Below, piece after piece: positions 1-32,000 of a stretch of DNA of 32,000 bases (within the stretch, counting starts at the first letter, position 1; every line of letters begins with the position of its first letter). The stretch is from Desulfocapsa sulfexigens DSM 10523 (GTDB taxonomy: Bacteria; Desulfobacterota; Desulfobulbia; Desulfobulbales; Desulfocapsaceae). The notes beneath the pieces were generated by a model. It saw nothing but the letters and a program-made list of their open reading frames with translations, had not been told where the DNA came from and did not search any database. The DNA lies in NCBI RefSeq assembly GCF_000341395.1, contig NC_020304.1, positions 2,010,001 through 2,042,000 on the forward strand, given 5' to 3'. The translations under genes and the position numbers were made by a program.

Positions 1-1832
1 ATGCTAACGGTATCGTTTAAACTTTGAGGGTCGGGAAGCGCAGAGGAGTAGACAGACTTGGGCAAAGAGCCACACATAAAAGACATGAAATCAATGAAAT
101 GACAAACTTCGCCAAGAATTCGTCCTCCACCAATTGTACCATCCTGGATCCAGGAGTCAGCGGGAATGGAACCAGCGCTGACCCGGTAGAGCATAGACAT
201 GGAACCACTGCCAAGCTTATCTTTCATGATCTGGACAAGTGGAGCAAAACGACGGTTAAATCCTACCATTAAGTGACTGTCACCAGTTGCGGCATTTTCT
301 ATCTCAGCCAGTTCTCCAAGGGTCAGACAGAGGGGTTTTTCCACGAAAACGTTTTTAGCAGTTTGCAGCGCTTCCAATACATATTCAGCATGACTGTTGT
401 GCCGGGTGGAGATGAAGACAGTGTTTATTTCCGTATTGCCAAAGATATCTGCTTTGTCAGAAGTACAGAATTCAAAGGAAAACTTCTCTGCAACCGTTTT
501 TGAGGTGGTACCGGATGAGGTCATTACCCCTTTATTGACAATATCAGAGTCGTTCCCAGGGATATTGGGTAATAAGCTTCCTTGGGCGTAACTTCCTGCA
601 CCGATAAAAGCCAATCCTATTTTCCCGGCAGCCTTTACCGGGGCTACAGGGATCTTTTCTCTCTTAAGTGGCTTTTTCACATCATATTTAATAAGGATTC
701 CAAGGAAGGGCTCACTGCGGTTAACCACCATGTCGTAAGCCTCAGGTGCATCCTCCAGCGAGAATTCATGGGTGGTTAGAAAGTCCAGATTGATCTTTTC
801 TGTACGGATGAGTTCCTGAAAAGCTGCCATATTACGATTTTCCGTCCAGCGAACATAGGCAGCAGGGTAATCAATCCCTTTTTCTTCATAATTGATATCA
901 TATCGCCCAGGACCGTAGGAACATGACATGCGAATATCCAGTTCTTTACGATAGTAATATGGATCCCGGTCAAACCCTGTGGGAACAGCACCAGAAACAA
1001 TGACTTTACCCTTCTTTCTAGCAATCTCACCGGCAAAGTTGATTGGCCCTAGACTATCTGTTGCGGCAGTAATAATAACAGCATCACAACCAAGGCCACT
1101 GGTAAATGCCGAAATGGAATCAGCCACACCTGTCTCTCCAAGAGCAAAGGCCAGATCGGCACAATTTTCCCGGGCCCGTTTAACTGCAGACTGATCAACA
1201 TCCAGACCAATTACCCGTATCCCTGAAGCCTGCAAAAACAAACACGACAGTTGGCCAAGCAAACCAAGGCCTATAACCGCACATGTCTCTCCAAGCCTCA
1301 GGTCGGCCTGACGAACCCCCTGCATAGCAATGGCACCAAGGGTGTTATATGCAGCTTGTTTCAGCAGTTTGTCTCCTCGCGCCTCACTCCTTTCACCTTT
1401 CACGTCCCCATTTACCTTGACGCATAAGTTTTTTGGTACAGATACAATCTCGGCATGATTGGCGGATAAACCACCGCAGGCAACTACATCACCAATTTGG
1501 AATTCTGTTATGTCAGGTGCAACATCAATGACTTCCCCGACACAGGAGTAACCAAGGGGGGAGTAAGCATCGAGTTTTTTCATGACAGCTCGATACGTTT
1601 GTACCGGCCCTTGGGTTTTTAATACATCGATAACCTGTTTAACCTGTTGGGGTCTTTCTTTGGCTTTGCCGATAAGGCCTTTTCGTGCAGTTTTGACAGT
1701 ACTGCCTTCGGTGCCCGCACTTATGAGGGAGTAGTGGTTACGAACCAATATACAACCCGAGGAGAGTGACGGCCAAGGGACTTCGATTGTTTTCATGTTG
1801 CCGTCTTTTAGTTTTTGGGCGAGTTGTTGCAT
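1..1832 (-). CDS. Bi-domain oxidoreductase: N-terminal zinc-type alcohol dehydrogenase (MDR) domain fused to a C-terminal Gfo/Idh/MocA NAD(P)-binding oxidoreductase domain; 3' end cut by the left window edge
   Basis: Absent from the ORF track because it has no in-window stop. Hand translation from ATG (rc of 1830..1832): MQQLAQKLKDGNMKTIEVPWP..LISAGTEGSTV..GYSCVGEVIDV..CAVIGLGLLGQL (Rossmann GxGxxG)..GKVIVSGAVPTGFDRDPYYYRKELD. The second domain reads KIGLAFIGAGSYAQG..VFVEKPLCLT..GFNRRFAP (Gfo/Idh/MocA hallmarks). I checked the frame at three points (1832, ~1439, ~1010) and it stays open to position 1. Confidence 0.8.
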   Translation of the reverse strand, partial: MQQLAQKLKDGNMKTIEVPWPSLSSGCILVRNHYSLISAGTEGSTVKTARKGLIGKAKERPQQVKQVIDVLKTQGPVQTYRAVMKKLDAYSPLGYSCVGEVIDVAPDITEFQIGDVVACGGLSANHAEIVSVPKNLCVKVNGDVKGERSEARGDKLLKQAAYNTLGAIAMQGVRQADLRLGETCAVIGLGLLGQLSCLFLQASGIRVIGLDVDQSAVKRARENCADLAFALGETGVADSISAFTSGLGCDAVIITAATDSLGPINFAGEIARKKGKVIVSGAVPTGFDRDPYYYRKELDIRMSCSYGPGRYDINYEEKGIDYPAAYVRWTENRNMAAFQELIRTEKINLDFLTTHEFSLEDAPEAYDMVVNRSEPFLGILIKYDVKKPLKREKIPVAPVKAAGKIGLAFIGAGSYAQGSLLPNIPGNDSDIVNKGVMTSSGTTSKTVAEKFSFEFCTSDKADIFGNTEINTVFISTRHNSHAEYVLEALQTAKNVFVEKPLCLTLGELAEIENAATGDSHLMVGFNRRFAPLVQIMKDKLGSGSMSMLYRVSAGSIPADSWIQDGTIGGGRILGEVCHFIDFMSFMCGSLPKSVYSSALPDPQSLNDTVS

Positions 1833-1855
1833 TGAGCGAGGTTCCCGAATAAAAA

Positions 1856-3040
1856 TTATTTTAGTAAATCATCTATTTTTTCAAATAATACATCACGAGA
1901 AAAGGAATTTCTAATTTGAATGACTGCCTTGCTTTTATTGATTATGTCCTCAACAGTGAGAGAATCTAGCAGCTGAGACACACTTTCCTTGTTAAAAGAA
2001 CAAGACCATCCAATTTGGTGCTCTAGGACAAACTGTGAGCTGTCAAAATCACCCAGCACAAGTATTGGTATGCCAGAAGCGACATAATCAAATACCTTGT
2101 TTGGGATAGATGGTGATATCATTGGGACAACACCAATATGCATCCTTTGAAGAATTGTTGGAACTTCCTCTGGTGCAACTTTACCAGTTATTGAGACGTT
2201 ATTAATCTTATATTGTTCAATAAGCTGAGTAATCTCTTGATACCTGTCGCCCGTCCCGTCTTCACCGACAATACTGAAATGGAATTTGGTATCACCTTTA
2301 ATTGCTTCTACAATGGGCGAACAGTCAATCTGGTGTTGCAATTTGGCTACGCAAACCAGCTTTATTTGTTCTCCATTATGCAATGGCTTCATCGCAGAAT
2401 CCACAGGCCACCGTGCTCTATCGTATCCTAAAGGAATGAATATTGATTTTTTCCCTGGTGCATATCTGTTAAGCCAGTTAGTAAATGATGGGGCAGTATG
2501 AATAAATAAATTAATAAATCTGAGCGATGGGTAAAGGAGTAAATTGCAGTATGAGTAGAATGCTATTTTCTTGATTCGCTGTGTGGGCGGGAGCATGTCA
2601 GGCCATACATCCTGGATATCAAGTAATACTGTATTCTTTTTTAAAATTCTTAGTATTGCAGCCGCGAAAATCATTTCCACGGGTCTTGATGGAAGGATGA
2701 GAGCAGTTTTTTTATTAAGACGTGGTAATAGGTAAAAGAAAAACTTCAATGACAATAGAATGTTAGATATGATCCGGCGTGGGGAAATATTTGACTGGTA
2801 GCCCAGGCATTTCATTACAGTCAGATGATATGGTGCACGATCCTCGGCCTCACCTATTTCTTCGTTACTAAACCATCGTTTTTCTGCATGATAGAAATCA
2901 GAAGTGAGATATTCCAATTCATGCCCATGGTTGACAAGAAATAATGCTAGAGCAGGATGACGGTTCCCTCTTTTAGTTAGAAGAGATTCTGTTGGGCCAA
3001 CAATGAATATCCTCTTGTGTCGTGAATCCGGTTTATTCAT
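1856..3040 (-). CDS. Glycosyltransferase, GT-B fold (GT4-like)
   Basis: 394-aa ORF. The C-terminal half shows a GT4-type donor-binding pattern (KLVCVAKL.., GKVAPEEVPTILQRMHIGVVPM, NKVFDYVASGIPILV). Its ATG at 3040 overlaps the stop of the upstream GT by 8 nt. Confidence 0.75.
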   Translation of the reverse strand: MNKPDSRHKRIFIVGPTESLLTKRGNRHPALALFLVNHGHELEYLTSDFYHAEKRWFSNEEIGEAEDRAPYHLTVMKCLGYQSNISPRRIISNILLSLKFFFYLLPRLNKKTALILPSRPVEMIFAAAILRILKKNTVLLDIQDVWPDMLPPTQRIKKIAFYSYCNLLLYPSLRFINLFIHTAPSFTNWLNRYAPGKKSIFIPLGYDRARWPVDSAMKPLHNGEQIKLVCVAKLQHQIDCSPIVEAIKGDTKFHFSIVGEDGTGDRYQEITQLIEQYKINNVSITGKVAPEEVPTILQRMHIGVVPMISPSIPNKVFDYVASGIPILVLGDFDSSQFVLEHQIGWSCSFNKESVSQLLDSLTVEDIINKSKAVIQIRNSFSRDVLFEKIDDLLK

Positions 3041-4148
3041 CTACTAAACTCTGATAGAGCGTTGCGAACTGCTCAGTAATAATTTCTGTAGTGTAGTGAT
3101 TTTTAGCGTCTTCTTGGATTTTTTGACGGCAATTTCTGATCTCTTCAATATTATCACAAGCCCAAGCCATTGTTTCCGCTAAGTGATGATGATCTCTGCA
3201 GCGGACAATTTTACCATTTTTGCCAGCAACAATAATATCTCTCAACGCACCAACATCAGTTGAGATGATAAACAGGCCAGCTCCCAGTGCTTCCAGCACA
3301 CTAGTAGGGCATCCTTCCGTCCACGATGGGAATACATAAATATCGCTGTCTGCAAAGGCTTGATATTTTTCCTTCCCTTCCAAACGTCCGGTGAAATGGA
3401 AACGATTTCCGAGATTGTATTCCTTGATTTTGGATTTATAGTCCTCCACGACTCCTTTACGATCCCCGTGTCCAACCATAAGGAATTCAAAGTCGAGATT
3501 TTTGTCGGCCAAGAGTTTGGCTGCATCAATCAGCTCGCCAATACCCTTTAAATGAGAAAGGCGACCAAGGAACAAAAAGCGAGGTCGTTTTTTAGATCGA
3601 TCTTTTGCAGGCAGGATCTCATCTGCAACATACATAGTGGTGGTGACCTTTATTGAATCAGGGCACCATCCAAACTCTACCAGATCTTCCTTGAAATGAG
3701 AGGCAAGTACCATTGTAACATCCGCCCTGCCATAGACAAACTGGAATATTTTCCGAATAAATGATCTTTTTTTAAACATACTGACGATATCTTCTTTCCA
3801 GCCGCGGTAAAAAACAACTACTCGGCGACTTAGTAACTTGGCTGCCATTACAATAAAGGCATCACGCACCAAGGGCACTGGGATGAGTGACGGACTTACC
3901 TGGACGATGAGGATATCTTTATCTGACAAAAGTCTCCCAAAAAATCGAAATAAATCAAAACAGTAGAATACTGGATACAGAATAAGTTTTTTCCATGGGG
4001 AATAAAAATGTTCCATTCGGGAACCGAAGGTTAAATGCACAAGAGATATAGTGTCACTTCTAAAGTGTTTCAAAAAAGTACGGTAGTAATTGACAACGCC
4101 TCCTTCGTGATTCAAGGGATTTGTGGTGATTAGAACTTTGTGTGTCAT
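3033..4148 (-). CDS. Glycosyltransferase family 4 (GT-B)
   Basis: 371-aa ORF. It carries RFLFLGRLSHLKGIGELIDA and FPSWTEGCPTSVLEALGAGLFIISTDVGALRDII (the E-x7-E region typical of GT4). Confidence 0.85.
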   Translation of the reverse strand: MTHKVLITTNPLNHEGGVVNYYRTFLKHFRSDTISLVHLTFGSRMEHFYSPWKKLILYPVFYCFDLFRFFGRLLSDKDILIVQVSPSLIPVPLVRDAFIVMAAKLLSRRVVVFYRGWKEDIVSMFKKRSFIRKIFQFVYGRADVTMVLASHFKEDLVEFGWCPDSIKVTTTMYVADEILPAKDRSKKRPRFLFLGRLSHLKGIGELIDAAKLLADKNLDFEFLMVGHGDRKGVVEDYKSKIKEYNLGNRFHFTGRLEGKEKYQAFADSDIYVFPSWTEGCPTSVLEALGAGLFIISTDVGALRDIIVAGKNGKIVRCRDHHHLAETMAWACDNIEEIRNCRQKIQEDAKNHYTTEIITEQFATLYQSLVDE

Positions 4149-4149
4149 A

Positions 4150-5310
4150 CTAGGGTGTTACTTGCGGTGTGGCGGAAATGTTTTTACGAGTGTCTAATAG
4201 TTTGATTAACGTTTCCACACGCAAATTGCATAAATAATTTTGGCAAAACGTTCCTGGTTCAAAGATCCATTTCTCAGAATGTTTATCCCATATCATTCTT
4301 CCAGTTTGATTATCAACGCGACATATCTCACGGGAGCCAGATTGCCCAAAGATAGCTTGCAACTCGTTAACAAAAAGTCGGCCATCTGACGTTAGAAAAA
4401 TATCAATGTTCATGCTCATAAACTTTCCGATGTCTGTTATCTTTTTGGTGAGATGCAGAACCTCGTCAGGCGGTTGACCGTAAAAAAAACGTTTTGACCC
4501 ACTATGCAAACCATTGCAGGAACCTTTTTCGTATCCGAAGAAAGAATTGCCTATTCGAACTGTTCTCCATTCACGAACATCTTGTAAGTATTCTTGGAGA
4601 AAGACACTTCCAAATTCGCGGTCATTTCTAATACGGCGATATGTTGAGTAGCCTTTTGAAAAACAATGTGTTATGTGCCTTTGAAGTGAGCCTCGATTGT
4701 CAAATATTATAACTCCAGAAGCACCTGATCCCATATTGCTTTTGAATATAATAGGGAGATTGCATTGTGAGGCGAAGTCAATGGCGTATTTTTTATTATA
4801 GAACACCCAACTTTTTGGGTGCGGTATATTATGAGCATCTAACCAATAATGCATTCGCCTTTTGCTCTCCCATATCCAAAGAGCTTCAGGGTCAGGAAAA
4901 ATAATACGCGGATCAATTGCAGAAAAAATCCGGAGTTTTTCATCGTACATTTCCTTCCACGTTTTATACTGTACAGATGGTCTACAAAGAAAAGCATCAC
5001 AGCCAGATTTTTTCAAAACATCAAGCCAATCAGGTCCTGAGATATCTATAATTTTATAAGATACATTTAAGTCACGGCAGGCAGCTATGAAAGGCCAGTG
5101 TAAATGCCAAAACTCTTTAATTATGCCAAACTGATATTTACTGTCCCCAGGAGCAAGCCACTCTTGTGACTCGTTGCGGTAAGGATTTTCTTCTCGCCAT
5201 TTTTCTCCTCTAGCAGAGAAGGTTGCAGGGTGCTGAAGAAGGAAATTCCTAATTGGAGGTGGCATTAGATGCCGAATATTCTTTGCAATTATAGTTTTGT
5301 AACTGAGCAT
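4150..5310 (-). CDS. ATP-grasp domain protein (putative ATP-dependent carboxylate-amine ligase)
   Basis: 386-aa ORF with an ATP-grasp-like layout: KRRMHYWLDAHNIPHPKSWVF (pre-ATP-grasp/central), LPIIFKSNMGSGASGVIIF (phosphate-binding loop), FLQEYLQDVREWRTVRIG, and NIDIFLTSDGRLFVNELQAIFG (Mg/ATP-binding E/N region). There is 0 nt between its start and the stop of the AsnB-like gene. Confidence 0.65.
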   Translation of the reverse strand: MLSYKTIIAKNIRHLMPPPIRNFLLQHPATFSARGEKWREENPYRNESQEWLAPGDSKYQFGIIKEFWHLHWPFIAACRDLNVSYKIIDISGPDWLDVLKKSGCDAFLCRPSVQYKTWKEMYDEKLRIFSAIDPRIIFPDPEALWIWESKRRMHYWLDAHNIPHPKSWVFYNKKYAIDFASQCNLPIIFKSNMGSGASGVIIFDNRGSLQRHITHCFSKGYSTYRRIRNDREFGSVFLQEYLQDVREWRTVRIGNSFFGYEKGSCNGLHSGSKRFFYGQPPDEVLHLTKKITDIGKFMSMNIDIFLTSDGRLFVNELQAIFGQSGSREICRVDNQTGRMIWDKHSEKWIFEPGTFCQNYLCNLRVETLIKLLDTRKNISATPQVTP

Positions 5311-7257
5311 TTACAAGCCTCTGTATGAGTTGTTGGATGTGTCTAAAAAAATTTGAGCCCAGATTTCAAAAGCCACAGCTATCCATATTTTTCGCCCGTT
5401 CTTTTGCCCTGACATCTTGAGTTGTGTCCACCAATTGCGCACAGTTGTTTCTTGAAATACCCCTCGATTCTTAATTCCTGGTAGGATGCATTGCTCCATG
5501 TAGTCCGTAAAATATTGTGTCTTAAAGAATTCTTCTAGCGGCAGAGGGAAGCCACATTTCGTTCTGTACGCAAAGTTGTTGTCAAATGTTTGTTCTGCCA
5601 GTTTTTTGAGGATTTTCTTTGTGTTTTTACTATAGCCGTTTTTGAATTGTAAGGAGTCCCCAACAAGGTAGTCAACCGGGAGCGAGTATACAAAGTCAAC
5701 AAGTTTTCGATCAAGGAATGGAACGCGATTTTCCATAGAGTGTGCCATGGTCATTTTGTCTTGTCTTACTAAAAGATCCACCATGTAAGTTTGCATGTCA
5801 TATTTCAAGCACTGTTTTATTATCCGTCCGCTGTCGAATCGCCCAAGAAGATTTTGACGCTTTCCTAATGTTTTATTCCAATCCATTTCTGGGCGTAACT
5901 TTTTAAGATCATCAAAAGATAGAGTAGCAGATGCTAGTATGAAAGCATCCTCTGGTGAAAGAGATGTGTTAAATTTTCTTGCTAATCGGCCACCAAGTCC
6001 CGGAATAAGTTGCAGCCCTGGAAGTAATGGTGTAAATCTTGAGCGCAATGCTACATCGTAGTAGCGACTGTAGCCTCCAAAAAGCTCGTCAGCACCCTCT
6101 CCACTAAGCAGTACTGTTACTATATCTTTCGATTTTTCGGCTAGAAGGTAGATACCAAGTGAGTTTGGCAGGTTTAATGGTTGATCAAGGTGCCAAGTTG
6201 CTTTGTCGAATGATGTGATGATATCTGAAACGCCCATCATGTACCGATGACTATGAACATTGCATTTAGCAGCGGCCTGAGAAATCCATTTATCTTCTGA
6301 GAATTCATTGTCTTGGAAGACTATAGAAAATGTTTCAAGGTCTGCACCAAAGTTTCTCCGCGCATATGCAGTTACAAGAGAAGAATCTATACCGCCAGAC
6401 AACTGGCACCCTAATTTCACGTCACTTATTAGCTGTCGTTCAACACTTTCTCCAAGTAGTTGATCCAGTTTGTTTAGAATAGCAGTCTCATCTAATGAGA
6501 TATCATAGTTTTTTGTACCTATTTCCCAGTACTGCTTTTTGGTAATACCATTGGAAGAAATGCGTAGAAAATATCCTGGTTGTAATTGTTTGACATTCTT
6601 CAGTAAGAAATCCTCATCAGCACAATAACGAAAAGTTAAGTATTCATCTACATGTGACCTATCAAGTTCTGCTCTAAAATCTGGATGTTCGAGGAACGAT
6701 TTAACCTCTGAAGAAAATAATACTGTGTTACCTTGTTTCACCCAATATAATGGTTTAATGCCAAAATGGTCTCTTGCTAGAAAAATTTCCCGCTTATTTA
6801 GATCCACAATACAAATTGCAAACATACCATTTAATCTATCAAGCATCGCTTCAAATCCGATGTGCTCATAGAGGTATAGAACTACTTCGGTGTCCGTTTT
6901 ACTCCGGAAAGTATACCCTGCGGCAGATAACTCTTTTTGGTAATCAAAGGCGTTGTATATTTCGCCATTAAAAGCAATAAAAATACTCCCATCATGGTTA
7001 CACATGGGCTGATGACCATCTGAAGATAGATCAAGAATTGATAGTCTGTTGAATCCGAGTCCTCCCTCGAAAGAACCATTCTTTTTTTTTTCTGTTTTTT
7101 TGGGGGACATTTCGCAGGAAGTTTGATGGGTAAGAGAAAACATTCTTATACCACTATCATCAGGCCCACGATGCTGTTGGCTGATTGTCATCCTTTTTAG
7201 TACGGCGGGGCTACATGGGGCACCGTTTAAATTATAGATCCCTAGAATTCCACACAT
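5311..7257 (-). CDS. Asparagine synthase (glutamine-hydrolysing) family amidotransferase, AsnB-like
   Basis: 648 aa. It starts MCGILGIY (Ntn Cys2 nucleophile), then HRGPDDSG and RLSILDLSSDGHQPM, followed by the PP-loop SGGIDSS in the synthetase domain. A Lys-rich insertion (SPKKTEKKKNG) in the glutaminase domain is encoded by A10 and A7 runs. Confidence 0.9.
   Translation of the reverse strand: MCGILGIYNLNGAPCSPAVLKRMTISQQHRGPDDSGIRMFSLTHQTSCEMSPKKTEKKKNGSFEGGLGFNRLSILDLSSDGHQPMCNHDGSIFIAFNGEIYNAFDYQKELSAAGYTFRSKTDTEVVLYLYEHIGFEAMLDRLNGMFAICIVDLNKREIFLARDHFGIKPLYWVKQGNTVLFSSEVKSFLEHPDFRAELDRSHVDEYLTFRYCADEDFLLKNVKQLQPGYFLRISSNGITKKQYWEIGTKNYDISLDETAILNKLDQLLGESVERQLISDVKLGCQLSGGIDSSLVTAYARRNFGADLETFSIVFQDNEFSEDKWISQAAAKCNVHSHRYMMGVSDIITSFDKATWHLDQPLNLPNSLGIYLLAEKSKDIVTVLLSGEGADELFGGYSRYYDVALRSRFTPLLPGLQLIPGLGGRLARKFNTSLSPEDAFILASATLSFDDLKKLRPEMDWNKTLGKRQNLLGRFDSGRIIKQCLKYDMQTYMVDLLVRQDKMTMAHSMENRVPFLDRKLVDFVYSLPVDYLVGDSLQFKNGYSKNTKKILKKLAEQTFDNNFAYRTKCGFPLPLEEFFKTQYFTDYMEQCILPGIKNRGVFQETTVRNWWTQLKMSGQKNGRKIWIAVAFEIWAQIFLDTSNNSYRGL
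7082..7091 (-). repeat. A10 (coding-strand) homopolymer inside the AsnB-like gene, followed 3 nt later by an A7 run (7095..7101)
   Basis: The plus strand reads c-tttttttttt-ctg-ttttttt-g. The coding strand tcc ccc aaa aaa aca gaa aaa aaa aag aat encodes SPKKTEKKKN. Confidence 0.9.
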
Positions 7258-7318
7258 ATTATTGGCGCCTATTGTATTGCTGTTGAAATAGGGAAGATTT
7301 TCCCCAGTTATTTTTTAA

Positions 7319-8362
7319 TTAGACTATGTCATTGTGTTTATAAAATTGCAATGTGCGGTTATCTAGTAGTAAGCCACCATGACACTGTAAGACATCTGGG
7401 TCCGGATGATGGTTGCCTTCAATGGCACAAATCCCATCATCGGTTAACAATATATCCCAACCGATACACTTTAGATAAGATAGATGGCCAGCAGCCTGTA
7501 ACAATTGTTCTTTGACTTCATTCCATTTTGGAACTGAGCAATCTTTTATAGGCGCCCCAGTGTCCGGATGTGATTCATACCATTTGAGAGATGGTGTATG
7601 AGGGTGCGTGGCGGCTGAACTCAGGTTGCCAGTCTTAAAGTCAATCATTGAACTTAATCCTCCTTTGGTGAAATTATCATGAGGAGCTGAGGTCTTGTTG
7701 CCGATTCTTTGGACTGCGCGTGCAATAAAAGGTTTTTTGGTATCTTTGTCTATAAGTGTTACAATTCGCATTGTGTTGGTTGTTGTGGGGTTTAGACTAC
7801 GTGGAAATGTACCTTGTTTTATATATTCTGTGATCAGGTAATTGTTCAGCTGTTCTAACTGAGCTATGAGGTCAGTTTTCTTTATCATTTTACCATTAAT
7901 GAAAATCGTGCCATTTTTTTCTTCCACAAGCATTATTCCATCACCTCCGCCACCAGCTACTGGTTTTAAGATGATAGGGCTTTTGTGGCAGTACTGAAAA
8001 AAATCATTCCATGTGTGCAAACCGGTATCTAAAGATGTAGCTAACAGCTCCCCATTTAGAATCAGGCCGTATGTTTTCGGTACTTTGATATAATCCCCTG
8101 CAATTTTTGCAAATAAAAATTTATTACTTAGGATATCTGTATAGGGATCATTGACCCAACGGGCCATAGAGGCATGAACATCTGATAAGTAATTTTGATA
8201 ACTATTCTTTTTCAAATTATATAAAATATACTTTTCTGCAAGAAAACCACGTTGCCATAGCAAGCATTTTTGATGGATAGGTAAGGGAAAGGAATTTCGT
8301 ATATCTTTAAGAAAGATATTCAGGTAGCTCCGAAGTAAATAGTATTTGGTTTTAACGGTCAT
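7319..8362 (-). CDS. Sugar-transfer-associated ATP-grasp protein (ATPgrasp_ST-like)
   Basis: 347 aa. Motifs: ILKPVAGGGGDGIMLVE (P-loop-like ATP-grasp motif), ITEYIKQ, RIVTL, and the C-terminal IGWDILLTDDGICAIEGNHHPD. The pattern matches my memory of the Pfam ATPgrasp_ST family found in polysaccharide loci. Confidence 0.65.
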   Translation of the reverse strand: MTVKTKYYLLRSYLNIFLKDIRNSFPLPIHQKCLLWQRGFLAEKYILYNLKKNSYQNYLSDVHASMARWVNDPYTDILSNKFLFAKIAGDYIKVPKTYGLILNGELLATSLDTGLHTWNDFFQYCHKSPIILKPVAGGGGDGIMLVEEKNGTIFINGKMIKKTDLIAQLEQLNNYLITEYIKQGTFPRSLNPTTTNTMRIVTLIDKDTKKPFIARAVQRIGNKTSAPHDNFTKGGLSSMIDFKTGNLSSAATHPHTPSLKWYESHPDTGAPIKDCSVPKWNEVKEQLLQAAGHLSYLKCIGWDILLTDDGICAIEGNHHPDPDVLQCHGGLLLDNRTLQFYKHNDIV

Positions 8363-8373
8363 TGGTTCTCTTG

Positions 8374-9603
8374 CTATGTCGCACCAACATATTTTGGGCG
8401 CGATTTTGTAGGTTCATGTGTTTTTCTTAATATTGCTGATGAGTAAGCAATAAGTAATCCAAAATAAAATGCCCCGGGTGCCATTAGATGTCCAGAGTAT
8501 ATATTTACTAAAAACAAAATGACATATCCCATAACCAGAGATGGTGTAAACGGATGACGGATCTTATAGCTTTTCAAAACAAGTATTAACATTTTGATAT
8601 GTAGCCATATTAAGAAACTTATCCCCAGCAAACCGAAATCGTGCATCAGCTGAATCCAGTCACTGTGAGCGTATTTTCCGCTCTTATTCATGATCTCACC
8701 GTAGTATATGTATCCCGTGTACCTTTGTACCGATTGAATACCGAAGCCGAATATGATATTCGATGGTTCGCTATGGATCCAATGGCTTATTAGCATTGAG
8801 TACATCCGGTCTCTGCCCGACCCACTGGTATCCTGGAAGCGCGTTTGGATAGCATCCCAGTTTGTGGCTAGAGCATACGAACTGATGATTGTCAGGATTA
8901 TGAGTACTTTGAGTAGTTTGATGAGTTTTCGTATATTACCATGTATTATTATATAAGTTAATCCGTAAGCAAAAAGAGATAAGACAAGGGCAATCATCGC
9001 TCCTCGTTTAACCGTTAGTAAAATTGCGAAGATGGCCAATGCAAAACCAAAATTTTTCAATCGGGATTTTTCTGTCATAAATAATAGTGGAAGGCACCAG
9101 AGTAAAAGATAGGCGCCTGCATTTTGTCCAGCTTCTGTTTCGGGTAATGTCATAAAATAGATGGTAAAGCCTGCACTGATCAAAATTGTTGAAATGATCA
9201 TTTGTTGCAATTTTTTTTTTGAGAAAATACCTGAAAGAGAAAGTCTATAAGCTACCACTGTTGCAATCAACCAAAAGATAATTCTTATGGAATAATACAG
9301 ATTATCTAGAATATTTAGTGAAAGTGCGGAGTAAATGATATTTAGTGCCGCATAGAAAGTTAGAAGATGGCCAAAGGGGAAATTGAATTTTCGGAATTGG
9401 AAACCTGTGCGTAGGAGATAGATAGAAAGCATGGCAAACAGGAGTGCACGAAGGCTCTTACTGAAAGGAAAATCAACCAGGCCGAGATCATAAAGCCAGT
9501 CCGACAAAACAAGTAGCACTACTCCAACATAAAGGTAGCGCATAGTGAAACGATCCGCTAGAAATTGGTAATTTGTTATCCTGTTTTGCTTGGATGTGGA
9601 CAT
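8374..9603 (-). CDS. O-antigen polymerase/ligase family membrane protein (Wzy_C domain), probable repeat-unit polymerase
   Basis: 409 aa, strongly hydrophobic and multi-TM. It has a periplasmic-loop signature YAHSDWIQLMHDFGLLG (H-x-D/N-x..L..G..G, as in the Wzy_C/O-antigen ligase family). It contains an A10 tract at 9211..9220. Confidence 0.75.
   Translation of the reverse strand: MSTSKQNRITNYQFLADRFTMRYLYVGVVLLVLSDWLYDLGLVDFPFSKSLRALLFAMLSIYLLRTGFQFRKFNFPFGHLLTFYAALNIIYSALSLNILDNLYYSIRIIFWLIATVVAYRLSLSGIFSKKKLQQMIISTILISAGFTIYFMTLPETEAGQNAGAYLLLWCLPLLFMTEKSRLKNFGFALAIFAILLTVKRGAMIALVLSLFAYGLTYIIIHGNIRKLIKLLKVLIILTIISSYALATNWDAIQTRFQDTSGSGRDRMYSMLISHWIHSEPSNIIFGFGIQSVQRYTGYIYYGEIMNKSGKYAHSDWIQLMHDFGLLGISFLIWLHIKMLILVLKSYKIRHPFTPSLVMGYVILFLVNIYSGHLMAPGAFYFGLLIAYSSAILRKTHEPTKSRPKYVGAT
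9211..9220 (-). repeat. A10 (coding-strand) homopolymer inside the Wzy_C polymerase gene
   Basis: The plus strand reads gcaa-tttttttttt-gag. The coding strand ttc tca aaa aaa aaa ttg encodes FSKKKL. Confidence 0.9.
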
Positions 9604-9614
9604 TGTTGTCTTAA

Positions 9615-10754
9615 TTAAAAATCTATGTTTTCATTACGCCATAATGTTTCAAGCGCTTCTCTGTGTACTTCACATGTTACTGTATTTTGCTGAAGCATCT
9701 TTGTTTTCTTTCTGTAAAACCAGTCGCTAAAATGTAATTTCTTATTCAGTATTCGTAGTAACCTGTTGTGACCACGAATTCGGCTTGCATGTAAATATTT
9801 TTCTTCTAGACAGGTTTTTAGCCATTTCTTGTGAACTGTTTCTTCGCTAATAATCTCCTTTGAGCGCTGCTCAAATCCGTTAAGACATTTATCGGATTGT
9901 TTCGGTGTCATACGCCTAATCCCAGGTATTGTACATGATTGTAAAAAAGGAATCCATTCTACATGCAAAGTGTTGTCAGGTGCGAAACACAATTTAACCA
10001 ATATGCCCTGCATTACAGATGGTTTGCTCATGGGGCGCGGTTCGAAAATAAGATTACCTTGCCCGTAAACAATTAGGGCTCCTTGGTAATATTCATAACA
10101 GCCGATACAATGTGAGTGCTGGCAAATAACAACACCTGCACCTTCCTCGATTAGAAATCGGCATAACTGCTGAAGACGTGGAGTAGGATATGGATAGTGC
10201 TCTTTGCCACCGTGGACTAATACAGTGAGAAAGTCGTGTTTGTTACGGGTGTGACGCAAAACTCGCACTATCTCAATTATGTCAATAGGATTAGCTCCTC
10301 CCTTGTTTTTTTCCGCGATACTGAATTCATGTTCAGCTATGCCCAAAAAACCGAAACGCTGTCCATTAATTTCATGGACAAAAACTTGGCTGGCGTCTCT
10401 CTGGTTGACACCGGCACCAAAGGAATTGATGCCTGCATTTTTACAGGCAGACAGAGTACTGCGTAATCCTTGCTCGCCATGGTCTAGAATGTGGTTGTTG
10501 GCGAGGTTGACTGCATTAATCCCTATCGAAACAAGTCCTTGGGAACAGTCGCTAGATACTCCCAGACAATTCCCACTTTTTTCAATTGGGCTTTCCCTTT
10601 CAATGAGCGGACATTCAAGATTGAGTACCGTAAAATCGGCTTGCCTGAACACAGGGAGGAGGTCATTAAGGATTGCTTGGGCATCGCCTGTTTGAAACAA
10701 AATCTCGTTAGATCCTACAGGACAGACATCTCCACCAATAAGTATTGTTGTCAT
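9615..10754 (-). CDS. CapA/PGA_cap family protein (metallophosphatase-like; homologue of the poly-gamma-glutamate capsule protein CapA)
   Basis: 379 aa. Motifs: ILIGGDVCP, VLNLECPL, NLANNHILDHGEQGL, GFLGIAEHEF, and LVHGGKEHYPYPTPRLQQLCRFLIEEGAGVVICQHSHCIG (the calcineurin-like H/D/N metal-ligand pattern typical of PGA_cap). Confidence 0.8.
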   Translation of the reverse strand: MTTILIGGDVCPVGSNEILFQTGDAQAILNDLLPVFRQADFTVLNLECPLIERESPIEKSGNCLGVSSDCSQGLVSIGINAVNLANNHILDHGEQGLRSTLSACKNAGINSFGAGVNQRDASQVFVHEINGQRFGFLGIAEHEFSIAEKNKGGANPIDIIEIVRVLRHTRNKHDFLTVLVHGGKEHYPYPTPRLQQLCRFLIEEGAGVVICQHSHCIGCYEYYQGALIVYGQGNLIFEPRPMSKPSVMQGILVKLCFAPDNTLHVEWIPFLQSCTIPGIRRMTPKQSDKCLNGFEQRSKEIISEETVHKKWLKTCLEEKYLHASRIRGHNRLLRILNKKLHFSDWFYRKKTKMLQQNTVTCEVHREALETLWRNENIDF

Positions 10755-10757
10755 GCC

Positions 10758-11789
10758 TTATTTCCTATTACTGCTGTCGTTGTTCTTGTTGATATCTGCC
10801 TGAAACCGGTCTTTTGTAAAGCTATACCAGACAGGGTATCCAAACTGACGTCCGAACCATCCTACTAATAATGCATATATTGTTTTTTGCAAAGTACGCA
10901 AGTTTTGACTCCATCTTATGTCTAGTCGAATATCACATGCCGATATGTCAAATCGAGACGGACTCCCACCTATGTTATGCCTTCCTATTCGGTCTATCTG
11001 TGACATCGTATCACTGTATGGTATGTTAAGGAAAACACAGATTTTTTTTAACTCCCTTCTAGGGGCAACACAAAGGTCTTCGTAGCGTATTTCTAGCTTC
11101 TGGGGGGCAGGGATTTCCTTCAATACAGCCAGTATACTAGAGTTTTTATAGAGCCAAGAAGTGATCCCACGCATAAAACCAATTAAACTGTATGTAGTAC
11201 GACTGTGGTGTCTACGGTTTTTTGAGAAGCTAACTGCTCGTCCATCGCGAATCAGATGGATAACCTTTAGTCGCGGACGGGGAGTTAATAATGTATAGCC
11301 CATTAGTACATTTGGGTTTTTAGATGAATCGACAACTAAGTGGCAACCAGACACATTAAATGCACAAGTCACTATCTCATTTCTAACTATTGCTGTTTGT
11401 AGCTCTTCTTCTAGATTATAGAGCAATCCCATGAGCCAGCGGCGTATTGTGTGGCTAGGGACAGTTAATGCCAAGATTGATAGAAAAACTCCTTTCAGGA
11501 CGTTTGGGTCTTTGGAACTGCACGTTGTGATTTCTGTCCAATCCAGTACCCCTCGTTGCTTTATTTCTGTTTGAATTTTGAACCAAAAGGGGCAAGTGTC
11601 GATATTATCGCCACAAGAACATTTCCATCCCCAGGACCAACCTGGTCCTTTGCGTTTTATATGCGAATCTAGGTGATGAAGCTCCCCTACACTCTGGATC
11701 TGTTTGTGAGCTCCTAGTAATTGATCTAGTAAAGTAGAACCTGAGCGGACATCAGAAGCTATGAAAAGGAGTGTATTTACATCGCCCAT
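10758..11789 (-). CDS. Sulfotransferase family protein (PAPS-dependent)
   Basis: 343 aa. The N-terminal FIASDVRSGSTLLDQLL matches the 5'-PSB loop (xRSGST). VIHLIRDGRAVSFS resembles the 3'-PB region. A Cys cluster CSCGDNIDTCPFW follows the PSB loop. Confidence 0.75.
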   Translation of the reverse strand: MGDVNTLLFIASDVRSGSTLLDQLLGAHKQIQSVGELHHLDSHIKRKGPGWSWGWKCSCGDNIDTCPFWFKIQTEIKQRGVLDWTEITTCSSKDPNVLKGVFLSILALTVPSHTIRRWLMGLLYNLEEELQTAIVRNEIVTCAFNVSGCHLVVDSSKNPNVLMGYTLLTPRPRLKVIHLIRDGRAVSFSKNRRHHSRTTYSLIGFMRGITSWLYKNSSILAVLKEIPAPQKLEIRYEDLCVAPRRELKKICVFLNIPYSDTMSQIDRIGRHNIGGSPSRFDISACDIRLDIRWSQNLRTLQKTIYALLVGWFGRQFGYPVWYSFTKDRFQADINKNNDSSNRK

Positions 11790-11830
11790 ATTGAATCATT
11801 TGGTTTGTATTTAGTAAGATGAAATATGGT

Positions 11831-13132
11831 TTAGAGACATGTGGTTGGTAATTTTTTTATGTATTTTGTTGCTTTTAGAATGTAAACTGTTGCTAAGATA
11901 ACTTCGCCTGCTAACAAAGCTATAGCCGCACCAGTTGCTCCAAAATGTGGTGCTAAGATTAAACAAGCTGTTAACGACACCATACCTGCTGCTAATCTAG
12001 CCGAAAAGAATACTTTGTCTATACGTAGTAAAATTATGAATTGTCCCAAAAGAATATCAAAGACATAGGCTAGCAAACAAATTCCAAATAATCTAAGTAC
12101 CCAATAGCCGTTCGCATACTCAGGGATAAAAAATGTAAGCAGTATCTTTTTCGGAATAACAATTGCGGGCAATGCAATTATACTTACAGCAAGTATAGCA
12201 AAGGCAAGATAGATAACTAAAAAATGGATGATACCCCGTCCAGAGATTGAGCCTGGAGTGGTTTGTCGTGCTAAAATTGGTCTGCCTATTCGCGCAATAT
12301 TTTTCAGGAGCAACGTACCGATACTAAGCAACTGGAAGGAAGCGCCATACACACCTAAGTCAGAAAATCCTGCGGCATGTTTTAACGCTATGCTATTCAA
12401 TGCGGTCAAGGCAAGAGTAGCTAGGCTAGCCATCCACAACCATTTATTACTACTTAATAAAGCAAAAATAGATTTTTTAGTATGTTTTATCGACATGCCT
12501 TTCAGGTTCGGTGTGAGCCGTTTCCATGCATAGTGATATTGTAGAATGAGGAAAAATAAGACAGCAATAGTTAGGGCACCACCAATCAGTTCGAGATTTA
12601 GACGTGCCGGTTCCAAGAACAAAACAGTCCAAATTAGTATAAAGTATATTGTTCTTTCAGCACATGAGTATATAGCATGGCGCCCCTGACATTCCCAGAC
12701 ATCAAAAACGTTGGCTATTTGTAAGGGGCTTAACATTGTTGCTATACAAATCCAAAACATCCCCCAAGAGATATTTAGAATGGAGTCTGGTAGAGTGACC
12801 AGTATAAGCAAGGTGATGCTACAGAGGCAAAACAGCAATCCGCGAATTAACAAACTAACCGTCAATGTTTCATTGAAGCGCCCTGGGTAATGAGTGAGAT
12901 CTCGAATTAGCGAACGATCCATGCCAAAACGGATATTGGCCGCTAGAATGGTGCCAACAGCTATTGCGTATGTAAGCTCACCAAACTTTGCTGCTCCTAG
13001 TGCGTTGGCTATTTTGATAGTCGTGACAAACCCCAGTCCTGCCATGTAAATATTAGAGAACAATAAAATGCTTAGGTTATTCAGTCGTCCGCGTTGTGTT
13101 TTGAATAGTGTTTTTATATAAGCTGTGTGCAT
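11831..13132 (-). CDS. wzx: Oligosaccharide/polysaccharide flippase, Wzx (MOP superfamily)
   Basis: 433 aa, hydrophobic throughout (about 12 TM segments by eye). The N-terminal LLFSNIYMAGLGFVTTIKIANALGAAKFGELTY is typical of Polysacc_synt/Wzx proteins. It sits in a Wzy-type locus. Confidence 0.75.
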   Translation of the reverse strand: MHTAYIKTLFKTQRGRLNNLSILLFSNIYMAGLGFVTTIKIANALGAAKFGELTYAIAVGTILAANIRFGMDRSLIRDLTHYPGRFNETLTVSLLIRGLLFCLCSITLLILVTLPDSILNISWGMFWICIATMLSPLQIANVFDVWECQGRHAIYSCAERTIYFILIWTVLFLEPARLNLELIGGALTIAVLFFLILQYHYAWKRLTPNLKGMSIKHTKKSIFALLSSNKWLWMASLATLALTALNSIALKHAAGFSDLGVYGASFQLLSIGTLLLKNIARIGRPILARQTTPGSISGRGIIHFLVIYLAFAILAVSIIALPAIVIPKKILLTFFIPEYANGYWVLRLFGICLLAYVFDILLGQFIILLRIDKVFFSARLAAGMVSLTACLILAPHFGATGAAIALLAGEVILATVYILKATKYIKKLPTTCL

Positions 13133-13183
13133 TTCTTGCTTATCTGGCAGTTGTTGTATTGCTTGGCGGTCTATAAGTTGTAA

Positions 13184-16100
13184 TTAAAATTTTTTGCATT
13201 TTACTGGAATTTTCTTCCCTTGTCTGTTTAAAGCACCTAATATTTCGTTTGTTTGTAATAGCACTTTAGTTGATTTGTCTTGTTTGTCAGGTATCACAAA
13301 TGGGACAAAATTATCCTCATATCGAACAATATCTGATATTCGTAATACTTGGTAGGTTCCACTTCCGGGGCCAAGGGCTATCCATTCCGGGATGTTTGCC
13401 AAACTAAAATCGTTTGTAGCTTGCTTACCAAGCCTTGAGTGTAGTTTACTTGGGAATGACCATATTCTCTTGTATTTTTTTCCATTTATGAAAATATGGA
13501 AAATTTCTCTTGCATGAGAGTACTTTTGAGCACCATGTTCCTTAGTTGTATCTGTTGTAGCTGTTGCATCCCAAGTAACTGCGATGTGAATCCATTGACC
13601 TTGCTTGGGGAAAAGTCTGGCATGAGTTCCAAATTTTGTTTTGTTTTCTCTTTTTGCATATTTACTGGTACCACATAGGAAATCTAAAAAGGCATAGAAT
13701 CGGTGTCCTTGCCCATAACGATACCTGATTTGGATATCCCCAGCTGAAAGTAGCGGAATGGATAGATCTCGTTTACCTGGGATTAGTAAATCAACAGCTG
13801 ACCAGTCAGGCTTGTAATAAAATTCAATTGTCCCTTTCAATCCGGGGAAGTTTTCATAACTCCCATCTGAAAGGCTCTTTCCTCGAGGAAATCTAATCGT
13901 TTGATCGCCTGTTAATTGTATCCCCTCATTGCTTTTCAATTGTGTTGCTTGGGCAGATGTTGAAGTGTTTTGTGTTCCATATTGATTTGGAAGCTTTGGA
14001 GATGTAGGAAAAAAGTATCTGTCAGGAGACAGGAAAGCGATATAAGGAGTTATGTCTTTGAATTTGACAAATGCCGGATCCTCAGATTGAATTTTCCAGA
14101 GTCCGTTTGTCCCATTTGTTGGGATTGATAAATCGCCATATGTTTTTCCTGTGCTTTCAACTGCTGGTGTTTGGTTACTTTTTGTGATCGTAACTTCTTT
14201 ATTCGCAAAGAGGTTTATGTGGGTAAGCTTACTGTCTACAAAGAAAAAAAACGGTTCATCTTTTTCAAGCCAAAAACCTTCAGGACATTCCAACACAATA
14301 TGCTTTGCATTCGTATTGAGTATGGTGAAATCGCCACGGTTGTCATGTCCGAGCCTGTACGTACCGGCGATATTTGATGCTGGAATTTCCAGGTGGTAGT
14401 AAAATGGGGTTATTCCCGGTACGTCTCGTTGTGCTAAGCGTTTTTCTACTTTTAAGATATGGTGATTTTTTACTGGTTTCTGGTCCGGTCCAAGCAGAAT
14501 AGGGGTTACATGATCTTCCTGGGCGACATTAAAGAGTACCTCAATATTTAGAGCTTGTCCCGGAGACTTCTCAAACACTGCCATTGATACGGAAGTAGAG
14601 TCAAAGACTTTTTTTAGAACAGGGAGTTGCTTGACGATACCTTTGTAATCTTTAAGCCCTTTCATAATTATGGGGAGACTGAGGCAGGCGTGGTAATTGA
14701 AGCTCTGACCATAGTACTCTGGGCTGCCCTTTGAAGACTTTAGTATCTCTTTGTATTGGCTTGTTGATGCTTCCATAGATCTTCGAGCAAGTTGGAGGTA
14801 TTTGTCCTCTCCAGTCATTCTCCACGCCATTGTATAGTACATTCCTGATGCATTTTGGTATGCAATGGGTTTTGCATAGTCCCCTAATTCAAAGCGGTAT
14901 TGGTAATCTATCATTTTTAAAAACCCTTCGCGTGCAAGAGGGGCTTCTGTCAGGCGGTAGTAATCCAGAAGTGCTATGGCATTTCTGCTGATTTTATAAA
15001 GGGGGCCTGGAGGCATGTTAAGGGACACTCCGTTTGGAGAGTTTAGATCTATGATGTCTTCTGCCAGTGAATGTAACTGCTTACCTAGTTCTGGATCCCA
15101 ATTCATTGAGTAGAGCCAGGTCAGGTAACGAAGGGGAACAAATGCTCCTCTTCGAGATTCTGGGGTTTGCAAGAATGAATATTTTTTTACTGCCTCACCG
15201 AAATTCTTTGCAAGTTCCCACATCTCCCAATCACCAGTGAGATAGAACTGTAAGAGATAGTTAGATATATCTGCCCCTGATCCGTCTGGTTTGCCGCTCA
15301 CCCACCTCCAGTAGATGGGGTAGGAGCCAACACCTTCTCCACCTTTTAGGTTTAAGTTGTTGGGTAAGAGTCCGTAAGCAAAACCACCTTTGACTTTCCA
15401 TGATCTGTCTTTATAATTACCGACTGGTCCATAATCCCAGTGGTGCATATTCATGTCACCTGCAAAACGATTGAATTTGGTTCCGTAGTCGAAATATTTC
15501 CTCTCACCCGATCGTGCATAGAGTGTCCAGACATTTTTACGGAGATGATAATCGACCAGGCCACTAATGCGCCACCAGGTTGCATAGTATTCATTTGTTT
15601 CAGGATCTTTGTTGTAACGGGTTGCAGGATTGCTTCCCCATGCGATGTACCCGGTTAATGGGAAAAGATGTTGTGGAACCAATACAGTCTTGTCAAAGAA
15701 ATCAGAGATAAACTTTTCTGCAACGGGAAACTGTTGCGTGTCTTTTGGGAGCATTGGGGGCCCCATTGTACCAGAGTCACAAAGCCATTTGTTACCAGGA
15801 AGAGAGATAACACCTCTGCTTGCTGTGTTGGCTATTGACTCAATTTCTTTAATTGTTTGATTCGCCGTATGTGGTAGAACCCAGAGTGTATGGGTTTTTG
15901 CAGATGCCTGGGCATTGCTTGGTATGGTGAGAACCCCTGATTCTCCGATATCAGCATAATTTGTCCATTTTCCCCAATAGTCTTTGACCAGTGTTTCTGT
16001 CCGAAAATCAAGTTCTTTTCCACCCCTCTCAGACCAGAGGGCCGCTGTAATGCCTGATTTACTCACGGTCAGTTCCTTTGGAAATTGTTCGGCAAGGTCT

Positions 16101-17113
16101 TGGAGTACAATTGTAAGCGATTGTTGAGGCGACCTAAGACTGCACCAGTCTCCACATGCTGTTCCTGATTGTATTGTTGTATCTATAGTATTCTTTCTGT
16201 GAATGAGAGAAAAGTTTGATGATTTTGACATGAAATGAGGGAAATCAGTTTGTGCCATTGATGTCTGCTCATTTTCAGTTACAGGGATCTCTATAACTTG
16301 CCCGGTGTCATGGTTGCTAATGTCAAACAGGGCTGTAGACTGCTCTTGGAGCATGGTTGAAAAATGTATCTGGATATTCTTAAACCAGACCTTGTTGGTA
16401 TCTTCTGTTAAAACAAGTTGGTGGACTATTTTTACATATGGGCTGTTGGCATAGAAATGCATCCAGATAATACCACGTGCAATCTTCTCAGACTTGTTTT
16501 CGGATATGTACCATCCTTCCTTGCGGATGACTGTCCACATAGGCCCTTTTACAAGGAAACTGGTACTGAGTTCACTTGATTTTCCCCCAAAAACAGCTTT
16601 GTTACCTTGATTGTCTATTACTGTTGCACCTTTTCCGCTCTGGTAAAGGATTCTTTTGTTTTGAATAACTGCATTTGTGATTAAGGCATCATCATTATTG
16701 ATGGAAAATGTACCGGCTCCAGTATCGATTGTGACGCCGTGGTTGTCTTCAGTAATGGATATACCATTTATTGTTTGTTCAGTCGGGAAGGTTTCATCTA
16801 TAGTGAGATGGTATTGTTTGCTTTGAAAACCGTGGAAATTTAGAAGCACCCATCTAATGCTCCCATCTAACCATGTAGCTGTCACATCTATTTGACACGG
16901 AACCGCAGTGCCATTTTCTTCTCTTAGGACGAGCTGTTTAATATCGGAAAGGGTTTTTTTGGGGAATGGGACTCCTGTTGCGATTGGCCAGCTTTTTACT
17001 GACTGCTCTGGGTAATTTATTGTAATAGGGATTGATTCTATAGCTGCTGCGTTGTTTGTATATATGCAACAAGAGAAGAGTATGGAGACTAGGATGATGA
17101 TACACTTTTTCAT
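13184..17113 (-). CDS. Large secreted (or lipo-) protein of unknown function with a C-terminal LamG/concanavalin-A-like domain; possibly a polysaccharide-active enzyme
   Basis: 1309 aa. The N-terminal signal peptide is MKKCIIILVSILFSCCIYTNNAAA, with either an SPI site after AAA or a lipobox-like LFSC. The C-terminal ~200 aa show a LamG pattern (GTIEFYYKPDWS, WIHIAVTWD, IFINGKKY, YQVLRISDIVR). The N-terminal WPIATGVPFPKKTL..NGTAVPCQ..WLDGSIRWVLLNF resembles PcRGLX/YetA-type lyase N-domains, from memory only. Confidence 0.6.
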   Translation of the reverse strand: MKKCIIILVSILFSCCIYTNNAAAIESIPITINYPEQSVKSWPIATGVPFPKKTLSDIKQLVLREENGTAVPCQIDVTATWLDGSIRWVLLNFHGFQSKQYHLTIDETFPTEQTINGISITEDNHGVTIDTGAGTFSINNDDALITNAVIQNKRILYQSGKGATVIDNQGNKAVFGGKSSELSTSFLVKGPMWTVIRKEGWYISENKSEKIARGIIWMHFYANSPYVKIVHQLVLTEDTNKVWFKNIQIHFSTMLQEQSTALFDISNHDTGQVIEIPVTENEQTSMAQTDFPHFMSKSSNFSLIHRKNTIDTTIQSGTACGDWCSLRSPQQSLTIVLQDLAEQFPKELTVSKSGITAALWSERGGKELDFRTETLVKDYWGKWTNYADIGESGVLTIPSNAQASAKTHTLWVLPHTANQTIKEIESIANTASRGVISLPGNKWLCDSGTMGPPMLPKDTQQFPVAEKFISDFFDKTVLVPQHLFPLTGYIAWGSNPATRYNKDPETNEYYATWWRISGLVDYHLRKNVWTLYARSGERKYFDYGTKFNRFAGDMNMHHWDYGPVGNYKDRSWKVKGGFAYGLLPNNLNLKGGEGVGSYPIYWRWVSGKPDGSGADISNYLLQFYLTGDWEMWELAKNFGEAVKKYSFLQTPESRRGAFVPLRYLTWLYSMNWDPELGKQLHSLAEDIIDLNSPNGVSLNMPPGPLYKISRNAIALLDYYRLTEAPLAREGFLKMIDYQYRFELGDYAKPIAYQNASGMYYTMAWRMTGEDKYLQLARRSMEASTSQYKEILKSSKGSPEYYGQSFNYHACLSLPIIMKGLKDYKGIVKQLPVLKKVFDSTSVSMAVFEKSPGQALNIEVLFNVAQEDHVTPILLGPDQKPVKNHHILKVEKRLAQRDVPGITPFYYHLEIPASNIAGTYRLGHDNRGDFTILNTNAKHIVLECPEGFWLEKDEPFFFFVDSKLTHINLFANKEVTITKSNQTPAVESTGKTYGDLSIPTNGTNGLWKIQSEDPAFVKFKDITPYIAFLSPDRYFFPTSPKLPNQYGTQNTSTSAQATQLKSNEGIQLTGDQTIRFPRGKSLSDGSYENFPGLKGTIEFYYKPDWSAVDLLIPGKRDLSIPLLSAGDIQIRYRYGQGHRFYAFLDFLCGTSKYAKRENKTKFGTHARLFPKQGQWIHIAVTWDATATTDTTKEHGAQKYSHAREIFHIFINGKKYKRIWSFPSKLHSRLGKQATNDFSLANIPEWIALGPGSGTYQVLRISDIVRYEDNFVPFVIPDKQDKSTKVLLQTNEILGALNRQGKKIPVKCKKF

Positions 17114-17151
17114 GGATAAGTTCTCATCTGCGTATCACACAATGAACAGGG

Positions 17152-19482
17152 TTACTCAAGAGCTTGTAATTGGAACTTGATCTTTTCATTACCTGGGTCG
17201 AGAATCAGGGCCTGTTCGTATTCCTGTTTGGCTTGTAATAGGGCTTTTTGCTCTTTGTAGTGGTTCGCTAAAGTGACATGGAAGGGGGCGTAGCTTGGTA
17301 GCCATTTAATTCCGAGTTGAAGGATATTCACGGCATCGGCTGTACGATTCTGTTTTTTATAAAACCAGAAAAGTTGCATGAAGTATTGAGGCTTTATATG
17401 TTTTTCTACTTCGAGAAAATCTAAGGAGCGACTTCGATAGTATTCAGCCTCTTCAATGTCCCCAGCTCTTTCAAAATATTCACCAAGTGTTATCCAGGCA
17501 GCCGTTGTTGAAGGGTAAAATAATGCGATTTCTTCTCGTGTTAGATCCGCAGCCAATATAAAAGCAGGGAGATTACGGGCCACTTCTGGATATCTTTCCG
17601 TACCTTGCCTTAAGATACCAAGAGCCTGTTCAGTTTTTTCTTGCTGCAAATACCATTCTGCCAGAGTAAATATCATCTTCTCTTTGTTCTGACTTCTTTT
17701 GTAACCCTCCTCCATGAGAAATGATGCTTGGTTATAGCTACTCAGAGGAAGGGAGAGTCCGATTCTTTGAAGATATGTACCTTCGAGAGGATCCCTTTCG
17801 GATGCATGAAGGAAGTTGTTGAATGCAGGCTGGTTTTGTTGAAGGTAAGAAAAAATAGTACCTCTATAAGAATAGTAGAGCCCTTCCAGCGGGTCAAGGG
17901 AGATAGCATTGTTTATTGTCGTTAATTGTTTTTGGAGAAGCTTTTCGGAAAGCCTGGGGTTGAGATAGATTTTTGAGGCCTCTTTGTGCAGTTGTGTTGC
18001 TTTGATTATTCCTCCCTGGAAGGCAAGAGTCAGGAGGAGTAATGGAAGGGCGACCAGGAAGCTTAGTTTCCAGTATGAAGGCGCTTCTTGTAACAAGGTT
18101 GGTCTGTTGCGAAAATGAATGCGGGTGTTTCCTGCTGATATCAGGATTCCACAGAGCAGGAAGAAATAGAGCCCGTTGGCTCCATTATGCATATTAAAAT
18201 CAAATATGCTGTGGACAAGGATTGATAAAATAGCGGAGAGGCTACCAATAATAAGAAAAATTGAATAGGTGTCTTTCCGGAGCGTGAGACCTTTGAAACC
18301 ATGTTTTAAGATTGTAAAGACAAAAAAGGCGCTTAGTAGAAAACCGATAAGTCCACCATCGGTGAGCAACTCTATGTAGTCGTTGTGGGCATGGCCAACT
18401 GTCCTTGAGTCGGGTTGGATATTGTATTGCGGGTAGGCGTGAACGAAAGTGCCAAATCCTGTGCCACTGAGAAGGTTGTCTTTGATGAGTGGGGCGCAGG
18501 CTTGCCATATTTGCCATCGACCAAAGACCAGGGTGCCTGTTTCGGTTGTACTGGAGTTGAACCTTGCGAATAAAGAATCCCAGCCAAACCATGTCATTGC
18601 CAGTAATACGCCTCCAATAATAACGGTGGGCAGTATTAACCCAGTGTTTTTTGTCTTTTTACTAGCAAGCAGTAAAAAGAATAATAGTGCCAGTGTGGCT
18701 GAGATAGTACCGCCGCGAGAGAGGCTGAGGAAAATAGACGCAAGAATAAGAACAGCGCCAAAACCTAAGAAAAAATGAATATTTGATCCTGGCGTTGAGA
18801 ATATGGAAACTATGTTGTGTCGGAATGTCCGGTGTGTCGTCTTGTGTGGTCGATAGAAAAAAAACAGGGCCAAAACTATTGGAAACAACAGCTCCATGAA
18901 TCCTGCGTAGTGGTTATAATTGATCCAGGGGCCGAATGGCTGGGTTCTTTCTGGAACGGGGCGAAACCAGTAGATAAGATCGGGTGATGTGAATTTTTGA
19001 AGAATTGCTAAAAAGGCTATTATGGTAGCAAGGCCTGCAATAATTTTGACGGTTTTTTTGAGAAGGGATGAATTACTTAAAAGTTGTACGGTGAGTATGT
19101 AAAAGAACGCATAGGAAGTGATACGGAGAGCTTCAAGTAAAGTGGATTTTTGGTTGACTGTTAATGGTATCCATTGATTATTCTCTTGTAGATCGAGTAT
19201 GGGGGCGTATGCCTGGTAAATACCGGGTGCGATAAAGCTCACAAGTGAGGGGGGGAGTGGTATTAATTGTACCCACATAAATAGCAACAAGAGGAATAAA
19301 GGAATAGCACCGGGAACTTTTAAAGGCACTTGTGACTTGTGACGTATTTCCCAGCAGTAGATGATTGTTGTCAGGAAGATCAGAGCTTCAACAAGACCTA
19401 TTGACCATGTTTCAACGCTGCCAAAGGCGAGTGGTGCGAATAGAAGGATTGCAACAAAGAGCTTGTAGGAGATGTGTTGCAT
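17152..19482 (-). CDS. O-antigen ligase family (Wzy_C) membrane protein fused to a C-terminal TPR-repeat domain, paralogue 2
   Basis: 776 aa. The multi-TM N-terminal ~470 aa carry GHAHNDYIELLTDGGLIGFLL (Wzy_C signature). The C-terminal ~280 aa are TPR-like (AEWYLQQEKTEQALGILRQGTERYPE; YKEQKALLQAKQEYEQALILDPGNEKIK). Confidence 0.85.
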   Translation of the reverse strand: MQHISYKLFVAILLFAPLAFGSVETWSIGLVEALIFLTTIIYCWEIRHKSQVPLKVPGAIPLFLLLLFMWVQLIPLPPSLVSFIAPGIYQAYAPILDLQENNQWIPLTVNQKSTLLEALRITSYAFFYILTVQLLSNSSLLKKTVKIIAGLATIIAFLAILQKFTSPDLIYWFRPVPERTQPFGPWINYNHYAGFMELLFPIVLALFFFYRPHKTTHRTFRHNIVSIFSTPGSNIHFFLGFGAVLILASIFLSLSRGGTISATLALLFFLLLASKKTKNTGLILPTVIIGGVLLAMTWFGWDSLFARFNSSTTETGTLVFGRWQIWQACAPLIKDNLLSGTGFGTFVHAYPQYNIQPDSRTVGHAHNDYIELLTDGGLIGFLLSAFFVFTILKHGFKGLTLRKDTYSIFLIIGSLSAILSILVHSIFDFNMHNGANGLYFFLLCGILISAGNTRIHFRNRPTLLQEAPSYWKLSFLVALPLLLLTLAFQGGIIKATQLHKEASKIYLNPRLSEKLLQKQLTTINNAISLDPLEGLYYSYRGTIFSYLQQNQPAFNNFLHASERDPLEGTYLQRIGLSLPLSSYNQASFLMEEGYKRSQNKEKMIFTLAEWYLQQEKTEQALGILRQGTERYPEVARNLPAFILAADLTREEIALFYPSTTAAWITLGEYFERAGDIEEAEYYRSRSLDFLEVEKHIKPQYFMQLFWFYKKQNRTADAVNILQLGIKWLPSYAPFHVTLANHYKEQKALLQAKQEYEQALILDPGNEKIKFQLQALE

Positions 19483-19601
19483 ATTTTATTGTTCCCTGTG
19501 AAATGGTCCTTTCAACTGTTTTTTCTCATCACACTATTCATTGATCGTTCATTGGATGCCCTACAGAAAGAATTTTATATCCATACAAAGATCAAAATCG
19601 G

Positions 19602-19621
19602 TTCTGGAAATGTCTCCAGAA
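19602..19621 (-). terminator. Weak hairpin, possible attenuator or terminator between the two Wzy_C-TPR paralogues
   Basis: ttctgga-aatgtc-tccagaa forms a 7-bp stem with a 6-nt loop. On the minus-strand transcript it is followed by CCGAUUUUGAUC. A second 7-bp hairpin, aagtaat-acccgaa-attactt, lies at 19637..19657. Confidence 0.2.
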
Positions 19622-19689
19622 TGGAGTTCGTTTCAAAAGTAATACCCGAAATTACTTCTTCAATGAAGATTCACTTAAGATATCAATTG

Positions 19690-22020
19690 CTACTTGATGC
19701 TCTCTAAACGTTTTTTAATTGTTTCATTACCAGGTTCGAGAATTAATGCCTGCTCGTATTCCTCTTTGGCGCGGTATGGGATGTCCTGCTTTTTGTAATA
19801 ATCTCCCAGGTGGATATGAAAGGGAGCGTAGTCCGGTAACCATTTGATGCCAAGGTAGAGCGTGTTGACTGCCTCATCTGTTCTTTTTTGTTTTGTGTAA
19901 AAATAAAACAACTGCATAAAGTACCCAGGCTGGATGGTTTCTTCCTGTTCCAGGAAGTCCAGGGCATGGCTTCTGAAATACGCACTGTTTGTAAGCTGTC
20001 CTGATTTTTCGAGATACTCTCCAAGTGCTATCCAGGCGGATGCTTTGGGAGGGAGGGCGGCACTCATCTCTTCTCTTCTGAACTTGTAGAATTGAAAGAA
20101 TGCAGGAATACGTTTGGCTATATTAGGAAACTGCTCGGTACCTTGTTTGAGAACAGTCAGTGCCTCTTCGCGATCACCCTGTTGCAGATACCATTCTGCA
20201 AGGACAAAGACGAGTTGTTCTTTGTTAAGGCCCTTTTTGTAACCTTCGGCCATTAAAAGAGACGCCTGTTCCTTTTTCTCTGGTGGTAACAGGAGTGCAA
20301 TCCTTTGCAGGTAAGCCCCTTCAAGAGGATCTTTACGGCTGGCCAGGATATAATTGTCCAATGCCTCTTTATTTTGCTCAAGATACGAAAGGAGGTTCCC
20401 TTTGTAGGAGGAGTAGAGTCCCTCCAGGGGGTCAAGTTGGATGGCTTTGTCAATTGTTACCAGTTGCTCCTGGAGGAGTTGTGTAGACAGTTGCGGGTTT
20501 AGGTAAATTTGGGAAGCCTTACTGTGGTACTGTTGTGCTTTAAAGATTCCGCCCTGAGTGGTGATGGTCATGATAAGGAGTGGAAGGGCGGCCAGGTAGC
20601 CCAGTTTCCATACTGAAGAGACTTCTTTGAGTAATGTTGGCCTCTTGCGAAAGTGTAGCCGGGTGTTTCCGGCGGAGACGAGAACTCCGCAGAGGAAGAA
20701 AAAGTAGAGCCCGTTTGCTCCGTTATGCATGTTAAAATCGGTGATGCTGTGGATAAGGATTGCGAATATTCCACTAAGGCCAGCGATAATTAACAGGGTG
20801 GAATAGGGTTCACGGCGCAGGGAAAGCTTTCTGATACCGTTCTGAAAGATTGTGATAACAAAACATGCCGCAAGCAGAAAACCAATAAGGCCACCATCGG
20901 TGATAAGTTCCAGATAGTCATTATGGGCATGATCGAAAACATCGGATGTGGGGAAGTTACTGTATTGTGGAAACGTGTGGATGAAAGTACCCCAGCCGGA
21001 TCCGGTGAAAAGGAAGTCTTTGATGAGTGGGGCCAGGTTTACCCATAAAGGTAATCTGCCTTCAGTTATGGAGCCATCTCCGGTTGTGGTAGCATTAAAG
21101 CGTTCAAGAATGGGATCCCAGCCGAACCAAGTCATGGTAAGCAGAATACCTCCGACGATTATCAGTGGGAATATGCTTCCAGTTTTCTCGGATTTTTTTG
21201 TAAAAAGAATCAGAAAAAAGAACAGGGCCAGGGTTGCAGCAATAATCCCGCCTCGTGAAAGTCCTATAAAGATAGATGTCAGGATAAGTACAACACTGAA
21301 TCCCAGGAAAAAATAAATATTTGAAGCCGGTGAAGACAATATCGAAACAGCCTTGGAACGAAACGATTGCTTATCTGTGAATTTGGGCTTGTAGTAGAAG
21401 GAGAGGGCAAGCACCAGTGGAAAGACTAACTCCATAAATCCCGCGTAATGATTTCTGTTTACCCATGGTCCAACGGGACTTGCGTTTTCGGGAGCCGGCC
21501 GGAACCAGTAAATAGTGTCGGGAGATGTGAATTTCTGCAGAATCGCTAGAAAGGCAATGGCTGTGGCAAGTCCCGCAACTATTTTTACGGTTTTGGTGAG
21601 GAGTTCCCTGCGGCTCAAGAGCTGTACTGTGAGAATATAAAAAAATGCGTAGGAAGTAATCCGAAGGGCTTCGAGCAGGGTGGACTTTTGATTAACAGTT
21701 AGTGGAATCCATTGATTATTGTCCTGTACGGCAAGTATGGGGGCATATGCCTGATAGATACCGGGTGCAATAAAATTTACCATTGAAGGTGGAAGTGGCA
21801 TCAGTTGCAGCCACATAAAAGCAAGTAGAAGAAAGAGAGGGAGCAGGCCGGGAACTTTTAGTAATGCGTCTGATTTGTGACGTGTTTCAAAGCAGTACAC
21901 AAAAGTTGTCAGGAAAACAAGACCTTCAACAATCCCTATTGACCATGTTTCTACACTTCCGAAGGCGAGTGGTGCGAAAAAAAGGATTGCAACAAAGAAC
22001 TTGTAGGAGATGTGTTGCAT
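19690..22020 (-). CDS. O-antigen ligase family (Wzy_C) membrane protein fused to a C-terminal TPR-repeat domain, paralogue 1
   Basis: The ORF extends to 22047, but the internal ATG at 22020 gives MQHISYKFFVAILFF, collinear with the paralogue start MQHISYKLFVAILLF, and exactly 776 aa. About 19 nt upstream of both ATGs is conserved (CACAGGrAACAATA). The Wzy_C motif is DHAHNDYLELITDGGLIGFLL. The TPR tail ends EEYEQALILEPGNETIK. Confidence 0.85.
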   Translation of the reverse strand: MQHISYKFFVAILFFAPLAFGSVETWSIGIVEGLVFLTTFVYCFETRHKSDALLKVPGLLPLFLLLAFMWLQLMPLPPSMVNFIAPGIYQAYAPILAVQDNNQWIPLTVNQKSTLLEALRITSYAFFYILTVQLLSRRELLTKTVKIVAGLATAIAFLAILQKFTSPDTIYWFRPAPENASPVGPWVNRNHYAGFMELVFPLVLALSFYYKPKFTDKQSFRSKAVSILSSPASNIYFFLGFSVVLILTSIFIGLSRGGIIAATLALFFFLILFTKKSEKTGSIFPLIIVGGILLTMTWFGWDPILERFNATTTGDGSITEGRLPLWVNLAPLIKDFLFTGSGWGTFIHTFPQYSNFPTSDVFDHAHNDYLELITDGGLIGFLLAACFVITIFQNGIRKLSLRREPYSTLLIIAGLSGIFAILIHSITDFNMHNGANGLYFFFLCGVLVSAGNTRLHFRKRPTLLKEVSSVWKLGYLAALPLLIMTITTQGGIFKAQQYHSKASQIYLNPQLSTQLLQEQLVTIDKAIQLDPLEGLYSSYKGNLLSYLEQNKEALDNYILASRKDPLEGAYLQRIALLLPPEKKEQASLLMAEGYKKGLNKEQLVFVLAEWYLQQGDREEALTVLKQGTEQFPNIAKRIPAFFQFYKFRREEMSAALPPKASAWIALGEYLEKSGQLTNSAYFRSHALDFLEQEETIQPGYFMQLFYFYTKQKRTDEAVNTLYLGIKWLPDYAPFHIHLGDYYKKQDIPYRAKEEYEQALILEPGNETIKKRLESIK

Positions 22021-22074
22021 ATCGTATTGTTTCCTGTGAGAATTCAAGACTGTTATTTGTAATAAAGATTACGT

Positions 22075-22103
22075 ATTTTACATGCCTTATGATGAAATAT
22101 CAA
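22075..22103 (-). promoter_or_regulatory. Candidate sigma70-type promoter for the Wzy_C-TPR / assembly-decoration operon
   Basis: On the minus strand: TTGATA (22103..22098), a 17-nt spacer, then TAAAAT (22080..22075), about 55 nt upstream of the ATG at 22020. It is divergent from the ATPase promoter. The AT-rich context raises the chance of a spurious match. Confidence 0.35.
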
Positions 22104-22220
22104 ATTGTTAAATCTAAATGGCTGAATGGCTCTTCTGGCCGTGGATATTAGGCTTGTTGTTGGGTAATATTTCAAGTCCCCCTGATGCTCTTAAATGTTT
22201 CTATTTATCAAAACAGGCCA

Positions 22221-22249
22221 TTGAAACAGTAGTCTCATTATTGTATAAT
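22221..22249 (+). promoter_or_regulatory. Candidate sigma70-type promoter for the AAA-ATPase gene
   Basis: TTGAAA (22221..22226), a 17-nt spacer, then TATAAT (22244..22249), 38 nt upstream of the ATG at 22287. This is a sequence match only. Confidence 0.4.
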
Positions 22250-22286
22250 GGGTGTGTTGCGAGACGTAAACAACGGGGGTATATAA

Positions 22287-23690
22287 ATGATGCGACGACA
22301 CCAGTTTCAATTTCTCTCTTCATGGCTGCACAACAAAAACCGTAAACCTTTAATTATCCGTGGTGCGAGACAGGTAGGCAAGTCAACATTAGTAGAATTA
22401 TTTGCCAAGGAGCAAAATCGAAATCTCTGTAATGTTAATCTGGAACGTTACCCAGAATTATCTGCGGTTTTTTCAGGGAAAGATCCAGGGCAGATTCTGC
22501 AGGAGATAGAGTTTCTCCCTAATCAGAGTGGAATCAGTGGTGACACTCTTTTGTTTCTTGATGAAATACAGGCTGTCCCTGAAGCAATCCCTGCTTTACG
22601 GTATTTTTATGAAGATATGCCAGACTTTCCTGTTGTTAGTGCCGGTTCACTGTTGGAATTTGCATTGGCAGACCATACTTTTTCCATGCCTGTTGGAAGG
22701 ATACAGTATTTACATATGGGACCCATGACTTTTAGTGAATTTCTTCTGGCAACAGGTGAGGACAAACTTTACAATTTTATTCATCAATATGAGGTAGGGC
22801 AGGAAATTGGAGAGGTCGCTCATCAGAGGTTGTTGCAATTACTTCGGTCCTATTATTTCGTTGGCGGCATGCCTGAAGCTGTCGCAGTTTTTGGAGAAAC
22901 GCGCAGCTATAGGGCTGTTAGCGAGATACATAACTCCATAATCGAAACCTACCGTGATGATTTTCCCAAATATGCGGGATCAAGAAACTTGAGTCGAATG
23001 CAGAATGTTTTTAATTTCGCAGCCAGAAATGTTGGTGTAAAAGTAAAGTACTCTAATATTTCATCACGGGATCAGAGTGTTACAATCAGAAAAGATATAG
23101 AATTGCTGACAATGGCAAGGGTGATAGGTAAAGTTGTTCATAGTAATTGCTCCGGCTTGCCAATACAGGCTGAAAATAAGGAGCGAGTGTATAAACTGCT
23201 CTTTTTGGATATAGGTCTGATGAATGCTATTTGCGGCCTGGATTGGAGAAATCTTTCTCAAATGGACGAGAAGAAGGTTATTAATCAGGGTGCTATTGCA
23301 GAACAATTTGTGGGCCAGCATCTGCAGGCAATGATGGCTGACAAGCCGAATCGTGAATTGAATTATTGGTTGCGGGAGGGAAAATCATCTAACGCTGAGC
23401 TGGATTATGTTGTTGGCTTAGGGGGGAGGATTATCCCAATAGAGGTGAAATCAGGTGCAACCGGAACATTAAAATCCCTGCATCAGTTTATGGGAACAAA
23501 AAAAACTGACCTTGCTGTTCGGTTTGATGCTAATCTGCCAAGTAGTCAGCAGGTCAATACTGTAATTAACGCAGATAAAGAATGCAGGAACGTACAGTAT
23601 CAGCTCATTTCACTGCCCCTATATCTGGTAGAGCGGCTTGAATCGCTCATTTCTGAACGTAGGACGTTGACACAGCACCTGGAAAATTAA
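22287..23690 (+). CDS. AAA-family ATPase with a DUF4143-type C-terminal PD-(D/E)xK nuclease-like domain
   Basis: 467 aa. Walker A is RGARQVGKSTL and Walker B is LLFLDEIQ. The C-terminal NAELDYVVGLGGRIIPIEVKSG matches the D..(E/I)xK restriction-endonuclease-fold motif seen in the AAA_14/DUF4143 family. It is the only plus-strand gene. An SD-like GGGGG lies 7 nt upstream of the ATG. Confidence 0.8.
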   Translation: MMRRHQFQFLSSWLHNKNRKPLIIRGARQVGKSTLVELFAKEQNRNLCNVNLERYPELSAVFSGKDPGQILQEIEFLPNQSGISGDTLLFLDEIQAVPEAIPALRYFYEDMPDFPVVSAGSLLEFALADHTFSMPVGRIQYLHMGPMTFSEFLLATGEDKLYNFIHQYEVGQEIGEVAHQRLLQLLRSYYFVGGMPEAVAVFGETRSYRAVSEIHNSIIETYRDDFPKYAGSRNLSRMQNVFNFAARNVGVKVKYSNISSRDQSVTIRKDIELLTMARVIGKVVHSNCSGLPIQAENKERVYKLLFLDIGLMNAICGLDWRNLSQMDEKKVINQGAIAEQFVGQHLQAMMADKPNRELNYWLREGKSSNAELDYVVGLGGRIIPIEVKSGATGTLKSLHQFMGTKKTDLAVRFDANLPSSQQVNTVINADKECRNVQYQLISLPLYLVERLESLISERRTLTQHLEN

Positions 23691-23758
23691 GATCATTCTT
23701 TGCAAGGTCAGGTTAAGAAATATGCAAAAGGAAGATATGATGTCACCATTTTCGGAAA

Positions 23759-24727
23759 TCAGATTTTCCTTGAACCCTCAAGTTGTTTCTCAAAATAAGG
23801 GATTGTGGCTTTAAGGCCTTCTTCAAGTTGAATTGCAGGTGTCCAACCGAGTACTTCTTTTGCCAGGGTTATATCCGGTTGTCGCTGGGTGGGATCATCA
23901 CTGGGGAGTGGCTGATACTCAAGTTTTGACTTTGATCCGGTCAGCTTGATGATGGTTTCTGCCAATGTTTTGATAGTAAACTCATTGGGGTTGCCAGTGT
24001 TGATGGGGCCAATAAAGTCATCAGCTGTTCCCATTAGCCGTACAAATGCTTCAATGAGATCATCTACATAGCAGAAAGAGCGTGATTGGGAGCCATCACC
24101 ATAGATGGTAATTGCTTTGTTCTGTAATGCCTGCATGATAAAGTTTGAGACAACCCGACCGTCATTGGGGTGCATATTGGGTCCGTAGGTGTTGAAGATA
24201 CGGGCTACCTTTATGCGCAGGTTGTGTTGTCGGTGGTAGTCGAAAAAGAGTGTTTCCGCGCAGCGTTTTCCTTCGTCATAGCAGGAACGTATGCCATTTG
24301 GGTTAACCTTCCCCCAGTAGGACTCTGGTTGGGGGTGGATCTCAGGGTTTCCGTAGACTTCACTGGTGGATGCCTGGAAAATTTTTGCTTTGACCCGTTT
24401 GGCCAGACCCAGCATGTTGATAGCACCATGGACACTGGTTTTGGTGGTCTGCACCGGGTCATGCTGGTAGTGGATAGGGGAGGCTGGACAGGCCAGGTTG
24501 TAAATTTCATCAATCTCAATATACAGAGGGAAGGTTACATCGTGACGAATGATCTCGAAGCTGGGATTCCCCAGAAGGGAAATGATGTTGTCTCTGGTGC
24601 CGGTGAAGAAGTTGTCGAGACAGAGGACTTCGTGGCCGTCGTTCAGCAGGCGCTCGCATAGGTGAGAACCGAGGAAGCCAGCACCACCGGTGACAAGAAT
24701 ACGTTTTTTTCTGTTGTAGTTTTGCAT
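23759..24727 (-). CDS. uxs: UDP-glucuronate decarboxylase (UDP-xylose synthase), SDR family
   Basis: 322 aa. Motifs: [52 protein letters not shown] (catalytic YxxxK) and RIFNTYGP. These are canonical UXS signatures. Confidence 0.88.
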
Positions 24728-24803
24728 AGTTGAACGATTGATGAGTTAACAGGAGAAATCAAAACGGGTTCTATGCCCTACCCAATTTATAAATGAATTC
24801 GGG

Positions 24804-25832
24804 TTATCCCAGATTCTGCAAATACCATTGGGCTGCTTTATCCAGACCAGCCTGTACCGAAAAAGAAGGTTTATAGCCAATCAGTCTCTTAGCTTTTGAG
24901 ATGTCTGCAAGTGAATGGCGTACATCTCCAGCTCTAAAATCGCGGTATTCCGGTGCAGCGTTCATGGCCGATTCATGAGTTGCTACAACCCTCTCTTTTA
25001 TCAATTGAAAAAGTTCATTGAGGGTTGTCCTTTCGCCAAAGGCAACATTATACACCTGATTTGATGCCTCTTCATTCTTCGCCGTTGCTGCCAGGAGGTT
25101 TGCTTCTACAGCGTTTTCAATAAAACAGAAATCCCGGCTTGTTTCGCCATCGCCATTGATAAAAACGGTTTCATTTTTTATGAGTCCAGCAAACCATTTT
25201 GGAATAACCGCCGCATAGGCGCCATTGGGGTCCTGGCGTTGTCCGAAAATATTAAAATATCTGAGACCGATTGTTTTGAAACCATAGGTTTTTGCAAAAA
25301 CATCGCTATACAGTTCGTTAACGAGCTTTGTCACAGCGTAGGGAGAAAGAGGTTTGCCAATTTTATCCTCTTCCTTGGGCAGATCCGGGTGATCACCATA
25401 GGTGGAACTTGATGCCGCGTAAACAAAACGTTGAACGTTTGCATCCTTTGCAGCCACCAGCATATTCAAAAATCCACTGATGTTGTTTTCATTCGTTGTG
25501 ATCGGGTCTTCAATGGATCGTGGTACGGAACCAAGGGCTGCTTGATGGAGAACGTAGTCGACATTGCTACAGGCATGTGTGCAATCATCTATACTCCGGA
25601 TATCTCCTTCAATAAAGGTGAATTGCTGCCACTGCTTCTCGCTTACCAGTGATTGAACCTCATCGAAATTATGTTGAAATCCCGTCGAAAAGTTATCCAA
25701 ACCCACAACTTTCTGGTTTAGCTTAAGAAGGGTTTCAAGGAGGTTGGAGCCGATAAAACCGGCAACACCGGTGATGAGCCAGGTGTACTGCTTGTCTGTC
25801 AGATGGTTTTGAAGTGTCTCGTAATGTGTCAT
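24804..25832 (-). CDS. tviC: NAD-dependent UDP-HexNAc(A) 4-epimerase, TviC/WbpP-like
   Basis: 342 aa. Motifs: [45 protein letters not shown] and [13 protein letters not shown] (YxxxK). The family pattern matches WbpP/TviC, and the gene lies next to a TviB-like gene. Confidence 0.8.
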
Positions 25833-26007
25833 TGTATGAGTACTTTATTTCTAAACTCTTTATGGAACAAGTAAGGGAATAATTTCCAGCTTCTTTGGGT
25901 ATTATGAAAAGCTGCATAGGCTGAAGGATATTTTACTGAAGGAAAAAAATAGCATTACGAAAGCCCTTCCGCCTTTCTGTGCCTTCCGCCTCGTAACCTA
26001 TTTTAGC

Positions 26008-27282
26008 TTATAATCTTCCGTCCACAGCGTTGCTTGGAAGGATGTTCTTTACATCATAGATAATGCTTTCTTCTTTGCCTAAGGATTTGATCCATTCAAT
26101 CCCTTTTAATTTAAATTCGCCATGGGCAACGCAAAGAACAATCGCGTCATAATGTGCTACAGTCGGGGAGTCAATCAGGTTGATGTTGTACTCCTGTCGC
26201 GCCTCGTCTTTGTCAACCCATGGGTCATATACGTCAAGGCTGACACCATAAGATGTGAATTCATTGATCACGTCGACTACTTTGGTGTTGCGGATATCCG
26301 GGCAGTTTTCTTTGAAGGTCAGTCCAAGGATAAGAATCTTCGAATCCTTCACATGAACTTTCTTTTGCAGCATAAGTTTAACCACCCGGGATACCACATA
26401 TGCCCCCATATTGTCGTTAATGCGGCGTCCGGCGAGGATCATCTCCGGGTTGTACCCCGTTTCCTGTGCTTTGTGGGTAAGGTAATAGGGATCGACTCCT
26501 ATGCAGTGACCACCAACCAGACCGGGACGAAAGGGGAGGAAATTCCATTTGGTAGCTGCAGCATCGAGGACCTCATTGGTGTCGATTCCCATGCGGTGAA
26601 AAATAAGCGACAACTCGTTGACAAGGGCAATATTTACATCACGCTGTGTATTTTCAATGACTTTAGCTGCTTCAGCAACCTTGATGGAGCTGGCCTTATA
26701 GGTGCCGGCTTTTACTATACTTGCGTACAGGGTATCAATTATTTCTGCAGCCTCAGGATTAGATCCTGCGGTGACCTTTGTAATTGTTGTGAGGCAGTGT
26801 AGTTTATCCCCAGGATTGATACGTTCAGGACTGTATCCTACTGAGAAGTTTTTATTAAAGGTGAGATTCGATTCCTGTTCAAGAATGGGAACACAAATTT
26901 CTTCAGTTGCTCCTGGATATACGGTGGATTCATAGACAACGATGTCGCCCTCGGATAAAAATCTTCCAACAAGTGAACTGGCTCCTTGAAGGGGGCGCAG
27001 GTTCGGCTGTTTATGCCTGTCAATTGGGGTTGGAACAGCAATGATATAAAAGTTGTATGCTTTGAGATCTTCTTCCTGACTGGAAAACTGGAGCTGTGGG
27101 TTGTTTGCTAAATCCTCGGGAGTAACTTCTCTGGTGGAATCCCTACCCTCTAAAAGTTCCTGTACTCGTGCTTCTTTGATGTCGAAACCAAGAGTTGGGT
27201 AATTCTTTCCAAGTTCCACAGCCAGAGGAAGGCCGACATATCCCAGGCCGATGACGGCTATTTTTATTTCTGATATTTGCAT
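26008..27282 (-). CDS. tviB: Nucleotide-sugar 6-dehydrogenase, TviB/WbpO-like (UDP-N-acetyl-D-glucosamine 6-dehydrogenase)
   Basis: 424 aa. Motifs: [19 protein letters not shown] (NAD Rossmann), [38 protein letters not shown] (catalytic Cys) and C-terminal DGRL, as in TviB/WbpO-type enzymes. Confidence 0.85.
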
Positions 27283-27325
27283 GGATGTCTACAATGAGTA
27301 AATGGTTAGTATGACTTTGCAAGCA

Positions 27326-27354
27326 ATGATAATGAATTTATGCCATGCGTGCAA
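27326..27354 (-). promoter_or_regulatory. Weak candidate internal promoter upstream of the tviB-like gene
   Basis: On the minus strand: TTGCAC (27354..27349), a 17-nt spacer, then TATCAT (27331..27326), in the 162-nt gap between the wzc-like and tviB-like genes. Confidence 0.2.
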
Positions 27355-27444
27355 TCAGATAAAATGATTAAAACGGGGTGTGGTTGCCAGTCATCGCCTA
27401 CTAGAAAAAGCTAGAAGATAAACTGTTTTTGTTATGGAAAAGCT

Positions 27445-29673
27445 TTATTCCTTATCGTAGTATTCGTAATATCCATAGTACCCGGAATCTTTTTTACTTC
27501 TGATGATTCCATTGATCACAATACCAAGGATAGGGGTGTGGATGTCTCGCAGCTTCTTTAATCCGGAATCCAGCATATCGTAGGTGGTCTTTCCCGATCT
27601 GGCAATCAGCAGTACTCCATCTACGATGGCACTGAGGGTGAGGCTGTCTGTCACACGTTGAATAGGGGGAGAATCGAGGAGCACGAAGTCATAAAACTTC
27701 ATTGTTTCATCCATGAGCAGCTGCATTCTTCGTGATTGTAGTAATTCAGCCGGGTTCGGAGGTATGGGGCCTGATGTAATAATAGAGAGTTTCTCATCCG
27801 GGATTGGTCTGATAGGATTCTTTTTGGTGTCGCCGGTGAGGTAGTTGCTTAATCCAAAGGAATTTGGAACATTGAAAAGAGAGTGGGTGCGTGGTCTGCG
27901 CATGTCACAGTCAATAATCAGTACTTTCTTGTTGTTCTGAGAAAGAACCCTGGCGAGGTTGCATGTTGTGGATGTTTTACCCTCTTTTGGTGACATACTG
28001 GTAATTAAAAGAGAGCGTGGAGGATGATCCGGGGACGACAGGAGCAGGCTGGAACGGATCAGACGATAATTCTCCGAAAGTGGCGACAGCGGGTGCTCAA
28101 GAATATGCGATTCTATTGCCTCGTCTTTGCCTTGGAGCTCTTCAACTGTTCCCAGCACCGTTAAATCGAAACGCTGCTCAACATCTTTCCCGTCCTTTAC
28201 GGTGTTGTCCAGGTATTCGATAAAGAATGCCAGGCCAATGCCACCAAAAAGGCCAAGAATGAGGCCCAGCAGGAGGTTACGCTTTTTTTGCGGTTTTGAT
28301 GGTGAGGAGGGGAATTCCGCTTTTTTTACAACCCATATCTTAATTTCCTGAGACTGTTCGGTGACACTGGCTTTCTTAATGCTGGAGGTGAGGGCATCGT
28401 AGAGTACCCGGTTCATATCAACATCCCTTTTCATAATGGTGTATTGAGTGAACCTCTCGTTTATGTTGAGCATCTCGTTTTTGGTCTTGGCGAGCAGCTG
28501 CTTGAGATTTTCTTCCCGAGATTTGGCAAGCTCATAGCTGTTGCGGGTTGAGTCTATAATTCTATCCACTTCGATTTTCTTTTCTCTTAACAACAGGGCC
28601 TGTTCAGCTTTGGCGTTGATCATTACCGGATGCTTGTAGCCATATTTTTTAGAGAGATCTTTGATCTTTTGCTCTGTGGCAAAGATTTGATCACGAAGAT
28701 TCTGCAATACCTTGTTTTCAGCAAAAATGGGGATTGTCTCTATATTATCGTAGTTTTCCCCCAAAGCTTTGATTTGTGCATAGAGCGCTTCAAATTCTTG
28801 CTGTTCTGTCTGTGCCTTGGAAAGCTTGGAACTGAACTCAGAGAGTTTTTCCGGGTAGACTGCGAGCTTGTTCTCGACGGTTACCAGGTCGTTATCTCTC
28901 ATGTATTGCTGCAGGGCAAGTTCTGCTCCTTCGAGTTTTTTACGTTCTTCAGCTGCCTTGCTTGTCATCCACTGCAGAGAGTAGTTACTCGATGCAAGTT
29001 TTATTTCCAGGATTTGATCCATATATGCCTGAATCATGGCGTTCGTGACCAGTTTTGCTATTGCCGGATTTTTGTCACTGTAGCTGATTATGACGGTTTT
29101 GGTGTTGGCCACAGGCTTGATGGAAAGCCCACCCATGATTTTCGCAGCAATGATTTCTGCATCCGTTTTTGGCTCATTGGCAATAAGTAATCCGGATCCT
29201 TCTGTGTTCGTTTCAGATCCCTCAGGGGCTGAGGAGAAAAAGCCTTTGATGAAATCCTTGATTCCGGTCTTGAATGATGAGAGGAAGCTGAACAATCCTT
29301 CCTTTTCTTCGCTGAAAAAATAATGTCTGTATTTGGTGTCCAGTTGCAGTTGCTTGACAACCCTTTGAGTAACGTCTGTGCTGCGAATTAACTCAAATTG
29401 AGTAGTCAGGAAGTCAGGATCCCAGCGGTAATAGGAATTACCGCCCTCAATGGCACTCGATGAGGTGTTTCGTTCGATAAGAACCTGGGACGAGGCAGTA
29501 TAGATGGGGGTGGCAGTATAAGTAGCTATGAAAACAGTAAGGAAAGTGATAGCCAGAAACGTAAGAACCGTTGTCTTGCGTTTGAGGATTACGCTGATGT
29601 AATCACGAAGGTGGATTTCCTGTTCCTGTGTATCCTGGAAAGCAGGTTGCTGTGTCGGGGGGATAATGTTCAT
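27445..29673 (-). CDS. Polysaccharide co-polymerase (PCP-2a) / BY-tyrosine autokinase, Wzc/GumC-like
   Basis: 742 aa. It has an N-terminal Wzz-type domain with TM1 (VLTFLAITFLTVFIATY), a long coiled-coil periplasmic region, and TM2 (LLLGLILGLFGGIGLAFFIEYL). The kinase domain has Walker A SPKEGKTSTTCNLA, Walker A' LIIDCDMRRP and Walker B DFVLLDSPP. The tail is Tyr-rich (SGYYGYYEYYDKE). Confidence 0.9.
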   Translation of the reverse strand: MNIIPPTQQPAFQDTQEQEIHLRDYISVILKRKTTVLTFLAITFLTVFIATYTATPIYTASSQVLIERNTSSSAIEGGNSYYRWDPDFLTTQFELIRSTDVTQRVVKQLQLDTKYRHYFFSEEKEGLFSFLSSFKTGIKDFIKGFFSSAPEGSETNTEGSGLLIANEPKTDAEIIAAKIMGGLSIKPVANTKTVIISYSDKNPAIAKLVTNAMIQAYMDQILEIKLASSNYSLQWMTSKAAEERKKLEGAELALQQYMRDNDLVTVENKLAVYPEKLSEFSSKLSKAQTEQQEFEALYAQIKALGENYDNIETIPIFAENKVLQNLRDQIFATEQKIKDLSKKYGYKHPVMINAKAEQALLLREKKIEVDRIIDSTRNSYELAKSREENLKQLLAKTKNEMLNINERFTQYTIMKRDVDMNRVLYDALTSSIKKASVTEQSQEIKIWVVKKAEFPSSPSKPQKKRNLLLGLILGLFGGIGLAFFIEYLDNTVKDGKDVEQRFDLTVLGTVEELQGKDEAIESHILEHPLSPLSENYRLIRSSLLLSSPDHPPRSLLITSMSPKEGKTSTTCNLARVLSQNNKKVLIIDCDMRRPRTHSLFNVPNSFGLSNYLTGDTKKNPIRPIPDEKLSIITSGPIPPNPAELLQSRRMQLLMDETMKFYDFVLLDSPPIQRVTDSLTLSAIVDGVLLIARSGKTTYDMLDSGLKKLRDIHTPILGIVINGIIRSKKDSGYYGYYEYYDKE

Positions 29674-29699
29674 AGCATGGATAGGTATTCTGACAGGAT

Positions 29700-30512
29700 T
29701 TAAAAAAAACTTTCAGGGACAACAACGACATCGTTGGCAAGGACAGAGGTGCCATGATCGACATTCTTGAGGATAGTTTTCTCCCCATTGACAATTCGTA
29801 CAATATCGATCCCGGATTTGGATGCTTTGCCGGTGAAACCGCCTGCACGTGCGATTAGTTTAAGGACTGTACTTTCATTATCACAGGTGTAGGCATCGGG
29901 ATTCTTGACTTCACCTGTTACATAGCACATACCGCCCTTGGATATGTAAATGGTGTCTCCATCCTGAATGAGGATGTTTTGGCTGAGATCTCCTCCCTCG
30001 ACCATGGAATTGATGTTTACAACGAGTACTTCCTTTTTTCCATCCTTGGTTCTTTTAATGGTTGCAGTATCACCAGCACCCTCCTTCAGGCCACCGGCTT
30101 GGGAAACGATCTCAAGAAAGGTGGTTGCGCCACGTAATTCTGCTATTCCAGGCTTGTATACCTGTCCGAGAATTACGGCTTTTTTTGAGCGAAATTCTTC
30201 TATGAAAATATTTACCTGAGGGTTTACGATGTAGCCATCAGCCAGGAGTGTCGTGAGCTTCTGAGTAACTTCTGTTAAGGACATGCCGCCAACATGAACC
30301 AGGCCGATAAAGGGGATAACAATTGAACCGTCGTTTGAGACCCGGACTGTTTTCTGTAAATCCGGGTGATCATAAACATCAATTTTCAAGACATCGCCGG
30401 AACCAACGATGTAATTATCGGCAAGGCTGTTTGTGGAGAAACAAAGCAGGATTGTCAGGCAGAACGTAGCAAAGAACAAATAAGTTTGAAAAGGAAATTT
30501 CACATTACACAT
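29700..30512 (-). CDS. Short outer-membrane polysaccharide export (OPX) protein, Wza-like (Poly_export + SLBB domains, no C-terminal OM helix)
   Basis: 270 aa. Signal peptide FFATFCLTILLCFSTNSLA, then YIVGSGDVLKIDVYDHPDL..VSNDGSIVIPFIGLVHVGGMSLTEV..YIVNPQVNIFIEEFRSKKAVILGQVYKPG (Poly_export). An SLBB-like repeat follows (GDTIYI..CYVTGEVKNPDAY..TVLKLIARAGG). Confidence 0.88.
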   Translation of the reverse strand: MCNVKFPFQTYLFFATFCLTILLCFSTNSLADNYIVGSGDVLKIDVYDHPDLQKTVRVSNDGSIVIPFIGLVHVGGMSLTEVTQKLTTLLADGYIVNPQVNIFIEEFRSKKAVILGQVYKPGIAELRGATTFLEIVSQAGGLKEGAGDTATIKRTKDGKKEVLVVNINSMVEGGDLSQNILIQDGDTIYISKGGMCYVTGEVKNPDAYTCDNESTVLKLIARAGGFTGKASKSGIDIVRIVNGEKTILKNVDHGTSVLANDVVVVPESFF

Positions 30513-30638
30513 AACAGGATTTTCTTTATTTGTGCCTCAGAAGAGTAACTTCTTTGGCATGAAAAAATATGTATCCTGTTATTCAAAGTCACTACGCTTC
30601 AAGAAGAGACTGAAACACAATATGTAATATAACAGGAG
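30511..30638 (-). promoter_or_regulatory. Three copies of a 9-10 nt motif (transcript sense UCCUGUUAU / AUAACAGGAU / AUCCUGUUAU) in the wza-like leader; candidate RNA switch or operator set
   Basis: The plus strand has ataacaggat at 30511..30520 (overlapping the ATG at 30510..30512), its exact reverse complement atcctgttat at 30573..30582, and ataacagga again at 30629..30637. Confidence 0.4.
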
Positions 30639-30663
30639 TTTTTTTCAAAGGATGAAAAAAACT
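30637..30663 (-). terminator. A/U-rich 9-bp hairpin immediately downstream of the beta-barrel gene stop
   Basis: agttttttt (30637..30645), a 9-nt loop, then aaaaaaact (30655..30663). The arms are perfectly complementary, but the stem is almost all A-U, so it is thermodynamically weak. Confidence 0.15.
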
Positions 30664-30670
30664 TTACCCA

Positions 30671-32000
30671 TTATAGCGCAGAATTCAAACTAAAGGAAAC
30701 AGTGTTTGTGTCATACTCGTAAATTTCATCGGTTGAATTCCTTTGTTCCCATGTGTAGGCAAGTTCAGCCATTAGCCAGTCATTAAAAATATACTGCAGG
30801 GCAGGGCGGAGGATAAAGCGATCATCATCACGTTTAGGGCCAGTTATTTGATTATAGTCAGCGTTTTCATATGTGAAATCCAGCATTCCTATAAAATCTT
30901 CAGCGAATTCCTGATTGTAACGGAACGTCCCGCCAAGAATTCTTTTATCCAGTGCCTCCGTACTGTCAGTTTCCTCTATCTGATGATGCATGCCAAGGGA
31001 AAGGCTTGTTTTCTGGGTGACCTTGTACTGAACGTCCAGCTCAAAAATAAGTCCGTCATTGTTTGAGTTATAGGAGTTTTCGCTGATATCGTTTACTGCT
31101 TTGTCTTTATACTCACGTGTCTGATAACCTGCTTTGAAGTCTATCGAAGTTTTGGTGGAGGCAATCCAGCTTATACCGCCGTATATGGAGTCCTGATCAT
31201 TGTCTTTGTCAGTTTCGGTGTCGTAACTTACGTCTATGTACCTGTACTCCAGAAAAAGTGCGGTTTTCGGACTGAATGTGAAAATACCGTAAAGTGAAAA
31301 GGCATTATCAGTTCTGTTGAGGAAAGCATCATCAACTTCCTTGTAGTCGAGAAAGAAGTTCGAATAGTCGACCTTCAGGCCGATTTTTTCTGTAATGTCC
31401 CAGATAACATTAAACAAAGCTATATTTGAATTATAACGTCTTAAGCTTATTTCACCGAGGAAGTTACCAATATCAAAGCGATCCTGGCTACGGGTGTAAT
31501 GGTCAACAAGCTCAAAAGAAAGGCCGCTTCTCAGGTTAAGTTTGAAGAAACCTTCAACGTTGGCGTCGTAATCGTTTAATTCTGAATCTTCAGAATAATA
31601 TTTAAAGTCCAGTGCACCGAGGATATAGGCATTATATCGCTCAAATCCGGGGTAATCGGGTAGGGCCATCTGAAGTCCGCCCGGGGTCGAGTTGTTTGGA
31701 GCAATGGCAAGCGGCACCTCCTTTGTCCTGGGAAATGCGAGCCAGATACCTGGAGACAATGTCGTCAGGAAGTTACTCTTTTCATCTGTATAGACATTGA
31801 AAAGGTTGTCGGTGTATTCACCGGCGACACTGAAGAAGGGATGTATATAACCACCACCCTTAGTTCCGAAAAGATCGTCATCATCCGTCTGGAGGTTGTC
31901 TTCCGGCAGAAGAGATTCGGACGTTCCCGATGGTCCCTGTCCCATGGGGGTGTCCTGGGCTGGAGCAACCGCATCGGTTTGGGCGACGACAGTCATTTTG
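30671..32000 (-). CDS. Outer-membrane beta-barrel protein, probable partner of the short OPX protein; 5' end probably beyond the right window edge
   Basis: The track ORF starts at 31996, but the frame is still open at 32000 and no signal peptide precedes MTVVAQTDA. The rest shows repeated amphipathic beta-strand patterns with aromatic girdles (ALDFKYYSE, FFKLNLRSGLSFELVDHY, LKVDYSNFFLDYKE, FSLYGIFTFS, LFLEYRYIDVSYD, LIFELDVQYKV, MAELAYTWEQRN). Confidence 0.65.
   Translation of the reverse strand, partial: KMTVVAQTDAVAPAQDTPMGQGPSGTSESLLPEDNLQTDDDDLFGTKGGGYIHPFFSVAGEYTDNLFNVYTDEKSNFLTTLSPGIWLAFPRTKEVPLAIAPNNSTPGGLQMALPDYPGFERYNAYILGALDFKYYSEDSELNDYDANVEGFFKLNLRSGLSFELVDHYTRSQDRFDIGNFLGEISLRRYNSNIALFNVIWDITEKIGLKVDYSNFFLDYKEVDDAFLNRTDNAFSLYGIFTFSPKTALFLEYRYIDVSYDTETDKDNDQDSIYGGISWIASTKTSIDFKAGYQTREYKDKAVNDISENSYNSNNDGLIFELDVQYKVTQKTSLSLGMHHQIEETDSTEALDKRILGGTFRYNQEFAEDFIGMLDFTYENADYNQITGPKRDDDRFILRPALQYIFNDWLMAELAYTWEQRNSTDEIYEYDTNTVSFSLNSAL

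Follow-up and report, generated by a model that had tools for sequence, protein, structure and literature searches.

The DNA analysed here, referred to as the window, is a stretch of 32,000 nucleotides of the Desulfocapsa sulfexigens DSM 10523 genome (NC_020304.1:2010001-2042000), whose 19 proteins were screened with Pfam and NCBIfam profiles. Four open reading frames between positions 4150 and 10754, all on the minus strand, encode products 100% identical to NCBI proteins of this strain: AG1 (4150..5310, 386 amino acids), a full-length AsnB-type glutamine-dependent amidotransferase (5311..7257, 648 amino acids), AGST (7319..8362, 347 amino acids) and a CapA-like protein (9615..10754, 379 amino acids). 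The gene of the Wzy polymerase (8374..9603; Wzy_C 5.6e-11) is located between the last two. Also on the minus strand, the cluster is flanked on one side by genes for the glycosyltransferases GT4b (3033..4148; Glycos_transf_1 3.5e-32) and GT4a (1856..3040; Glyco_trans_1_4 1.9e-10) and for a bi-domain oxidoreductase (1..1832; Zn-ADH-like plus Gfo/Idh/MocA by NCBIfam domain matches), which runs off the window after the N-terminal 610 of its 723 residues. A complete copy of the latter is visible in locus L001. On the other side, CapA adjoins a sulfotransferase gene (10758..11789; Sulfotransfer_3 6.4e-21), followed by the gene of the Wzx flippase (11831..13132; Polysacc_synt 7.5e-18). The computed spacers from GT4b through the sulfotransferase gene (3033..11789) are 1, 0, 61, 11, 11 and 3 nt, and the tight packing around Wzy described in the original prediction (0-61 nt) was recovered as 0, 61, 11 and 11 nt. 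No transmembrane-like segments were found in AG1, AsnB, AGST and CapA, as opposed to 7-8 in Wzy and Wzx (seven in Wzy).

AG1 gave no Pfam match in the profile search. Its profile matches were weak (RimK, LysX and PurK), the best NCBIfam model being rimK_fam with 28.6 bits (cutoff 143). The AlphaFold model (pLDDT 86, pTM 0.85) displays a three-domain ATP-grasp fold, and the top Foldseek matches were ArgX, LysX, RimK, Ddl and PurK (E ~1e-13, probability 1.0, TM to target 0.7-0.78). K190, the G194/G199 loop, Q239, E247-W-R249, D303 and E316 are shared by all 21 homologues compared, N315 by nearly all; the motif VNELQ aligned with INEFA of PurK. Judged by motifs and predicted fold, AG1 belongs to the ATP-grasp superfamily, with the ATP-binding lysine, the flexible glycine-rich loop and the acidic/amide Mg ligands present. 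Since it falls under every curated Pfam and NCBIfam ATP-grasp cutoff, it represents a separate, unnamed family, for which 217 representatives were counted at E<=1e-30 in 1.84 billion proteins. Some relatives are fused to GT, Wzy_C, GNAT (P0371, P0459) or methyltransferase domains.

AGST matched ATPgrasp_ST (PF14397) with 1.4e-43 and 149.5 bits (cutoff 31.4) over profile positions 8-272 of 278. Its invariant residues are K133, R199, D229-N230, D303 and E315-x-N317, together with G140 of the glycine-rich loop that comes after K133. The profiles of AGST and AG1 matched each other marginally (hhalign probability 19%), and both proteins gave weak RimK/alpha-L-glutamate-ligase matches far under the family cutoffs. 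AG1 and AGST are assigned to different families of ATP-grasp ligases, each with an intact ATP/Mg signature. AGST homologues often occur in 2-3 tandem copies in polysaccharide loci. AsnB contains GATase_7 (5.5e-43) and Asn_synthase (1.2e-76) domains and scored 447 bits with TIGR01536 (cutoff 267). The N-terminus MCGILG (Cys2) and the PP-loop LSGGIDSS were intact, as had been claimed, and by its sequence the protein is a complete class II glutamine amidotransferase of the asparagine synthetase B family. All four domain calls of the original prediction hold, those of Asn_synthase, ATPgrasp_ST and PGA_cap by Pfam and that of AG1, where Pfam gave no match, by the AlphaFold/Foldseek fold.

The predicted supply of uronic acid by TviB/TviC-like enzymes was also borne out. 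Upstream of the cluster, the window encodes, again on the minus strand, a TviB UDP-GlcNAc 6-dehydrogenase as carboxylate source (26008..27282; NF011729, 594 bits, cutoff 592) and a TviC-like UDP-GlcNAcA 4-epimerase (24804..25832; NF011728, 511 bits, the best match but under cutoff), which are 60% and 67% identical, respectively, to the E. coli O121 enzymes. TviB/TviC are kept at 54-66% identity in related loci, TviC-like at 57-66% to L061/L062. The pair is assigned the supply of UDP-GalNAcA in the locus. The E. coli O121 and O35 O-antigens contain GalNAcAN. In their gene clusters asnB lies beside tviB/tviC, and these clusters, together with that of WbpS of P. aeruginosa O6, resemble the window in combining a full-length class II amidotransferase with tviB/tviC-type genes; the expected product, a GalNAcA amide, is the same as proposed here. 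The O121 order wzy-asnB-GT4-GT4 mirrors the window, but the two AsnB proteins are only 30% identical, in an alignment that spans 98% of their length. These O-antigen clusters, however, lack ATP-grasp and CapA genes, both of which are present in the window. AsnB-dependent uronamide formation in E. coli is itself a proposed pathway only (PMC7685785). This and the low AsnB identity count against the amide-forming reading set out below.

A colinear eight-gene order, AGST-AsnB-CapA-AG1-Wzy-GT4-GT4-bi-domain oxidoreductase, was found in one Pirellulaceae genome (L002) and in seven Flavobacteriaceae. Since the colinear cassette is kept at 40-66% protein identity across three phyla, the grouping of the genes goes beyond chance. 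The oxidoreductase is the best-conserved cassette gene (62-66% identity across phyla). Identities of GT4a were 38-56% across cassette loci. GT4b was colinear, at 44-55% identity, in most Flavobacteriaceae and in L002, with L042 lower at 30%; in Allochromatium L061 it reached 65%. The Wzx proteins of L002 and L061 share 53-56% identity with that of the window. The sulfotransferase gene lies outside the conserved core, but sulfotransferases recur in related loci, with one in L063 and a weak match in L029/L037. The neighbourhoods in Pirellulaceae and Flavobacteriaceae support the claim that the four genes belong together, but the unit is wider than was proposed and also includes Wzy, two GT4 enzymes and the oxidoreductase. 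Flavobacterial versions carry MurA-like and MurB-like paralogues, from which a lactyl-ether carboxylate is expected.

AGST adjoined AsnB in 9/9 loci, and the commonest arrangement of CapA, seen in 12 loci, was directly upstream of AG1. The cassette thus consists of two pairs, AGST plus AsnB and CapA plus AG1, which suggests two sub-modules. Coupling of CapA to the ligases is not obligatory, because in 33 of 49 loci AG1 was present and CapA absent, and AG1/AGST were absent from all six contexts sampled through CapA alone. In these contexts an Acetyltransf_6 protein, a small GNAT and an unannotated protein of ~400 amino acids flanked CapA in place of AG1/AGST, and the steadiest partner of CapA (5/6) was a glutaminase-less AsnB-like PP-loop enzyme. 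Altogether, an AsnB-family PP-loop enzyme was encoded in 19 of the 26 CapA-containing loci, including these five. The set of four genes represents one variant of a wider cassette family. The ~400-residue neighbour is deacetylase-like by motifs alone. CapA has an APH-like kinase gene in its vicinity in L002, L004 and L005, and a methyltransferase gene as well in L002 and L005; one related locus contains a separate gene of the C5-epim_C family.

The CapA-like protein matched PGA_cap (PF09587) with 1.3e-49 and 169.4 bits (cutoff 27) over profile positions 1-254 of 255, and carries a conserved C-terminal helical extension. Its only sequence relatives in the PDB were entries of MslH, a lasso-peptide C-terminal Trp epimerase (PDB 8GQ9; PMC10406935, PMC8179263), which is also a soluble PGA_cap protein and shares 18-19% identity with it. 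MslH was likewise the top Foldseek match of the model (pLDDT 89; E 2e-20, TM to query 0.66-0.68), separated by 12 orders of magnitude in E-value from the next matches, which were true phosphoesterases (4e-8); more distant matches were 5'-nucleotidases and purple acid phosphatases. Residues D9, E47, N87, H88, D91, H181, E185, H213 and H215 are invariant in 17 orthologues. In MslH the metal ligands are E44/N87/H259/H261, and H88/D91 and H295/D11 form dyads (PMC10406935). As aligned, D11, E44, N87, H88, D91, H259 and H295 of MslH correspond to the invariant D9, E47, N87, H88, D91, H181 and H215 of CapA, so that the metal-ligand set (H261 excepted) and the His/Asp dyads are common to both; the H261 position is variable among CapA orthologues, with the invariant E185 adjacent. 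Motif I reads D9-V-C11, as opposed to DxH in calcineurin-like metallophosphoesterases, with no His in 17/17 orthologues, and this His is absent from MslH also (PMC10406935). With the NCBIfam MslH model (NF038314) CapA scored 53 bits against a cutoff of 700, and its context is an EPS operon with no lasso-peptide cluster. CapA is predicted from sequence and model to "work like" MslH, with a putative epimerase role, rather than to be an MslH.

Amide-linked ammonia and amino acids are common on the uronic acids of O-antigens, capsules and marine EPS. To our knowledge, hardly any enzyme has been assigned to their installation apart from the TupA-like amidoligase of C. jejuni. The capsule of this organism is not made by the Wzx/Wzy route. 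The C-terminal amidoligase of C. jejuni HS:2 Cj1438 is comparable to the present ligases: it is an ATP-grasp enzyme of a capsule locus that amidates a uronic acid at C6, and it is linked physically to glycosyltransfer as part of a GT fusion (PMC11800379), a fusion partner found with AG1 relatives as well. The precedents cited in the original prediction are real, AsnB genes of O-antigen loci being exemplified by O121 and O35, but the C. jejuni enzymes are of other families: a TupA-like model was matched by neither AG1, which has no Pfam family, nor AGST (PF14397) in the profile search. In C. jejuni, moreover, dedicated PLP enzymes make the amine, a phosphorylated amino alcohol, and a HAD phosphatase does the trimming. 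Domain profiles detected no HAD phosphatase and no kinase, PLP enzyme or other amine-phosphate synthesis gene among the 19 proteins of the window.

These differences bear on the trimming role originally predicted for CapA, in which an ATP-dependent ligase, of ATP-grasp or AsnB-like type, would join a phosphorylated amine (O-phospho-serine, -ethanolamine or serinol phosphate) to the uronic acid and CapA would remove the phosphate, as does the HAD enzyme of C. jejuni HS:2 (PMC11800379, refs 38, 39 therein). The calcineurin-like fold with its distant matches to phosphatases agrees with such a role, as do the kinase and methyltransferase genes near CapA in the loci named above; moreover, the residues common to CapA and MslH are largely superfamily-wide and therefore compatible with hydrolysis. 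However, the window offers no route to an amine phosphate, both the ligase and the phosphatase families are unlike those of C. jejuni, and we know of no PGA_cap family member for which phosphatase activity has been shown. Because the nearest structure is MslH, a single-metal epimerase far closer to CapA than any hydrolase, because the active-site residues are kept and because the motif-I His that coordinates metal 1 in phosphoesterases is lacking, epimerisation is better supported than phosphate trimming, which we consider decidedly unlikely.

Taken together, the genes may constitute a module for cytoplasmic tailoring within a Wzx/Wzy exopolysaccharide pathway, which converts sugar carboxylates to amides by amidation or aminoacylation of GalNAcA-type carboxylates combined with epimerisation; we give this reading a probability of about 0.5. 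CapA is placed in the cytoplasm with the ligases because the four enzymes, devoid of transmembrane-like segments, are encoded inside the assembly operon. All steps would precede flipping, with either the nucleotide sugar or the Und-PP-linked repeat unit as substrate. AG1 and/or AGST would convert a carboxylate, either C6 of GalNAcA or the free carboxylate of an already attached amino acid, to an acyl phosphate and then couple an amino acid. AsnB would adenylate the remaining carboxylate and cap it with glutamine-derived ammonia, yielding a uronamide or an amidated amino-acid terminus, comparable to isoglutamine and amidated mDAP of peptidoglycan. The metal of the CapA-like enzyme would bind a free carboxylate and the adjacent C-H centre would be reversibly inverted, for example from an L-Thr to a D-allo-Thr aminoacyl group, one epimer then being trapped by ATP-driven amidation or ligation; the pull by the later step is our inference. 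The two sub-modules might build one substituent, such as a short amidated peptide with a D-residue, or modify two different acidic residues. In the peptidoglycan stem peptide, which contains D-residues, MurC-F extend a sugar-borne carboxylate one amino acid at a time in the cytoplasm, and free carboxylates are amidated by MurT/GatD or, in some species, by the AsnB homologues AsnB1/LtsA. The likeness is functional only, since the cassette ligases are from other superfamilies and the product is a Wzx/Wzy exopolysaccharide; the flavobacterial MurA/MurB paralogues are a further resemblance. No characterised pathway with this enzyme combination was found in searches of the literature, in agreement with the original prediction.

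D-allo-threonine amides of GalA and GlcA are known in O-antigens (PMC7685785, PMC10609480), and they are the product expected if C-alpha of an L-Thr amide is inverted. MslH epimerisation is reversible and proceeds by alpha-proton abstraction beside a metal-bound carboxylate (PMC10406935). It is conceivable, though doubtful at present, that the CapA-like protein represents the first glycan-acting epimerase of the MslH type, reversibly inverting the carbon beside a sugar-borne or aminoacyl carboxylate, with an AsnB-family or ATP-grasp step locking the epimer.

The ligases could also work in the opposite orientation, activating the carboxylate of an amino acid and joining it to the amine of an amino sugar, so that only AsnB would act on the uronic acid. 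Models for such substituents are the N-acetyl-glycyl and N-acetyl-D-allo-threonyl groups of E. coli O121 and O63, and N-linked amino acids including D-allo-Thr are known (PMC7685785). The GNAT-AG1 fusions (P0371, P0459) would suit N-acetylation of a newly attached amino acid and, like the methyltransferase-AG1 fusions, fit this orientation equally well, which counts against the tailoring of sugar carboxylates; the small GNAT, the Acetyltransf_6 protein and the protein deacetylase-like by motifs that flank CapA in the CapA-sampled contexts point the same way. Nevertheless, a free sugar amine is not predicted, because no DegT aminotransferase or deacetylase was found in the window or in the eight-gene cassette, and the conserved companions are genes for the supply of uronic-acid and lactyl carboxylates. 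We regard this orientation as unlikely.

The weak RimK-type matches of both ligases, the tandem ATPgrasp_ST genes and the membership of CapA in a family defined by a PGA synthesis protein could indicate iterative, RimK-like ligation to an oligo-glutamate-type chain, as in teichuronopeptide or poly-gamma-glutamate, with CapA acting as in PgsBCA. The CapA/PgsA protein of PgsBCA/CapBCA is of the same Pfam family and likewise has an ATP-dependent amide ligase as partner. In the PGA system, however, PgsA/CapA is anchored in the membrane, whereas the window CapA has no transmembrane-like segment and shares only about 28% identity with the Bacillus protein; the partner ligase is of the Mur-ligase type, as opposed to the ATP-grasp and AsnB types here, and PgsB- (Mur-ligase-type) or PgsC-like domains were not detected among the 19 proteins of the window. 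As the RimK matches also lie far under the family cutoffs, such a tail is improbable. An epimerase function has been suggested for CapA/PgsA itself (PMC8179263).

Finally, CapA might be a metal-dependent uronate C5-epimerase, converting D-GalNAcA to L-AltNAcA or a similar sugar, which an AsnB-family enzyme would then trap as the amide. The C5-H is alpha to the C6 carboxylate, and the chemistry would be that of MslH (PMC10406935); the steadiest partner of CapA is an AsnB-family enzyme rather than an amino-acid ligase, and L061 and L062 retain TviB/TviC next to CapA. Yet the O-antigen cluster of E. coli SD2019180 contains capA and a gene for a 546-residue hypothetical protein, and in its published repeat unit the uronic acid is only an unmodified beta-D-GlcA, as indicated by coupling constants, accompanied by neither an amino acid nor an epimerised uronate (PMC10606467). 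This plain beta-D-GlcA is also a point against the preferred reading, the amide-forming tailoring module. With the C5-epim_C family gene present separately in a related locus and with no precedent, C5-epimerisation is the least probable of the explanations considered.

Amide substituents on uronic acids alter charge, antigenicity and phage recognition, and the cassette provides a conserved, multi-phylum candidate gene set for this chemistry, including two ATP-grasp families without an assayed member, and assigns a soluble PGA_cap protein to polysaccharide tailoring. Cultured Winogradskyella, Psychroserpens, Allochromatium and Geomonas, as well as E. coli SD2019180, are tractable test systems. 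If the CapA-like protein is indeed an epimerase, this would explain the origin of D-allo-threonine and other D-amino-acid amides on bacterial uronic acids, and would provide a general biochemical role for the large polysaccharide-associated PGA_cap branch and, by extension, for PgsA/CapA; locking of the epimer by the ligases would give the two ATP-grasp families their first functions.

Nearly the entire window was taken up by a single exopolysaccharide (EPS) locus on the minus strand of the D. sulfexigens chromosome, and the three proteins queried (the ATP-grasp protein AG1, the ATPgrasp_ST protein AGST and the CapA-like protein CapA) were 100% identical to NCBI entries of Desulfocapsa sulfexigens DSM 10523. 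In the order of transcription the locus begins with genes for a BBP2_2 porin, Wza and Wzc, followed by TviB (26008-27282), a TviC-like epimerase (24804-25832) and a UXS/ArnA-like SDR, all on the minus strand. The next gene, encoding an AAA_14/DUF4143 ATPase (22287-23690), is the only one on the plus strand and breaks the otherwise unidirectional operon. Then, again on the minus strand, come two tandem Wzy_C-TPR paralogues, membrane proteins of 776 and 785 aa (17152-19482 and 19690-22047), additional to the cassette's own Wzy; similar genes are found in the Planctomycetota loci L004, L006 and L007. Between these genes and Wzx lies a minus-strand gene (13184-17113) for a 1309-aa protein with PcRGLX-like and GH127-like domains and an N-terminal hydrophobic segment, a possible EPS lyase or hydrolase, which is not conserved in related loci. 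The remaining minus-strand genes encode Wzx, a sulfotransferase, CapA (9615-10754), Wzy (8374-9603), AGST (7319-8362), AsnB (5311-7257), the second ATP-grasp protein AG1 (4150-5310), two GT4 glycosyltransferases (GT4b and GT4a) and an oxidoreductase with Zn-ADH-like and Gfo/Idh/MocA domains. The ORF-poor left end (1-1832) is not a feature of its own: it is the oxidoreductase gene running off the window, whose 723-aa product is encoded completely in locus L001 (8094-10265). In related loci, the genes after the oxidoreductase encode a ~400-aa protein (weak GH88-like match) and a WecG/TagA transferase. An Rfam scan of the window gave no match.

All four genes of the original prediction were found in place, packed as described with spacers of 0-61 nt. 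AsnB has the predicted intact Cys2 and PP-loop (N-terminus MCGILG; LSGGIDSS) and scored 447 bits with the NCBIfam asparagine-synthase model (cutoff 267). The ATPgrasp_ST assignment of AGST (1.4e-43), which retains K133, R199, D303 and E315-x-N317, and the PGA_cap assignment of CapA (1.3e-49) were unambiguous. Because AG1 had no Pfam match and matched RimK and PurK only weakly, its structure was modelled from an alignment of 21 homologues. The model (pLDDT 86) bore out the predicted assignment: it is plainly an ATP-grasp fold, with ArgX, LysX, RimK, Ddl and PurK as its nearest matches. In the alignment, the lysine that binds ATP, the glycine-rich loop and the acidic residues that bind Mg were invariant. 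AG1 and AGST were rejected as paralogues (hhalign profile-profile probability only 19%). The locus also encodes the expected TviB/TviC-like enzymes: TviB scored above its equivalog cutoff, TviC was the best match for its gene, and the two are 60% and 67% identical, respectively, to their counterparts in the O121 O-antigen cluster of E. coli.

A scan using one genome per species yielded 55 loci with an AG1 relative, distributed over Planctomycetota, Desulfobacterota, Bacteroidota, Acidobacteriota, WOR-3, Zixibacteria, Nitrospinota, Verrucomicrobiota, Bacillota and even Methanogenium, among others. All window proteins were compared with these loci by tblastn and all neighbouring ORFs were clustered. 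The order AGST-AsnB-CapA-AG1-Wzy-GT4b-GT4a-oxidoreductase was colinear in one Pirellulaceae genome (44-65% identity) and in seven Flavobacteriaceae. Most cassette genes in these loci shared 38-64% identity with the proteins of the window (Wzy only 26-31%), and the best conserved was the oxidoreductase (62-66% in Planctomycetota, Bacteroidota and Gammaproteobacteria). AGST adjoined AsnB in nine of nine cases; CapA, found in 16 of 49 AG1 loci, stood directly upstream of AG1 in 12 loci. This colinearity, together with the AGST/AsnB and CapA/AG1 adjacencies, indicates that the four genes are part of a real, horizontally mobile unit. Chance clustering was rejected on this synteny, which upholds the predicted grouping; the true unit is larger than the span originally assigned to it. 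The sulfotransferase is outside the conserved core. TviB and TviC are too distant from AG1 to fall inside the 10-kb flanks compared; they were seen beside CapA in the Allochromatium locus L061 and in L062 (54-66% identity), and as an edge fragment in the Pirellulaceae locus L002 and the flavobacterial locus L032.

With 217 representatives at E<=1e-30 in a set of 1.84 billion proteins, AG1 forms a small family. Some members are fused to glycosyltransferase, Wzy_C, GNAT or methyltransferase domains, fusions that tie the family to repeat-unit assembly. The glycosyltransferase-fused relatives resemble Cj1438 of C. jejuni, itself a glycosyltransferase-amidoligase fusion. ATPgrasp_ST, a family reportedly defined by Iyer et al. 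in 2009, is often represented in polysaccharide loci by two or three gene copies in tandem; a Clostridia locus of this kind also carries a PGA_cap gene, and another carries AsnB. A literature search returned no mention of ATPgrasp_ST or PF14397.

Several AG1 homologues have other neighbours. In eight loci of WOR-3, Zixibacteria, Nitrospinaceae and Nitrosomonas (L031, L033-L036, L039-L041) an octopine/nopaline-dehydrogenase-family gene directly follows AG1, in place of CapA or the glycosyltransferases; this pairing points to a product of the opine type or to an N-(carboxyalkyl)amino-acid substituent. Just upstream of five flavobacterial cassettes (L022, L029, L032, L037 and L042) are MurA-like (EPSP_synthase family, 1e-70) and MurB-like paralogues, which would imply a lactyl-ether (muramic-acid-like) sugar as a second kind of carboxylate acceptor. 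The homologues in Methanogenium, an archaeal methanogen (L045-L047; 36-37% identity), share a conserved neighbourhood that is unrelated to the bacterial cassette.

With CapA as the only starting point, contexts were also sampled in Allochromatium vinosum, delta proteobacterium NaphS2 and four metagenomic contigs; none of these six contained AG1 or AGST. In four of them CapA was neighboured by an Acetyltransf_6 protein and by a ~400-aa protein lacking annotation, usually with a small ORF of ~220 aa (GNAT by Pfam in L061) between Acetyltransf_6 and CapA, and three had a Gfo/Idh/MocA oxidoreductase downstream of GT4 genes. In five, an AsnB-like protein of 520-545 aa with an SGG[LM]DS PP-loop and no glutaminase domain was encoded a few genes from CapA, and an AsnB-family enzyme was present in 19 of 26 CapA-containing loci. 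Thus, the four-part set of the window is one version of a wider family of cassettes, across which CapA is most consistently accompanied by an AsnB-type adenylating enzyme. Glutaminase-less AsnB-like proteins (520-590 aa; PP-loop SGG[LM]DS or SSGYDS) were seen beside CapA in L061, L063, L069, L070 and L071 and as cluster c27 in L024 and L027. That CapA generally serves such enzymes as a substitute ammonia source was rejected, as the window combines CapA with a complete glutaminase domain.

The position held elsewhere by AG1 is occupied in L061-L063 and L069 by a conserved protein of ~390-410 aa directly after CapA, with the invariant motifs VIESDDWGSIRTS, HAREH, APNC-W and SHRVN. It had no match in Pfam, NCBIfam or PDB and no tblastn similarity to AG1, and was therefore rejected as a divergent AG1. 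Its motifs DDWGS and HAREH possibly indicate a deacetylase-like enzyme.

CapA had been predicted to act as a trimming or processing enzyme. It has no hydrophobic segment and is therefore predicted to be cytoplasmic. Its only sequence relatives in PDB were the entries of MslH, a Ca-dependent epimerase of the C-terminal residue of a peptide, in which the free carboxylate sits at the metal and the dyads are His88/Asp91 and His295/Asp11 (PMC10406935). The CapA model (pLDDT 89) matched MslH with E 2e-20; true phosphoesterases came next, at ~4e-8. As in MslH, the motif I phosphoesterase histidine is missing (D9-V-C11). Counterparts of MslH residues (D9, E47, N87, H88, D91, H181 and H215) were invariant in CapA and 16 orthologues; these fall short of proof because most are common to the whole superfamily. 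No gene supplying an amine phosphate for trimming was found in the window. On these data the epimerase reading is better supported than phosphate trimming, though short of proof. The discoverers of MslH also put forward an epimerase role for the CapA of PGA synthesis (PMC8179263); our literature search found no experimental paper on PgsA in this role. A tblastn search of plasmids with CapA found only distant family genes (<=30% identity; best matches, Bacillus CapA of the PGA type) and no informative polysaccharide cluster.

The locus provides a UDP-GalNAcA supply (TviB/TviC), four soluble tailoring enzymes within the assembly operon, intact catalytic signatures and conserved synteny. In the layered scheme that we consider the best explanation, with a probability of about 0.5 as a whole, the steps would precede flipping: the ATP-grasp ligases would join an amino acid to a sugar carboxylate or to that of a previously attached residue. 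AsnB would cap a carboxylate with glutamine-derived ammonia, and CapA would reversibly invert the carbon beside a free carboxylate, an ATP-driven step trapping one epimer. The epimerase detail, taken alone, is rather doubtful. AG1 and CapA are each found without the other, and the GNAT fusions of AG1 would allow the opposite orientation of ligation. Inversion of L-Thr at C-alpha gives D-allo-threonine, a residue that occurs in E. coli O110, O46, O134 and O63 and in Hafnia alvei 1206. We know of no genes assigned to the documented uronic acid amides. The scheme fits known polysaccharide chemistry, which includes primary uronamides and GalA/GlcA amides with Gly, Ala, Ser, Thr, Lys, Glu and, notably, D-allo-threonine (PMC7685785, PMC10609480). 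For E. coli, the AsnB-to-GalNAcAN pathway is expressly presented as a proposal rather than an experimental result (PMC7685785).

Our search found no characterised polysaccharide from a cassette-bearing organism. Functionally, the nearest characterised system is the Cj1438 amidoligase of C. jejuni together with a HAD phosphatase (PMC11800379); it differs in ATP-grasp family, phosphatase family, amine donor and assembly route. E. coli O121 and O35 have AsnB beside tviB/tviC, as here, but no ATP-grasp or CapA gene; throughout the tviB/tviC clusters inspected (O121, O35, O138, O139 and strain PI7) there was AsnB at most. The only paper found to note capA in an O-antigen cluster leaves its role unexplained: in E. 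coli SD2019180, a 546-aa hypothetical gene and a GT4 come after capA (351 aa), yet the published repeat shows its terminal beta-D-GlcA (C6 169.0 ppm) only in unmodified form (PMC10606467). A primary amide would escape notice there because the study included no mass spectrometry and C6 was at 169.0 ppm (PMC10606467); we treat such an amide as a lead only. SD2019180 is a tractable test system for the CapA and AsnB-like pair, and Winogradskyella pulchriflava, Psychroserpens burtonensis and Allochromatium vinosum are carriers easier to handle than D. sulfexigens. Amide decoration of acidic sugars is itself already known; a glycan-associated MslH-type PGA_cap protein would be a new component, if the epimerase reading is true.

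Follow-up and report, generated by a model that had tools for sequence, protein, structure and literature searches.

The adjacent genes A and B of Desulfocapsa sulfexigens DSM 10523 may encode two functional paralogues of a large uncharacterised protein family, which would act as ligase-type glycan transferases rather than as repeat-unit polymerases and hold their acceptor with a TPR domain. We give this reading a probability of roughly 0.4. The evidence shown consists of the sequences, their fold and predicted topology, conservation, synteny and selection; ligation instead of polymerisation, what the TPR domain does and which molecule is the acceptor are inferred from it. A full-text literature search found no papers on the function of Wzy_C-TPR fusions. 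As far as we know, the way in which completed chains of Wzx/Wzy-type capsules and exopolysaccharides leave their lipid carrier, and what they are finally attached to, has not been settled. A WaaL-like transferase with a predicted periplasmic TPR arm in a fixed export module is a testable candidate for this release step.

Genes A and B and the conserved export module

Both genes lie in a 32,000-nucleotide stretch of contig NC_020304.1, referred to as the window. The preliminary description of this DNA reported two adjacent genes of 776 aa each, and the open reading frames 17152..19482 and 19690..22047 (minus strand) agree with this, the second giving 776 aa with the ATG at 22020. The two proteins are collinear, as had been stated (BLASTP: 504/776 identities or 65%, 79% positives, 0 gaps), and since the E-value of the pair is 0 their similarity is not due to chance. 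The estimate of about 22 mismatches in the first 135 aa was exact (22; 83.7% identity), and the TPR tail is indeed more divergent, with 56.9% identity over aa 496–776. Divergence within the pair is strongest in the TPRs and in the large loop predicted to be periplasmic. The Wzy_C motif is present in both copies (HAHNDYIELLTDGGLIGFLL in A and HAHNDYLELITDGGLIGFLL in B), and the Pfam Wzy_C domain scores 86.8 bits in A and 76.0 bits in B (aa 242–384, cut-off 31.7). In each copy a 13th TM helix comes next, and then some 8 TPRs. Several Pfam TPR families match at aa ~580–770 of both copies, after the last TM helix as described, with TPR_2, TPR_14 and TPR_19 above their cut-offs. The reported common leader was also recovered (CACAGGGAACAATAAAATATG for A, CACAGGAAACAATACGATATG for B).

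Table 1. Positions of genes A and B, their domains and leaders, and other polysaccharide genes of the window.
Feature	Position	Strand	Remarks
Gene A	17152-19482	minus	776-aa Wzy_C-TPR protein; divergent copy at cassette junction
Gene B	19690-22020	minus	776-aa Wzy_C-TPR protein; conserved core-type copy
A membrane domain, aa 1-495	17998..19482	minus	gap-free, collinear with B
A TPR domain (predicted periplasmic), aa 496-776	17155..17997	minus	apparently recombinant or cassette-linked from ~codon 600
B membrane domain, aa 1-495	20536..22020	minus	13 TM helices (AF2), WaaL-like fold
B TPR domain (predicted periplasmic), aa 496-776	19693..20535	minus	~16 helices
A codons H364-A365-H366	18385..18393	minus	same basis as B
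B codons H364-A365-H366 of HAHNDY	20923..20931	minus	putative catalytic His region; aligns with EHAHND of WaaL 7TPG
A leader (CACAGGGAACAATAAAAT)	19483..19500	minus	apparently homogenised with B leader, together with first ~25 codons
B leader with AGGA ribosome-binding site (CACAGGAAACAATACGAT)	22021..22038	minus
Plain Wzy_C protein, 409 aa	8374..9603	minus	repeat-unit polymerase candidate in variable cassette
Wzx-type flippase (Polysacc_synt)	11831..13132	minus
Wzc-type polysaccharide co-polymerase and tyrosine autokinase	27445..29673	minus	Wzz, GNVR and kinase domains
Short Wza/OPX protein, 270 aa	29700..30512	minus	Poly_export and 2 SLBB domains
BBP2_2 / EpsL-like outer-membrane beta-barrel	30671..32000	minus	5' end beyond window, frame open to edge

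A third gene with a plain Wzy_C domain had also been noted and was found on the minus strand (42.9 bits with Pfam Wzy_C, no NCBIfam match). It sits between PGA_cap and ATP-grasp genes and near the Wzx gene. Because it shares the variable cassette with Wzx and glycosyltransferases, it is the more conventional polymerase candidate, as had been suggested. The export genes of the window show the features of a class-3 OPX system, namely a short Wza with Poly_export and SLBB domains only, a separate beta-barrel porin and a PCP-2 type Wzc, the absence of an outer-membrane helix in the 270-aa Wza being judged from its length only. The concept of such composite OPX/beta-barrel export modules is taken from PMC9601211. 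The OMP, Wza and Wzc proteins gave weak matches to the EpsL, EpsE, EpsF and EpsG models of exosortase-type loci in NCBIfam, and no exosortase or PEP-CTERM protein was seen among the proteins of the window.

The Wzy_C-TPR fusion is not peculiar to this locus and turned out to be a widespread single-copy core gene adjoining Wzc. The family comprises 885 clusters at 50% identity, with constant length and 30–60% identity across phyla. As a core gene of the export module it occurs in hundreds of genomes of sulfate reducers, and Desulfobacterales, cable bacteria and Thermodesulfovibrionales are among the carriers. From Desulfobulbales to Nitrospirota, about 80 genomes have the family gene as the single-copy last gene (X) of the order OMP-Wza-Wzc-X. 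Essentially every locus with sufficient flanking sequence shows this order, and the gene immediately upstream of the family gene is Wzc in nearly all related loci. The family gene therefore belongs to the conserved export block and not to the variable cassette. The cassettes of the window and of the metagenome contig L001 differ in content, each with its own Wzx and plain Wzy_C genes. Genes for a TviB-like dehydrogenase and an epimerase are often found inside the module, in the window and in close relatives, and one module is preceded by a PGT-PilZ gene. Within 10 kb, most related loci show neither another Wzy nor another Wzx, and the evidence for a separate polymerase is thus confined to a few genomes. 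A search for homologues of the TPR domain alone gave 7 proteins of 187–420 aa, most of them on contigs <3 kb, and no other architecture.

In 46 of 52 related loci the OMP gene is preceded by a gene for an uncharacterised small secreted protein, which stands at the head of the module. This protein is known here from the loci of relatives; the window ends inside the OMP gene. Its C-terminal tail is predicted to be disordered and ends in a motif of the [A/V]-S-[P/V]-S-T-F type. The first Ser of this motif, usually five residues from the C-terminus, is invariant among 45 close homologues, as is a QAYTP sequence, and S-x-S occurs within the last 10 residues in 71 of 95 sequences. The small protein has no match in Pfam or NCBIfam, and Foldseek with its model returned nothing significant (best E 0.37). 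From these sequence features it is a candidate glycan acceptor. Co-variation of the last TPR with the small-protein tail showed no pattern.

Fold, predicted topology and related enzymes

The AF2 model of B (pLDDT 87.6) has 13 TM helices and, in the TPR domain, 16 helices at aa 513–775. The TM helices were taken from this model together with K/R counts, a Kyte-Doolittle scan having given overlapping segments. The density of K+R is 17–23% in the predicted cytoplasmic loops vs 3–4% in the periplasmic loops, and the catalytic loop of the family is homologous to a periplasmic loop of WaaL. The topology check called for in the preliminary description thus places the TPR domain of A and B, by prediction, in the periplasm.

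A profile of the membrane domain had only one match in the PDB, the Cupriavidus metallidurans WaaL 7TPG (E 2.7e-13). Foldseek with the full-length model likewise gave 7tpg_B (E 1.1e-6, target-normalised TM-score 0.55 over the membrane domain). Full-length PDB profile and Foldseek searches were dominated by generic TPR matches, and it was the membrane-only profile that revealed WaaL. The TPR tail matched consensus TPR and OGT structures in the PDB profile search (E 1e-40 to 1e-15), with OGT and SPY TPRs and designed consensus TPRs as the best structural matches.

R256 and R322 do not vary in family alignments of 25 and 114 sequences. Two 25-sequence alignments also show H364 and H366 without variation, and in the 114-sequence one both are at least 90% conserved and A365 is invariant. 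R256, R322 and H364/H366 align with equivalent residues of 7TPG. In E. coli WaaL, R215, R288 and H338 are important for function and conserved in PglLs, where the equivalents are R224, R298 and H349 (PMC3643930). This Arg-Arg-His set is kept in both A and B. A further conserved motif of the family, H-S-x-x-D-F-N-M-H-x-G (aa 424–434), is not aligned with WaaL residues. Many invariant residues of the family fall in periplasmic loops, which suggests a conserved partner or substrate.

The solved WaaL (7TPG/7TPJ) shares with A and B the Wzy_C domain and the periplasmic catalytic loop. The protein O-glycosylation enzymes TfpO/PilO, TfpM, PglL and PglS share the Wzy_C superfamily and the catalytic set (PMC3643930), and they differ in lacking TPRs, going by the sizes and architectures given in PMC9829042. 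The PglL_A motif (PF15864), defined as following the Wzy_C domain (PMC3643930), had no match in A or B at E ≤ 0.01. The TfpM model NF058641 scored 22.4 bits, in A only, vs a cut-off of 600, and no pilin gene is present. TfpM genes have a pilin gene immediately upstream and the enzyme transfers long polymers; both TfpO and TfpM glycosylate a C-terminal Ser or Thr of a protein (PMC9829042). Their site is the terminal residue, whereas the conserved Ser of the small non-pilin protein usually lies five residues from the end. The best NCBIfam matches to the membrane domain were TIGR03097, an exosortase-A-associated putative O-glycosylation ligase (41.8 and 35.7 bits vs a cut-off of 188.1), and TIGR00947, the IctB family (46 bits vs 366).

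A TPR superhelix fused to a glycan-transferring domain, as in A and B, is also found in OGT/SPINDLY, Caulobacter FlmG and TMTC. The TPRs of FlmG bind flagellins, and the eukaryotic TMTC O-mannosyltransferases are TPR fusions as well. FlmG has TPR domains and is a flagellin-glycosylating enzyme (PMC7591256). The catalytic folds of these enzymes are unrelated and their donors are nucleotide sugars or Dol-P-Man, whereas A and B would use an Und-PP-glycan, and the TPR similarity is generic.

Proposed function and competing explanations

In other genomes the conserved module runs, in this order, from the small secreted protein through the beta-barrel OMP, the short Wza and Wzc to the Wzy_C-TPR protein. 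In the mechanism that we favour, the repeat-unit polymerase would be the plain Wzy_C protein encoded at 8374-9603 in the variable cassette. A and B would take the undecaprenyl-diphosphate-linked glycan and pass it to a conserved acceptor held by the TPR arm. This acceptor would most likely be a protein, with the small secreted protein of the module as the leading candidate, and the glycan might be attached via the conserved Ser in the motif that ends its disordered tail. Ligation to protein or other periplasmic acceptors had been put forward earlier, with the diverged TPR tails giving different acceptor specificity. The predicted periplasmic TPR domain, the divergence of TPRs and loop and the presence of a candidate acceptor speak for this part, while the absence of PglL_A and the TfpM and TIGR03097 scores far below their cut-offs speak against it. 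The family may also define a new class of O-linking glycan transferase that could serve glyco-engineering.

A more specific version, taken as a whole, is unlikely. Here the module (small protein, porin, Wza, Wzc, Wzy_C-TPR and a convergent trio of HExxH, HAMP and 217-aa proteins) would make a protein-linked polysaccharide, the TPR domain would capture the disordered [A/V]-S-P-S-T-F tail, and the WaaL-like domain would move the finished chain from undecaprenyl-diphosphate onto the conserved Ser. If true, this would amount to a previously undescribed step by which Wzx/Wzy-type exopolysaccharides are released or anchored, and the duplicated copies would link one exporter with two glycans or with two partners.

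The main competitor, which we regard as somewhat unlikely, is that A and B are dedicated Wzy polymerases of a conserved polysaccharide (e.g., one containing GalNAcA), with the TPR domain docking to periplasmic parts of Wzc, Wza or the porin or guiding the chain. The two copies would then each serve a different repeat unit or linkage while sharing an exporter, and the plain Wzy_C protein would be a second polymerase or an LPS ligase. Paralogous polymerases within one pathway occur in Caulobacter (HfsC/HfsI), and conserved polymers have conserved polymerases, e.g., WzyE. Wzy polymerases resemble A and B in their Wzy_C domain, many TM helices and functional link to Wzc or Wzz; a genetic link to the PCP is likewise seen in nearly all loci of the A/B family, whose gene keeps strictly to the neighbourhood of Wzc, Wza and OMP. 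By default, a Wzc-adjacent Wzy_C protein would be taken for a polymerase, which counts against a ligase. A conserved polymer made by an equally conserved polymerase would also be consistent with the embedded genes for a TviB-like dehydrogenase and an epimerase, and the PGT-PilZ gene and the lack of another Wzy near most modules point the same way. The TPR arm would in this case resemble the scaffolds of synthase-dependent systems, in which TPR proteins connect synthases with beta-barrel porins; in the case of BcsC, PgaA, AlgK and PelB, periplasmic TPRs and a beta-barrel of the outer membrane act jointly to export the polysaccharide (PMC9601211, PMC12220298). Their TPRs are on the porin or partner it, unlike those of A and B, which are on an inner-membrane Wzy_C enzyme in a Wzx/Wzy-type setting with a short OPX protein.

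Against a polymerase stands the observation that the same family gene precedes very different cassettes, each bringing its own Wzx and Wzy_C. Wzy genes belong to the variable, glycan-specific region, as the gene at 8374-9603 does, whereas A and B belong to a conserved block. Wzy sequences are also highly variable according to the abstract of PMC12502699, in contrast to the fixed length and shared identity of this family across phyla. WzyE lies inside a cage of PCP transmembrane helices (cited in PMC12819527), where there would seem to be little room for a polymerase with a bulky 280-aa TPR arm. The conserved small secreted protein would also be left unexplained. Even if A and B were merely the polymerases of the pathway, they would still be of use as an example of a conserved Wzy that docks to the exporter through its TPRs.

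It is improbable that A and B are true O-antigen or K-LPS ligases with WaaL function, which would attach the glycan, once exported, to lipid A-core and have the TPR domain in an accessory role. WaaL is the only solved relative by sequence, the catalytic set is identical, and the family proteins are annotated in the source databases as O-antigen ligase family protein. WaaL genes are characterised by an LPS core context and a product of ~400 residues, whereas the A/B family was never found in such a context and always occurs with Wzc, Wza and the porin. The 413-residue chain of 7TPG also lacks the 13th TM helix and the 280-aa TPR domain, predicted to be periplasmic, and for A and B no WaaL model was returned from NCBIfam, the best matches being the IctB and exosortase-associated ligase models, far below cut-off.

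Age of the duplication and mosaic structure of copy A

The pair had been described as a tandem duplication, and a recent one is ruled out by the synonymous sites, which are saturated between A and B (pS 0.76 overall). The duplication must therefore be old. It was seen in only one other organism, which is metagenomic. B is closer than A to nearly every homologue (nearest at 91%), and apart from A itself P0002 (83%) was the sole A-type protein recovered. A evolves about twice as fast as B, and at 187 sites with at least 90% conservation it deviates 13 times vs 3 for B, the family maximum being 18. In the dN/dS comparison suggested earlier, A and B gave 0.15–0.19 against their orthologues (A, 0.19; per domain 0.10 in the membrane and 0.17 in the TPR part), and by these ratios both paralogues are under purifying selection. 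Pseudogenisation of A was rejected on its dN/dS and on the number of deviating sites, which lies within the family range.

A and P0002 are 94% identical in the membrane domain and only 64% in the TPR domain. Nucleotide identity of A to its orthologue drops to 58–71% past codon ~600, and dS is 1.35 in the TPR domain vs 0.30 in the membrane domain. Judged from these values, the 3' third of A is a mosaic whose TPR tail has been recombined. The metagenome contigs L085 (B-type) and L001 (A-type) come from one sample, and the similar membrane-domain dS (0.30 and 0.36) only suggests that they come from one genome; they do not overlap, so no tandem arrangement is joined there.

Under the ligase-type reading, B would be the conserved core copy left by the old duplication, and A a copy at the cassette junction whose last third of the TPR domain was exchanged together with the cassette. 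The two would differ in donor glycan and/or TPR partner and use a common Wza-Wzc-OMP exporter. The tandem pair is a natural experiment in which one copy is conserved and the TPR tail of the other changes with the glycan cassette. That A does nothing of its own, being either a redundant copy in decay or a side effect of cassette import, is very improbable: its faster evolution, its deviating sites, its mosaic tail and the fact that no other sampled genome needs two copies are outweighed by an intact full-length frame that is gap-free against B, the retention of all catalytic residues, the low dN/dS in both domains, a number of deviations within the family range and an intact A-type orthologue in a metagenome sample that also holds a B-type gene.

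Promoter and terminator scans did not exceed the level of shuffled sequence, no terminator-like site was found on the minus strand between B and A, and neither Rfam families nor tRNAs turned up in the window. A promoter-like site lies before B at 22103-22075, in a scan that was overall no richer than shuffled sequence. Finally, pS between A and B falls to 0.35–0.41 in the first 40–60 codons, vs 0.76 overall, and the N-terminus of the B-type orthologue in L085 differs from that of the window copy.

Gene content of the locus and the Wzy_C-TPR pair

Nearly all genes of the window lie on the minus strand and jointly form a Wzx/Wzy-type exopolysaccharide locus. The preliminary description had reported two neighbouring genes, here called A and B, of 776 aa each when B starts at 22020, and this is borne out by the ORFs and translations. 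Their alignment is gap-free over the full length (65% identity, 79% similarity). The roughly 22 mismatches reported for the first 135 aa proved to be exactly 22 (83.7% identity), and the TPR part is, as stated there, more diverged (57% identity). Its reading of both genes as Wzy_C-TPR fusions also held: Pfam finds Wzy_C at aa 242–384 (86.8 bits in A, 76.0 bits in B; cut-off 31.7) and C-terminal TPR matches in both, and both carry the HAHNDY[IL]EL[LI]TDGGLIGFLL motif. The duplicated leader (CACAGGrAACAATA..ATG), given as ≈19 nt, is shared over ≈18 nt, and the third, plain Wzy_C gene was confirmed.

Features of the locus and of related loci from other genomes or metagenomes (L numbers)
Feature	Coordinates	Strand	Remarks
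BBP2_2/EpsL-like beta-barrel OMP	30671 to window edge	−	First in transcription order
Short Wza	29700–30512	−	270 aa; second in transcription order
Wzc	27445–29673	−	Third in transcription order
TviB-type UDP-GlcNAc 6-dehydrogenase and two epimerases	23759–27282	−	After Wzc
AAA_14/DUF4143 ATPase	22287–23690	+	Breaks operon between epimerase and B
B	19690–22047, ATG at 22020	−	776 aa with that start
A	17152–19482	−	ORF, 776 aa
Variable cassette	After A	−	1309-aa protein, Wzx, sulfotransferase, PGA_cap, plain Wzy_C, two ATP-grasp, AsnB, two GT4
Secreted PcRGLX/GH127-like protein	13184–17113	−	1309 aa; weak matches; hydrophobic, signal-peptide-like N-terminus; directly after A
Sulfotransferase, PGA_cap, two ATP-grasp, AsnB	Within 4150–11789	−	One ATP-grasp seen only via weak RimK-family matches
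Plain Wzy_C	8374–9603	−	409 aa, Pfam
Small secreted protein, examples	L002:3338–3784, L090:4441–4872, L091:2618–3061		Outside window
Convergent trio, example	L090:12672–14458	−	Members: secreted, ≈177 aa, HExxH motif (AHEVGH); membrane protein, ≈200 aa, weak HAMP-like match; ≈217-aa protein
Convergent trio, example	L017:12442–14328		
Toxin-antitoxin insertions	L002:12418–13061, L086:12786–14324, L091:12691–15156, L085:3712–3763

In having a short Wza and a separate porin, the locus matches the composite OPX/beta-barrel translocon of PMC9601211. The ATPase gene looks like an insertion, since the close relative L085 has the epimerase immediately before the B-type gene, with no gene between. In the cassette, the sulfotransferase, PGA_cap, two ATP-grasp and AsnB genes suggest that the product is a sulfated polysaccharide, which may also be amidated or amino-acid-modified. 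The 1309-aa protein has no NCBIfam match and may serve the pathway as a polysaccharide lyase or hydrolase. In L091, too, the module is followed by a sulfotransferase, together with an APS kinase. The stretch 1–1855 (≈1.85 kb) has no ORF of at least 100 aa on either strand, gave nothing in Rfam and tRNA searches, and resembles no ORF of the related loci.

Distribution of the family and its export module

A search of 5.8 billion proteins returned 635 homologues, the best 120 of which are almost all 770–795 aa long with the same architecture. When 1.84 billion cluster representatives were searched exhaustively (E ≤ 1e-30), 885 clusters were obtained; the top 150 are mostly collinear across residues 1–775 at 28–56% identity. 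In a one-genome-per-species collection, relatives are encoded in 565 stretches, which come from Desulfocapsa, Desulfopila, Desulforhopalus, Desulfosediminicola, Desulfobacula, Desulfospira and Desulfotignum, together with the cable bacteria Electrothrix and Electronema, Thermodesulfovibrionales (Nitrospirota) and SAR324. The closest named relatives in this collection are Desulfocapsa MAGs (53–55% identity). Family proteins are already labelled in databases as O-antigen ligase family or TPR repeat proteins, and the fusion itself is therefore not new.

Among 80 loci fetched, essentially all with sufficient flank have the order OMP-Wza-Wzc-X on one strand, X being the Wzy_C-TPR gene. No second copy of X was found within 10 kb in any of the 80, split matches being interrupted reading frames. 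The recurring order with a single X per locus makes the gene part of a conserved export block. Two binned genomes each have two whole modules at separate loci (L013 and L057; L034 and L072), with X proteins 61% and 65% identical, so paralogy elsewhere arose through duplication of the whole module and not through tandem duplication of X alone. The cassettes after X vary by genome: sulfotransferase, ATP-grasp and AsnB genes are found in the window, MurA/MurB-like genes and GT4s in L001, each cassette with its own Wzx and plain Wzy_C. Many genomes have no cassette downstream of X within 10 kb. Toxin-antitoxin pairs (PIN/RHH, RelB, PhdYeFM/PIN_3, HepT/MNT-like) are repeatedly inserted immediately after X, which marks this junction as a hot spot of insertion and exchange.

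History of the two copies

Almost all homologues resemble B more than A, the nearest to B being P0007 (91% identity), and by sequence the orthologous type is B. For A a single relative was found, P0002 (83% identity), with which it sits on a long branch beside the B-containing clade in a neighbour-joining tree. P0002 and P0007 come from one metagenome sample, on contigs that stop just before and just after the respective genes; comparison of the contigs revealed no overlap. Synonymous divergence in the membrane domain is equal for the two pairs (dS 0.30 for A vs P0002, 0.36 for B vs P0007), which fits a single organism with both types.

The split between A and B is old, as their synonymous sites are saturated (pS 0.76; pN 0.22). 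Measured against its orthologue, each gene is under purifying selection (dN/dS 0.19 for A, 0.15 for B). At 187 sites conserved to at least 90%, A departs from the family consensus 13 times and B three times (family median 5, maximum 18); the departures of A concentrate in the last TPR (aa 739–753) and beside the catalytic His (F336N, D363G). That A is decaying seems very improbable.

The leaders (19483–19560 vs 22021–22098) and first ≈25–60 codons of A and B are more alike than the remainder (pS 0.35–0.41), leaders and first ≈25 codons being nearly identical. Together with the differing N-terminus of P0007, the closest orthologue of B, this suggests local gene conversion between A and B. Nucleotide identity between A and P0002 is 96–99% over codons 1–150, 83–98% to about codon 600 and 58–71% thereafter, and at the protein level the membrane domains are 94% identical, the TPR domains 64%. 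A is a mosaic gene: as the drop immediately adjoins non-homologous cassettes, the cassette boundary lies within its TPR-coding part.

Fold, neighbouring genes and possible function

The sole solved relative found in a profile search with the membrane domain is the WaaL ligase 7TPG (E 2.7e-13). R256, R322 and H364–H366 of the family align with the corresponding Arg, Arg and His of this structure; their counterparts in E. coli WaaL are reported to matter for function and are conserved in PglLs (PMC3643930). Both arginines are invariant in 25- and 114-sequence family alignments; H364/H366 are invariant in the former and reach at least 90% conservation in the latter. A and B retain all of them. 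A confident AlphaFold2 model of B (114-sequence input, pLDDT 87.6, pTM 0.83) has 13 long membrane helices and, after them, 16 helices of TPR type (aa 513–775). With Foldseek, the membrane part matches 7tpg_B (TM-score 0.55) and the tail matches OGT, SPY and consensus TPR superhelices. The K+R share of loops between the modelled helices (17–23% predicted cytoplasmic, 3–4% predicted periplasmic) and the periplasmic catalytic loop of WaaL point to a cytoplasmic N-terminus and a periplasmic TPR domain. The preliminary description had named a cytoplasmic TPR domain as speaking against an acceptor role; as far as prediction goes, the domain is periplasmic.

Immediately upstream of the OMP gene, 46 of the 52 genome loci with >700 bp there have an ORF of ≈105–250 aa (median ≈150). 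It encodes a small protein with a Sec-type signal peptide, a ≈90-aa helical domain (pLDDT ≈90) with two invariant Cys, an invariant QAYTP, and a disordered tail (pLDDT < 50) rich in Pro, Ser, Gly, Ala and Thr. Its end is a conserved motif of the type [A/V]-S-P-S-[T/A]-[F/P] (ASPSTF, VSPSTL, ASPSAP; ISPVRF in Nitrospirota), whose first Ser is invariant in 45 close homologues, usually five residues from the end; 71 of 95 sequences have S-x-S within the last 10 residues. The protein belongs to no Pfam or NCBIfam family, matches no structure significantly and is named in none of the sources. We regard it as a candidate partner of X. Directly downstream of X lies a conserved convergent trio, complete in 37 loci and partial in 5 more; in L008 and L091 it is on the opposite side of the module. 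Neither small protein nor trio is inside the window, as the OMP frame runs off its edge at 32000. Full-text literature searches found no description of the fixed place of X in the export module, of the small protein and trio, or of the split into core copy (B) and junction copy (A) in the D. sulfexigens genome.

Our leading reading, at a probability of roughly 40%, is a ligase-type role, in which the WaaL-like domain would move a lipid-linked glycan onto a conserved acceptor kept in place by the TPR arm. It is favoured by an enzyme that is conserved among varying glycan cassettes encoding their own Wzy, by the very high conservation of its periplasmic loops, and by the protein-binding nature of periplasmic TPRs. 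Many TPR domains bind C-terminal peptides, such as Hop with EEVD and PEX5 with SKL, which also favours it. So does a precedent: the Wzy_C enzymes TfpO and TfpM glycosylate a pilin at its C-terminal Ser/Thr, and TfpM, whose pilin gene is immediately upstream, transfers long polymers (PMC9829042).

The main rival, possible though doubtful, is that X acts as a conserved polymerase and uses its TPR arm to dock on Wzc, Wza or the porin: X strictly adjoins Wzc, TviB and epimerase genes sit within the module, and near most modules there is no other Wzy. A passage in PMC12819527 cites WzyE as located inside the co-polymerase cage, into which a 280-aa arm would not easily fit, and this again favours ligase-type transfer. 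That X is a true WaaL, for all its likeness to 7TPG, is quite unlikely.

In a 6.4-Mb genome, a phosphoglycosyl transferase (Glycos_transf_4)-PilZ fusion lies just upstream of the module (L090:2802–4283), which hints at c-di-GMP control of initiation.
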